A DNA stretch of 64,000 nt from Lepidodermella squamata (taxonomy: Eukaryota > Animalia > Gastrotricha), in NCBI GenBank assembly GCA_047495785.1, contig JBLDXI010000014.1, positions 652,653 through 716,652 on the forward strand, given 5' to 3'. Of this stretch, positions 1 through 64,000 are shown piece by piece. Made by a program: the position numbers and the translations under genes. A model generated the notes under the pieces. That model made no database searches, was not told the DNA's origin, and saw only the letters and a program-made list of their open reading frames with translations. How positions within the stretch are numbered: position 1 is the stretch's first letter; the number at the start of each line of letters is the position of its first letter.

Positions 1-1
1 C

Positions 2-349
2 TTCAAAGTACCCGAAGTTATTCCATCAATAAACTCGTCATTAGTGAATGTCAACTATCACGTCGAAGTCGGATTCATAATTCCTCGAGCCTTTGATCTC
101 AAAGTTTATTTACCAGTCGTGATCGGAACGATACCGCGCCGAGGGGTCGTGACTTCCCAGCCCGGGTCACATTCTCGAAACGCGCCGTGGACTGGCAAGG
201 GTAGCCACAGCGTCAAGGGGCGACCTCCATCAGCCTCCACGTTCGAAACGCTGCCTCCTCACTACAGCAGCGTTGCGCAAGAACCTATCATCGCGATGCC
301 TCAGTGCTTTAAAAGTCTAGTAGCAGAAGCTGAGCCTATTCTGCAATAA
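2..349 (+). CDS. Alpha-arrestin (ARRDC-like) protein, 3' part; gene begins before the window
   Basis: Open frame from nt 2 (FKVPEVIPSINSSLVNVNYHVEV...LPVVIGTIP) matches the arrestin C-domain end. It is followed by a PPxY motif (LPPHY). Confidence 0.75.
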   Translation, partial: FKVPEVIPSINSSLVNVNYHVEVGFIIPRAFDLKVYLPVVIGTIPRRGVVTSQPGSHSRNAPWTGKGSHSVKGRPPSASTFETLPPHYSSVAQEPIIAMPQCFKSLVAEAEPILQ

Positions 350-1033
350 ACACTGTGTTCTTGATGTTCCTTGACCTAGTTAAAATCCGAACACGTGATC
401 ATTTATACTGGTTAAAGAGGAATTTATTGTTCTCTTGGCTATACATGTACCTAATTGTTGAATAATCTGTGCGATTTTTCTACTGGTGAATAAAATGGTC
501 CACTATGAATTGAGAGCAAATGATTTAAGAGTAAAGATATAATTCAAGAGCGCAACTGGAATTTTTATTCAGTTGAATCGCTTTAATGATACGCATCACC
601 AAATTCTCACCCCGGCACTGCGCAATATTATTTCGATAGCCATTCGTGGCGAGGATCATCACGTGAGTTTTGCGTTCGTCATTAGGTTTTGCACGTACCT
701 AATTGCGAAGCTGCAAGCGCAGTCAAACCGCAGCCGAATAAACCCGAAAAATGAACTTGCACCGTGAAGTTTTTGCTAATTCTTGAATATCAAACAGGTG
801 TTTGTAATTTTAATGGTTGTCGTAAATCGTAAATATCTGTTTGCCATTGATCGACCATTTTTAAACAAGCCTCCCATGGGGCCATATATACGCCTCCCAA
901 GTCGTTGTTCTTTCAGGTATATATCCTTGCTCTTATATCTTTTTGCTCTTATTTCGCTTGCTATATGCACGCGCAATCAATATCGAAGCCATAATCGACT
1001 AATATCACGGTAGTGCAAGTCAAGACTTAAATC

Positions 1034-2242
1034 ATGAAAATGGCTAGCAGTAGCAATGAGATCAAAGTTGAGGCAGATCCTTACTTATGGCCAATCAACG
1101 GTGGATTGCAGCCTCGCGAAACTGCTCTTGTTGTCATCGATATGCAGCAAGACTTCTGTGGCAAAGGTGGCTACGTGGATATGATGGGCTATGATGTCGA
1201 AGCCTTGCGAAAACCGATTGAACCTATTCAAAAAATTCTTACAGCTGTGCGAGCTATACCAGAATTTTTGATAATTCACACGCGTGAAGGCCATCGAACT
1301 GATTTATCCGACTGCCCCGAAAATAAACTGCTGAGAAGTAAGGCGATTGGTGCTGGCATTGGCGACCGCGGTCCTGCGGGGCGAATTCTGGTGCGAGGCG
1401 AGCGAGGTTGGGACATAATTGATGAATTGCGACCCCTCGACAACGAAATCATTGTGGACAAGCCGGGAAAGGGCGCATTCTACTCAACAGACTTGGAGCT
1501 CATTTTAAGAACCCGAGGAATAAAGAGCTTGATCATCTGCGGCGTTACGACAGATGTCTGTGTTCACACGACTATGCGGGATGCAAATGATCGTGGGTTC
1601 GAATGCTTACTGCTCGAGGACTGCTGTGGCGCCACTGATTTTGGAAATCACCTGGCTGCAGTAAAAATGGTGAAAATGTCAGGGTGAGTACGTAATGAAG
1701 TGTTTATTTGTTGAAGTATCTCACTTTGGTTGGAAAAGCTTGAAACCCAATGTTTTATTGTTTTCAGAGGGATTTTTGGGTCCGTTTCGAATTCAGGGTC
1801 CTTACTGAAAGCTTTACATCGGCTAAGCTCCTCGCCTGGGCTCATTCCGAACTCGAATACTAGCGCTGTGAAGCTAGCCGTCAACGGGACACTGATGCGT
1901 GGATTGGAACTGAATCAAAACCTTCTGAACGTCGGAGCTCGGTTTCTCTTCGAAGCTAAAACTGAGCCATGTTATCGGCTTTACTCCATCAATGACGTCC
2001 ACCCTGCTGCAGTCAGAGTTAGTAACGGCGGGTCTGCAATGGCTGTCGAGGTGTGGGAGGTTCCATCTGAAGGCTTGGCTGTTATCTTGCTGAAAGAGCC
2101 ACCAGGCCTCAGTATCGGGAAAATGAAGCTGGCTGACGGAACTGAAGTCCTTGGTGTACTTGGCGAGCCTGTTCTGTGCGAAAACATGCTTGAGATAACC
2201 AAGTTCGAAGGTTGGCGCAATTACATCGCCTCGAAAAAGTAA
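1034..2242 (+). CDS. Biuret-hydrolase-like cysteine hydrolase (isochorismatase family) fused to an allophanate-hydrolase C-terminal-like domain; 2 exons, ~374 aa
   Basis: Exon 1034-1683 has [25 protein letters not shown] and TTDVCV (D-K-C triad). A GT-AG intron at 1684-1767 restores KMSG/GIFG. Exon 2 has [34 protein letters not shown]...L.DG..VLG and IT.F.GWRNY. Confidence 0.85.
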
Positions 2243-2547
2243 CAGCAGAAACTAAATCGACATCATAGGAACTTTTGCCCCATGCGCCCCATGATCGATG
2301 TGTTTGAAATATAACTGAAAAACTGAAAAACCTTGACATACCACGTTGCGTAGTAGCCATCAGCATCATGCCTCTCAGTGCTTTATAAGTCTATTTTGTA
2401 ATAAGCATTGTCAAACAAACTGATATATTATTGCGTTTTTCTGCGAAATGTAAAAGTGTATATTTCAGCTTCAAAAGTACGTTTCAAGCGATGAAGTTCC
2501 CTCATCCATTCGAAAATGGAAACGTAGTCGCGTTAAAACGCCATACA

Positions 2548-3884
2548 TTACGCACCATATAAAACGAGAAGTTCAACTAGTTCGTCGAAGCCCATAGCTC
2601 TTGCGATCATAACAGGCGTTGAATTTTCGTTGATTTTCAGCTTGGGGTAAGCGCGTTTCGTTTTGACGTTGACATCAGCTCCATAGTCGAGAAGAATTTT
2701 CGCTATTTCCATCCTGTTGTGACAACATGCGATCGCCAGCGGGGAGAAGCCGTCTGTATCAACGCTGTTCACGGCTGCCCCAAGGCGTATCACCCGACGT
2801 GTCAGATCAGCATCGCCTGATGCAGCGCACTTCATTAACGGCGTGGAATTATCCGAGGGATCTCGCTGATTCACGTCGGCCCCGTTATCCAGCAAGATGC
2901 GAATAATTTCGGGGTAATTTATACTCTTCCTCCTCAGAGCATTCCCTGCTGGTTTCCCAAGCTCCAAGCTTCCTCCTCCTTTCTCGCTAAGGATAGGAAG
3001 AGGAAGGTTACGAAATGCTGCCATGAGTCTGAAATGATCATCAACATCAATAATCAAGATGATGGATTTTCAAAGAGAGATTCGTAAGCAAAAAGCAAAA
3101 ATTATTTCACTTACGGGGATAGTCCACGGCTATCGTGAATATCTACCGGTGCCCCAGCTGCAATCAGGAGGTTGACGACATCTGTGAACCCTCGCTGAGC
3201 TGCTCGAAGTAACAAGGTTGTTCCGTCGGACATTTTGAAGTTAACTTCAGCGTCGTAATCAATCAGAAGTCGCGTTATGGAAACAAAGCCGAAATTGACG
3301 GCCGAAAATATAGCTGGAGACCCGTCAACATCGGCCATGTTAACATCCGCGCCTCGCATAAGCAGCAGTTTACACATTTCAAGATGGCCATTCGAGACGG
3401 CGTAGAATAACGCGGACCAGCCGCAGCGATTCTCCGCGTTCAAGTCAGCGCCTCGATCTAGCAATAATGCGACGGTAACAGTGTGACCAGCCGCCGCTGA
3501 TCTCATCAAAGCAGTCCATTTATCAGCATCCCGCTGGTTAACATCAGCGCCGCTGTCGATGAGTTGACTCACGATCTCGCTGTGCCCGTTTTCAGCTGCT
3601 TTTATCAGGGGTGTGTAACCGTCGTATGAGGGCGAATTAACGCAGGCGTGGTTCTGAAGCAGTAGTTTAACCATCTCACTATCGCCGTTGTTCGATGCCC
3701 ACATTAAGCTAGACCAGCCGTCACAATCGCAATAGTTGACGTCGGCATTTTGGGAGAGATAATGTTGGACCTTTCGCGTGTCACTCAATTTCACCGCTGT
3801 TATCAAACCCACATTCAAAGGATCCGGCTCGATTTCCTCTGCCGATGTGGAATTGTACTCCGCCATTGTATTCAGATTTTTCAC
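2548..3884 (-). CDS. Ankyrin-repeat protein, 2 exons
   Basis: Many G.TPL..AA..G...V..LL..GADVN repeats. An intron at ~3030-3114 joins SP/LMAA in frame. Confidence 0.85.
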
Positions 3885-5364
3885 GTTTATGGAAAGCGGA
3901 AAAATGAATCAAAAATTGTCTTGAAGCTACACCGCAGTCATACAAGCATATGTTTTTCACCGACAGGATTGAGTAATTTCGTAGTTTTTATTCTTATTCA
4001 TTGAGAGAATTACCCATGTTTCATCTTGAATCGTCAACGTATTTTGCTGTTATAACAATTTGAGCACGTTAAAAGCGCTCTTGTTTCCCGCGACACAGGA
4101 CAGGGATCGTTTGGTCACGCCTATATGAATAATAATAATGAATAGTAATTTTGAGCCACGGCTTTTGTGTAACAAGCTGAAGTCAGCTTAAGAAAAAACA
4201 AAGCTGAAAGTTATATAATAGGGTGCGAACGACATGTCGTATAATCTTTGTTACAGGACTTGCGACGGTAAAGTACAACGGTTATATAAACTTGGCGTGT
4301 TCCTCAGCTTTCATTTCTCGGCGGAACTTTTTGAAAGCTACGTCATTAACGAGCATCAAATTAGCTTCAGGATTATTTCCACCTTCTACAACTGAAGCTG
4401 AGGCCTAAAAACCAGTTTAAAATTTGTTTAAATCAATATGAAAGAATTATCCAAAATACTATTAGGATCTCGGCATTTTTACGCTTTTCGATACGACGAC
4501 TCCATTTTCTTTTTGCTATTTTGCTTTTTGGGTTGTGCACTTGTTTACGTGATACGATGTACGATAATGGAGCTCATTTACCTCATTTTTATATATAACT
4601 GTGCAAGTGGCGCATTGCAAGATTGATAACCATTGGTATACAGGTATAAATTCCGCGATGATTGACTGCATAATTCACCGCCTACCTCATCTCGGTTCGC
4701 ATCTGTTAACAATGCGAAAAACTCATTCCTAAAATAACCCACTTTTATATACAGCACAATGAGGTTTCGGTACTTGAACATATAATGTAAATGGCGATGA
4801 TTACGATAAAGAAATACTACGACCACCTACTATCCTATGGCAAAGTGATTGTGTTTGGAGCTTTCATTTTATATGGCGTGATATAGGCTGACCGGCGATA
4901 TACGTATATAAAATAATGGAATATGCGTATATTTAGCGTTATTTATAAATGGCGGAAAGAAATAACGCACCGCCTTGCGCCGGGTGTCGGTACATCATGC
5001 GGCTGGCTATTTTGGCTTTTCGCCTTCTGCGCGCTCTCTCAGAGAGCAAACGAATTTTTTAGACATTTTTCCTGCGTTTGCTCTTAGCAAGCATTGAAGG
5101 TATAGAAGTATACATAAGCGTGCATCGTTTTTTATGATATACAATAATATACATACGATTATTTTACATATTATATTATTCAACTCATAGTTTCAATGTG
5201 CCATATTATATAAAACAAATACGGCATACAGCATAAGTGTCGCAGTGAAAGTTGCCAAAAAAACTCGACCAAAACTTGGAGTTGGGCCCATTTTTTCTGT
5301 GTCCCAAATTACACTCTTTCTGGAAAATTTGTAGACATTTTTACCTCAATCTTTGCGATGTGAC

Positions 5365-6712
5365 ATGGTCCTACAATCGCTTAGCATTTGCATCGGCGAG
5401 GAGAAATGTTTCTACCCTGGCGAGTTAGTGGCTGGCCATTGCCAACTAATTGTCGACAGCGAAGAGCCAATGGAACTGACGAGCGTGATTGTCAAAATTC
5501 ACGGCGTTGCCAAGGTTTCATGGTCGGAAACCTTCACTACGACAGATAGCAGCGGGACCCATGGCCAGGTTCACACAGTTTGGTACATAGATAGTCTGAC
5601 ACTCCTTTCAAAGAAACAAGAGATTCACATTCAAAATGGTAAGTGGGCTCACTCGTTTCTCATTTTTCATTTTTAAATAGATTGAAATTTTAGGGCGCCT
5701 GGAACCAGGGAAGCACAACCTTCCATTCGCATTTCACCTGAAACCAAAGTTGGCGAAATTTCATTTTTACAAATTCTGAAGCTAATTTGCTGTTTTTCCT
5801 AGTATTTCGCCATCATTCGATGGGACTTACGGCAACATAAGATATTGGTTGGAGGTGATAACGAAACCCAGCAGTCTAAATACAAAGATTACCATGCCTT
5901 TCAAAGTTCTCCAACCTATTGACCTCACAATGCCCGCGCATTCGGTAAATTAAATCGGCGATATTCTCATAATATTGTTTTCAATCTTCGATTACTTGCA
6001 TTCTACAGCTCCCTGTGAATGGTGCAGAATCCCGCTCTTTGTGTTGCTGCTTCCACAACGAAGGAGTTCTTTCAATAAAAGCTCGAACTGATCGCACGGC
6101 ATATTGCTCAGGTATGTTTTTGACCATCTATGTCGGTTCGATATCGATCCTTTCTTTTGCTTTTTAGGCGATTTTATTACGCTGTCTGGTACGTTTGACA
6201 ACGGCTCGAAGCGGAAGGCTAAAATTTCCGCCAAGTTGGTTCAAAAGCAAACAATAATTACGCGAGGTGGTCGGAGTAAAGTCCACACAACAAGTTGGCC
6301 ATTGAACCCTGTTGACACCGATCAGCCATCGTCTTATAACCCGGTTGTTAGCAAACGAAGCGCGATGTCCTGGGAAAATGAACGCTTTATCCTGCCAGAT
6401 GTCCCGGTGTCATCGAGCTGCTCGGTTATCACCGTTAGTTACCACATAGAGATTGGTTTGACAGTTCAAAACATGGCGATGATGTTCGTAAAACTGCCGA
6501 TAATTGTCGGAATTTTGCCGACGCGGAAGTATCGCCTATCGTTATCTCCGTCTTCATCGCAGCAGAGTGCGGTTGATTCTTCAATGCTATCGACAATAGT
6601 TGCGCGTCAACACTCGATTTCTTCGTCATCAACTACTTCATTTTTCTCGGATTTACCTCCGAGTTACCACGAAACTATGTCTGCTTTATCAGCGCTTGCA
6701 TCGCCCGCGTGA
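5365..6712 (+). CDS. Alpha-arrestin (ARRDC-like) protein, multi-exon
   Basis: FYPGELVAG, IHGVAKVSW, PGKHNLPFAF, PSFDGTYGNIRY, V.LPIIVG and a C-terminal LPPSY motif, with short GT-AG introns between the segments. Confidence 0.85.
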
Positions 6713-6838
6713 GTCTCCGAATACCCGTTAATTTTATACGAAACGACCAATTATTCACTTTTCAAACACGCTTTTATATTGTTTTTGCGCCAAAAATAAA
6801 TCAGTTTTGATTCGATAGAGTATTATAAAACTGGATTT

Positions 6839-7842
6839 TTATGAAAAAGCTACGGTGCAATCGAAAAATGATGCTATGAAGGCTCTTAGAAGTGACATAA
6901 TCACGCCAGTTTGACTCGTGCCTCTTTTGGCTGTTACAAGCTCGCCCGTGGAAATAGAGATAGCTGGAGATGAGTCTGAGGTTTTTTGGTGTTGCATCAA
7001 AGTTGGCATAATTTCGTAATGTCCCCGTTCAGCCGCAACCATTAACGCATTCCGGCCTTCGCCAATATCGTCAGCAGCTTTCATCGTCTTGTAAGTTGCG
7101 TCCGCACCGTAAGACAACAGCAGTTGAACCATTTCTAGGATGCATAAGAGATGAGGCTGGGAATAAAAATTAAAGTTATGTTGTTTTCACCTTTTTGACC
7201 GTTGTAAGCTGCTTCGATGAGAGGTGTCAGGTTATCGGAAGCATTCACGTGGTTGACCATGGCACCGGCATCAAGCAATAGCTTAGCAACATCACAATGG
7301 CCGTTCGAAGCAGCAAAAATCAGAGGAACCGCTCCCCATTTGTCTCGCTGATTAACTAAAGCGCCGCTTCTTAGTAACATCCTAACAATCTCAGTATGGC
7401 CACCAGCACTTGCGTAAAACAGAGCTGACCAGCCGTCGTTATTTCTCACGGCAATTAAATTAGGATAATTGTTGAGGACGACGCCCGTGGAATGTTGAAC
7501 GAAAACTCGAACTACTTCGTGATATCCATTTTCAGACGCTGCGTGAAGGGCCGTGCATCCGTCGACATCAGTCGTACAAAAATCAGCCCCTCTGCCTAAC
7601 AGCAATAAAACCGTGTCCAACTGGCCAAATCTTGCGGCTTCTATTAAGGCAGTAGTTCTTGTATACGCCGCTTGTTCATTGACGTTACTGCCTTGGTCAA
7701 TTAGGCTTTGAACTAGCGTTAAATTTCCGATTTTCGCCGCGGCAATGAGTGGCGTCGAGCCAAAGGTCAAATCGTCGTCGACTCCTGAATCTGCGTCATT
7801 GCTTTGCACGACTACGTGATAGTGACCGACATCTCGGCGCAT
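6839..7842 (-). CDS. Ankyrin-repeat protein, 2 exons
   Basis: Ankyrin consensus repeats in ORFs 7135-7842 and 6839-7132, separated by a short intron. Confidence 0.8.
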
Positions 7843-8245
7843 GTTATCAATGTACTAGAAAAATTGAAGTTTATAAATTTCCGAAATTTCTCTAGAAAAA
7901 AATCGCAGACCTGATGATTAAACTTCCGCTTTCCACATTTTTTACAGCGCGCATGCCACAGCATGGCGTGACTTATTGGAAGAAACAATCAATTCAAATC
8001 ATCTAAAAAATAATTGAGAAGCGGAAATAGGAAAAAGCTTTGCGTATATTGCCCCAAAAAAATCGATTGGACGAGACAAAAGTAAACGTGAAAAAAACAC
8101 GGGAAGCATATATCTTTTAAAGAACAAATGATTTTAAAGAACGCTGCTAAAAAATATATTCAATAGTTGATGTAAATGAACAAGGGAAAACTGAGATTGC
8201 ACGGAAAACTTGACTAGTGGCAATGAAAAATTGGAATAATCATGT

Positions 8246-9463
8246 TTAATCTTGACTGTCCACGTCATCTTTCGTCGCGATTGAGTACGCCGTATCGCCA
8301 TCCTCGCTTACTGCCTCAAAATCAGCGCCGGCTTCAATGAGGATCTTGGCCTGATCGATCAGCGCCCGTTTCGCTGCGATCATCAACACAGTATAACCAG
8401 CTCCATAACCAAAAGCTCGCGTCGTAGACTTTGAATTAATCTGTGCTCCAGCACTGATTAAGGTTTTCATTGATTCCATAGAACCGCTGTTTGCAAGTAG
8501 GTAGAACAAAGCTGTCCAGCCGTAGTCGTCTACAGCTTCGATATCAGCGGCGCCTTCGATGAGGTATTGAATAGTAATTGGACCAGCAGTCGCCGCTGCC
8601 CAATGCAACGCCGTCCTACCCAAATTATCACGCATCGTGACATCAGCACCTCGCTCCAGTAGCATTTTCACAACCTCGCTGTGGTCATTGCCCGATGCCC
8701 AAAACAGCGCTGTTTCGCCAAGTTGATTAGCAGCGTTAATATCGGCACCAAATTCGAATAAAAATCGTGAAATTTCAAGATGGCCGCGTCGGCACGCTTT
8801 CATCAGCGGCGTCCAGCCGGCAAGGTCACGTTGGTTAACATCGGCGCCCAATTTAGTCAAAACCTGAAGGGCGTCAAAATTACCGATGCGGGCGCATCGA
8901 CCCGAGGCAGATTCCCCGTTGCAATCTGTTGCCTCAATATTAGCGCCTGATTTAACCAGATATGTTGCTACTTCGCCGCTGCCACCGTTTACGCTCCAGT
9001 GAAGAGGGGTTGCGCGATTGACGTCGACAGCTTGAATATCTGCTCCTTTTCGCGCCAGTATTTCAACAATTTCAAGTTGGGAATTCCAGCCGGCTTGCAT
9101 TAATGCCGTCATGCCAAATTTATTCCGGGAATCGATTTTAGCTCCGATTTCTGATTGACGACAAGCAAAAATTGTTATGCAATTAGTTTATGAAAAAAAT
9201 GATATGGCTAATTTATTACCTAGAAGAAATAGTACCATATCCTCGTGTCCTCGCCCGGCAGCCAAAATGAGAGGAGTCTGCTCAGTGCTGCTGTCGCAGG
9301 TGCATATTGCGTTGACATCGGCGCCTTTGGCAATAATCAGCCTGGCAGCGTCTAAATGGCCACTCCAAACCGCCTGGGCCAAGTAGCGTGACAATTCGTC
9401 GATGGGTGCAACGAAAACGTCATCGCCATCATCGTCATCGCATAGCAACTGGTCATCGTCCAT
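8246..9463 (-). CDS. Ankyrin-repeat protein, 2 exons
   Basis: Ankyrin repeats in ORFs 9188-9463 and 8246-9112, with a splice donor near 9219 and an acceptor near 9151. Confidence 0.85.
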
Positions 9464-10304
9464 TTAGCAATTCTTCAAGTGCTTCTTGTTTTCACAGGCA
9501 TTTCTCTGCGTCCTTGAAACTGTGTGCTAATAATATTTATAGCAAAATTTGTGTTTTGATTTGAGTTATATTACCTTTTCACATGCAGGTAAACATGAAG
9601 TAGTGATAATTTGCGATATTTTGGCTATTGAGCCGGAGACGAGCTTCTATTTATCAGAGCGCGGCGGAAATATAACTATCGATGTTGTTTTTGCTGATTT
9701 ATTTCGGCAAATTGCTGACAACACACAGATTCTGCGCGTCTTTCATGTGATATATAAGGATTCCTGAATAAAAATACTACAGTCGTAAATCAGGCAGAGT
9801 TCTTTGAATTAAAACCGCAGTAGTAATGGAATTCAAGCACTAGCGCGATCGACGTCAGTAATTTATTACTAGTAACAAAAGTAAAGTACTGGCGTACTTT
9901 TTACGCTCGTTATGCTGTTAGGCGCGCTCGATCGATTTGTTTTTATTTTTACGCGCCAGCTCTCGAGGTGCCACGAGGCACACAGGTGGGTGATGTGTCT
10001 TTTTTTACCCAGCATCATAGCTTGCAAAATTTGACAATACCATCTCCGTTATATTGTCACTATATTCGCAGCTGGCGTAATCGGCTAAGCGCCTGTAGGC
10101 CTTTTGTGGATGTGCACTAAAAAAGCGGCCCCATCGCCTATTCTTTCATATCCGGCGAAATAATGCAATACTATAATAAAAAATTTAATTTAATATGAAA
10201 ATAGTCTAAATCGATTTTATTAGAATATCTTTAATGTCATTTTCGTGTGTTCGAGTCAGTTGGAGACTGACCGAATTACATAAGTAAAAATAGGATCAAA
10301 AATA

Positions 10305-10835
10305 TCATCTGTGTTCTAGCTCGTTCATTAGCTTCGATCTCACTTCCATGAGAATTTTACCGAGCCGATTTTGGCCGCGCCATTCAGTTTGATCGGTCGC
10401 CCGGGGATCTGTCGTGCCAAGGCCGATACCCCAAATCAAGTCATTCGGCGCCGCTTCCACCAAATAATATTTGCTTGTTTTCAGCAGCTTCACTTTTAAA
10501 TCCTCATTTTGACGAAATTTAGCTTCGACTGCTGCCGTCATCGCTTCGTAGCTGGCATCGTTCCACACCGCTACATCGAAGTTCCGAACTTTCCCACCGT
10601 AAGCCTTTTGTTTACCAGGCTCCTTTGTGGCTAAAATGTTGGCCATCATTTCTTGGTCATTGAATATTTCTGCTTTCCGATATTGAAAGTAATGCTCGCC
10701 GCAGTTGAATTTCAAACCATTGATTTCGTAATTTGAAGGATGAAAATTGCTCATGAAGCTTTTTGTGCTGTAAAATAGCATGCACTCAAAGCTTTCACCG
10801 TTCGCTCGTCGACAATTGATGATATTTTCAGGCAT
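10305..10835 (-). CDS. NADAR-family (YbiA-like) N-glycosidase
   Basis: FMSNFHP, F.CGEHYFQYRKA..F.D, K..G..V.NFD...W, AKF.QN..L...LL.T, LVEAAPND.IWGIG and WRGQNRLGKILMEVR. Confidence 0.9.
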   Translation of the reverse strand: MPENIINCRRANGESFECMLFYSTKSFMSNFHPSNYEINGLKFNCGEHYFQYRKAEIFNDQEMMANILATKEPGKQKAYGGKVRNFDVAVWNDASYEAMTAAVEAKFRQNEDLKVKLLKTSKYYLVEAAPNDLIWGIGLGTTDPRATDQTEWRGQNRLGKILMEVRSKLMNELEHR

Positions 10836-11564
10836 TCTCTAAATGATAATAAGAAACAATATTACCTAATGGCAAGTTCTAATCAGTTTTGAGATTATAT
10901 ACTTGAGCATTTGGTATTGCATCAAGTATGATTCATCGCTTTATGAATCACACCGCAACCAGCTGAGTCAGTGATTCGTGTCTCAAATAAAGGTTCAAAA
11001 TAATAGGGTCAAGCTACTTTTACATAGTTTTTCGCGATCATGCAGAGGGGTGAGATTTTTTTCATTCGACACGCGGTGACTTCTTTTACCCGAAAAATCG
11101 ACTACCCGGAGAATTACCCGGCATGAGTTGTTTCTCAGAACAAAGTGCGTTTCAAGCGCAGGAGATAAAAAATTAGTTGTGAAGTCAGGTTTCGTTCCAT
11201 TCCACAGCATTATTCAGATCCCCAGTGGGCTCTTTTAGAGGTCGGAGAGGTAGCTCAGCAATGCGCACGGAAAAAAATAGAACTGTCGGGGAAAAATTGA
11301 GACAGTTACCTAGCTATCTAAGAAAAAGTACTGCAAGGCTACGTACAAATATCCATTTTAGCGCACACACCAAATACGAACCACTCCGAAAATAATACTC
11401 CTAGATTTTAGAGTAAACATCTTTTTTAATAAAAATTAGCAATAATTTATTTCTAATTCAGCCACAGTCATTTACAATCGTTAGAATATTTTTGAGTATA
11501 AAACCCATTACAATGACGTTCAAAACGTACACTATAGCTAAAACTTTGGTGACAGTTTCCGGGT

Positions 11565-14225
<2,661 letters not shown>

Positions 14226-14705
14226 ATTTTTTGACAGTGTACAACGGTGAAACCTATTTGTACCTTCTATAAGATAGGCTAGGAAAGATAGGCGGCTTGA
14301 CAGTGGCTTCACAAGGCTCGATTTTATGCAGTTGGGGTGTCGTTCTTGCCCGCCGGCCACCAACTGCACAGCTGTCGCTAAGCAACTAATCACTCAATTT
14401 TGAACAGTAATAAAAATTGTTTTAAAAATATTGCAAAAATAGCTAGAAAAAAATTATTATCAAATTTTATTTTATTGTGTTACTACAGACGCTTCCACGT
14501 TGTGCAACCCTTAAGGCTCGGATGCCGAACGCATCTAATCTATCGCCGCTGATTATTTATGAGCCTAGCGCCCATTTCTCGACCGCATGCCTGAGTTTGA
14601 GGTTGAGGATGACGAAATTGAGGCACAGCGGCTTGCTGTTCTGCGAGTTTTATAACATATATTTGAATTGAAGAAGTACTGGGGCTTTCTAAGGGCTATT
14701 GGGAC

Positions 14706-14860
14706 CAGTGTCGAAGATGGCGGGGGACGGGGGGGGGACTGTCCCTGACCACAGGGGGGACCCTTATGTTTTTTCCCTGGCCCCTGCGGAAACTTGAGCG
14801 ATATAAGGGGGGACCCTTACCTATATCCCCCTTTCGGCAAAATTTCCATCTTCTACACTG
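14706..14860. mobile_element. 155-bp hAT-like MITE
   Basis: TIRs CAGTGTCGAAGATGG / CCATCTTCTACACTG (1 mismatch) and a perfect 8-bp TSD ATTGGGAC at 14698-14705 and 14861-14868. Confidence 0.85.
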
Positions 14861-15308
14861 ATTGGGACTCTCTGGCTAGACTCTGCTGAATGAGCTGCAA
14901 TAAAATTTAACATTGGAGCTGCGAGTAAGGTAGAAGAGGAATGTTGACTTGATGATTCAATTTTCTTCTAAATTGTTGGCGTACGCATAATTTTTAAATC
15001 ACATGAGACTCGAGAAGGTTCGATGACTAGCCTTTCGTACAAAGGAAAAGCCGAGTTCAGAACAAAGTACTTTGGTGCGTAGCATTTTGTCCTTCTATTT
15101 TAGATAATTCGAAATAGCATTGGCAATTTAATATCACTTCTTGTCGCTTAGAAGTGGCCTTTTCTTGAATTCCAGAAATTACGTCGATCAATTACTTGCA
15201 TGCACATACTTACTCAGCGTAAAATATCGTGACCGTATTCGGAAATACTTTTTCTCACAATGTTTATACCACTCATGTTTAGAGTCTAGTTACCTAATAT
15301 TTGAATTA

Positions 15309-16406
15309 ATGGAAGGATCAAAGCCATCTAATGAGAAGCCTTTCTCATTCAACTTTCTGGCCAAGAGATCTTTCCAGTGCGAGAATCAACCGGATATCAA
15401 AACTCTATTCATGAAATGGTAGTATATTTATTTGATCAAGTATTTATATGTATTGCTTAATTGTCGCCTAGGTCATTCAAAGGTCGCTGGCATTTCCAAG
15501 CGTTCAACTTTGACCAACCGTATCAAGTCTATAACAAAGACACATTTTTCCACGTATTTTCGCTTCTACTAACGCATTGGTCAGCATTTATTGTTTCTGA
15601 TTTGCACAGGATTTCCTTCATAACCGGGAAGTCGCAGCGTATCTAAAGTTGCTGACTAAAGATGGCTCATTCACTCCGTTGCAAGGTATTTGGGTACATT
15701 TCGATAGTAAACATGCGCTACTTTGGCTCTTGAAGTTGACCAGATTTCAAAAGTTGAAGCCGACCAACTCAACGCAACAGTGTTATCATTGGAATTTTTC
15801 GACCGATTATACAACAACTCTGTTGTCCGAAAATCTGGTCACATTTGTCAATGTCTAAGTGAACCTTTCGAAGGGATAGAAGTTGCCGACGAGCTGCGGA
15901 AAATGCTTCTCATTGACGACTCAGACTATTACAGCTTGTTTGACGAAAATGATCGCAAGGAACTGCTATTTCGTATTTTTATGCATCTTTGCATTGGCGG
16001 TGAGTTGTGCCAGCCCGAAGAAGAAGTTCAACCTTATTTGGACACAGCAAAATCAATTTATAAAGAATGCGTGAGGTAAACTGCGACCAAATAATTCCAA
16101 ACATGTAGTAACATATGTCCGTCCATACTATTTAGCGTGGCACGAGATCCTTCAAGCAACCAGATAAAAGTTATTTCGGACGTTTTCCAGCTCAAAGCAT
16201 ATGTAGGTTGCATTTTCTCCAATTTAACTCTGTTACGTTGGTGTGTATCCTATTACCTACTTCAGGATGGGAATGGCAACATGATTTATCCATGCGAAGA
16301 TGACCACGTTCAGAACTTTGCTTATGCCTGTGTTGACCCGATCAAGCGTCATGTTATTGTAATGTACCATCGCTTTGGCATTGGGGAGCTTCCGAAGCCG
16401 GCATAA
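15309..16406 (+). CDS. CFAP300: Cilia- and flagella-associated protein 300 (C11orf70) homologue, multi-exon
   Basis: LFMKW, QAFNFDQ, LSLEFFDRLY, DELRKMLL..DSDYY.LF...DR.ELLFRIF.HLCIGGELCQ.E....PYLD.AK.IYK and QNFAY..VDP.KR. Confidence 0.85.
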
Positions 16407-16758
16407 ACTGACAAACTATCTGTGATATTCAGCCAAGCTGCAAACCAACAAGTTGTGATATTATCATCATTTATTCCGTTCTTCTTCCTCTCACTTGCAA
16501 TTGATACTCGAAGTATTACCACGAACAATCGTCAAAATAAAAAACGTGCTTAAATTATGGTGTATAATTATCATGATAAGTAACAAATATTTGGGCATAC
16601 ATGAATAGGAGCATAAAACGGTAAATTTGCTTTAACAACGAATTTCGTTATTTACATCATTATTATGTTACAGCTGGAGAATCTTGACATTCAAAAAAAA
16701 TTGTCATTCCGTCAGCACAAGTGATGTATTAATTTTGATACGACGATTGCTTTTTTCA

Positions 16759-18719
16759 TCATACGTCAGTCTGTACACAAGCAGTGCCCATCAATAGCCG
16801 TCCGCCGCCAGGGATCCTCACAATGTCCTCGGCCCGTATTGTAGATCGCGATCGGCGCTTGTTATTGCTATTGCTGGCGAAGTTACTGATGAATGATCCG
16901 TTCTTGCCGACTGGCTCTTTCTCGCCGCGGTTAAGCCGAGTTGCCGCGATATTTCCACCGAAGGCGGTGGCAAGCGAGGCGGATAGGGTATCCGGAGTGA
17001 AAGCGACGTTTATCGGTCCAACCGTTTGAAGAGGTGCCGATATTCTGCGGGAAGCTTCCGCGGAGGCTTGCTGCCGCGCCGCGCCGAAAATCGACGGAAA
17101 AGGCGATGAGTGATAGTCGATAGAGACTGAGGCCGTTCTCCGCTTCGGACCGAACCCGCGGTCTTGGTGCGTTTGTTCCTTGAAAAGTTTCAACGCGTAA
17201 TGCCACGCGAGTTGACGCGATTCGATGGAAACAGACTCCCCGTATGAGTTGACATTGGTAACAGATAGCAATTTTCGTTCTTTTAAAAGAGCCATCATCC
17301 ATTCGGCCTTATCCTCCTTCGATCTCGCCCTGAATGTTATGGATCGCACGATTTCCGGCACGTGGTCGGCAAAGACGTCGATTCGCCAGGCGTTACGCAA
17401 AACAGCTGTACCCGTACCATTTGAGGAAGCGCTCCCGTTCTGGCCGTTCACGGGCCCATCGATAAGCGGCACGATTCGACTGTTATCGAGATCTATCCGG
17501 CCTTTGAATACCAGCATACGAAGTGCAGTCTGTTAATAAAACATTAGGACACAATTATCACTAATTATTTGTTTACTATTACTCGTTTGCAATATATTAG
17601 CTGGTGATCGAAAACGAAGCAATCTCGTTCAGCTGCTCGGCCATTTGGCTTAACTTCATGTAGCGCGCCGGAGAAAATGAACCTTGTACTCCTCTCCAAC
17701 AAATTCGGACCCTGTAATTAACACAGACGAGTTGCAGCTAGTGAAAAACAAGAAAATTGAGCTAATCACCTCCCATCGGTCGACAGCCAGCTGCCAGAGA
17801 GCGAGCCGCTCGAGAGATTCTTGTTGACGACGGCGTTCGTTGATAATAGTAGCTACTCGTTGCATCAAAGTAGCAGCCGCTGCCGTCTAATAAAATTAGC
17901 ATAATAAATTGGGTCAAGAGCAGCGATATGGGCGAGCAAACAAACCTCGGCTCGATGCGGGTGGTCTTCGGGCGTGGCTTTCAGCAGTTCGCCGAGAAGC
18001 AGCTGATATTGGCATATTCGCTGGACCGGAGCGATGAGGAAACTTTGGAAGGGGACGGGCATAAGATTCTTTTGAACACGACAATCCTACAAAAATAAAC
18101 CGAATTCAATTTCGATTTGCAACATTTTTAAGGAGCTCACTTCGAAAAATTCACGATGAATATCGCTGGTGTTAGTAAGGCTGATGAACTCCAGCTCAGA
18201 CAGCGGTTCACTGATGCAGTAACCAGAGTAAATATCGAGGCCAAGGCTTGAATTTGTATTTGAAAGATAAAACAGCTCGCCAGTCGTTGAAATGTTGCCG
18301 CCGAACATTTGAAGAAAAACATGCGGAACTGGCGCCGTGTAACAATCGCCACTTGGCGGCAAACGCGTTGTGGCTTCGAGTTTCGCGAGGAAAGCTGCGC
18401 TGAACTCGGTGACGCGCTCCAGTTGTTCGAAAACGCGCGACGTCCACGATTTATCGAAGAGGTCTGGACGACGCTCGCAGGGCCTTACGTACGTCGATAG
18501 AGCCGTGTTAAGGTTGGAGGCGAAATTTCGTTCCGATCGAATAATCTCTTTGATGACGTTGACGCGTGTCGACCTGACTTTGGGTGACACTTCAGCGTCA
18601 TCAGCGGGCGAATGGCTTGACAACATTTGACGGCTACTCGAGCCGCTGGACGAGGTCGAACCACCGTCGGATGCGGCGAGGTGGTTGCTGTTATCGTCGG
18701 ACAGATTCGAGGTGCTCAT
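16759..18719 (-). CDS. Dbl-family Rho GEF (DH-PH), ARHGEF4/9/SPATA13-like, multi-exon
   Basis: DH motifs R.NVIKEII.SERNF and FLIAPVQRICQYQLLLGELLKATP.DHP, then INERRR..ESLERLA.WQ..V..WEG, followed by a PH domain. Confidence 0.8.
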
Positions 18720-19859
18720 GCGTGGGCGTGAGTGGCGATACGGTGTCTGTTGTTGCTGGTAATTATCGGCCGGGTTGCAACTGGCCTTATTGGCAATAAC
18801 CGTAAAATTCGGACGATGGCTGATGTTACGATGATTGTTCAGTTGTTTCTAGACGTAAAGAAAACAGCAACAACAATAAATAAAAAATAACAAAAATCTG
18901 CCCCTATAGGCATAAATCGCTAGCTAATAACCGATAGATCAGATATCGCCTGTCCGAATGTGAAACGTAATACAGCAGCCCACAACCGGCTATAAAACCG
19001 ACCGGGCAGTTGGTGATTACTAAATATGCGAATCGCTACGTTGCATAATGTTATATCGAAAAACTGGATGATTTTATTATAGTTGGTAGTCGCTTATATC
19101 TGCTGTCGACAAAACTACTACAAACAAGCGCGCTTCTGCATATCATCTCGCTCTTGGGCATTTAGTAGCCGCTTGCGCACACGATCAGCATTTTTACGAT
19201 ATTATGTTATCATACGGTGGTGCCTTAGCGGTGTGGCCTATCACTTATTGGGATATAGGAAACGCATACATATTAACATATTTTTCAAGCGGGCCCTATG
19301 TTTAAATCGCGCTGCGATCAATCGACATGACCGGCGAGCGTGCCGTTTTAGCCGTTTTTGTCTTTTCCCGACAAAAACCAGAATACACAAATAAGAAATG
19401 AAAAACGTTGATAGCGTCAAACAATGAAAGATAAAAATTAACATTACATCGCCACAACATAATACCATGTTGGATAATGCGACAAACACGCACACGAAAT
19501 GCATATATATATATCGGCTTGATTTTTGACGCTGGTATACAATTTCATAATTGCATTATTAGCGCGAGAAAAACCGAACTCCCAACAACAAGCGCGAATT
19601 ATTTGCGTATTATTATTTTATATATACGCAACGAGAATTTTCCGAATACAAGGCGAAGACAATGAGTTGATGCGCGTAGCGAATGAAAATAATAACAACG
19701 TGTTTGAACATCAGTTGTTGGTGTTACTCTATACTTATTGGATTTTTTTTGCGTCCATGTGGCGGGGGTTAATGTAATATTTTTGAGCGCCGAACGAACC
19801 GAGGCGCATTTATATTTGCTGTTACTGAAATAATATTAGTAGTAAGGATGGGAACTTTG

Positions 19860-20024
19860 GATCAGTAATAGCAGTACGGCGATTTTTACTATAGCCGTTT
19901 GGTATAAATATACGCAATTTGCGATCAGTAATGGCAGTACGGCGATTTTTACTATACCCGTTTGGTATAAATATACGCAATTTGGGGATGAGTAATAGCA
20001 GTACGGCGATTTGTACTATAGCCG
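19860..20024 (+). repeat. Subterminal tandem repeat, ~63-64-bp unit x ~2.6 (mirror copy ~31931-32095)
   Basis: Units GATCAGTAATAGCAGTACGGCGATTTTTACTATAGCCG... start at 19860, 19923 and 19987. Confidence 0.9.
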
Positions 20025-20290
20025 CTTCTTGTCAATATACCTTCGTTTTAACCCACTGCTATGATTTCACCTAACTAAAATAAACAAATCTTCGTTTTTT
20101 CACCTGTTATGAGCTAAACTAATCATTTTTACACTGCTTCTTTAGTGCAGCTGCAATAGAGCCCTTTTTCATTCACACAAACACTTTTTATTAGTCTTAA
20201 CGTTTCAAGCAATGAATTTATAGCTGGGATAAGTCTTATCAGTTTTTCTATTCATTTGTTCAGAGATTTGTAGCGGCTTGATTGGAGGGG

Positions 20291-20794
20291 TTAACGTCCA
20301 GATGAACCGAATCCGTTATCGCCACGGGTCGAATTTGCTGCTAGAGCGTTTTTCAATGGCCCCGTTACCGTTACTGCAGATTCTAAGCGACCATATTTTA
20401 AACACACCAACTGGGTAATACGGTCGCCTATTTTAATCTTGTAAGGTGTTTTGCTGTTGTTTGCAAGGCAGACTACGATTTTTCCGGTGTAGTCGGCGTC
20501 TTTAATTCATGAAAAATACAGATATTCATTAGTAATTTTCATTATTATTTGCTTCTTACCTATTACTCCAGCGACCGTATCGATTCCATGGTTGATGCTC
20601 ATTCCTGATCGACTGAATAGTTGTCCATAATATCCTCGTGGTAAACAGATTTTAATATCAGTTTGAATCAGTCCCCTGGTTCCAGGTTGCAGTGTCGTCT
20701 CTTCTGCTGAATAGATGTCCCAACCCACAGAGCCTTTAGTATGCTTTGTCGGTTCTTTAGCTTTGTTACTTGTTAGCTCTACCTTCAGCTTCAT
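20291..20794 (-). CDS. dut: dUTPase (element-borne, left-arm copy), 1 intron
   Basis: Mirror of 31161-31664, with motifs GWDIYS, SRSG, AGVID.DY.G, GDRITQL and RG..GFGSSG. Confidence 0.9.
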
Positions 20795-21228
20795 ATTTTA
20801 TAATTTATATTGTTACTGAGGTTCGATTTTTATGTGAGCGGCTACCTCCTTTCAGGCATATTGTTTTTGTAATTCAATCTTCCTTAAAAATGCATTAGGG
20901 CCTTTAGCTCTGTTGACCCCTCAGTGCTGGCTTTAATGCTTTTCATCAAAGATTCTTGGTATTGTATACATCCTCCTTAATTGCTGTCGGTAATTCAATA
21001 AGAAAACATCATGTCAATAAATCTTATACATCCTCCCTAATTAAACAATGCGATTTTTTACTTATCAAAATAAAAAGCAATTAGGATTTTTTACCCTTTA
21101 CGGTGTAATTACCTTAAACAATTCAAACAAAACATCTCCCTGTTTTTTCCTTTTATGGAAATATCACTCAGACTATTTAAGAGAGATGCTTCAAGAATAC
21201 ACTTAGCATATTTCTTGAAGCAAGCTGG

Positions 21229-21993
21229 ATGCATCCTAAAGTCTACCATTTCGGCATAGTCGGCAACATTGGGGCGTAAGTCTCATATACTCCACCGAAT
21301 AGAATTCTATTTAAAGTCTCTTGTTTTAGCGGGAAATCAACCTTAATCGAGGGTCTCACTAATCTACCTTCACTCAACCGTAAACTTCAGGGATATACCG
21401 CGTGGCCAATTTGCGAGCCTGTTCATCGTTGGGAGTCCTTTACTGATGACGATAAAACTAACATTTTGAAAGATTACTATCAGATGAAAAATGCGTTCAA
21501 CTTTCAAATTGTAGCCACGAGTGATATGTGCGGCCTTTATTCAGCCCCTAACCACAAACCTGAAATCTACGGGGCGCATACTATCGTTCTGCATGATCGA
21601 ACGCCCTTCTGTTCTAAAAACGTCTTTATCCCATGTGCGTATGCATCCAAGCGCATAAATTCTATCGAATATCACGCTCTCATGAATTTGTATGATAATT
21701 TCGAGCCGAATTTTGTAAAAACTGAAGCTATTATTTACTTGCGCTCCTCTCCCCAAATAGCTTGTCAAAGAGCCGTAGCTAGAGCTCGGGGTTCTGAAAT
21801 GCTATTATCACTGGATTATTTACGCCTCGTACATGAGTTTCATGAAAAAATGTGTACTGTTGAGACTACAAACAAATCCCTACCATGTCCCGTGCTTGTT
21901 ATCGACACTGATAATTTGAATGCCTCTGAGGTTCTAAAGCAAGCTTCTCAGTATGTTGCCTCTCTTATCACGCCTGTAATCTCTCAGACTTGA
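21229..21993 (+). CDS. Deoxynucleoside kinase (dNK/TK2-like; left-arm copy), 1 intron
   Basis: Removing intron 21276-21329 gives the P-loop GNIGAGKST. Also EPV..W, N.L..YY, AFNFQ, HDRT, IIYLR..P..C..R...RAR..E and YL..VH..HE. Confidence 0.9.
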
Positions 21994-22003
21994 ATCCTCA
22001 TTG

Positions 22004-22366
22004 ATGGATCCAACAAGACTTGTGCTCTCGAACAGCCAGATTTTAGACGCTGAATCTTTGCAATGTCCAATTTGTTTATCTATCCTACTTAATCCTATTC
22101 AAACGCGCCCCTGTGGCCATTTATTTTGTACTAAATGTGTTCTCGCTATTTTTCAAAATTCAGCTCGAACAGTATGTTGCTGTCCACTTTGCCGCGAATC
22201 ATTAACAGGGAAAGATTTCGTTAAACCCCCTGTAATTTTATCGAACATTATCTCGAATTTGATTTACAAATGCCAATATTCTGATAAAGGCTGTCCCATT
22301 ACTCTAACTTATGACCTCATTTTTGGGCATGAAAAGTTATGCCAATATAAAGAACCCATCCCTTAA
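22004..22366 (+). CDS. C3HC4 RING finger plus TRAF-like zinc finger protein (left-arm copy)
   Basis: CPICLS...PCGHLFC..C...CPLCR, followed by C.Y...GC......L..HE..C.Y. Confidence 0.85.
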   Translation: MDPTRLVLSNSQILDAESLQCPICLSILLNPIQTRPCGHLFCTKCVLAIFQNSARTVCCCPLCRESLTGKDFVKPPVILSNIISNLIYKCQYSDKGCPITLTYDLIFGHEKLCQYKEPIP

Positions 22367-22408
22367 AGTTTTACATTCTTATTTCATTAGATTTAATTTT
22401 CAATAATC

Positions 22409-22928
22409 ATGGCTGAGGCGATAGTAGAATCTGCTAACCAGACAGTCAATCATCACATGTCTAGTAACTTGGTCATTCAACAGCATCCTCAGGATTCTAA
22501 TCTCATCTACATAATGACTGATCGCAAAGATAAGAACGATAAGCCTAAAAAACTCGCCTTTAGACAAGACGAATTTCTTAGCCAGTTCGTTCCTTATTTT
22601 CGACCGCCGAATGATGCTTGGGTTGCTCAGGACACATCTCGTGAGAGTTCACAACACAGGCTTTAAATTTTCGATGCATGAATGCAAAATTGAAGTCTGT
22701 GTCTTTGTGCCATCATTTTCACCGATTCTTATAGATATACGCAGGTTTTATCTGGATGCTAAAGGTATTTACTTCAAATTTACAGTAATAGCAATCTTTT
22801 TATGATTTAACTTTTTAGGAAATAAACAACCCTCAAGACAAGGAGTCTCTCTTGATGCAGCTCAGTTTCAAGACCTTGCAACTGGGGTGTTAACTGTTGC
22901 AGCGATGATTGAAACAGCCAATGAATAA
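22409..22928 (+). pseudogene. PC4/Sub1-like ssDNA-binding protein, left-arm copy frameshifted
   Basis: Mirror of 29025-29546, but a 17-nt block (22632-22648) replaces 19 nt and causes a stop at 22666. Confidence 0.75.
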
Positions 22929-23045
22929 GCTAACACAAAACTTGACTAAAATGACTTACTGAATATTTATTTCAATCTATCCTTGTAATAAAGTTTTACC
23001 TCTTCCCAAATTCGATCAATTTTAAATTTTTAATCTTAGATTGTT

Positions 23046-25738
23046 ATGGATAACTATAGTTTACAATACTCATTTATTCGAAGTAATCGCCTGATTCATT
23101 CTACAAAATTCAAAATGTTTTCTGTGGAGTACTTCATTCAGCCCGTAACATCCGACTTTGCCTCAACCTACATCAACAGATATGGCCAATCTTCTAGTTC
23201 GCTTGGGCCGATGATTCAATTGTCTGGTGGCGCTGATGAACCTCGACTGGATAATATTCGATCATTTGTGCAGAACGTACCAGCCGACCAGGTGGCTAAT
23301 ATTGATTTGGAGACCCGCTTCAATATTCTGGCCAACTTCCTGTTCGATATTGTTGTAAATATCCATCGTGATTTACCTGTGAATTCCTTCTGCCGGCTAA
23401 CACTGTACCACCCCGACTTGAAGATGCCTCTTAGCCTACCCTTCATGAAACGCGATCGGTTGCTGGAAATTTCAATTTTGATCAACTGAGAAAAATATTA
23501 CAGAGTAATGAAGAACTCTCATTTGCTGGTCGGTGGACAATTCGTCTCTGTGTCATTGATAACCCCAATGCAGATCTAGGTCAAATTGTTGGTGGTTCTC
23601 GGGCAGAGCGGGCTATAAACGAAACTTTGGACAAATTTTTTCTTCGCTCCAAATCGATCGTTAGAATCGGAGCGCGCAAGAATGAAACGAACAATCTTTG
23701 CATGGGCAGAGCTCTCATCACTGGAGTGGCTTTGGCTCACATGAAGGCGAATCCTACGGATCCATCTCTTCAAGCAACCTTCAAATCGATACGTAGTACG
23801 CGAACCAATCGTCAATTTCGCGAAGCCACGGCGCTATATCAGAAAGCGGGCTTACCTCTCAACCTTCCAGCCTACAATCTAGATGATCATTACTCAGCCC
23901 TGTGTTCGGCTATCGATCCTGAACATAATACTTACAGATTCGTAGTATACTCGTACGAATCACAGGATGTTATTAGGGAAATCCCAGAATTTGATCATCG
24001 CGTAAGCCTTGGGTTGCTTCCTGTTGTTCTACTGGTTTATCGCAACGACGTCTCTCAGCCCAACAGTCATCATTTTCATGTCATTGCGAATCTCAACTTT
24101 ATGAAGGCCACTCTTAGCAATGCACAACGAATATGCCCCACTTGCTTTCAGACGAAAACGAGTACGGCTGTGCACAGATGCAAGTTGGCATGCTCTTCCT
24201 GCCGTAATTTTTACATGAAAAACCTGAATTTCACTTCTTTTATCATTAATATTATTTTAGGTGTATCAGGGAGCATTTGCCGTGTGATTTCCAACACAGA
24301 CCAACAAAACTACACGCGGTGTCCGCAATGTCGTGCAGGTCTGATGTTTTTAACCTTTTCATTATTATTCAGCTCTTTTTATGTTTTTAGTTTTGTATAG
24401 CGAACGTTGTAAGCAAAACCACAAATGTGCTAAAAAGAATCCATGCTTTAAATGCGGGAGGAAATTTGTACATTTTCTCAAGCATGAGGCTATGTGTCCC
24501 GGGCGGCGCTGTCACATTTGTCAGGAGCCTTTGAAAGCCAGCGACGAAGAAAATGGCACACACTTCTGCTTCATGACTCCCTTGGTATACTCATTTTTTT
24601 CAGTCCAGCTTTTTTCAAAATACTGTGGTTGGTGTATTTTTAGCCCTTGAAACCGGCGAATAAACTGGAACGTTATCGTAACCTAGTTTTTTGGGACACT
24701 GAGACATTTTCGCCATCACTTGCTGATAACAACAATGAGTTCCAAGTATGCCTTATCGTTGCAAAGGTCGTATGCATACCTCACTGCATCGAAGCGAGGA
24801 TTCAGCGATGCCATTCTAGTTGTGGACTTCATATTTTTTATGGAAGTCGTCCTCTGGAGGATTTCGTAAACTGGGTGCTTCTACCTATGAATTACCAGTC
24901 GATTTATTTGGCTCACAACTCAGCCAATTTCGATTCCTTATTATTACTGAAAGAAATTCAAACACGATGTTCTAAAGTGAAGATTCTTCAAAGGCAGGGA
25001 TCTCTACTATGCATTGATTTCAAACAACAAAAAATCAGATTTTTGGATTCATATCTCTTTTTTCAATGCAGATTAAGGTAGGTTACCTAAGAAACACTAA
25101 GAAACTACATTGCTTACAGGTATTTGTTCAACAACAGGGATTTACCAGCAACAATGGGAATCCCAGACAAGAAAACCTTCTTTCCTTACGTCTTATGCAC
25201 TAAAGAAAAGTAAGTACATCATCAACTTCTTGAGCTATTGTGATTGAATTCGCTGTAATCCTTCGAGTTTCAATCTCGAATTCCCACAGCTGCCTAATAT
25301 GATCTACTATGAGCCTGACAAAATGTCTCCTTCTGAAAGAGCAGAATTTCTAACTTTCTACAACGAAAACAAACTGAAACGGTTCAGTGTTCGCCACACG
25401 TTACTGCAATACTGCATACAGGATTGTCTAGTTTTGGAAAAGGCGTCAATCAAATTTCGGGCGCTAATGCTGGAGTTGTGTTCTACTGATGCCTTTAAAG
25501 AATGCATCACACTAGCTTCTCTCACAAGCACATGCTTCCGCAAGCTGTTTCTTACGAAGGATACATTACCTGTCATCCCGACCGCTGGCTACTGTGGCAA
25601 GGATTCACACAGCAGGCTCTCGATAGCTTTTCTTCAATTTCTGATGGAGTCTGACCCTGAAACTTATGGTTCAATGAAACACGCTCAGAACTCACGTCAA
25701 GAAGTTCGAATATCTATACCTGGCCACCGTTATCCTTA
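23046..25738 (+). pseudogene. Protein-primed family B DNA polymerase, left-arm copy; frameshifted and truncated
   Basis: T4 instead of T5 at 23476-23479. Introns at 24204-24260, 24339-24390, 24585-24643, 25078-25137 and 25210-25267. The copy ends at the fold-back point. Confidence 0.85.
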
Positions 25739-28700
25739 CAAATTTGAGCAATCTTTTCCAAATTTTGGTCGCCTGAAGTTGAGTGTGATTCGGCAATCAT
25801 AGCCATTAAACGAAAAGCTTCGACCCGCCCTAAAAAGTAGGCATGATGTTTTAATCCCGCGAAGATTAAATAGGGAAAACCTCCAGTTACCTCCAAAGAA
25901 AAACGAACGGCTCTCCATTACATTAGCTATTGTGAGATTATCATAAATCTCCTGTGCTCTCGGGTGTTGTTTGAAACTAGCTCTAATTTCATGCTCCCAA
26001 AAGCTTTGAAGAATGTAACCATTCGAGCGAAACAACTCTTCACGTTCCAAGGTTTGCTTGTAAACTACGCCGTTTGGTTGTCCAGATAGAAAATTTAGTT
26101 GTGAGGCCTCAAAGCATTGCAAGCAGCCATGGACAGCACAACCATGAACCTCGACAATCAGATCGGGTTCACTCGGAATTTTATCACGACGTGCAACAAA
26201 ACCGTCGACGCGATAAGGATAACGGTGGCCAGGTATAGATATTCGAACTTCTTGACGTGAGTTCTGAGCGTGTTTCATTGAACCATAAGTTTCAGGGTCA
26301 GACTCCATCAGAAATTGAAGAAAAGCTATCGAGAGCCTGCTGTGTGAATCCTTGCCACAGTAGCCAGCGGTCGGGATGACAGGTAATGTATCCTTCGTAA
26401 GAAACAGCTTGCGGAAGCATGTGCTTGTGAGAGAAGCTAGTGTGATGCATTCTTTAAAGGCATCAGTAGAACACAACTCCAGCATTAGCGCCCGAAATTT
26501 GATTGACGCCTTTTCCAAAACTAGACAATCCTGTATGCAGTATTGCAGTAACGTGTGGCGAACACTGAACCGTTTCAGTTTGTTTTCGTTGTAGAAAGTT
26601 AGAAATTCTGCTCTTTCAGAAGGAGACATTTTGTCAGGCTCATAGTAGATCATATTAGGCAGCTGTGGGAATTCGAGATTGAAACTCGAAGGATTACAGC
26701 GAATTCAATCACAATAGCTCAAGAAGTTGATGATGTACTTACTTTTCTTTAGTGCATAAGACGTAAGGAAAGAAGGTTTTCTTGTCTGGGATTCCCATTG
26801 TTGCTGGTAAATCCCTGTTGTTGAACAAATACCTGTAAGCAATGTAGTTTCTTAGTGTTTCTTAGGTAACCTACCTTAATCTGCATTGAAAAAAGAGATA
26901 TGAATCCAAAAATCTGATTTTTTGTTGTTTGAAATCAATGCATAGTAGAGATCCCTGCCTTTGAAGAATCTTCACTTTAGAACATCGTGTTTGAATTTCT
27001 TTCAGTAATAATAAGGAATCGAAATTGGCTGAGTTGTGAGCCAAATAAATCGACTGGTAATTCATAGGTAGAAGCACCCAGTTTACGAAATCCTCCAGAG
27101 GACGACTTCCATAAAAAATATGAAGTCCACAACTAGAATGGCATCGCTGAATCCTCGCTTCGATGCAGTGAGGTATGCATACGACCTTTGCAACGATAAG
27201 GCATACTTGGAACTCATTGTTGTTATCAGCAAGTGATGGCGAAAATGTCTCAGTGTCCCAAAAAACTAGGTTACGATAACGTTCCAGTTTATTCGCCGGT
27301 TTCAAGGGCTAAAAATACACCAACCACAGTATTTTGAAAAAAGCTGGACTGAAAAAAATGAGTATACCAAGGGAGTCATGAAGCAGAAGTGTGTGCCATT
27401 TTCTTCGTCGCTGGCTTTCAAAGGCTCCTGACAAATGTGACAGCGCCGCCCGGGACACATAGCCTCATGCTTGAGAAAATGTACAAATTTCCTCCCGCAT
27501 TTAAAGCATGGATTCTTTTTAGCACATTTGTGGTTTTGCTTACAACGTTCGCTATACAAAACTAAAAACATAAAAAGAGCTGAATAATAATGAAAAGGTT
27601 AAAAACATCAGACCTGCACGACATTGCGGACACCGCGTGTAGTTTTGTTGGTCTGTGTTGGAAATCACACGGCAAATGCTCCCTGATACACCTAAAATAA
27701 TATTAATGATAAAAGAAGTGAAATTCAGGTTTTTCATGTAAAAATTACGGCAGGAAGAGCATGCCAACTTGCATCTGTGCACAGCCGTACTCGTTTTCGT
27801 CTGAAAGCAAGTGGGGCATATTCGTTGTGCATTGCTAAGAGTGGCCTTCATAAAGTTGAGATTCGCAATGACATGAAAATGATGACTGTTGGGCTGAGAG
27901 ACGTCGTTGCGATAAACCAGTAGAACAACAGGAAGCAACCCAAGGCTTACGCGATGATCAAATTCTGGGATTTCCCTAATAACATCCTGTGATTCGTACG
28001 AGTATACTACGAATCTGTAAGTATTATGTTCAGGATCGATAGCCGAACACAGGGCTGAGTAATGATCATCTAGATTGTAGGCTGGAAGGTTGAGAGGTAA
28101 GCCCGCTTTCTGATATAGCGCCGTGGCTTCGCGAAATTGACGATTGGTTCGCGTACTACGTATCGATTTGAAGGTTGCTTGAAGAGATGGATCCGTAGGA
28201 TTCGCCTTCATGTGAGCCAAAGCCACTCCAGTGATGAGAGCTCTGCCCATGCAAAGATTGTTCGTTTCATTCTTGCGCGCTCCGATTCTAACGATCGATT
28301 TGGAGCGAAGAAAAAATTTGTCCAAAGTTTCGTTTATAGCCCGCTCTGCCCGAGAACCACCAACAATTTGACCTAGATCTGCATTGGGGTTATCAATGAC
28401 ACAGAGACGAATTGTCCACCGACCAGCAAATGAGAGTTCTTCATTACTCTGTAATATTTTTCTCAGTTGATCAAAAATTGAAATTTCCAGCAACCGATCG
28501 CGTTTCATGAAGGGTAGGCTAAGAGGCATCTTCAAGTCGGGGTGGTACAGTGTTAGCCGGCAGAAGGAATTCACAGGTAAATCACGATGGATATTTACAA
28601 CAATATCGAACAGGAAGTTGGCCAGAATATTGAAGCGGGTCTCCAAATCAATATTAGCCACCTGGTCGGCTGGTACGTTCTGCACAAATGATCGAATATT

Positions 28701-28907
28701 ATCCAGTCGAGGTTCATCAGCGCCACCAGACAATTGAATCATCGGCCCAAGCGAACTAGAAGATTGGCCATATCTGTTGATGTAGGTTGAGGCAAAGTCG
28801 GATGTTACGGGCTGAATGAAGTACTCCACAGAAAACATTTTGAATTTTGTAGAATGAATCAGGCGATTACTTCGAATAAATGAGTATTGTAAACTATAGT
28901 TATCCAT
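25739..28907 (-). pseudogene. Protein-primed family B DNA polymerase (pPolB), right-arm copy; open after splicing but truncated before motif A
   Basis: N-terminal NNLCMGRALI, Cys/His clusters, ExoI FWDTET, ExoII LAHNSANFD, FLDSY, K.FFPY, ExoIII YCIQDCLVL and TLAS. Then an endonuclease-like insert (RVDGF..EVHGCAVHGC..C..WEHE) and FFGG/RVE across intron 25830-25890. No DxxSLYP or YxDTDS motif. Confidence 0.9.
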
Positions 28908-29024
28908 AACAATCTAAGATTAAAAATTTAAAATTGATCGAATTTGGGAAGAGGTAAAACTTTATTACAAGGATAGATTGAAATAAATATTCAGTAAGTC
29001 ATTTTAGTCAAGTTTTGTGTTAGC

Positions 29025-29546
29025 TTATTCATTGGCTGTTTCAATCATCGCTGCAACAGTTAACACCCCAGTTGCAAGGTCTTGAAACTGAGCTGCATCA
29101 AGAGAGACTCCTTGTCTTGAGGGTTGTTTATTTCCTAAAAAGTTAAATCATAAAAAGATTGCTATTACTGTAAATTTGAAGTAAATACCTTTAGCATCCA
29201 GATAAAACCTGCGTATATCTATAAGAATCGGTGAAAATGATGGCACAAAGACACAGACTTCAATTTTGCATTCATGCATCGAAAATTTAAAGCCTGTGTT
29301 GTGAGATAGCAGGGCAAGTTGAGCCTGAGCAACCCAAGCATCATTCGGCGGTCGAAAATAAGGAACGAACTGGCTAAGAAATTCGTCTTGTCTAAAGGCG
29401 AGTTTTTTAGGCTTATCGTTCTTATCTTTGCGATCAGTCATTATGTAGATGAGATTAGAATCCTGAGGATGCTGTTGAATGACCAAGTTACTAGACATGT
29501 GATGATTGACTGTCTGGTTAGCAGATTCTACTATCGCCTCAGCCAT
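29025..29546 (-). CDS. PC4/Sub1-like ssDNA-binding domain protein (right-arm copy, intact), 1 intron
   Basis: Removing intron 29135-29188 gives LIDIRRFYLDAKGNKQPSRQGVSLDAAQFQDL, matching the PC4 core IDIR.....G...P.RKGISL...Q...L. Confidence 0.8.
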
Positions 29547-29588
29547 GATTATTGAAAATTAAATCTAATGAAATAAGAATGTAAAACT

Positions 29589-29951
29589 TTAAGGGATGGG
29601 TTCTTTATATTGGCATAACTTTTCATGCCCAAAAATGAGGTCATAAGTTAGAGTAATGGGACAGCCTTTATCAGAATATTGGCATTTGTAAATCAAATTC
29701 GAGATAATGTTCGATAAAATTACAGGGGGTTTAACGAAATCTTTCCCTGTTAATGATTCGCGGCAAAGTGGACAGCAACATACTGTTCGAGCTGAATTTT
29801 GAAAAATAGCGAGAACACATTTAGTACAAAATAAATGGCCACAGGGGCGCGTTTGAATAGGATTAAGTAGGATAGATAAACAAATTGGACATTGCAAAGA
29901 TTCAGCGTCTAAAATCTGGCTGTTCGAGAGCACAAGTCTTGTTGGATCCAT
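29589..29951 (-). CDS. C3HC4 RING finger plus TRAF-like zinc finger protein (right-arm copy)
   Basis: Translation identical to the left-arm copy. Confidence 0.85.
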   Translation of the reverse strand: MDPTRLVLSNSQILDAESLQCPICLSILLNPIQTRPCGHLFCTKCVLAIFQNSARTVCCCPLCRESLTGKDFVKPPVILSNIISNLIYKCQYSDKGCPITLTYDLIFGHEKLCQYKEPIP

Positions 29952-29961
29952 CAATGAGGAT

Positions 29962-30726
29962 TCAAGTCTGAGAGATTACAGGCGTGATAAGAGAGGCAAC
30001 ATACTGAGAAGCTTGCTTTAGAACCTCAGAGGCATTCAAATTATCAGTGTCGATAACAAGCACGGGACATGGTAGGGATTTGTTTGTAGTCTCAACAGTA
30101 CACATTTTTTCATGAAACTCATGTACGAGGCGTAAATAATCCAGTGATAATAGCATTTCAGAACCCCGAGCTCTAGCTACGGCTCTTTGACAAGCTATTT
30201 GGGGAGAGGAGCGCAAGTAAATAATAGCTTCAGTTTTTACAAAATTCGGCTCGAAATTATCATACAAATTCATGAGAGCGTGATATTCGATAGAATTTAT
30301 GCGCTTGGATGCATACGCACATGGGATAAAGACGTTTTTAGAACAGAAGGGCGTTCGATCATGCAGAACGATAGTATGCGCCCCGTAGATTTCAGGTTTG
30401 TGGTTAGGGGCTGAATAAAGGCCGCACATATCACTCGTGGCTACAATTTGAAAGTTGAACGCATTTTTCATCTGATAGTAATCTTTCAAAATGTTAGTTT
30501 TATCGTCATCAGTAAAGGACTCCCAACGATGAACAGGCTCGCAAATTGGCCACGCGGTATATCCCTGAAGTTTACGGTTGAGTGAAGGTAGATTAGTGAG
30601 ACCCTCGATTAAGGTTGATTTCCCGCTAAAACAAGAGACTTTAAATAGAATTCTATTCGGTGGAGTATATGAGACTTACGCCCCAATGTTGCCGACTATG
30701 CCGAAATGGTAGACTTTAGGATGCAT
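29962..30726 (-). CDS. Deoxynucleoside kinase (right-arm copy), 1 intron
   Basis: Mirror of 21229-21993. Confidence 0.9.
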
Positions 30727-31160
30727 CCAGCTTGCTTCAAGAAATATGCTAAGTGTATTCTTGAAGCATCTCTCTTAAATAGTCTGAGTGATATTTCCAT
30801 AAAAGGAAAAAACAGGGAGATGTTTTGTTTGAATTGTTTAAGGTAATTACACCGTAAAGGGTAAAAAATCCTAATTGCTTTTTATTTTGATAAGTAAAAA
30901 ATCGCATTGTTTAATTAGGGAGGATGTATAAGATTTATTGACATGATGTTTTCTTATTGAATTACCGACAGCAATTAAGGAGGATGTATACAATACCAAG
31001 AATCTTTGATGAAAAGCATTAAAGCCAGCACTGAGGGGTCAACAGAGCTAAAGGCCCTAATGCATTTTTAAGGAAGATTGAATTACAAAAACAATATGCC
31101 TGAAAGGAGGTAGCCGCTCACATAAAAATCGAACCTCAGTAACAATATAAATTATAAAAT

Positions 31161-31664
31161 ATGAAGCTGAAGGTAGAGCTAACAAGTAACAAAGCTAAAG
31201 AACCGACAAAGCATACTAAAGGCTCTGTGGGTTGGGACATCTATTCAGCAGAAGAGACGACACTGCAACCTGGAACCAGGGGACTGATTCAAACTGATAT
31301 TAAAATCTGTTTACCACGAGGATATTATGGACAACTATTCAGTCGATCAGGAATGAGCATCAACCATGGAATCGATACGGTCGCTGGAGTAATAGGTAAG
31401 AAGCAAATAATAATGAAAATTACTAATGAATATCTGTATTTTTCATGAATTAAAGACGCCGACTACACCGGAAAAATCGTAGTCTGCCTTGCAAACAACA
31501 GCAAAACACCTTACAAGATTAAAATAGGCGACCGTATTACCCAGTTGGTGTGTTTAAAATATGGTCGCTTAGAATCTGCAGTAACGGTAACGGGGCCATT
31601 GAAAAACGCTCTAGCAGCAAATTCGACCCGTGGCGATAACGGATTCGGTTCATCTGGACGTTAA
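31161..31664 (+). CDS. dut: dUTPase (right-arm copy), 1 intron
   Basis: Intron 31396-31455 joins AGVI-D-ADYTGKI. The gene ends STRGDNGFGSSGR-stop, so all five dUTPase motifs are present. Confidence 0.92.
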
Positions 31665-32117
31665 CCCCTCCAATCAAGCCGCTACAAATCTCTGAACAAA
31701 TGAATAGAAAAACTGATAAGACTTATCCCAGCTATAAATTCATTGCTTGAAACGTTAAGACTAATAAAAAGTGTTTGTGTGAATGAAAAAGGGCTCTATT
31801 GCAGCTGCACTAAAGAAGCAGTGTAAAAATGATTAGTTTAGCTCATAACAGGTGAAAAAACGAAGATTTGTTTATTTTAGTTAGGTGAAATCATAGCAGT
31901 GGGTTAAAACGAAGGTATATTGACAAGAAGCGGCTATAGTACAAATCGCCGTACTGCTATTACTCATCCCCAAATTGCGTATATTTATACCAAACGGGTA
32001 TAGTAAAAATCGCCGTACTGCCATTACTGATCGCAAATTGCGTATATTTATACCAAACGGCTATAGTAAAAATCGCCGTACTGCTATTACTGATCCAAAG
32101 TTCCCATCCTTACTACT

Positions 32118-34672
32118 GCAACCGCCAGGTCATTGAATACATCAGGCAGACTGTTGCCCCATGCCAGAAACGTCAAACCAAGCAAACTTTCACTCAATCC
32201 TAAGGCGAGTCCGAAGAACTGAATCAGATTAACAACTTCGTTCGCGAACAAGTAAATCCACATTGCAGTTGTTATGAAACCAAGTACAGCAAATGCCTTG
32301 AGATAAATTCATAATAATAAAAAGTGAAATCGATAGGTATCAAACCATGTGGTATTTAGGCCGTTCGGTATTCTTAGAAGTGAAGAACACTACACCAGCA
32401 AGAAGAAGACCAACGTAGCCGAGGATAAATGTCACAGGGAACACCTCGCCTATAAGCAAATCGAGTTCTGGAACAGAGAAAAATCAACAGGTTTGCTTCA
32501 TTCTATAAGACATTTTTACCGTGTAAAGCGAACATGATGAATACTGGAGCTAGAACAAGATGTGCACAATTCAGGGGCCGGTTCCAGTTTTTCATGCGCT
32601 TCTCATCATCCACCACCGGAGTGCAGAGAAAGACGAGGAAAACAATAGGAGCCTTGATGATTTGCATAGCCTTCGAAAACTTGTTTTGAACCTTCCAATC
32701 TTCGTGCTGGATAGGGTCAAGCCCAGTCAAAATCCAACGCCAAATGGGCATTTCTTCGACAATTTCATTGCCGTCGCTCGACACTGATTCTTTTTCAGTA
32801 GCCGTATTTACAGTTTCATCTTGGGGTTCAGGAGTAACACTGACTTCTTGCAGCTCGTGGCTTTCCTGGGCAAGTGAAGGTTTCGGCGAGGCAGATCGGC
32901 GACTCGAGCGACGGCTCGATTCGCTGGTCTGACGCCGTCGTCTTTGCCGAACTTCGAATTCGGCAGAATCCGCCCCATCGTCTTCATCGGAGGAGGAGGA
33001 AGATTCTAGAACAGACCTGATCCAAGTTGCTTCCCCCGGCTGCTGCTGAACAGATGTGTTGCTAGATTTTCGCTTGATACTCTCACGAAGACGCCCGATC
33101 TGCAGCCTAGCGCCCTGTTCTATGTACATACGGGCAACCCTCGACAACCCAGCTAGTTCTTCGGGATTCTCCAAGATTTGCATGTTCCTTTCAAGTTCTT
33201 GTGCAGTTGGTAGTCCTTGCGAGTAGGTCCGCAAAATTGCAGCATTCCGTGAAGCTGCAGCTGCCCGTTCTTTTAAGTAGGTAACTGTTGTCACGTCTAG
33301 ACTGGTAGCTCGTCTCCCATCAACCCTATTGTCTGCAATGGACGGCCGAGGTAGATCAACCCAGGAAACCTTGGACCGTGGCTCATTTCCTTCCGAGCGT
33401 CTTGTCTCCTCTGTCTTTACTACCGTAGCTGGTTCCTCTGCTGTGAAGCTTTTCTCATCACTTGGCGTAGGCGGCTCGACGACGATTGAAACTTTAGTGT
33501 CTTGAGGTTGAATTTCAGGAGGTGGATGTTCGGTGGAAGCAGGCTTCTTCTTTAATTTCCGCTTATTTGACCAATCAATCAGCCAACCATTGACTTTAGG
33601 GCCGAGGATAACGCTAGCAAGGTAGACTGCGTATAAAACTAGAAAGACCAGAGCCTCAGGAATTTCGAAAATGCTATCCCAAACAACAGCGTAGGCTATA
33701 AATTGAAAGAGTGACAAATCCTACTTAATAGATTTTTTTAAATCATACCGCTGAAAACAGCGAGCATGTAGAATATCAATACGCGCAGCAGGGGCCGTTG
33801 CATCGTTCGAAAGGGTTTAACCATAATGATAAGGCCGGCAATGACGGTGGTTGTGAAAGCTCCTGAGCCGAGTAGGGTGCCATACAATACGGAAATATCG
33901 CCATCACGCAATGAGATCGCGGCTGCGATTGAGGTAAAAATGTCTGCAGCTCCATTGCCGAGAGGCAGCAAAGTTTCGCCCTATTAATATCGGTTCAGAG
34001 GCTGGTACAGTCGATATAACTAGCACTTACGGCGACATTTTCACTGTGATAGGATAATCAGAGATTAAAGATAACTCTGTAATGTAAAATGTATACCTGA
34101 GGTGTAAAGCGTTAGCGATGGCTGATAAATTTGGAATGAATCTAAAATTTGTTGGGATAATTTTTACCACGGCCTTTATCAATTGTTGAACTCACACTCG
34201 ATCCGAGGTGACAGTGATTGCTAAAAGCAGAAAGACAAACCAAATCGCCTATATAGCGCAGAGTAATTAGCGGATTTTATAGAATATCCAAGGGATTTGC
34301 TCACATTTAGGATGTACCCAATTGGCCTCAAAACAGGGCCTTGAAAGTTGCAATAGAGGTCTTCGATATAGTTTATATAGCCGCTCTCAATGCCACAGTT
34401 TGGATTGGTCTACAAGGAATGTCAATTTAATGCAGAACAAGATAAGAATTTAAGTTGAAGAAAACCTGGGCAAAGCAACATTGCTCCGCAGAATCTTCGA
34501 TTTTGTGAATATCTTGACAGCTTCTATCCTGAATAATTCAATCAAGAAGTTATTCAAATCCCTTCTGTTCACTCACGTCTTGAGCAAGAGTTGGTGAAAA
34601 CAAGAACGAAAGCGATAAAATTACTGTAATGGAAATAAAGCTATTTTTGCGCTGTTTACTCTTTAGGCGCAT
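32118..34672 (-). pseudogene. NCLX/CCX-type (SLC8B1-like) cation/Ca2+ exchanger, multi-exon, 3'-truncated by the element
   Basis: Alpha-1 repeat GETLLPLGNGAADIFTSIAA, LLGSGAFTTTVIAG and PVVD....NWNRPLN. Alpha-2 repeat LLGLTFLAWGNSLPDVFNDLAV runs directly into the TIR at 32117. Confidence 0.85.
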
Positions 34673-35790
34673 GATTTTCTCTAGGGAAATTTTGCTACAC
34701 TATGCCCAAAAAACTACGCATTCACGGTGGGCAGTTAGCATGGCCTGACTCCGCGACATATAGGCGTGTCTTATCGCTGTTTCCACTATTTTATACAACA
34801 TCCAGTACTATTTGCATTAGATAAAACTTCCGCGATACTCTTTATTTGCTAAACTCATTACTTGAGAGGCGTAAAACAGAGTTCTTGAGATGTCCTTGGC
34901 ACATCAGAGCTAGTGAGTAAACATTAATCTGTCTTCAGATCATCAGTTTCTCAGCAGATTGGATACAAAAGTGCAGTGATGAATTCTGGTAACAGAAAAT
35001 TCGAAAGTTTCACTGAATTGAGAAAGCTGGTCAATATGAAATGAAGGAAATGATATGATATGAAATGTATGATCGTTTTTGTGATTTATTTACCTCATTT
35101 TTCTTGTTTTTACTAAATTTTAGCTAATAATGCCGTTAAATTTATTTTGAAAGCTCGTTCCAGATACAGGCTCAACCCTGAGATTCAATCAAATAGTTCG
35201 TTTTAACCTTCCTGCTGGAGTTTTTCAGAGACAATTGCAGGACACGTGCCAGTTTTTGCAGGGAAATGTCGAACATGTTTGCGCATGAAATAACCTGTGC
35301 CCCATGTCGACAAACAAACAAACATCTTAATCCTCAAAGATAATAAAAAAACGCGACATGTCGCATTTTTATAATTGCACCCGGTTTCCACGTAAGGTTC
35401 ATTTCAGTTTACATCAGTAGGAAATGTATGGATAAAACGGCTCATGTCGAGGGCGTTCATCCACATGTATTCATGGGCTTTGAAGAGCAGGTACTTGCCC
35501 TTAAAGCCGACGCTTTTTTCGTTAAGCTTCCATCAAACTAAACGCGCACACGGAAAGAAGATTAGCTCATTAGCCTGACATGAGATGTGTTACAAATCAT
35601 TAAACACGGCAATAGCATCAAGAGACCATTTTTGCCTTCGGCTTAACAAATACTCATTCATTGATAGGTATGTGTATTGTTTTCACTAAATTGTCGCCTC
35701 GCCCGCGCACTCACATCACAATAGGCGGATTTAACGCCTTGTACACTGCAATACGTTACACAAAATTGTTGCGCTCATGACATTACTACA

Positions 35791-38700
35791 ATGAAACGCA
35801 TTTGTGATCACGTCTTGACTGCTGTCTTAACGGTAGCAAATTTTTACGTAATCGCAACTGTTGCTCAACGGACATGCCAACTGCCGAAAATCGAGAACAG
35901 CGAATACCTGGTTGTCAACCGGCCGGTGGGTCTGGCCGACCCAGTTGGACCAGACGCGTCTTTCGCTGTGGAAGGGTCGACTCTTGAAGTTTCTTGCGCC
36001 GAAGGTTTTGGCATAGAAATCGAGAGACGCCAGTACAAAACTGTTCAAACGTCAACCTGTTTACCTGGTGGAAGATGGGAGCCTGAACTCGTCGACTGCG
36101 AAGAAAAGACTAACGAAGCGCCGCAGCGACCGATCTCATCTCTGGACGGCGGCGGGAAAGGCCCTGCTAACCCAGCCATTGTCATGTGCACTATGCCAAC
36201 CATCCCCCAGGGTGCTCAATTTGTGATCAACGACGGAGTAATCCGAGGGCCTGAATTCAGTGGCAAAAAGGTCTCAATGGAAACTGCAGTGACAATTAAA
36301 TGTCCAACCGGTTACTCAATAGCAGGTGGAAGCTCGACAGGAGTTTGCGTATCCTCGAGGCAATGGAGGCCTTTACTGGGCGAGTGTAAGCCTGGGTCCG
36401 ATGCCTCGAATTCGGCGGCAGTGACTCGACCCACCGGAATGATGTGCACTATCCCGCCTTTGATAAACGGGACTAAGCTGGTGATCAACGATGCGGCGAT
36501 TAGAGGAGCTGAGTTCGGAGGTCGGAGGCTTCAAGTTGAGACTTCGATTACAATTCAATGTCCTGTCGGCTATGACATCACTAACGGAAGCGAATCCGGC
36601 GTATGTATGTCGAATGGGAGCTGGAAACCAAGAGTCGGGCAATGCACCCAAATAATGTCTCTACCTGCAATTTCTGTAGCTCAAACTGACGTCCCAAAGA
36701 ACTGCGGACCCACTCCTGTGATTAACGGCGGAACTTTGGGATCTGGCTCAACGGAAATCGGCTCAGTTCGTCGAATTACCTGCACAGCTGGGGGTCGAGT
36801 TCAATCTGGTGTTGATTTCATAGTTTGCTTGAATAACGGATCATGGACTCAGCCTAGCCCTTGCGTACCGAGTTCCGTAACTACTGGAAGACCTACTACA
36901 CTAGCTCAAGCTGCAGTGAAATGTCCCTTACCACCTATCTTCTTGTTTGAACTGGGAAATTTCGCAGTTACCGAAGCTGAGTATGCATCGGCTGATACAA
37001 ATGTCGGTGCTACTCGAGTTTTGAATTGCAAACCGGGCTATAGAATCGATGGCTCTAATAGGGTAACTTGTCAGCAAAATGGCCAATGGACAATGCCTGG
37101 AATGTGTGTTCCGGGTGATTCAGCGCCTCCTACAACGACTGCGAGAGTAACCCAAGCTAGAACAACACTAGCAGTTACTTCAAAGCCTTCGGCACCATTG
37201 GACAGTGGAATAAAATGCCCTCTGCCACCTTTGATTCTTTTCCAACTCGGAAATTTCGCTGTTACTCAACAGGAGTATGATACCGTCGACAACAGTGTTG
37301 GGGCATCTAAAGAGCTGACATGCAAACCTGGATACCGAATCTCCGGCCCTTCTAAAGTTACTTGTCAACCTAATGGAGAGTGGACCATGCCTGGGTTGTG
37401 TGTGGAAATCCCTGCTACGACCACTCGAAGACCGGCTTCTGATGTCGTAACATGCCCCCTACCAACCAAATACCAGCTCGACATGGCTAACTATGTGATG
37501 AGTGATGAGGATTACGATTCGGCAAACATCACAGTTGGCGCGACGAGAACATTGGTCTGTAAGCCTGGTTACCAACTGTCCGGAAATGCTACCCTGAGAT
37601 GCCAGCCGAATAGGGAGTGGAGTATAGGTGGTGCTTGTGTAGCTGTCACGACCACACAATCTTCAGGTCCTACCAGCTGCCCATTGCCGCCGAAATTTTT
37701 GTTTGACCTGGGCAATTTTGCTGTTACTGATGAGGAGTACGCGAATGCAGATAACAAAATAGGAGCCACGCGTGATCTGGTTTGCAAACCTGGGTACCAA
37801 GTTAACGGACCTTCTCGGGTTACTTGCCAACGAAACGGCGAATGGACTATGCCGGGTATGTGTGTCCCAGCCGCAACGACCAGTGCGCCGAAAGTCACCT
37901 GTCCCCTGCCTTCAAAAGCTCAATTTCAACTGGGGAATTACGCAGTTACAGACTCTGAGTATGCTACGGCTAACACAAGTGTCGGGGCAATGCGGGAACT
38001 CAAATGCCGCCCGGGTTTCCAATTAATCGGCCCAACTCGAACTACCTGTCAACAGAACGGCGAATGGTCTGTACCTGGGGCTTGCCTCCCAGCGCCAACA
38101 ACATTGGGTCAGCCTATAGCTCAAGCCCAAGTTTCGACCAACTTACCTAATGGAACCCAGATTTCAAGTTCAACAGCTACTACTGTTAGTAGAGCTGTAG
38201 TTACATCGACCACTTCCGCCACTGTGATAATCAAATGCCCTCTTCCTCCTATGGCTTTGCTCGACGCGGGTGGTTACCTAATGACTGAGGCTGAATATTC
38301 GTCAGCAAACACTTCAGTTGGCGCCACTCGGGTTATCAATTGTAAGCCTGGTTATCAATTGGTTGGTTCCAGCGTTATGACTTGCCAACAAAACGGAGAG
38401 TGGACTACGTCAGGGCTATGCATGCTGGCGTCAACCTCAACGGTATTTTTTCGAGTTTTTTTCAATTTTGGTTGAGTGGAAATTTTGATGTCTTAGGTTA
38501 GTACAACCTCTACAACATCAGCCGTGAAATTTGCTGCTTGCATGTCTCCTCCAGTGCCTCTCATCACGAGGCTCGGTTTCGAATTATCGCCATCAGACCG
38601 GGGCCGGAAAGATTATGCTGTTGGCGATACAATCGTCTTGACTTGTCTACCAAACTTACCGCAACTAACTGGCCCCAACGTAATTGCTTGCAAGCCTGAC

Positions 38701-38850
38701 GGGCAGTGGACAATCGCCGGAAGATGCATTCGCGGTGAAGCATCCGTAGCAAGAAATTCCTCATCAGCTGCTACAACAATCGCGACAACAATGGTAATAG
38801 TCCTGGCCGTAATTATTGCCTTGTTATCCAACGGAGCTAATTGGCACTAA
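35791..38850 (+). CDS. Sushi/CCP-repeat surface protein (~11 CCP domains, S/T-rich linkers), short isoform with C-terminal hydrophobic anchor
   Basis: Signal peptide and repeated C-P..P...C.PG(Y/F)...G....C..NG.W.....C. A phase-0 intron at 38443-38496 leads to a terminal exon with one CCP and a hydrophobic tail. Confidence 0.8.
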
Positions 38851-38994
38851 AGACACTCCATCCTATATTTATTCGTGTTACGTCACTCTAAATCAAACAT
38901 CCCGTTGATTTGATTTATCTCATTGGATAACGCAAGGCAATAATTTACGTGCGAAATAAAATTGAACCTCGACTATTAATTGTCTTTTTAACAG

Positions 38995-41900
38995 CCTATA
39001 ACTACGAATTTGACTGCTAAGGAAACAAATTCAACGAGCAAGTGTCAACTGCCACCTCCATTCGCGTTTGAAATGTATAATTTTGCTGTGTCAGCCGCTG
39101 ATTTGGCTGCCGTAAATTCGAGCGTTGGGGCTAGCTGGCAGCCTAAATGTAAACCGGGTTTCATCATTTCAGGGCCCTCTAATGTGACCTGTTTACCTAA
39201 CGGCGAATGGACCAAGAGTGGGGAGTGTGTTCGAGCAACCACCCCAGGCTTTGTCGCCTTCACCTTCAACTCGACATCAGCTCCAGTTACGACTACAACA
39301 ACCACTAAACCAGCTGTTCAGTGCATTCTACCTCCGTTTATCTTGTTTGAGCTAGGAAACTTCGATGTTACGGAGGAAGATTACGAAACAGCCAACACCT
39401 CAGTCGGGGCATCAAGAGAGCTGCAGTGCCTTCCAGGGTTCCAAATTGTCGGCCCGTCTGTGGTAAGATGTCAACCGAATGGAGAATGGACGTTGCCCGG
39501 GCTTTGTGTTCCAGCTACAGAAACAACTTCTCGAGTCTCGCAGTCTTCGTCGACATCAAAGGCTGCTACCCCTAGATCGTCCTCCATTTCAACTACTACG
39601 AAGGCACCTGTGCTTTGTCCAGTCCCTCCAAAATCCGTGTTCGAATTTGCTAATTTTCTGATAACGGACGCAGATTACAACAGTTTTAACAACTCTGTAG
39701 GGGCGACTAAGGAGCTGAAATGTAAACCTGGATTTCAAGTGAATGGGCCCCCGAGAGTGGTTTGTCAACAGAATGGGCAGTGGACCATGCCGGGTATGTG
39801 TAGCGCGATATCTCAAACAACGCCATCTGCGGCTACATCTGCGGCTACATCTGCGGCTAGAACCAGTACTTCTTGGACCACAGTACCTCAGCCGAAGATT
39901 TTGAACTGCACTTTACCTCCTAAATTCCTGTTTGACATGGGTAACTTCGCGGTTACTGATGCTGAATATGCATCTGCAAACACGAGCATCGGAGCGATAA
40001 AAACACTGAACTGCAAGCCGGGATTTCAGATAATGGGACCATCTAGCGTAACATGCCAAGCGAATGGTGAGTGGACGATGCCCGGAATGTGCGTGCAGGG
40101 TTCGGAGACATCTCCTAGAGTCACACAGCTGTCTTCCACTTCAACCATCAAACTTGCAGTTACAACAGCTGGATTAACCTCGACTGTGACCACTATAAAG
40201 CCGCTCGTTCTGTGTCCAGTTCCTCCGAAATCAATGTTCGACTTTGCTAATTTTGAAATGTCAGACGCAGAGTATAAAACTTTAAATAACTCTGTTGGAG
40301 CGACCAAAGAATTGAAATGCCGACAAGGATTTCAAGCCAATGGTCCTTCGAGAGTCGTGTGCCAACCGAATGGTCAGTGGACCATGCCAGGAATGTGTAC
40401 TGCAGTCCCGCCTACAACGATAGCTGCAGTAACAACCGCAATACCTAGAACCAGCACTGCAATACCAAAGATAATGAATTGCACGCTTCCTCCGAAATTC
40501 CTATTTGACCTGGGTAATTTTGCGGTAACTGACGCTGAGTATGTATCCGCAAACACTAGTATCGGAGCAACAAAATATCTGGCATGTAAACCGGGTTTCC
40601 AGATTATGGGTTCATCTGCGGTTACCTGCCAACCGAATGGTGAATGGACTATGCCTGGAATGTGTGTGGCGGCTCCTGAAGCTACAACATCTCGAGCCAC
40701 CGCATCAGCGTCAAAAATCACAAGCTGTCCATTGCCCCCGAAGTTCATGTTTGATCTCGGAAATTTCGCTGTGACTGATGCTGAATATGCCTCTTCGAAC
40801 ACCAGCATAGGGGCAACGAAAGTTCTCAGTTGTAAGCCCGGTTTCAAACTGATGGGGCAAGCTCAGGTAACGGTAACGTGCCAGCCAAATGGAGAATGGA
40901 CTATGCCAGGAATGTGTGTGGCCGCTGCTGAAGCTACAACACCTCGTGCCACCACACTACCACCAAGAATTACAAGCTGTCCGCTGCCTCCGAAATTCGT
41001 GTTTGATCTTGGAAATTTCGCTGTGACTGATGCCGAATATGCCGCTGCAAACACGAGCATTGGGGCGACTATAATGCTCACTTGTAAGCCCGGCTTTAGG
41101 CTGATGGGGCAGGCTCAGGTCACAGTAAAATGCCAACCAAATGGAGAATGGACTATGCCGCCTGGGTTTTGTGAACAATCTGATACAACCCAATCAGTCT
41201 CAGCTACAACGAAGGCCCCGGTTTTGTGCCGAGAGGTTCCTCGAGCCACGTTGGACGCATCCGGAGCTTCTTTGAGCCCCGAATCGTTGGCTAGTACAAA
41301 TTTTAGCGTCGGCGCAACGCGCATGCTGGTTTGCAGGACTGGATTTCAGATTTTAGGAGCCGCTAACTTGACTTGCCTCGCAACAGGCGAATGGTCTTCG
41401 CCCGGTATCTGCCGGCCGCTTGCTAGAACGATTCCTGCTACGACCACTTCCACAACTACTACTACTACAACTCAGAGAATTGCTATTGTGCCGTCTAATG
41501 ATTATAACATGATGCTGCATAGAGCGGCTGCTAGCGGGAATTCTAAGGAAGTCACGCGAATCTTAGGCCTTCGTTACAGCGGGGTTGCCTTCGACGTGGA
41601 TTGGCGAGACCCTATTCCCTTTAGTTCATGTCGAAACAACCGGACGATGACATTGGCTTCAGCACTTCATAAGGCAACAGCTTGTAATGCTAACATCGAC
41701 ATTGTCCGTCAGCTGGTTGAAGCTGGGGCGGATCGAAATTTCCAAGAAGCAACAAACGGCGATTCAGCACTGATGATGGCTGCGGAGAACGGGAATGTAC
41801 CTTCCTTACGATTGCTGCTGGAAAGTGGCGCAGAAATGGAGATGAAAAACATTGACGGCGAAACTGCGCTGATCTTCGCGGCTCGAAGTGGCAAATTCGA

Positions 41901-42285
41901 CGCTGTTAGGTCTTTGCTAAATCGAGGTGCGAATATTAGCGCTGCGACAGAAATGGGTCGATCTGCTCTTCATGCTGCTGTGATTAATGCATCGCAAAAT
42001 GCCGAGAAGATCGTTCAGTTATTGATTGAACGCGGAGCTAACGTGGAACAGCGTGATTCAATGGGTCGAACGGCGTTATCTTGGAGTGCCTTTCTCAACA
42101 AAGTGGAGCTGCTGAAAATCCTCATCGACGCTGGAGCGAATATAAACAATAAGTCGGATAACAACGTCAGTGCTTTAAGTTGGGCTGCTTCGAGACCAGA
42201 CGCCAATATGAACGCAATAAGGATTTTGATCGAGAAAGGAGCCGACAGAACTGGATGTCTTCTAACGATCTGCACATCAGGATGA
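38995..42285 (+). CDS. Large exon with ~9 sushi/CCP domains and ~7 ankyrin repeats; probable alternative terminal exon of the 35791 gene
   Basis: No proximal ATG or signal peptide. The acceptor TTTTTAACAG at 38994 is in phase with the donor at 38443. Confidence 0.75.
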   Translation, partial: PITTNLTAKETNSTSKCQLPPPFAFEMYNFAVSAADLAAVNSSVGASWQPKCKPGFIISGPSNVTCLPNGEWTKSGECVRATTPGFVAFTFNSTSAPVTTTTTTKPAVQCILPPFILFELGNFDVTEEDYETANTSVGASRELQCLPGFQIVGPSVVRCQPNGEWTLPGLCVPATETTSRVSQSSSTSKAATPRSSSISTTTKAPVLCPVPPKSVFEFANFLITDADYNSFNNSVGATKELKCKPGFQVNGPPRVVCQQNGQWTMPGMCSAISQTTPSAATSAATSAARTSTSWTTVPQPKILNCTLPPKFLFDMGNFAVTDAEYASANTSIGAIKTLNCKPGFQIMGPSSVTCQANGEWTMPGMCVQGSETSPRVTQLSSTSTIKLAVTTAGLTSTVTTIKPLVLCPVPPKSMFDFANFEMSDAEYKTLNNSVGATKELKCRQGFQANGPSRVVCQPNGQWTMPGMCTAVPPTTIAAVTTAIPRTSTAIPKIMNCTLPPKFLFDLGNFAVTDAEYVSANTSIGATKYLACKPGFQIMGSSAVTCQPNGEWTMPGMCVAAPEATTSRATASASKITSCPLPPKFMFDLGNFAVTDAEYASSNTSIGATKVLSCKPGFKLMGQAQVTVTCQPNGEWTMPGMCVAAAEATTPRATTLPPRITSCPLPPKFVFDLGNFAVTDAEYAAANTSIGATIMLTCKPGFRLMGQAQVTVKCQPNGEWTMPPGFCEQSDTTQSVSATTKAPVLCREVPRATLDASGASLSPESLASTNFSVGATRMLVCRTGFQILGAANLTCLATGEWSSPGICRPLARTIPATTTSTTTTTTTQRIAIVPSNDYNMMLHRAAASGNSKEVTRILGLRYSGVAFDVDWRDPIPFSSCRNNRTMTLASALHKATACNANIDIVRQLVEAGADRNFQEATNGDSALMMAAENGNVPSLRLLLESGAEMEMKNIDGETALIFAARSGKFDAVRSLLNRGANISAATEMGRSALHAAVINASQNAEKIVQLLIERGANVEQRDSMGRTALSWSAFLNKVELLKILIDAGANINNKSDNNVSALSWAASRPDANMNAIRILIEKGADRTGCLLTICTSG

Positions 42286-42401
42286 ACGTTTATTTCGTTT
42301 CTTTATTTTAAATAAAATACCACATTAGCGATTGAAAGAGATACATTGTAAAACTAGCGTGCAAGTTGAGATCTAGAGAACGTTTACAGTGATAAGGATT
42401 G

Positions 42402-43712
42402 TTATTGAGAAAGAGCTGGAGCTGGACACAGGGCAGGCAGTTTGTCAACCGGGTTAGCACATGATTTGCAATCACACGTTTGTTTGATCAGGATCAAATA
42501 TCCACATGGCAGGTCTTCATCAGGATCGAGCGATTCCATTTCATTCCTATGAAAACAAGCAACTAATGGTTGAGAGTTTATGAGAATTTACCATACCATA
42601 AGTCATCCAAGTCGACCCAGTGCTGTTGGGCTCCGTTTTGATGGATGTCAGCCAGCATGACATGACTGCTTTCCTTCAGCCCTCCAATCGGCGTGAAGAA
42701 GCCGTTGTAGCGAACCATGATTTGTTCTCTCCCTGAAGATACAGCCGAGATCAGGTCTTCGAGAAAGAACTGCTTAGTTAATGCGCTTTTCTCACGAACT
42801 GATACGTCGAGGCCGTTACATTTCGCGAAGCATATAACGTCATCCATAGTTAAGCCACTTTGTAACGCAGCCCTAACGCAAAACTGACGCTTCGATAGGA
42901 CAAAATAGCCCCTAGGAAGTTTTGTCTCACTATCCGGTGGCGCCATGGCATCCCTATAAATTTGAAACAATGTAGTCAGTCCTTCTTTAGAGGCTTTAGA
43001 AATGTTACCATAGCTGGTCTAAAGTAGCCCAATAGGACGGGTATTTGAACCGAGCGACATCGAGGACAAGAGCTGAATTCCTTTCGACATTGAAACAACC
43101 GATTGGGGAGTAATGGCCGTCTCCAGTTTGTTGTAAAGCTTGACGTGAATACGACACAACAAGGTGTTTGTTTCTACTCGAAGTCGCGTCCTTTAAATCG
43201 TTGAGGAATTGCTGCTTCGTTGCTTTGTCGTATCGATGCGCCGTTACATTGAGGCCGTTGCACTTCGCTAGGCAGATGAATTCAGCCAGGGTGATGCCCT
43301 TCTGCTTAACGGTTTCTATCGGAACGCAGCAGTCTAACATTTCATCGGCGTACCACCGCCAGACTCCCTTCCAAACTCGACCTGGGTCTACTTCTAAGGC
43401 ATTGAGCACCATCGAAAGGGATCCAAGACCGCAGAAGGCTGGTTCAGATTGCGTTGTAAAGTTTTCGACCAGGTCGAAGTAACCCTCGGCGTAACCTTGA
43501 GCTAAGGCTTCCTTAAAGTATTGCCGTCCAAGATCCGAGGAAAAAGAGATCAAATTAGGAGGTAGAGGGCGGCGGTAGTAGCTGGTCAGCTCGCCGTGTT
43601 TTTCCATAACTCGAGCCAGGTTGCTTAAATAAGTCGAAAATTGCTCGCTTCGATTAATTTTAGTCTTGAAAATGCGAGAAACGAGCAGGCAACGTGGAAA
43701 AAACAGTTTCAT
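42402..43712 (-). CDS. Phytochelatin synthase (copy 1), 3 exons
   Basis: YYRRPLP, TQSEPAFCGL (catalytic Cys), DPGRVWKG.WRWY..EMLDCC, GHYSPIG (His) and LDVARFKYP (Asp). C-terminal CDCKSC. Confidence 0.92.
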
Positions 43713-44181
43713 CGTTCCTCATTAATGACGGCTGCAATCCCTCTTTCCAGCGTAAATTCATCGATTTTTTCTCGGCAACTCTACTAGTATATCAGCAGGA
43801 TTATTATTATATCGTGTTATAGTAGTAGCGCAGTAATGCGCGATGTTGTGAATATAAAATAAGCCGTCGGCATATTTGATGAATAGCGAGTGCCACTTTT
43901 TTGTAATATTCAAAAAGACTTAAGGATAGCATTTACATGTAAGAAACAATTTTTATTTTTTTATCAGGACAACATGCTTTATCATTAGGTAGACTAAGAA
44001 AATATACTAAACTTGCCTAAATTCACCAAATACGATAGGTTAGACTCGTCAGTTTTACGTTAGTCTCGTTTGAAGGTAAATTAAACTATCAATGGGTAAT
44101 AAAACTAGGTCATGACGGGCGCGACGCAGGCCAGCGAGCGCAAAACGGGTGCGGACACCAGAACAAACAAAAAGTACGAAA

Positions 44182-45423
44182 CTACCCGCTGAACGTTTCA
44201 AGTCGCCCCTTCATATCGAGGGGTGTTTCCTCGAGTAGAATATTTATCAGGAAATAACACGTTCCTGCCAAGAGGACGATACCAAACGCTATCATCGCTG
44301 CAAGATCAATAACCCGATGGCGTTTCCAGCCTTTGAAACATGCAGATTTGTAAGCAGTCTCCGCTGACACAGGGTAGTTGACCGTGTAGTAGCACATGAT
44401 GGCTGAGTTAAACGTTATCAACATACTGAAGACAGATTGGAAAATAATGTATTCAGCCAGGTAGATTCGCTTCGGGGAGCGAGGTATCATTGCAATCAGC
44501 TCTGTCTCTAAAACGCTAAATGCTAGAAAAATCGCCATGGTGAATGCAGTCCTATCAACCTCTTGTGGGGGCAAAAAGAAACTAGCCATTTCCATAGTGG
44601 CAAGGATGAAGCATGGCGTCATCAGATGCATTAGGAAAAATTCTGGTTGTCTTTCTAAAGCCAACTGAAATTCGCACATGGAACTTAAGTAAGGACCGAT
44701 CGAAGTGGAGCTGCTAGTCGCAAGAAGAACGTACTGATTGTTGTCTTGCATGAATCCTCTATCAAATGACATATGCATCTCAGTGATGTTCATTAAAGCG
44801 TTTGGTTCCAGCGTTCGAAGCTTCCCGCCGCATTGCTGCATGTCAGACGGGAAGTGTTGGAGGCTCAGGGGGCATGCGAAGACGAATTCGCCGATTATAG
44901 ACCACGAAAACGCAATATAGGGCTTGCCGTAGCCAACATGGTAAGGATTGATCGAAACTAGAAAGATCTCTGACATACCGGCGTACCGTAACATCGCTTG
45001 TTTGGTGTTTCCGAAGACCATGCGAGGCCTCCATAACTGATTCGTCGGCTCGGCGTAGAATCGGCTATTGTCCGTCTCACCCTCAAATGCTTTAGCATTA
45101 TCACAATCTGCTAGCCAATTAATGACGAGTGCTCCATTTAGCGAGATAGTTTCACTGACGTCATCAATTCCATTGAATCGGTAAGCCTCGAAGTGAACGG
45201 AAAGGTTCAACGTATCATCTTTAACAGGGCTAATCAGCTCAGGGGCGAAATTTGGGCATCTTTTCAGCAACTCATAGGCTGACGTGATGTTGCCACGTGG
45301 AGTAAGCCTCATCTGCTTAATGTATTGCTTCGCGTTCATTTTAGGAGGCGGCGGCTGGCCATGAGCCAGTTCTGTTACCGCGAGCAGAAGAAAAATTTCC
45401 AGAAGCATTTTATGAACTCGCAT
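44182..45423 (-). CDS. Divergent Cys-loop ligand-gated ion channel subunit, intronless
   Basis: Signal peptide, W.P loop A, Cys-loop CPLSLQHFPSDMQQC and four TM helices with a short M3-M4 loop. Confidence 0.85.
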   Translation of the reverse strand: MRVHKMLLEIFLLLAVTELAHGQPPPPKMNAKQYIKQMRLTPRGNITSAYELLKRCPNFAPELISPVKDDTLNLSVHFEAYRFNGIDDVSETISLNGALVINWLADCDNAKAFEGETDNSRFYAEPTNQLWRPRMVFGNTKQAMLRYAGMSEIFLVSINPYHVGYGKPYIAFSWSIIGEFVFACPLSLQHFPSDMQQCGGKLRTLEPNALMNITEMHMSFDRGFMQDNNQYVLLATSSSTSIGPYLSSMCEFQLALERQPEFFLMHLMTPCFILATMEMASFFLPPQEVDRTAFTMAIFLAFSVLETELIAMIPRSPKRIYLAEYIIFQSVFSMLITFNSAIMCYYTVNYPVSAETAYKSACFKGWKRHRVIDLAAMIAFGIVLLAGTCYFLINILLEETPLDMKGRLETFSG

Positions 45424-45508
45424 TTAATAAAATGAGAATTCCGCGACTCCGTTTGGTCAACACAATTTTTATTAAATTTCGAAACGCTCGTTTTATTAGC
45501 TTCGAAAG

Positions 45509-46692
45509 CTATCTGCCGTAAATCATCGGCAAAAACGTTCCAAGGAACGAAGCAACGCAAATAAAAAGCAAAGCGCTGAAAACAACAATATCGCAGAGGC
45601 GTAGAACGGAAATTTCGCGGTTGCCCCAGCATTTGCAGCCGTACTTTTTCTTCGTCAAGTGGGGATTGGACGTAGCTGCCATATTGGCGGCTAGGGCGTA
45701 GATGGTTGCCGAGGCGCCAATGAAAAGTTGCGCAGTTATGAAGACCATTATCAGAACAGTTTCGGATGTATTGGGCATTTGGGTGGATAAAACCGTGAGG
45801 AGAATTAGGAAAGTCATCAGCATCGTAGCCGAGAATAGAACTCGATTTGTTTCATTCGGCGGCATGAGGACAAAGGCCAGCTGCAGGATCATTAGAGCTA
45901 GAGATGGGATAACAAGATTCACGAGGTACTGGTTACTTTTCCGCTCAAATGTCATTGTGAAGGTCGGCTGGCGAAATTTTAACCCTGGCAACGAGTCGTA
46001 AGTTTTCGTCTCCAGGCTAGCATTTATGGTAGGTTGGTTCCAGACACTTGACGGTGAAATGAAGTCGTTGTAGAGGAAAGCTCGTGCAATTGTTGTATTC
46101 ACCAGTTTGTCGTCATTTAGATACTCGAATTTTATTCGGCATACTTGGGTGTCGTAGGGGTAGTTCCACATCTTCAGCCCGCAAAACGCGTCAAATCGCA
46201 AGTTATTCGTCCATTTAATGGTCCCATCCGAATATAGGTTAAGGTAGCTATTTTCCGATTGGCTGTAAAACAATTTGAATTTTCGTTGAATAAAATTGGA
46301 AATTATTTTTACCTTGTTGTTAGCAATACATCACCAACTGAAGTGACATGAAGAACTTCTGGAAGCCAGAATCCACTCGCCGGGATCAAAATTTGGCTGA
46401 TGTTAGTCGTGTTAACAGGCCACGCTTCCTTAAGGCAAAAGTTGTTCCAGAACATAGAAAATCTAGTGTTGAATGACAACTGTTGCTCGATTTCGTCAAG
46501 GTTAATAAATCTCAGTGGGTTGAATTGAAAGCGGGCCATAAGGGTGGTGTTGTGGTATCGCACAGGTCGAAGGTGGCGTTCTTCCCAGCATTGATCTCGA
46601 AGTTGCGCCATCACCGCGCCTTCTTCAGTCACGAAAGCGCTCCCAAATCGCCCGAGAAATATTATTAAATGCAATATTTCTGGAATCTTCAT
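45509..46692 (-). CDS. Divergent Cys-loop ligand-gated ion channel subunit, 2 exons
   Basis: RPV, FWLPEV, Cys-loop CGLKMWNYPYDTQVC and 4 TM helices. Intron 46263-46312. Confidence 0.85.
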
Positions 46693-47249
46693 GATGATTG
46701 TTGCAAACTGATCGGATATGAACCAGATTTTTCTATTGAATAATGGTGTAGCAGGTTTTACTGCGGAATTAATTTAGCTCTGTACGTGTTTTCAATTGAT
46801 GAAATTGGCTATTTTATTCCTCAGAGGTTTTCGATTTTTTTATCGCAGTAACTTTGGGGGTAGAGTCGCACTTCGGTCGCACAGCAACTGTCGTTGAAGG
46901 CAAATACATTATTAGTTAACATGAGCCTAACTGTCTCTGTCAGAGCAAATAATGCGGTGTGATACGACTGCTGAGGATTTTCGGAGAGAAAGCCGGATAT
47001 CTGCATTAACCCTAAGCAAACAAGGCTCGACAAAAGAGCTGTTCTGGATAAAAAATAGTTCACTCATAAATATGTGTGAAAATTTTTAACCTTTAACCTA
47101 TTTTGTTCATTAAATTCGACCTGGAATCATTAAGGAAATGCCAGATGACCAGTTTTCGGTTGATAAAACAAAAAAAAAAAGGTTCCGATAACGTAGTCAA
47201 TTTTCAGCTTGAAAATTTATTGATGAAGTGCAAGGGCCCCAATCTCGAC

Positions 47250-47325
47250 CTAAACATAACCTTAACCTTAACCCTGAGCACGAACCCTGAAACCTAACAC
47301 TAACCCCTAACCCCAATTCCTAATC
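47250..47325. repeat. Degenerate (TAACCC/TAACCT)n telomere-like tract
   Basis: CTAAACATAACCTTAACCTTAACCCTGAGC...CCTAACACTAACCCCTAACCCC. Confidence 0.5.
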
Positions 47326-48028
47326 ACCGTTTTGCTAAAAAAAATACAATTTTATAAAAAATATGTATGAAAGGTTAGAATTTAATAATTAAATATGTAT
47401 TATTAAACCCATAAACGCCCAACGGCATCTTTTCCTGCCACCCTATGTTTAAAAAATCATGCAGGGTGACTACAACCCCAGGCTGTCTAAAAGGCATATC
47501 TCCACGTTGGGAAATCGTATCAATTCGGGGAAAACGGATAAATCCCCAGTGTCTCGTAGGCTTGGTGATGAGCTGAGAGCCGCTTTTTGGGACTGTCACC
47601 AAACTGCCATCAAAAAGTGTCATCAAAATCGATTTTGCACGAAGTATCACCTATAACCCAACTGAATGCATTTCTAGATAGATATCATCACGCTGTTGAA
47701 CTTTTTATTTGAGAGCGGCCCTAGCTATCACCGTTCTTGAGATAATCGTCCAGATGTGGCAACAGGTAAGGTCACGTGACAACGTGACACTGGAATATCT
47801 CAATAACGGTAGATGATAAAAATATGCGGTTTTCAGATTCTTCATCCCCTCGTTTTTCTCTATCGGAAAGGCCCGTGTCAATAGGGAAAGAAAAGCGAAA
47901 ATATTTTCCGAAAACATTCTGGGCTTCAACTTCGTAAAAACTATGCTTTGATTATGCAAATTTATGTTTCCATTTATTCTGAAAATTATGGCGAAATTGC
48001 AACAAATATTCTGAATTTTATTATTATA

Positions 48029-49231
48029 TTATGCACTCAGATTCAGCGGTTGTTCATCCAGCAAAATATTGAACAAAAAGTAGCATGTTGCCGTGAAAAG
48101 AATCAGAAAAAATACGACGAAAGCTGAAAAATCAATGAACCGATGCCGCTGCCAGCCATTGAAGCAGCGCAGGAAACGGCGAAATTTCGTTAAAATTTCG
48201 GTTGAACCATCGTAGTTGTTCGTGTAGTAACACATCACAGCAGAATTGAACGTTATCAGCATGCTGAAAACAGACTGAAATACTATGAATTCAGCCAGGA
48301 TAATGCGCTTCGTGCTGCGAGGGATGAACGCTAACAGCTGGACCTCGAGAACACTGAAAGCGAGATAAATCGCCATGGTGAACGCTGTCCTATCAGCTCG
48401 TTGGGGCGGCAAGAAAAAACTTGCCATTTCTACTACGGCGAGGATTAAACACGGAAATATTAAATGCATCAGGTAGAAATCAGGCCGTCGTTCAACAGCT
48501 ATGCCGAATTCAGCCATTGAGGTATCATTAGGCCCCTCTTTAATAGCCTTGTAAGTGCTCAGAAAACTGAACTCATTATTGTTAGCCATGAAATTGGGGT
48601 CTCTCCACACCGTAAGATGAGCGATTGATGTTACAAACGGCTCGAGGGTTCGAATTTTCCCGCTGCATTGCTGCATATCTGAGGGAAATCTTTGCAGGTT
48701 AAGCGGGCATTTGAAAATGAATTCGCCGATCAGGTGCCACGTAAAATCGATCAGCGACCTGCCGTAGCCCCGATGAAACGGTATTATTTGCACCCGAAGC
48801 ATCTCTGACAAGCCAGCAAATCTGAACATGGCCTGTTTGCCGTTGACAAATACCATTCTAGGCCGCCAAACGTCACTGGTTGGCTCGACGTAGAACAGAC
48901 TTTTCTCTTGCTCATCGAAGAAAGCCGTTAAATTCGAACAATCAGCCCTCCAGCTTATTTGGATGTCGCCATTAATTGACAAAGTCTCAGATACAGCGTC
49001 GATGCTGTTGAATCGATAAATTTCAACGTGGACTGAAATGTTTAAAATATCATCCGGGAAGGGCGTGACGAGCTCGGGCGAGAAGTTCGGACACTTTCGC
49101 AGCAGATCTCGAGCCGTTCTAATGCTACCCTGTGGAAGACCATCGATGAATTTAATTCGGTCTTTCGATGTCATCACAGAGCCTGCTGGTGAAGTCCATA
49201 AAATCAGCAAGACTATAGCTCTATAACTCAT
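48029..49231 (-). CDS. Divergent Cys-loop ligand-gated ion channel subunit, intronless (paralogue of 44182-45423)
   Basis: CPNFSPEL, WRPRM, CPLNLQRFPSDMQQC and 4 TM helices. Confidence 0.85.
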   Translation of the reverse strand: MSYRAIVLLILWTSPAGSVMTSKDRIKFIDGLPQGSIRTARDLLRKCPNFSPELVTPFPDDILNISVHVEIYRFNSIDAVSETLSINGDIQISWRADCSNLTAFFDEQEKSLFYVEPTSDVWRPRMVFVNGKQAMFRFAGLSEMLRVQIIPFHRGYGRSLIDFTWHLIGEFIFKCPLNLQRFPSDMQQCSGKIRTLEPFVTSIAHLTVWRDPNFMANNNEFSFLSTYKAIKEGPNDTSMAEFGIAVERRPDFYLMHLIFPCLILAVVEMASFFLPPQRADRTAFTMAIYLAFSVLEVQLLAFIPRSTKRIILAEFIVFQSVFSMLITFNSAVMCYYTNNYDGSTEILTKFRRFLRCFNGWQRHRFIDFSAFVVFFLILFTATCYFLFNILLDEQPLNLSA

Positions 49232-49393
49232 TTCGATTTTTTACAAAGAAATGTAGTGGAAAAATCTAACGTCAGATCAGGATTTTGCTCTAAACAGGAT
49301 ATTGAAAAATTGTTTGACAAGTGTTGCTGTTCAATTTCGAATTTCCTCTCGTGCGTGCTGATTTATTTTCTAAAAAATGTGAATCGTCGATAA

Positions 49394-50563
49394 TCAAGGC
49401 GATTTTGAGCAAGATTTACAATTGCAAAGCTGCTTTTGCAGTAATAAATAGCCAACAGGCAAGCTTTTGTTTGATTGCAGTTCTGACCTGAAAATAGGTA
49501 GAAAACTTATTTTTATTAAATCGGAATTATCAACTTTTACCATAGGTGGTCAGCAGTAGTCCAAGTGTCACAGGCACTGCTTGTCTCTTCGATGTTGGCC
49601 AGCAACACGCGATTTCCATTAACGCAACAAACAGGTAGAAACAATTCACCGGATCGGACCATTATCTGCTTTTTCGACGAGCATGTTACCGATTTGAGAT
49701 CTGCCAAAAATTTCTCCTTGGAAATTTCACTCGTCAAGCGTTCGATTAGATCTAATCCGTTGCACTTTGCGAAACATTTGGCGTCTTCAAATGTCAAACC
49801 ACCCTTGGTCGGGTCTCGCGAGTAGCCTTTCGGATGTTCGATTTTCGAGAGGACAAAGTACCCTCGAGGCCGACCGGTTTCGCTATCAGGAGGTGCCATT
49901 GCATCCCTTTAAAAAATTATTTTAAAAATATACTCAATGATTTGATAATTTTATATACCAAAGTTGATCAACAGTCGCCCAGTAAGAAGGATATTTGAAT
50001 CGTGCAACGTCTAGAACTAATGCGGAAGCCTTTTCTTCATTAAAGCAACCTATCGGGGAGTAATGGCCATCGCCAGTCTGTTTCAAGCCCTTCCTCGAGT
50101 AAGACACTACGACGTGTTTATTCCGGCTCGAAGTTGCCGACTTGAGATCGTTAACAAACTGCTGTTTTGTTGTCTCGTCGTATCGATGGGCCTCGACCTG
50201 GAGACCGTTGCATTTGGCTAGGCACATGAATTCAGCCAGGGTGATGCCCTTCTGCTTGATAACGTCAATTGGCACGCAGCAGTCTAACATTTCATCAGCG
50301 TACCACCGCCAGACTCCCTTCCAAACTCGACCTGGGTCGACCTCCAGGGCATTCAGCACCATTGAAAGAGATCCAAGGCCGCAAAAGGCTGGTTCAGACT
50401 GGGTTGTGAAGTTCTCGACCAGGTCGAAGTAACCCTCGGCGTATCCTTCAGCTAAGGCTTCCTTAAAGTATTGTCGCCCAAGATCCGAGGAGAAAGAGAT
50501 CAAATTAGGAGGTAGAGGACGACGGTAGTACGTTACGGGATTTTGAGCTGGGACTTCAGTCAT
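49394..50563 (-). CDS. Phytochelatin synthase (copy 2), 3 exons
   Basis: Same catalytic motifs and intron positions as copy 1. C-terminal CNCKSC. Confidence 0.92.
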
Positions 50564-51274
50564 TATTTAATTTGAAAATCGCAATATGGTTTAGGAAGCT
50601 ATAGGATTGAAACGAATTATTCGAGGAAATTGAGTAGAAGAAAAAAGCACAAGAAAGCAAAAAATCTGCCTTAATTTCAGATGCCATGTACCGGATAAGA
50701 CTTCCATTCATAAGAGCAGAGGAACTGAAAGTACTCATAGACACATAGAGAATAGAGTTATCTATAAAAACTCTATTCTCTATGCCTATAGACAGTGTCA
50801 GGCTCTTCAGCCGATGATTCATACACTCACTACTTGGATTAGCGCTTATCGAACAAGCCCCGCCTTCTTTATGTCAACGACCGCGCGACCAGACCCTGCA
50901 AAAAATAATGGGACTGCAAATCGAGCTTATTAGAATGCCACTCCAAATTCTGAGCCAATTTACTATTTCGTGAGTGCAATGAATTCCATCTTACACCTAT
51001 TTTACGGCTACCCACCGGAAATTATTCTGAACAACTAGATACATCCTGACGTAGAAGTTCGTGAAAACTTGACACAACAAGCACAGGGTGTACAAACGAA
51101 AGGTACACTCGTGGCGAAGCTCAACTTCCATATACGCTGGAAAAGCGGATCAACCGTTCGAGCCAGCGAAACAAAGAGTTGTTCATTCATCTCAAACGAG
51201 CATTAAACTTTATTCAAAACTGGTTTCGACACGTGGCTCCACACGTTCTATAATATAAACAACACATTTGTTTA

Positions 51275-52503
51275 TTACGCCACGAGGTTCACACGTGCGA
51301 CCAGGTACAAATGTTCACCAACAAAGATAACGAAGAATAACAAGAAAGCAAAAAAATCACATTGCCGCGACATGGTCAGACCCTTGAAAAAGCCTCTGCT
51401 TAGCAGGTGAGAGCTCTTGTTTTGGCCTGTCTCCTTCAGATGGTCATATACGCCGACCATAAACGTGACGTAGATGCACATGAGCGTGCTCGAGGCTATA
51501 TTCACATTGAAGTAGACCAATAAGGCGACTACAACTGCTGAATCGGGAATGCTTCGGCGAGTATCGGTTTGTAAAATAACGAAAGCCAATAGTAATGTCG
51601 TTGAAAACACCTGAAAAATTATATTGAACAATTTCCAAAAAAACCCGAACATTTTACCGGTCTATCTGGCATTCTAGCTGGCATGGCTAGAATAGATAAT
51701 TGAAGGACAGTTAGCGAAATGGTTGGTACTATTATTGTGAAGACATAAGGCACCCAGATACGCTTCATATCAAGCGTTACAGTCATTTTAGACCAACACT
51801 GCACTTCATTTCCATCTGATAGCGTAAAACACTCATCGGCGTGAACTTCAGCATTGGCACTGACAAAGGCCCAATGGTCTGTTTTTTGCGTTATCACCTT
51901 ATTCGCGCTGAGATACTCGACTTTAACGCTGCTTAGGTTGGTTAGCCGATCGTGTAGCCACATTTCGAAGACGAAATCACATCGTTGAGTGTCGAAGGGG
52001 AACAATTCGTGGTTCATGGAACATTTTGCTCGCCACAAACCGCCCGCGTTTGTGATTACCGTGCCGTCTGAATAAACGCCGATAGGATATCCAGCCATGT
52101 TCTCATCTACGACAAGTATCGACTCGGTCGCGCTGTTCATGAATACCAATTTCGGTTTCCACATTTGAATAGCATAAGCGCCGTCGATTGTTAGGTAAAT
52201 CGGCGATCCTGATGAGCTCTCGTTGAAATAGGGCCACAATTGTCTAGCAATTCTGTAGTAGCAACCGTCAAGCCAGCTCATAACGAGATTCGCCTTCACA
52301 GCTACAGTCTGGCTGATATCTTCGATTTCGTCGAAATTGTAAAACCGGAACTTTGCCTTGATTTCGACTGTTTTATTCGAGCGAGCGAATGGGTCGCAAA
52401 GCAATGGATTTTGAACAATTTGCTCTTCGTGTTGTACTTCGTCACCAGCTGAAACGACGCCAGGTAGAATGCAGCATATTATTAGGAGGATTGAACTTGG
52501 CAT
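51275..52503 (-). CDS. Divergent Cys-loop ligand-gated ion channel subunit, 2 exons
   Basis: Signal peptide from MPSSILL, MWKPKL and CSMNHELFPFDTQRC. An intron between PDRP and VFSTT lies in M2. Confidence 0.8.
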
Positions 52504-54321
52504 TAGCTCATTTGTTGTAATGCCAACAGAAACTGGTGCGTGAATTATAGTAAATTTTTGGACTACCTTGGTATTAAAATTGAAAATTATGCGCAGACAC
52601 ATTCAGGTTGTTAAGGGATTGAAGCTTTACTCAGAGGCCATAAATATTAAATTTGAAAATTATGTGTAGCCGCGTTTAGCTTGCAGAGTGATTGAAACCT
52701 CCCAGGGATATACTTTTGAAATGGACATATCCTATTAATGACAAAGGTACAATTTACTCGGGAAAATTGAAAAATGACAAATACCGCCTACGGTTTAAAT
52801 TAACGTAACTAGGAGATTGTGAACAATCCATTAATTGAAGATCGGGTTCGAATTATTCACCTGTTATCAGAGGAAAGTTGCAAAATTCGAGAATTTGATT
52901 AAAGGTAGTAGGGAATCGGGACATGCATATGCGGAAATAGTTTCTGCTAAAGAGTTGCTGATAGGATGGTCAACTATAATAGGTCTACTATAGGTTTTCA
53001 ATGTGGCAATTGAGCAAATAATAAAATCGCTTGTTCATTACGACGTATACGTAACTGCAGCTGCATGGGAAGTCTAGCGACAATAACATATACTTTTACT
53101 CGCCCAACAATGTTTACCATGTAAATTTGCTGATATAGATTTTTTCAAGAATCTTCATGCAACTGGCTCCTTATATTGACAGAGCAAGATAAAAAATTAC
53201 GCTCCTCAAATCACAAAACGATGTAACATTGATTTTCCAATGACGCTTTCCATGATTGATATTGCGTGATTCAGACGTCTGTCAACCTCTCGGCTACAAC
53301 TTCAAGACTCCGAATTCACCCGGACTTCCGATCGAGTCCCCCCTCGGCCCCGCGGTGGTTTTACCAATCCATCGCGTTACAAAATAGAAAATTGGGAGGC
53401 TGGGAGTGTCAGCTAGACTGCACCAGTCGAAATCCGTCATACGGAAATGTTCATCTCAATCTCTTACGATAAGACCTAGGGTTAGAGTAAGTGGCATGCC
53501 CTTCTAGTCCTCAAAGTTCGCTTTGAAAAAGAAATTATTATTAGTATTATTATTATTACAATTGGAAAATTGAATAATCACAAATATGTTTATATCAACG
53601 TTACTGTATAGGCGATGGTCAACAATTCTTTCATTATTCCCGCTATTTACTGCCATTTAAATGCGAATTTTGGCTCAAATTTGTTATCAAACGATTACTC
53701 GACCGGTCCATCGGTATATTGAACGTAGATGTTCCAGTTTTCGGCGAAAACATTCAAGGTTTTGTGGTTTTCTGGTCAAGTAAAAGTAATTGTGGCTCTA
53801 GGTTGCTAGTCTCATAAAATTGAAGTTTAGATCACTGAATTGTTGAGAGTAATCGTGTGATATCCAATTACAGCCGAAATTCGCAAAATTCAATTTTATG
53901 CGAAATATTTATTAATTAGCTTCGGATGGCACTTTTGGATGGCATTAGTCCATTCACGACTTGGTTGTCTATTTTTCTATTTTTTATTAATACAATTTTT
54001 TATGTATCTCTTGGATGTATGGTTGCTCGGAATCTAATTACGTTTCCAAAAATGACAAGCAAATTTTACTGGTGTGTTCCTAAACCTGATATATCACACG
54101 CACGCATCTTCATCGAGAAAAAGCCACAGGTCATCTATAATTATTGTTGGTATGTGCAGCTATATTATTATACATAAAGTGTAAACACGTGCCTTGAGCC
54201 GGGAGGCCGGTCAGTACATGTTGAAAAGAGTATCTCTATCATAGCTGGATCATCAGGCTCCTAAAGAGCTAAGGTAGCTATTACATGCACCTAATAACAA
54301 TAGTATAGCTTCATCGAAATT

Positions 54322-55077
54322 ATGATACAGCTCTTCCTGGTTATTATCGCCGCTGCCTTTAATTTTGGGCCATCCTCCGCTGGCCAGATCGTTCTATCTG
54401 AGGAGAGTATCGTTGAAATCCATCCTAATAATAACAGGCCCGAAACTGGCGATGCGTTGACAGAAGACGCGTTGAGGTCGATTTTGACCTCTGAAATTCA
54501 GCAGCAATTTATTCGAAATTCCGGCTATGAACCCGAGAGATTCGAACTCATGATATCGGCCACTCAACGCCTGGCAAATTATCCTCTATCCGTTTTCTAC
54601 TTGGTCAAGGTTCAATTAAGCGACCACGAATTTGCTCATTTACGGATTCTTCAGCAGCCGCGGAGGACCATGAAACTAGTGACATATGAACGAAATCGCT
54701 CGTTGAGTGAGCCGATTTTACTGGTCGATAACTTTGAGGGGCAAATAGTTGCTAGCCCTGATGAGGACGAGGTTAATTTGGGCCGTAAACTGGTCCTAGA
54801 CGACGAGCAGCCGGCAACGCCTGGTGCTCAAGCTATGGCCGACGCGATGAAAAACGATTACTTGTACATGTCGGGTAGGCGGTCCGCGCCGCGGTTCTTG
54901 GCCATCAGGCAGCGATTTGTGACGAGTCAGGATGAAGAGCCGATGCTGCTGTTGATCAAAGTGCAGACTGACCGGCGAAGTTACGCGCATCTTCAGATCT
55001 CGCTGAATTCTAACACGCCACGCTTGGTGGCGTTCAAAGACAGAAGAACTTGGCAGGAACCTCTTGAAATCATTTGA
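54322..55077 (+). CDS. Secreted two-domain stefin/cystatin-like protein, degenerate
   Basis: Signal peptide and two repeats of YLVKVQL....AHL.I.......L......R...EP(I/L). The QVVAG motif is absent. Confidence 0.7.
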   Translation: MIQLFLVIIAAAFNFGPSSAGQIVLSEESIVEIHPNNNRPETGDALTEDALRSILTSEIQQQFIRNSGYEPERFELMISATQRLANYPLSVFYLVKVQLSDHEFAHLRILQQPRRTMKLVTYERNRSLSEPILLVDNFEGQIVASPDEDEVNLGRKLVLDDEQPATPGAQAMADAMKNDYLYMSGRRSAPRFLAIRQRFVTSQDEEPMLLLIKVQTDRRSYAHLQISLNSNTPRLVAFKDRRTWQEPLEII

Positions 55078-55756
55078 ATAAATCTTTATATTTTTTCGTT
55101 CTTTTGCACCTTCGTCTTTTGTTCGCCAAACCAGAAATAAAGCGTACCCTGAAAATTCAGCGGGGTTTAGGGGTTCCGCAGCGGCATAGCATCGTGTTTT
55201 CTCCCATCAACTCTGAAAGCGTGGCAACATTTATTCCACATTCGAATTATCTCTAAAAAGTGCGAGAAATGAATGAAAATCAGCCATGGTGAAAGGTTAC
55301 AACATTCATGTTTATAAGCCTTTGCGCTGTGCTGTCTAACCCTACTTTTCTTTCACCTTGAGGTGGAGCAACTAGGTTCTGAAGCCCACCTCATGGAACA
55401 TTCGCACGTTCCGCGTCTCAGGTTGCTAATCTCTCACATGTCCAACAATATAACCATACATTCGCTACGGTCGAATCGACTGATTTTTTGCAAGCAGTCC
55501 TTTTTGAAATATTCTTAACCAACTTTCAGCTGAAAAAATATTTATGAAAGTAATTATTTTGTTAGGATGTTTGTCCTACATTCGATATACCGGCGTCACC
55601 GTGTTTCATCCCCACTATTATTATGAAATGTACGCAGTGTTCCTCCTTACTCCCCGTAAACAGAGAATAGGAAATTAATTGTCAATGTTTATACAATGCA
55701 ATTTTGAAGCCTCACACATTTGGGGATAACATCTTCGACAACGTTATATCCTTGTC

Positions 55757-56974
55757 ATGCTTAAATCAATTTTTAAAGCCTTCGTTTCCTTAGCGTGTTG
55801 TTTTCTTCTGACCCTTGCGGAGAATGAGATTGACTTGAACGAGACTACAAGCAGTACGACGTCCTTGACGACGTCGCCTCTTGAGGACAGATTTCCTGAT
55901 GAAATGATGTTCGATTCACAAGCTTTATATGATCCTAATGAAGTTCTCAGGATATGTCCGAATTTTTCGCCTTATCGTTACAGTCCACACACAAGCCGGG
56001 GCTCACCTCTACTTATAGCTGTTCGATACGATCCGTACAGCTTTAACGGAATTGACGGTGCTGCTGAGGTTGCGTCAATCACGGGCCTCCTCCAATTTCT
56101 ATGGTCCCCGGTCTGTTTGGGCTGGCGAAGTATGCATAACAGAACATTTTCAATTGTTCAAATGAGACCGCCGGACATCATGTGGATGCCGAAAATCCTC
56201 TTCCGTGGAAACTCAGAATTGTCCATTCAATCCAGTGGTAACAATCAAGAGCTATTGCTGCATTTTTTTCCCCGCCGAACACCCGACGAAATGTTTTCTT
56301 TTAGCTGGTCGGTAACAGGCGAATTCGTTTCATACTGTGGCTTAGATTTACGAAAATTCCCTGCCGATACGCAGCAATGCTCTTTCAATTTCCAGTTAGG
56401 CGCGTTGCCTATGGATTTCAAATTCGCTTCTTTTAGTTTGGGAGCTCAAGTAAAAGACTCGTGGAATGCTGAATGGAAGGTCCTTTACTACAACGCAAGC
56501 ATTATCAAGGGCTACTACGCCGGTTTCCCAGCTGTTTCAATTACAGTGGTTATCAAAAGGGTTCCGGACTTTTACTTGTACCATCTCGTCGCCCCGTGTT
56601 TCGTTCTAGCTATCATGGAAATGTGCAGTTTTGCCTTACCTCCTGAAACATCAGAACGGGCATCTTATACCCTAACAATCTACCTAGCTTTTGCTGTGCT
56701 TGAATCCCAACTAATCATGATGATACCGAAGACCCCACAGAAAATGCTGATAGCTGACTTGATTCTTTTCCAAGCTGCTTTTTCGATGATGATCACAATT
56801 TATTCCGCGCTATTGTGCCTATTCGTCCATGTCAGACCGGCGACGGCAGCGAAAAACATTGCGCGGAACATCCGACTAAGTTTTCACGCTATTCTTGACA
56901 TTTCTTTCTTCATCATCTTTGCATTAACTTTAATCGTTGCTACTGCTTACTTTATATCAGCTATTTTGGATTAG
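55757..56974 (+). CDS. Divergent Cys-loop ligand-gated ion channel subunit, intronless
   Basis: CPNFSP, MWMPKI, CGLDLRKFPADTQQC, SERASY and 4 TM helices. Confidence 0.85.
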   Translation: MLKSIFKAFVSLACCFLLTLAENEIDLNETTSSTTSLTTSPLEDRFPDEMMFDSQALYDPNEVLRICPNFSPYRYSPHTSRGSPLLIAVRYDPYSFNGIDGAAEVASITGLLQFLWSPVCLGWRSMHNRTFSIVQMRPPDIMWMPKILFRGNSELSIQSSGNNQELLLHFFPRRTPDEMFSFSWSVTGEFVSYCGLDLRKFPADTQQCSFNFQLGALPMDFKFASFSLGAQVKDSWNAEWKVLYYNASIIKGYYAGFPAVSITVVIKRVPDFYLYHLVAPCFVLAIMEMCSFALPPETSERASYTLTIYLAFAVLESQLIMMIPKTPQKMLIADLILFQAAFSMMITIYSALLCLFVHVRPATAAKNIARNIRLSFHAILDISFFIIFALTLIVATAYFISAILD

Positions 56975-57175
56975 ACGGGTAGTTATACCAAATATTTGTC
57001 ATCTCACGCATTTCGGTAATATGTTCTCACACGGTATCAGCGGTATATTCCGAAGCTTTTAATTATTTCAATATCGCTGACTGATTGTATAAGGCAACGC
57101 TTTCGCACGTGACTCACCATTCCATCGGAATAAACAGCAAGAATAAATATTAGGTCTGATTCGCGCTGATTAAAA

Positions 57176-58450
57176 ATGTTTCCAGGTGCTGTGAGAGGAG
57201 AAAATTGTTTTATTCAAATCATTTTGACAATGATTTTGCTGGATAAAATTTGTTATTGCATCCAAGGTTTACTTATACTTGTCATCGTCATGCTGGCAGG
57301 TGCGCTGGTCGATGTGGCTTATGCGGATGAAGCTCTTTCTGAGCAGGAAAGATTCCCACAGTCAATGACTATTGACCCTCTAGCCGTCTATGACCCTTCC
57401 GAAATCTTGAGTAATTGTCCCAACTTCTCTCCTTGGCGATTCAGTCCCCTGACAAAGAGTGCTCCTCCATTGGAGATAAAAGTCCGTTACGAGTCTTATA
57501 GCTTCAATGGAATCGATAGCACTGCAGAGGTTGCATCAATAACTGGCTTACTCGAATTCCAATGGATGCCGTTATGCAGCAATTGGCAGTATTTTCGGAA
57601 TCGGTCTCGGCCTTCAAAAATCGAATGCGATCCACCGAGCATAATGTGGCGGCCGAAAATCATTTTCCGGGGAAATAACAAGGCTTCCCTCAAATCGGAC
57701 GACCGTGACGAAAGGCTTTCAATTTTTTTTACGACAAACAATCCAGCAGACGAAATGTTCGGGTTTCGATGGTCATTGAGGGGCGAATTCGTGTCGTATT
57801 GCAAATTGAATTTGCGCAAATTCCCAGCCGATACACAGCGGTGTTCTTTCAGTTTTCAGCTGGGGGAAATTGGTTTCGAATTCAAGCTTACAGACTTTAT
57901 TCTATATTCTTCTTCATCACCAGAATCGTGGAACGCTGAATGGAGTGTTATCTCTTATAATGCAAGTATCGTGAAAAACTATTTCATTCCTGGTGTTCCG
58001 GCTGCAGTTATAACGGTAACGGCAGTTAGGAGACCGGAATTCTATCTCTACCATCTCGTTGCGCCGTGTTTTGTTCTTGCTATCCTGGAAATGTGCAGCT
58101 TTTTCCTGCCATCTGAAACGTCAGAACGGGCTACATACACCTTGACCATCTACCTGGCATTTGCTGTGCTTGAATCACAGCTGATCACGATGATCCCTAA
58201 AACGCCACAGAAAATGCTGATAGCTGACTTGATTCTTTTCCAAGCCGTTTTTTCAATGATGTGCACAATTTACTCGGCTTTGCTGTGCCTTTTCGTCAAC
58301 TCGAAGCCGAATTTGGCTCAGAAAAAAATCTCATTGTTCGGTAAGGTGAAGTTTTGTTTCCAGTCACTGTTGGATTTCTGCTTTTTCATAATCTTCGCAT
58401 CCGCTTTGATTGCTGCTACGATTTACTTCATATCGTCTATTATGGAGTAG
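57176..58450 (+). CDS. Divergent Cys-loop ligand-gated ion channel subunit, intronless (tandem paralogue; true start may be a downstream ATG)
   Basis: CKLNLRKFPADTQRC. The TM region is nearly identical to 55757-56974. Confidence 0.85.
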   Translation: MFPGAVRGENCFIQIILTMILLDKICYCIQGLLILVIVMLAGALVDVAYADEALSEQERFPQSMTIDPLAVYDPSEILSNCPNFSPWRFSPLTKSAPPLEIKVRYESYSFNGIDSTAEVASITGLLEFQWMPLCSNWQYFRNRSRPSKIECDPPSIMWRPKIIFRGNNKASLKSDDRDERLSIFFTTNNPADEMFGFRWSLRGEFVSYCKLNLRKFPADTQRCSFSFQLGEIGFEFKLTDFILYSSSSPESWNAEWSVISYNASIVKNYFIPGVPAAVITVTAVRRPEFYLYHLVAPCFVLAILEMCSFFLPSETSERATYTLTIYLAFAVLESQLITMIPKTPQKMLIADLILFQAVFSMMCTIYSALLCLFVNSKPNLAQKKISLFGKVKFCFQSLLDFCFFIIFASALIAATIYFISSIME

Positions 58451-58838
58451 GTTGGGAATATTAATTGTTGTCAATCAAATTTTTATAAAATCACTATACT
58501 CGTGAAGAAGGTGAATATTATCACGAAATCACAAAAAATATTTTAAAATAGAACTTTTCATTCGAAATCCAGTGATTTTTTAAAACAAAATTGAACTCGA
58601 AAATCTCGCAATCTTGTTCTCAATTTCAAAAAATACCGGCCGAAAATTGTGAAGTGAAAATTCTTGAGAAATCATTGCTTGTTTTCATTCACTTCATTTA
58701 AACAATTCCTTTCATTGTTTATTGCTTTGAATTAATCAAGCATACTTTGGTTAGCGGATATTCGCTAACCCGTCAAAAAGCCAAAGCGTCTCCCAAAAAT
58801 GTTGGGAATGTGATGTTGTAGTTTCCGCTGATAAAAAT

Positions 58839-60131
58839 TCAAACGTGGGATAGCATTAAATTCTTTGTTATCATATCGCCTTCAATGTCCGACAACTGCT
58901 CCTCGGCTAGCACGTTTAAAAGATAGAAAACAGACGCTCCTATTAGGGCCAGCAGAAATATAAAAAAGCCGATAAAATCAGCGATTTGATGCCGTGTCCA
59001 ATCTTCAAATGAGTGAAGAAACCTAGGAAATTTGCCAGCACCAGTAGCTTCGGCCGATTTCGGGTAATTCCTCGTGTAATAACACATAGCCGCTGAGAAA
59101 AATGTGACAAGCATGCTGAAAACCGATTGGAACACAATATATTCAGCCAGGTAGATTCGCTTCGGCGATCTAGGAATCATTGAAATCAACTCCGTTTCTA
59201 GGACGCTGAATGCCAAAAAAATCGCCATCGTGTAAGAGGTTCGGTCAACTTCCTGTGGTGGTAGGAAGAAGCTGGCCATTTCCAGCAGAGCTAGAATCAA
59301 ACACGGGGCAACAAGATGGAGTAGGATGAATTCAGATTTCCGCTGAACAGCTATTCCAAACTCGACGATAGATGTCGTTAAATTGACATCATTTTTCTTA
59401 TATTTTGCGAGAAATGTGTACCCAGGACTGTCGTCCATGAACCCTTCTTCAGTTGATATCAGCAGCTTCTGGACTCGCACGACTAGCTCGAGAGACTTGA
59501 CTATCCCGCCGCATTTCTGGATGTCAGACGGGAATTTTTGAAGTTTCAGCCGGCATGTGAAGTCGAACTTCCCGATCAGAAACCACTCGAAAGTTATTCT
59601 GGTCTTTCGAGTTGCCGCATAATTCGGATAGATTGTTACTCGGAAAACTTCAGACAACTCGGCATCGTCCAGCATTCCTTTCATGCTGTTAACGAGCAGC
59701 ATTCGAGGTCGCCATAGCAGCCTGCTCGGCTCTGCATAGAACTGGCTCTTGTCAGTTTGGTCGGTAAAAGCGTTGGGATTCACGCAATCAGCTTCCCACG
59801 AGATCAAGATCTCGCCATTAATTGATATCATCTCGCCAACGTCGTCGATTCCATTGAATCGGTAGCCTCTGAAACTGAGGGTCAAGTTTAGTATATCGTC
59901 AGATATCGGTGAGACGACCTCTGGTGCAAAGTTGGGGCACCTTTTCAGAAGTTTCCGGGAAGAAGTCACGTTGCCTCTTGGTAGGAGGTTGAAAAATTTG
60001 ATGGCGTCTCTAACGGTTGAAGATCTAGCGAGAGCCAGGCTGACTTCTAGCAAGAAGCAGCAGGCAGCGGTGAATACAAGAGTTTTTATCATTTTTTTAT
60101 ACCGAACTAAATAATAAAACAGACCAATCAA
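58839..60131 (-). CDS. Divergent Cys-loop ligand-gated ion channel subunit, intronless (paralogue of 44182-45423)
   Basis: CPNFAPEV, LWRPRM, CRLKLQKFPSDIQKC and 4 TM helices. Confidence 0.85.
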   Translation of the reverse strand: MIGLFYYLVRYKKMIKTLVFTAACCFLLEVSLALARSSTVRDAIKFFNLLPRGNVTSSRKLLKRCPNFAPEVVSPISDDILNLTLSFRGYRFNGIDDVGEMISINGEILISWEADCVNPNAFTDQTDKSQFYAEPSRLLWRPRMLLVNSMKGMLDDAELSEVFRVTIYPNYAATRKTRITFEWFLIGKFDFTCRLKLQKFPSDIQKCGGIVKSLELVVRVQKLLISTEEGFMDDSPGYTFLAKYKKNDVNLTTSIVEFGIAVQRKSEFILLHLVAPCLILALLEMASFFLPPQEVDRTSYTMAIFLAFSVLETELISMIPRSPKRIYLAEYIVFQSVFSMLVTFFSAAMCYYTRNYPKSAEATGAGKFPRFLHSFEDWTRHQIADFIGFFIFLLALIGASVFYLLNVLAEEQLSDIEGDMITKNLMLSHV

Positions 60132-60688
60132 TCACTCAATCTGATCTTGTTTGTACGGCTTGTTTGTTATCAGCGGAAAATTGTTCGCAAATCCTGTTAT
60201 CATTTTAAATTGAACCAATGAAATTATAAGTAGAACGCGCTTATGGACTTTATAACTGATATATCCGGTATTTTCATATTTTTTAAATCGAAAGCTGTGT
60301 GCGCTAATAACAGTGATTAATCAATACGTACCTTGCATTCTTCAATCGACCTCATTATGGCCATTTATTTATTTTCGATGAAATTTGATGTTCCTAATTT
60401 TTTTCGAAATGTGATGCAAAAAACTGAACATGAACAATGCCATTGCACATTATGCAAATGAGCGTGTCCAGAATAGCCCTAACTGTCCAACTTCAAATAT
60501 ACAAGTTTTTGATCGCCAAAAATCAAGAAAAAATCGAAAAATCGGGGCTCGTCTAACACGCGTTTTATCGAAAATCATCGAATTCTTAATTCGGACTTAT
60601 TTTTAATTCTCAAAAAACATGGTAATCGCGTGAAAGTACAAATCCGCCAACTACTCCTTTAGTTGTGAAAATCGCTAAATTTTTGTTT

Positions 60689-60743
60689 GACTTTTACTTG
60701 TACCATCTCGTCGCCCCGTGTTTCGTTCTAGCTATCATGGAAA
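60689..60743 (+). repeat. Exact 55-bp copy of channel coding sequence 56567-56621 in intergenic DNA
   Basis: GACTTTTACTTGTACCATCTCGTCGCCCCGTGTTTCGTTCTAGCTATCATGGAAA occurs at both sites. Confidence 0.9.
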
Positions 60744-61297
60744 AAACTCTTTTCCAATTATTACGCAACAAATTTGACTAAATATAGAATTGTCCTCAAA
60801 AATATAGGTCGAGTAGCTCGGCCAATTCGATATTTTACGGTATAACATTCGTAAATCGTTCATATCTGAACTCGCCGCATAACTCGCTCCGTTCAGAAAT
60901 GAACTCTTTACTCATGTTATACCATACAGAAGTCACCGAGGTCATCGCGAAATGTAGTGAAAATAAAATGTTGTACAAATATACAGTAATCGCACGAAAG
61001 GTCGAATCAGCCAACTGCGCCTCTAGTTGAGAAAACTGCTGAATGTCGTTTGTCATCAGAAAATGGACCTGAAAGCGTGCATTTTTCCGCTATAAAGGAT
61101 AATCCGCGAAAAGCGCGCGAGAAGATCAGCTCTGATATCGGACGTGATAGAGGGTGCTTGAAAGAGGCGCTTGTTTGTGCTTGAAAGAATAATCCTGTGG
61201 TCTTCCCACACAGATTGGTTTTACTTTAAAATAGGCCTGTTGATTGCCATTCCAACAAAAAAATTTCTAAACATTTACATTTAATTTTCGCTGTGAA

Positions 61298-62035
61298 ATG
61301 TTGCTAGTTCATATTGCATTTTTGGCCTTCCTTATTTCGCCAGTTTACGGCGCCGAGCCAACTGCCGCTTATGCCGAGGGTGATGAACAATGGACAGCAG
61401 AAGAGATTGCCGAAATTCAAACAGCTCTAGCTGCGTCTCTCAAAGCTGAATTCGTGCGTAAAGCCAAGTTTCAGCCATCCAGCTTCAACTTTATCTCCTA
61501 CGCCGGCAAGTTGTCAGTACCCGGCGGAACAAACTACCCGGTCAAGGTTCAGCTCAGCTCAACCGAATACGGCCATCTTCGCCTGTTCAAGGCTGATGAC
61601 GAAAATGCCACCCTGAATCTGGTCGATGTTCAAAGGGCGAAACAGCTCAGCGACCCGATTCGTATGGTAATTCGCGCCTCGGCAGCTGGTCGCCCGGCTC
61701 ACATTGAAACGGGCTTGGTCAGCAGCAGCCTCGACTCGCCTAGGCCTACCCTCTCGGTCACGACTCTGGCATCTACGAAAACTCAGGCCCAGGTCGACGC
61801 TGTAAAATCGCACTTTCTGTACCTGGCCAGCTTGAAGCAAGTCGACATTTTCAAGGCAATCAGCGAGCGTCACGAACTTGATACTGAATTCCCCATCGTA
61901 TTCGTCAAGGTTCAAATTTCTAACGACGGTGGAAAAGCAAATTGTGTCCACCTTAAAGTTTTCGGACAGGACAAACCGGTTGTTCTCGGCTTTGAGCTCA
62001 ACAAGTCGCTCCAAGATTCAATCGAGCAGTTTTGA
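61298..62035 (+). CDS. Secreted two-domain stefin/cystatin-like protein
   Basis: Signal peptide; GTNYPVKVQL...YGHLRLF...K.LSDPI, and a second domain FVKVQI...CVHLKVF...KSLQDSIEQF. Confidence 0.8.
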   Translation: MLLVHIAFLAFLISPVYGAEPTAAYAEGDEQWTAEEIAEIQTALAASLKAEFVRKAKFQPSSFNFISYAGKLSVPGGTNYPVKVQLSSTEYGHLRLFKADDENATLNLVDVQRAKQLSDPIRMVIRASAAGRPAHIETGLVSSSLDSPRPTLSVTTLASTKTQAQVDAVKSHFLYLASLKQVDIFKAISERHELDTEFPIVFVKVQISNDGGKANCVHLKVFGQDKPVVLGFELNKSLQDSIEQF

Positions 62036-62273
62036 CTATAAAACCTTATTTCAATTCACGTGACTGTTTTACCGCATGTAATAAGAATAAAAATGTGATG
62101 AGTCTGGATTTTTCCCACGCTTTTTGATGAGTTCATCGTTTTTTTGTGTTTAATGACGCACGTTTTTTACGCACATGAACGTAAGGTGAAAACATGTTTA
62201 CGTTAAGCTCACCTGGTTAAATATACCGCAAACTCGACCGTTTGATAGTTCAACCTGCTTCAATTCAGAAAAA

Positions 62274-62800
62274 ATGTTCAGTTACAAGTTACTTTTTTCA
62301 TGTTTAATCGGCGCTTTTGGTCAAATTCATGCCTTCACCTATTTTATGATTATGCCGAACGCGGAAATTTACTCTGGGCAGGCTAATTTGGAAAATGATT
62401 TTCAATCGAAATTCGAGACTGCCCTTAACACGACTATTCGGCAGCAATTTAATGAAATGGCTAACGATGGGCAGAGCACAGATGAATTTCAACTTGTCGC
62501 CTTGACCGCAACATCAGGTGGCTCCCAACATTATGTGAAGGTGAGAAAATTAATTAATTATTCTAATGTTATTTTTAACCTATTTTTTATCAGGTACGAT
62601 TGAGTGATAATGAATACGCTCATTTACGGGTTACTCATTCGCTGGTCTTACAACATAATCGAGCTAATAATTACCAACTAGCCGAGTTCCAGCGCGGTAA
62701 AAGCCGTAACGATCCTTTGATCCCGTTTCGTAACGATGAAACAAAGGCAACAACTCTGCTATCACTTGTTTTACCTAACAAAAAGGTCGACCTTGAGTAA
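62274..62800 (+). CDS. Secreted single-domain stefin/cystatin-like protein, 2 exons
   Basis: Intron 62541-62593 joins HYVK/VRLSDNEYAHLRV...FQRGKSRNDPLIPF. Confidence 0.75.
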
Positions 62801-62933
62801 ACGCCATCGCGTTACGAATAATTGCAAAACAAAAGGACACACGTCACGCTTGGATGAAGCGTTGCACTTTCGCATTCCCGTTCTCGATTTCATTGTGATT
62901 CTGATATAGCCACTCATTTTTGTACAATAAAAC

Positions 62934-63788
62934 ATGGCTTTTCTAATATCGGCTGGATTAATTCTTGTATTTTCACATCTTACGCTTTGCCAACTGGTGC
63001 GTAACGTCGATTCTGGCGCCCTGGGCCCGGCTATAAATGCGAGCGAAATCGAATCGGAACGAAGTGGTTATGAAATCGAGCTGAGAGAACTCCTCGATTC
63101 GACGATTAAACTTCAATTCATGCTTTCGGCTAACAATCGAAAAGAGCCAGCGGAATTCACGCTGATTTCTTACGCAACTCAAGTCGTAGCCGGGACGAAT
63201 TTCTTCGCAAAAGTCAGGACTAGCAATAATACCTATGCGCACCTGCGCATCTTCAAACCGCTGAAATTCACCGGAAAACTGCCGAAATTACACGCGTTCC
63301 AGCTTAACAAAACCCTGGCTGATCCTTTGGAATATTTTGATAACGAGCAAACGATTGTTAGCATTGTGACCTTTAAACCGATGTTAGCAGCCCCACCTCG
63401 GCTGTTGGGTGGAGCGGGGCCTGTCATCAACGCGACGGATCCTGAAAACAACAACTCCACCAAGGAAGAGATCGAAAAGCTGAAAGCTGCAATCAACGAT
63501 TCTGATGTGAAAAATCAAGTTATGGCGAGATTGGGCCGAAAGAACCTAACCGATTGGCAACTGGTTTCTTACTCGAGTCAAATCGTCGCTGGAACTAATT
63601 ATTTCCTGAAAGTTAAGGTGGCTGATAACGAATATGTCCACCTGGCCTTCTTCAAACCCCTGTCATTCACTCGACTGCCGATGAAACTCAATGGGATTCA
63701 GGGAAATAAGACTTTGAGCGATGGCGTGTCTTACTTTTACGACGAGACGTTCGCGAAAACTTCTTCAAGCCAAAGAGCACCTAGATGA
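62934..63788 (+). CDS. Secreted two-domain stefin (type-1 cystatin-like) with intact QxVAG motifs
   Basis: SYATQVVAGTNFFAKV..YAHLRIFKPL..KTLADPLEYF and SYSSQIVAGTNYFLKV..YVHL. N-terminal signal peptide. Confidence 0.9.
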   Translation: MAFLISAGLILVFSHLTLCQLVRNVDSGALGPAINASEIESERSGYEIELRELLDSTIKLQFMLSANNRKEPAEFTLISYATQVVAGTNFFAKVRTSNNTYAHLRIFKPLKFTGKLPKLHAFQLNKTLADPLEYFDNEQTIVSIVTFKPMLAAPPRLLGGAGPVINATDPENNNSTKEEIEKLKAAINDSDVKNQVMARLGRKNLTDWQLVSYSSQIVAGTNYFLKVKVADNEYVHLAFFKPLSFTRLPMKLNGIQGNKTLSDGVSYFYDETFAKTSSSQRAPR

Positions 63789-64000
63789 TGAAATGGCAAT
63801 CCTTTTGCCACGCAAAAAACTGTTGATGATTGCGCAATAAAAAATGGATTTTTCAGCCACCTGGTTTTTTTACGGAAACAATCCCTTTTAGCCTGTTCAG
63901 AAAAATGGTTCAGATTCTCACTTTTTATTTTTTAAGGATGTGGAAAACCGGTGGCATTTGCGTAAATCACATTGCTGAAATTCGCGCCAAATGACGGCGG

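Follow-up and report, generated by a model that had tools for sequence, protein, structure and literature searches.

A 12.3-kb palindrome at positions 19838-32117 was confirmed in the window, the stretch of 64,000 nt that we analyzed from Lepidodermella squamata (GCA_047495785.1, JBLDXI010000014.1:652,653-716,652, forward strand; all positions are window based). It comprises two arms around a 475-bp spacer, with AGTAGT at both ends. The explanation that we prefer, to which we give an even chance of being right, is a real, private fold-back copy that came to lie at two host sites because of a deletion or because it recombined with a second copy. In this view, a young multi-copy Polinton-like element contributed its left 6.4 kb, to which its first 5.9 kb are attached in inverted orientation. 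The intron-rich transcribed parent, found unfolded in public runs, is a more solid oddity than the palindrome itself.

Architecture and gene content of the palindrome

Sequence comparison reproduced the arm lengths, the spacer and the shared terminus of the original prediction (Table 1). AGTAGT reads inward at either end, the element thus having the form AGTAGT...ACTACT, and the element/host junctions are exact at both ends. The arms are identical save in two places. At one, a 17-nt patch of the left arm opposes a 20-nt patch of the right arm (29305-29324); at the other, 23475/28477, the arms differ in length by 1 nt. No other fold-back was detected in the remainder of the 64-kb window and its long host ORFs are intact, arguing that the assembly is not visibly chimera-ridden.

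Table 1 Features of the palindrome and its flanks
Feature	Position	Strand	Remarks
Left flank	18087..19837	-	host DNA upstream of a RhoGEF gene, plus the start of that gene; no relation to right flank
Left arm (5901 bp)	19838..25738	+	left-terminal 5.9 kb of Polinton-like element
Terminal AGTAGT with three 63-bp subterminal repeats	19838..20042	+	mirrored at 31913-32117
Left-arm-specific 17-nt patch	22632..22648		replaces 20 nt of right arm
Left-arm pPolB copy	23046..25738	+	frame shut at 23487 after 147 codons (right arm: 948)
6-nt microhomology at fold	25733..25738		inverse of 26214-26219
Spacer (475 bp)	25739..26213	-	following part of parental pPolB, running on into right arm
pPolB 5' part	25714..28907	-	948 codons, 7 exons, 6 introns of 52-61 nt; Pfam DNA_pol_B_2
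Right arm (5904 bp)	26214..32117	-	inverted counterpart of left arm
PC4-like gene	29025..29546	-	155 codons, intron 29135-29188; left-arm counterpart 22409-22666
C3HC4 RING finger protein	29589..29951	-	120 aa; mirror 22004-22366; Pfam RING E = 4e-7
Deoxynucleoside kinase (dNK)	29962..30726	-	236 codons, one intron 30626-30679; mirror 21229-21993
dUTPase	31161..31664	+	147 codons, one intron 31396-31455; mirror 20291-20794, minus strand
Host Na/Ca-exchanger (NCLX-like) gene	32118..34466	-	Pfam Na_Ca_ex 1e-12; spliced in run X2

Each arm had been said to carry dUTPase, dNK, RING, PC4 and the 5' part of pPolB. This holds for the right arm, with a weak PC4 assignment; in the left arm, the PC4-like frame is shut after 85 codons and the pPolB frame also closes early. 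Pfam matched dUTPase (E = 9e-15 and 5e-10 for its two exons) and dNK (E = 1e-21). For the PC4-like gene, the sole Pfam match of exon 2 is PC4, at an E of 0.33 that misses the cut-off, while exon 1 has no Pfam PC4 match and the Atlas was uninformative. Two segments of pPolB match DNA_pol_B_2 (E = 6e-6 and 3e-7). The exonuclease domain, with its motifs I-III found in both arms, and an endonuclease-like insert are present, and the reading stops about 30 codons past the last intron, upstream of motif A. Polymerase motifs A, B and C were found in none of the six frames of the element, and the 10 element segments scanned gave no Pfam match to integrase, ATPase, protease or capsid families. These scans agree with the predicted absence of those functions, packaging ATPase included, and of the polymerase catalytic domain. 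The palindrome is unable to replicate or integrate by its own genes.

Protein-primed PolB gave 1972 relatives at E<=0.001, with 25-41% identity among the best matches listed, and a word-indexed search returned two pPolB relatives. A protein search of viral_contigs for relatives with genomic context gave five pattern matches, none of them confirmed. The terminal pattern had no match in metagenomes, and its lone match in a viral contig, of 18 nt and without tblastx support, was discarded as chance.

The patch and the 1-nt change of the left arm are both absent from the contigs of public run X1, an observation at contig level in a run that may represent another individual; the same run retained a single-letter variant at 22149 (depth 73/5970). 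The replacement of 20 nt by 17 would resemble a true repair scar more than a read error. Local templating of the patch was not significant, the longest match, of 6 nt, being equalled by 35% of 5000 random 17-mers.

An unfolded, spliced parental family

The parent occurs unfolded in public runs. It is a Polinton-like family that is multi-copy, nearly invariant, intron-bearing and spliced. An X1 contig runs through the arm end and the spacer and then through 431 further letters unlike the fold, and a spliced contig of 4731 nt from run X2 likewise extends past it. X1 contig 1 spans 25733-26493 without a break, joining the spacer to the right arm. Among the long X1 and X2 pieces listed, no letter mismatches the right arm. 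The depth of the family is about 10-13 times that of the flank. Nine spliced introns lie in 6.4 kb of family sequence (four genes), and two of the splice joints are common to a third run, X3. None of the matching runs is recorded as RNA. X3 covered 11 of 30 bins and was used solely for the two shared joints; X4 covered 0 of 30.

The contigs leave the element sequence behind 19914 (X1) and 19977 (X2), with identical continuing letters. These loose ends suggest that the parent's own TIR is about 80-140 bp long. Its pPolB and its ends are what place the parent among the Polintons, a probable assignment made on the 6.4-kb left part known here. An introner origin of the introns was considered and rejected: 4 of 55 pairs gave p<0.05, and none was clearly related save one AT-rich pair.

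At the fold, the match of the parental X1 and X2 contigs begins at 25733, the first letter of the microhomology, after which they continue into other letters. Inverted 6-mer matches occur at 1779 of 5,247,423 position pairs at 100-1000 nt spacing. In both covering runs (X1 and X2), the contigs of the fold region have the parental arrangement; none bridges the fold junction, and the first-bin depths there, 1306.7 and 38.1, are what the parental contig alone yields. As contigs show presence only and the relation of the runs to the assembly is not established, this non-detection was not counted as proof. An intramolecular fold would be favored over two independent breaks, because the breakpoints lie just 475 bp apart in element coordinates.

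Host junctions and origin of the palindrome

The original prediction overlooked three features of the host junctions. First, none of 18 lengths (2-19) matches between the flanks as a target-site duplication (TSD), including the 5-8 bp, most often 6 bp, that are typical of Polintons. Second, the right end of the element cuts the exchanger gene within a coding exon, and the 3' end of this gene is nowhere else in the 64-kb window. Third, X1 contains host sequence that is uninterrupted at both sites, with continuations that differ over at least 255 letters each, indicating that host sequence is missing between the flanks. Together with the private defects of the left arm, these features argue against a clean single insertion, and the lack of its footprint means that the structure may partly be an assembly error. 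The single left-flank allele of X1 differs from the window by three letters and one 2-nt gap, so that X1 may be another individual and gives no warrant for the window's haplotype. As a side observation, a host phytochelatin synthase gene has its best matches in microbes and fungi.

The private fold-back copy that we prefer accounts for these data in two stages. A strand-displacing polymerase, which could be pPolB of the element or a repair enzyme of the host, would have switched template at the 6-nt microhomology inside pPolB, probably once and in a cell. The prediction that one element end was copied back on itself by a template switch thus gains from the existence of the unfolded parent and from the microhomology. 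The product would then have been fixed between two separate host sites, likely via deletion or recombination with a second copy; uncoupled end integration, adjacent deletion or homologous recombination of an arm with another copy are candidate routes. Yeast fold-back inversions are mostly resolved via homology with repeats (PMC7467729, in excerpt), and Polinton copies rearrange a Caenorhabditis elegans locus (PMC11414722, in excerpt). Against this explanation, no read or contig examined spans the fold or the entire structure, and the patch lacks significant local templating.

An artifact is the main contender against it, if one that we consider doubtful. A fold-back chimera formed within one copy during amplification or sequencing could have misled the assembler into linking two ordinary copies at unrelated loci by their left ends. 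A milder version keeps the fold as real and takes just the pairing of the flanks for a mis-join. A long near-identical repeat without TSD is a classic sign of mis-joining. The missing TSD and the unrelated flanks that run into different host DNA in X1 favor an artifact, the excess depth of the family makes mis-joins possible, and the left-arm differences would then belong to the second copy. The junction has the geometry of the commonest chimera of phi29 multiple displacement amplification (MDA), an inverted join with an intervening deletion, <10 kb, at 2-21 nt of complementarity (PMC1855051, in excerpt), and amplified DNA of microscopic animals is pervaded by palindromic reads (PMC13265396 and PMC6218980, in excerpt). 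However, a plain fold-back read should mirror the flank too. Because the flank is not mirrored, an artifact needs two steps, and the absence of a second fold-back from the window also speaks against it.

A bolder account is unlikely. It would make the palindrome a defective genome of the copy-back kind, derived from an animal polintovirus that is active and rich in introns, present as a single fresh insertion and folded by the element's own polymerase at the microhomology. A helper integrase would have put the two ends at separate sites, with loss of the end of the host gene, and the palindrome would now be transcribed into a hairpin RNA of kilobase length, from which silencing of the whole family could begin. 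Silencing by double-stranded RNA is conjectural, though plausible on geometric grounds.

More improbable still is an origin without fold-back, in which microhomology-mediated repair linked two ordinary copies lying tail to tail on the same chromosome, with deletion of their inner parts and of the intervening host DNA. This single event would explain why the ends are exact at two sites, why a TSD is lacking, why the left arm has private changes and why there is a 6-nt microhomology. However, the copies must be neighbors and the independent breaks must fall at most 475 bp apart in element coordinates, the chance of which is roughly estimated at a few percent for an element of 13-25 kb.

We give least credence to the original prediction of an integrated, mobile, helper-dependent genome, a spreading parasite that relies on the parental Polinton for replication and integration in trans and perhaps causes hairpin-RNA silencing: its two intact left termini with their repeats, the expressed, multi-copy, nearly invariant parent as a potential helper, and pPolB transcripts that would both head centerward without a natural gene end are in its favor, but the copy is the single one known, has no TSD and so is not a clean integrase product, has no single empty site and a missing host gene end, and the contigs across the fold region are parental. 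There is no sign of movement since the palindrome formed, and mobility is not shown. The outcomes that were to refute that prediction, an artifact or a junction found at this locus alone, fit the data at least as well.

Polinton replication has so far been inferred mostly from gene content. If real, the fold-back, with its mapped microhomology and with a living parent family at its side, would directly document template switching during strand displacement. It would also reveal how non-autonomous Polintons of palindromic form arise, and offer a natural source of hairpin RNA for testing host silencing of a new DNA-virus invader. If a chimera, it warns that giant palindromic elements require a TSD and spanning reads.

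Comparison with known systems

The likeness to Polintons/Mavericks (eupolintoviruses) of the animal type lies in the (AGT)2 ends, the protein-primed PolB and the multi-copy insertions; Polintons are marked by terminal inverted repeats with an (AG)n or (AGT)2 end motif. The non-autonomous zebrafish Polinton-2N1_DR, about 11 kb long, is said to have been described by Kapitonov and Jurka in 2006 as almost wholly a palindrome of one parental end, and reportedly forms a transposed family with TSDs. Both would thus be palindromes of one parental end, whereas the present one is a single copy without TSD. Our literature search, outside which both Kapitonov and Jurka 2006 and PMC11426020 lie, found no description of palindromic or copy-back Polintons; we do not claim their absence from print. 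Usual Polintons are 13-25 kb long, with TIRs of 100-1500 bp, TSDs of 5-8 bp and genes for integrase (INT), ATPase, protease and capsids (PMC10748475, in excerpt). In contrast, the palindrome has a 5.9-kb inverted repeat, no TSD and none of the genes for a retroviral-like INT, a packaging ATPase, a protease and the major and minor capsid proteins.

Yeast fold-back inversions similarly combine an inverted duplication with a spacer, their new arm ending in a homologous repeat elsewhere (PMC7467729, in excerpt). Here, however, the inversion is wholly inside a mobile element, whose strand-displacing polymerase is a candidate cause. Inverted chimeras of phi29/MDA share the inverted join, the intervening deletion, the short complementarity and the distance of <10 kb between segments (PMC1855051, in excerpt), but a single chimera would mirror the flank, and the present structure needs an extra assembly join. 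With copy-back or snap-back defective viral genomes it shares the inverted duplication of one terminus and the loss of replication genes. The literature found on these, as far as excerpted, concerns RNA viruses or chromosomal palindromes, and helper-dependent replication is only conjectural for the present element.

Vertebrate Mavericks carry the (AGT)2 end motif, and intact ones are intronless (PMC8097293, in excerpt), unlike the present family with its nine spliced introns in 6.4 kb. Compared with these intronless vertebrate elements, it is unusual for a Polinton-like family to be multi-copy and transcribed, to have introns of host size in four of its genes and to include genes of nucleotide metabolism.

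Structure and gene content of the palindrome

As originally predicted, the two arms of the element are reverse complements around a spacer (see the table), and they differ solely by a 17-nt patch opposite a 20-nt patch and by a 1-nt length difference. Both start at their outer ends with AGTAGT followed by three 63-bp repeats. The predicted dUTPase, deoxynucleoside kinase, RING and pPolB genes were confirmed with Pfam, whereas the PC4 assignment is weak (E=0.33, one exon). In the right arm, splicing yields frames that stay open over 147, 236, 155, and 948 codons, whereas the left-arm copies of the PC4-like and pPolB frames close after 85 and 147 codons, respectively. The catalytic domain of the polymerase is absent, in agreement with the earlier claim, as motifs A, B, and C were found in none of the six frames of the element. 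Among relatives, the spacing from GGR to motif A has a median of 22 residues (107 of 151), and a median of 456 residues follow GGR in the 57 of 151 that have motif C. Thus, roughly the catalytic third of pPolB is missing.

Positions of the palindrome, its landmarks and neighboring features in the window
Feature	Position	Remarks
Left arm	19838-25738	5901 bp
Spacer	25739-26213	475 bp
Right arm	26214-32117	5904 bp
Terminus	19838; 32117	
Microhomology at the fold	25733-25738; 26214-26219	6 nt, one the inverse of the other
Contigs leave terminal repeat	behind 19914 and 19977	
Limit of short terminal match	19870; 32085	one X1 contig
Depth profile	19958-26493	X1
Opposite-strand joint	23042-23133	X2, depth 20.8, just upstream of pPolB
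Spliced GT-AG introns	25830-31455; mirror 20500-25267	nine, 52-61 nt, in four genes; six in 5′ part of pPolB
First pPolB intron	27692-27748	
Host exchanger intron	32297-32345	
Microbial-type host genes	1034-2242; 10305-10835; 42578-43712; 49537-50563	
Sushi-repeat ORFs	35791-42285	894 and 1070 aa
Channel cluster; cystatin genes	44182-60092; 54322-63788	

From its host gene types (Cys-loop channel, sushi, RhoGEF, and cystatin) and short introns, the window was judged to belong to an animal with a compact genome. It also holds an isochorismatase-family hydrolase adjoining an allophanate-hydrolase C-terminal domain, as well as a NADAR gene. Phytochelatin synthases are present in duplicate, and their best named matches are fungal, cyanobacterial, and protist. 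The two long sushi-repeat ORFs are nearly intronless, the second ending in ankyrin-like repeats. Some seven Cys-loop-channel-like genes, divergent and poor in introns, form a cluster, and there are several cystatin-like genes for secreted products.

The unfolded parental family

Four public sequencing runs matched the element, two of which (X1 and X2) contain at least half of its words. A single X1 contig spans the arm end and the spacer unbroken before continuing into 431 other letters, and a spliced 4731-nt contig of X2 likewise passes both into other letters. These parental contigs agree with the window up to position 25733, six letters inside the left arm, which reveals the microhomology at the fold; inverted 6-nt matches occur at 1779 of 5,247,423 comparable position pairs. 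The unfolded parent and the microhomology support the template-switch origin that had been proposed. Long pieces matched the right arm with no other letters, among the matches listed.

Other flanks join the terminus, at least three in X1 and one in X2, confirming several insertions of the family. Insertion sites thus vary from sample to sample, which indicates recent movement of the family. In X1 the element is covered 9.9 to 13.3 times as deeply as the flank contig, contig depth not being copy number. Toward the spacer, depth declines fairly evenly, from 2186 close to the terminus to 1637 (flank, 164.9), a gradient in a rough measure for which library bias, truncated copies, or replication intermediates primed at the ends could each account. 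The points at which contigs leave the terminal repeat suggest that the parent's own terminal inverted repeat is about 80 to 140 bp long. In one X1 contig, the match to the terminus stops after the first 33 bp; this contig represents either a related family or a short non-autonomous element that shares the end.

The parental family is transcribed, since all nine introns have been spliced out of the X2 contigs, which also bear a poly(T) end and an apparent cDNA adaptor. Its introns have the size of neighboring host introns (49 and 52 nt). In one of 55 intron pairs tested, the first pPolB intron and the host exchanger intron, both AT-rich, gave a 27-position local alignment with a score of 17 (0 of 200 shuffles). 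Dinoflagellate Polinton-like elements receive introners, according to passages of PMC6431247, PMC8502044, and PMC12166617. The opposite-strand joint in X2 is probably a cDNA template-switch product.

Flanks and origin of the fold

The right end of the element interrupts a coding exon of the Na/Ca-exchanger gene, whose 3′ end was not found within the 64-kb window. One X1 contig extends this exon in frame by at least 255 letters, and a second extends the left flank by at least 255 different letters. Host DNA is thus missing between the flanks; a gap of less than 1 kb and sites on different chromosomes are both compatible. The flanks are unrelated whichever way they are aligned (scores of 10 and 11, against 9 to 13 for shuffles) and share no target site duplication (TSD) of 2 to 19 letters. 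Polinton insertion normally leaves a 5- to 8-bp TSD, as stated in part of PMC10748475. Given the missing host DNA and the lack of a TSD, the structure with its flanks is not a clean single insertion.

By depth arithmetic, no contig crosses the fold in X1 or X2; contigs show presence only, and this non-detection lends a widespread palindromic family no support. Both left-arm changes are absent from X1 contigs, though another low-depth variant is retained there. The left-flank allele in X1 differs from the window's own, and X1 may therefore come from a different individual.

When a strand-displacing polymerase is at work and a displaced 3′ end re-primes nearby, the product is an inverted join that has a short spacer and a few complementary bases. 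This was shown in vitro for phi29, with 406 of 475 chimeras inverted, according to a passage of PMC1855051. The phi29 polymerase and pPolB are members of one protein-primed family, so such a slip can take place in vivo as well as in vitro. With about even confidence, we read the palindrome as a real, one-off fold-back. The host ORFs are intact, the left-arm patch is repair-like, and the window contains no second fold-back, all of which favor formation in the cell. Excerpts of PMC7467729 and PMC11414722 provide precedents for fold-backs healed by repeats and for Polinton-linked rearrangements, respectively. An artefact is a serious, less probable explanation: the flanks are mismatched around a young repeat, and palindromic reads are frequent after amplification (parts of PMC6218980 and PMC13265396). 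We regard repair between two neighboring copies as improbable, and a spreading helper-dependent element, the mobile parasite of the original prediction, as more improbable still, unsupported as it is by a TSD, by matching flanks, or by the fold in X1 or X2 contigs. Any real form of the fold-back is predicted to yield hairpin RNA by read-through.

Comparison with known Polintons

In its working, the element resembles a non-autonomous Polinton derivative; neither TSD, integrase, nor capsid was found. Kapitonov and Jurka reportedly described a palindromic non-autonomous zebrafish Polinton in 2006; the literature searched, whose coverage excludes that work, yielded no description of palindromic Polintons. 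The parent is placed among Polintons by pPolB and the end motif (motif, part of PMC8097293). Unlike intact vertebrate Mavericks, which are intronless according to the same source, the parental family has spliced introns in four genes, and this intron-rich, transcribed family merits separate attention.

Follow-up and report, generated by a model that had tools for sequence, protein, structure and literature searches.

Adintoviruses carry a pPolB with an OTU-like N-terminal part, predicted also for the element described below, and, like it, accessory genes upstream of PolB (Starrett 2021, PMC8502044; Buck 2024, PMC11071296). Among the entries listed in supplementary file 2 of Buck 2024 (PMC11071296), PC4 labels occur at least 35 times, all adintoviral, in at least 30 records, and dUTPase labels occur in at least 14 adintovirus records. 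PolB, dUTPase and a P-loop kinase-like protein stand in a row in record BK010999, and the kinase of Meld29240 is labelled Tkoid. Among these listed entries, none has a RING label and no record has both PC4 and dUTPase labels. Bidnavirus-type segments with Tkoid/Utoid also represent pPolB viruses with thymidine-kinase-like or dUTPase-like genes, but they belong to parvovirus-like viruses with segmented genomes and are not Mavericks that integrate (PMC11071296). Intact vertebrate Mavericks have been described as intronless, with 6-bp duplications (PMC8097293).

The window analysed here is a 64,000-nt stretch of the Lepidodermella squamata contig JBLDXI010000014.1 (positions 652,653 to 716,652). 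Genes encoding a dUTPase, a deoxynucleoside kinase (dNK), a RING protein, a PC4-like protein and pPolB were predicted on each arm of a palindrome (Table 1). It is quite probable that these genes, which are transcribed and contain introns, make up the left end of a multi-copy Polinton that is young and likely belongs to the adintovirus type; there they likely serve the element's own DNA copying. A sequence-only reading had described five tightly packed genes with the dUTPase divergent from the other four, which is borne out by the layout and the spacing: 434 nt lie between the ATGs of dUTPase and dNK, and the gaps are 10 nt (dNK-RING), 42 nt (RING-PC4) and 117 nt (PC4-PolB). It had also called the cargo intact and mostly two-copy. 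The dUTPase, dNK and RING genes are identical between the arms, but the left-arm PC4 and PolB genes are broken; these two are open only on the right arm (25733-29546), and the left-arm PolB stops after 147 codons. Both arms carry PolB without its polymerase domain. A poly(A) loose end was identified at 31929, within the subterminal repeats on the right-arm dUTPase side. Exact-match lookup of 10 window ORFs in a sequence collection returned none of the 10. Phytochelatin synthase matches are mostly bacterial or unlabelled (52-64%).

Table 1. Coordinates of the palindrome, its genes and the interrupted host gene in the window.
Feature	Position	Strand	Remarks
Palindrome	19838..32117	.	two Polinton left-end arms (5901 + 5904 nt) around 475-nt unique middle; ~12.3 kb
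Three 63-bp subterminal repeats	19853..20042	.	mirror copy at 31907-32096
dUTPase, left arm	20291..20794	-	147 aa, intron 20500-20559, open
dNK, left arm	21229..21993	+	236 aa, intron 21276-21329 within P-loop, open
C3HC4 RING + Sina/TRAF-type zinc finger, left arm	22004..22366	+	120 aa, intronless, without substrate-binding domain
PC4-like gene, left arm	22409..22928	+	mismatch to right arm at 22632-22648; stop after 85 codons
pPolB, left arm	23046..25738	+	frame broken near 23476 (stop 23487-23489); truncated at fold
Unique middle	25739..26213	-	prolongs right-arm pPolB, one more intron (25830-25890); 6-nt left-arm overlap 25733-25738
pPolB, right arm	25733..28907	-	942 open codons, 7 exons; cut upstream of polymerase domain
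Right-arm pPolB introns (six)	27692-27748, 27562-27613, 27309-27367, 26815-26874, 26685-26742, 25830-25890	-	
OTU-like domain of right-arm pPolB	near 27840-28322	-	predicted
PC4-like gene, right arm	29025..29546	-	155 aa, intron 29135-29188, open
RING gene, right arm	29589..29951	-	second copy
dNK, right arm	29962..30726	-	intron 30626-30679
dUTPase, right arm	31161..31664	+	intron 31396-31455
Host Na/Ca-exchanger gene	32118..33980	-	cut by right end at Pfam position 57/151 of second repeat

Profile searches placed dUTPase, dNK, RING and PolB above the Pfam cut-offs, in agreement with the domains first proposed, but left PC4 below it. The dUTPase (PF00692; E 5.6e-26, 91 bits against a cut-off of 22) is of the trimeric type and shows five conserved motifs, in the usual numbering, including the C-terminal P-loop-like one. 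Its best PDB match is entry 2okb (vaccinia), with an alignment spanning motif 1 to the C-terminal motif; cellular dUTPases trail by about 3-8 bits. The dNK (PF01712; E 1e-21, 78 bits against a cut-off of 27) keeps a P-loop, which is made contiguous by a spliced intron, the catalytic Glu, Arg105 and the lid arginines. Of 152 aligned rows, 150-152 match at columns E52, W57, R105, R167, R169 and E172. Since dCK/dGK typically have an Arg/Asp pair that is absent here, thymidine acceptance is predicted. None of 1.84 billion representatives matched the dNK below 1e-30, and a word-index search gave one match among 251 candidates. Over trimmed columns the dNK shares at most 34% identity with other rows, compared with a median best-neighbour identity of 46% among those rows. 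The dNK tree places it together with five environmental proteins (FastTree 0.885), all more than 2.3 substitutions per site away, and one of its top-ten clusters is labelled viral metagenome.

The RING gene encodes a putative E3 ligase module, with a C3HC4 RING (E 3.8e-7, 30 bits against a cut-off of 21) and SIAH1 as best PDB match (E 4.6e-10). The PC4-like gene encodes a putative DNA-binding protein. Its PF02229 match is sub-threshold (E 0.005, 16.7 bits against a cut-off of 25), and a motif resembles, by eye, adintovirus PC4 entries; no PDB sequence match was found for it. The pPolB matches DNA_pol_B_2 (PF03175; E 3.4e-7, 30 bits against a cut-off of 25.8) and is 30% identical to the full-length relative P0002 over residues 509-748. 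In the window it ends at about residue 748 of this 1190-aa relative, before the polymerase domain, and it is continued in contigs of runs X1 and X2. The N-terminal domain was modelled with a pLDDT of 79, and Foldseek gave OTUD5 as best match (E 0.08, prob 0.72), with 7 of the 15 top rows named OTU. The putative OTU residues are conserved in 10 (Cys) and 7 (His) of 12 aligned rows, the other rows being partial. The entire N-terminus modelled poorly (pLDDT 49), with an adintovirus polymerase as best BFVD match (E 0.004). Between the exonuclease and polymerase parts lies an insert that resembles a VSR by eye and can be aligned with P0002; Pfam gave it no support. Viral-contig scans with the PolB query yielded no confirmed locus, and an atlas search with exon 1 returned unlabelled clusters only, under recognition level.

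Nine GT-AG introns, missed in the sequence-only reading, were identified in the element. All nine are skipped in the RNA-like run X2, which is not recorded as RNA and was taken as such by guess together with its splice joints and poly(A); two of the nine were seen spliced in run X3 and none in the DNA-like run X1. The right-arm frames stay open only with the nine introns removed. They lie within 6.4 kb and measure 52-61 nt; two introns in the flanks have lengths of 49 and 52 nt. One 4731-nt X2 contig spans PolB and continues 2098 nt beyond position 25890. The introns thus provide evidence at the RNA level that splicing can occur in the genes of Polintons, also in PolB. Because the element depends on the host spliceosome, its expression is expected to be nuclear. 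ORF-based surveys would overlook spliced Polinton lineages and the cargo of such lineages. An introner origin of the introns was considered and rejected, the best pairwise score (36 pairs) being matched in 2 of 100 shuffles.

The parent element proposed earlier, here taken as Polinton or adintovirus-type, is upheld by X1 and X2 contigs, in which it extends past the fold point; X2 indicates that it is transcribed. The class was assigned here from left-end genes and termini (AGTAGT//ACTACT, Maverick-type), whereas Polinton criteria also include integrase, ATPase, adenain protease, capsids and a size of 13-25 kb, and adintovirus criteria also include a BLASTP-recognisable hexon and a chromodomain integrase, genes that lie outside the window. 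No integrase gene was found within the palindrome, the parent's right part lying outside the window. Loci with related pPolB carry rve-chromo integrase, A32-like ATPase and adenain-like genes nearby. X1 contig depth is 1637-2186 on the element and 165-205 on the right flank, contig depth not being equal to copy number; it also shows a gradient along the arm. The seven long right-arm contigs of X1 contain no alternative letters, indicating near-identical family copies. The element terminus is joined to several different flanks, and empty-site contigs are also present.

The parent's protein-primed PolB would start at the ends of the linear genome and copy it with strand displacement, and the displaced strand may be coated by the PC4-like protein. 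The dNK would salvage deoxynucleosides, with thymidine predicted among them, and the dUTPase would hold dUTP low; together they could permit DNA synthesis in cells outside S phase. Ubiquitin may be added by the RING-zinc-finger protein and removed by the OTU-like domain of PolB. Since it is transcribed, has many near-identical copies and encodes salvage enzymes, the family is well suited to asking whether virus-like replication of Polintons takes place outside S phase. A more far-reaching picture seems rather doubtful: that of an actively spreading intron-rich Polinton lineage with a full nucleotide-supply and ubiquitin-editing early region, made up of dUTPase, a deeply diverged dNK, RING ligase, PC4 SSB and OTU-PolB, which would replicate as large DNA viruses do in cells that are not dividing and would also shed fold-back satellites doubling that region.

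The dUTPase, kinase and RING genes had been regarded as typical of larger DNA viruses. Adintovirus records, however, already include annotations of PC4, dUTPase and a kinase, so that such a set is nothing alien to Polintons and the cargo stands out less than first claimed. It is unlikely that the salvage genes were acquired together from a large DNA virus (pox-, irido- or nudivirus-like) parasitised by or recombined with the element. The 2okb match and the dNK's environmental and viral-metagenome neighbours would fit such a transfer, but cellular dUTPases score almost as high, the dNK neighbours are distant and unlabelled, and spliceosomal introns suggest long nuclear residence and not a cytoplasmic virus factory. 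Recent neutral capture of host genes, riding along without function, is very improbable. The cargo introns are of host size, and animal proteins are among the best matches of RING and dNK; against this, the catalytic residues have been preserved, introns of the same kind occur in PolB, a gene not of host origin, and PC4 and dUTPase recur across adintoviruses. No relative of the dNK in the databases searched exceeds 40% identity, so that, as far as these show, it was not captured recently from a host, and it appears too diverged to derive recently from any animal gene in the searched library. Spliced polyadenylated transcripts in two runs could also reflect a module co-opted by the host and kept for host benefit instead of element replication, to which we give hardly any weight, because high depth, near-identical copies, several flanks and empty sites indicate recent mobility and not a fixed locus. 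In none of 39 related pPolB loci, many of them short and 20 from one sample, was dUTPase, dNK or RING detected, either by local tblastn with dUTPase exons, dNK and RING as queries or by a dNK profile. Pfam searches of 130 of their 319 ORFs (≥95 aa), which omitted PolB overlaps and small loci and could miss short PC4 genes, found no PC4, dUTPase, dNK or RING. These loci therefore lend no support to a conserved cassette or to selection acting on it.

The mirror arms, read before as a defective two-copy element, do stand in the assembly, but we lean towards an assembly error, in which two different copies of the family were misjoined as a fold-back, over a real element. Both palindrome ends are the same left end of the parent. 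No target-site duplication of 4-9 bp was found at them (the Polinton/Maverick criterion is 5-8 bp), which lowers the case for an intact insertion of this copy and does not affect the class of the parent. The flanks derive from two host sites; the remainder of the cut exchanger gene is neither at the left flank nor elsewhere in the window, and empty-site contigs at both ends continue into DNA unlike the opposite flank. Run X1 shows the parent joint and right-arm form only, with the fold joint and left-arm breaks unseen. Depth in its joint bin is 1422, exactly the value expected if only the parent contig contributes (1422.0), even though X1 retains a 1-nt variant present in single copy, at depth 73. 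Contigs show presence and not absence, and X1 may be another strain (three left-flank differences from the window), so the absent fold joint is no proof of an artefact. A real palindrome, either a fold-back (snap-back) derivative or a chromosomal rearrangement, is conceivable but less expected. It could have formed by a template switch at the 6-nt overlap with helper mobilisation, or by deletion between two facing copies, and the overlap at the fold, two perfect ends and a private 17-nt patch and one private frame break in the left arm would suit it. Besides the missing duplication, the two flank sites, the lost host-gene remainder and the joint-bin depth, amplification, reported to generate such palindromes (PMC6218980, PMC13265396), weighs against it. 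Sequence comparison ruled out a simple inversion as the source of the patch. If the palindrome were real, the salvage genes would be kept at two doses. Palindromic 'defective Polintons' in small-animal assemblies need read-level checks.

Compared with known systems, the dNK and dUTPase share fold families and catalytic motifs with Drosophila-type dNK/TK2 and trimeric dUTPase, and kinship with SIAH/TRAF RING-ZnF and PC4 proteins is predicted for the other two; identity is about 30% for the dNK, the RING protein has no substrate-binding domain and the PC4 match is sub-threshold. The VSR-bearing pPolB2 known from Polintons of marine nematodes and molluscs (Jeong 2023, PMC10748475) has, by eye, a similar insert between exonuclease and polymerase; the supplement of that study contains no dUTPase, kinase, PC4 or RING terms. 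Whether the cassette is already common in Mavericks was checked: single genes are known, and in one record a dUTPase with a kinase, but the combination of dNK-family kinase, dUTPase, RING and PC4, all four cargo genes, was found in none of the adintovirus records listed. Vertebrate Mavericks (Barreat and Katzourakis 2021, PMC8097293) have the same (AGT)2//(ACT)2 ends and accessory regions flanking the core, while the element here has nine introns in 6.4 kb and this copy is without a duplication. It also differs from adintoviruses in its PolB gene, whose first three quarters from the 5' end contain six spliced introns.

Four of the five genes that the sequence-only reading had assigned to this element were recovered above the Pfam cut-offs, namely dUTPase (E = 5.6e-26), the deoxynucleoside kinase dNK (E = 1e-21), a C3HC4 RING protein (E = 3.8e-7) and PolB, through its DNA_pol_B_2 domain (E = 3.4e-7). 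The PC4 domain of the fifth lies below the cut-off (E = 0.005; 16.7 bits against 25) and, because the protein has no PDB match in sequence comparison, PC4 is only its likely name. The dUTPase aligns end to end with solved enzymes (best E = 5e-23). The closest solved structure to the kinase is a Drosophila-type dNK (E = 3e-13), and the top PDB match of the RING protein is SIAH1, in an alignment that takes in the adjoining zinc finger. The N-terminal domain of PolB, predicted with a pLDDT of 79, has OTUD5 as its best Foldseek match (E = 0.08), with OTU-named rows making up 7 of the top 15. This putative OTU-like domain agrees with how the accessible part of PMC11071296 defines adintoviruses.

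Features of the window, with positions in the window
Position	Feature	Remarks
19838-32117	Near-perfect palindrome	Arms of 5901 and 5904 nt; unique middle of 475 nt
19838-26213	Steps in X1 contig depth	2186 near terminus, down to 1637 at fold; possible causes are truncated copies and end-biased replication
19870; 19914	X1 contigs diverge	Terminus matched for first 33 or 77 nt only; probably parent's other end or sister families
20291-25738	Five-gene set	Within left arm
20965-21040	18-nt direct repeat	Two copies ~58 nt apart, in 434-nt gap between divergent dUTPase and dNK; possible bidirectional promoter element
29461-30535	Single X2 contig, 1075 nt	dNK 3' part, RING, start of PC4-like gene
31929	Poly(A) end	
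32174-33200	X1 flank depth	Two haplotypes, ~68 vs 141; as expected of a triploid or duplicated locus
35791-42285	Two long ORFs	Sushi repeats
43005-43712; 49934-50563	Two phytochelatin-synthase-like genes	~75% alike
44182-60092	Cluster of Cys-loop ligand-gated channel genes	Each one long ORF
56567-56621; 60689-60743	Repeated 55-nt channel-gene piece	100% identity, 4.1 kb apart

Direct evidence of splicing in Polinton genes is the strongest new point of this finding. Twelve joints were listed on 25700-33200, comprising 11 GT-AG skips and one low-depth strand switch. Nine skips lie within the element (six in PolB and one each in the PC4-like gene, dNK and dUTPase) and two in a host gene. The element introns are 52-61 nt long and unrelated to each other; all nine were seen in the RNA-like run X2, two in the further run X3 and none in the DNA-like run X1. 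X2 is taken as RNA on a guess plus its GT-AG joints and poly(A). When spliced, the right arm encodes dUTPase (147 aa), dNK (236 aa), RING (120 aa) and PC4-like (155 aa) proteins and 942 open codons of PolB, while the unspliced dUTPase, PC4-like and PolB frames stop early, at 95, 132 and 451. The genes had been read as intact, mostly in two copies; this holds for dUTPase, dNK and RING, which are identical in both arms. The left arm has two further frame breaks, one in its PC4-like gene and one in its PolB. An X2 contig of 4731 nt reaches 2098 nt past 25890 and, together with the poly(A) end, indicates that a longer parent gene is transcribed; transcription thus continues past the fold point. 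The 10-nt dNK-RING gap and the 1075-nt contig hint at shared or overlapping dNK, RING and PC4-like transcripts.

The palindrome starts with AGTAGT and ends with ACTACT, the Maverick end motif as given in the accessible part of PMC8097293, and has three subterminal repeats of 63 bp. The PolB of this copy breaks off before the polymerase domain, at roughly residue 748 of a 1190-aa relative. The palindrome ends are not those of a clean insertion. No target-site duplication of 4-9 bp was found there, and the right end interrupts an exon of a Na/Ca-exchanger gene, at position 57 of the 151 in the profile. From this cut point, X1 and X2 contigs continue into DNA unlike the left flank of the window, and a short motif of that DNA is absent from the window; contigs of the left flank likewise continue into other DNA. 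The only joint present in X1 is that of the parent, and the only arm form is the right one; the parent contig by itself accounts for the depth of the joint bin. A chimera formed by fold-back, through which two family copies became joined in assembly, would explain the missing duplication, the unmatched flanks, the left-arm breaks and the parent-only joint, and we consider it the probable origin; palindromes of this kind are familiar artefacts of amplification (PMC6218980, PMC13265396, accessible parts). A real rearrangement or satellite is a less likely but reasonable alternative: X1 may come from another strain and contigs lose rare forms, but the absent duplication, the flanks carrying on into other DNA and the parent-only joint all speak against it.

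The Polinton family is multi-copy and young. In X1, the long element contigs have a depth of 1637-2186, whereas the flanks reach 165-205 (right) and 73 (left), a contrast taken only in this sense, as contig depth does not equal copy number. The element contigs carry no variants in the right arm, and at a 1% threshold the internal differences are left-arm features and one 1-nt variant only; the copies are therefore too alike for dN/dS. The surrounding host animal genes encode Cys-loop channels, Sushi repeats and a cystatin. Bacterial, fungal or unnamed proteins (52-64%) make up most of the best matches of the phytochelatin-synthase-like genes; none of the 120 matches listed comes from a named animal.

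The kinase has 1510 matches among 1.84 billion representatives, none below 1e-30, with listed identities of 24-40%. In a FastTree phylogeny of 152 rows (the query, the protein P0001 and the 150 best, two polymerases excluded) and 195 columns, its branch is long and falls in a six-member group (support 0.885) together with five environmental proteins without taxon, the nearest lying 2.4 substitutions per site away. Recent capture from a host is therefore unlikely for the kinase as far as the libraries reach. The kinase has Met and Ser at columns with Arg in 109 and Asp in 103 of the 152 rows. Biochemistry of dNKs links these columns to substrate choice, and on this basis the kinase is predicted to accept thymidine. 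Going by its scores, the dUTPase could have come from a viral or a cellular donor, and a large-DNA-virus origin of the cargo, judged from sequence, is unproven. In the element, a PC4-type SSB may aid strand-displacement replication, nucleotide salvage could support copying outside S phase, and RING and OTU might together edit ubiquitin.

The five-gene set is not described in the titles and abstract openings of the Polinton, Maverick and adintovirus literature searched, nor mentioned in the accessible parts of PMC10748475, PMC11131425, PMC11296320, PMC8961515, 10.64898/2026.10.13.758929 and PMC11957031 (introners in dinoflagellate elements). Cassette terms have no match in the supplements of PMC8097293 and PMC10748475. 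Among 39 metagenome loci with related PolB, none carries dUTPase, dNK or RING; the cassette is therefore patchy, not core. Three of these loci (L001:2501-12301, L032 and L037) are compact Polinton-like contigs; beside a related PolB they carry rve-chromo integrase and ATPase genes, and salvage genes are absent from the DNA examined.

Adintoviruses are among the closest known systems. In the accessible part of PMC11071296 supplementary file 2, PC4 labels occur at at least 35 places, all within at least 30 adintovirus records, and dUTPase labels occur in at least 14 adintovirus records among the places covered, which were 40 of 43 for Utoid, 10 of 11 for dUTP and 6 of 6 for deoxyuridine. The BK010999 record lists a P-loop kinase-like protein alongside PolB and dUTPase, and adintovirus maps in the accessible PMC8502044 supplement bear dUTPase and SSDBP labels. 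In BK010999 and Adinto21560, dUTPase ORFs stop or start near the third motif, judged by eye, as an unrecognised intron would cause. Three of the four cargo types thus have precedent; the full set including RING was not found in the accessible parts of these two supplements. Overall, this is a genuine but incremental variant within the adintovirus-type Polintons, set apart by the full combination that includes RING.
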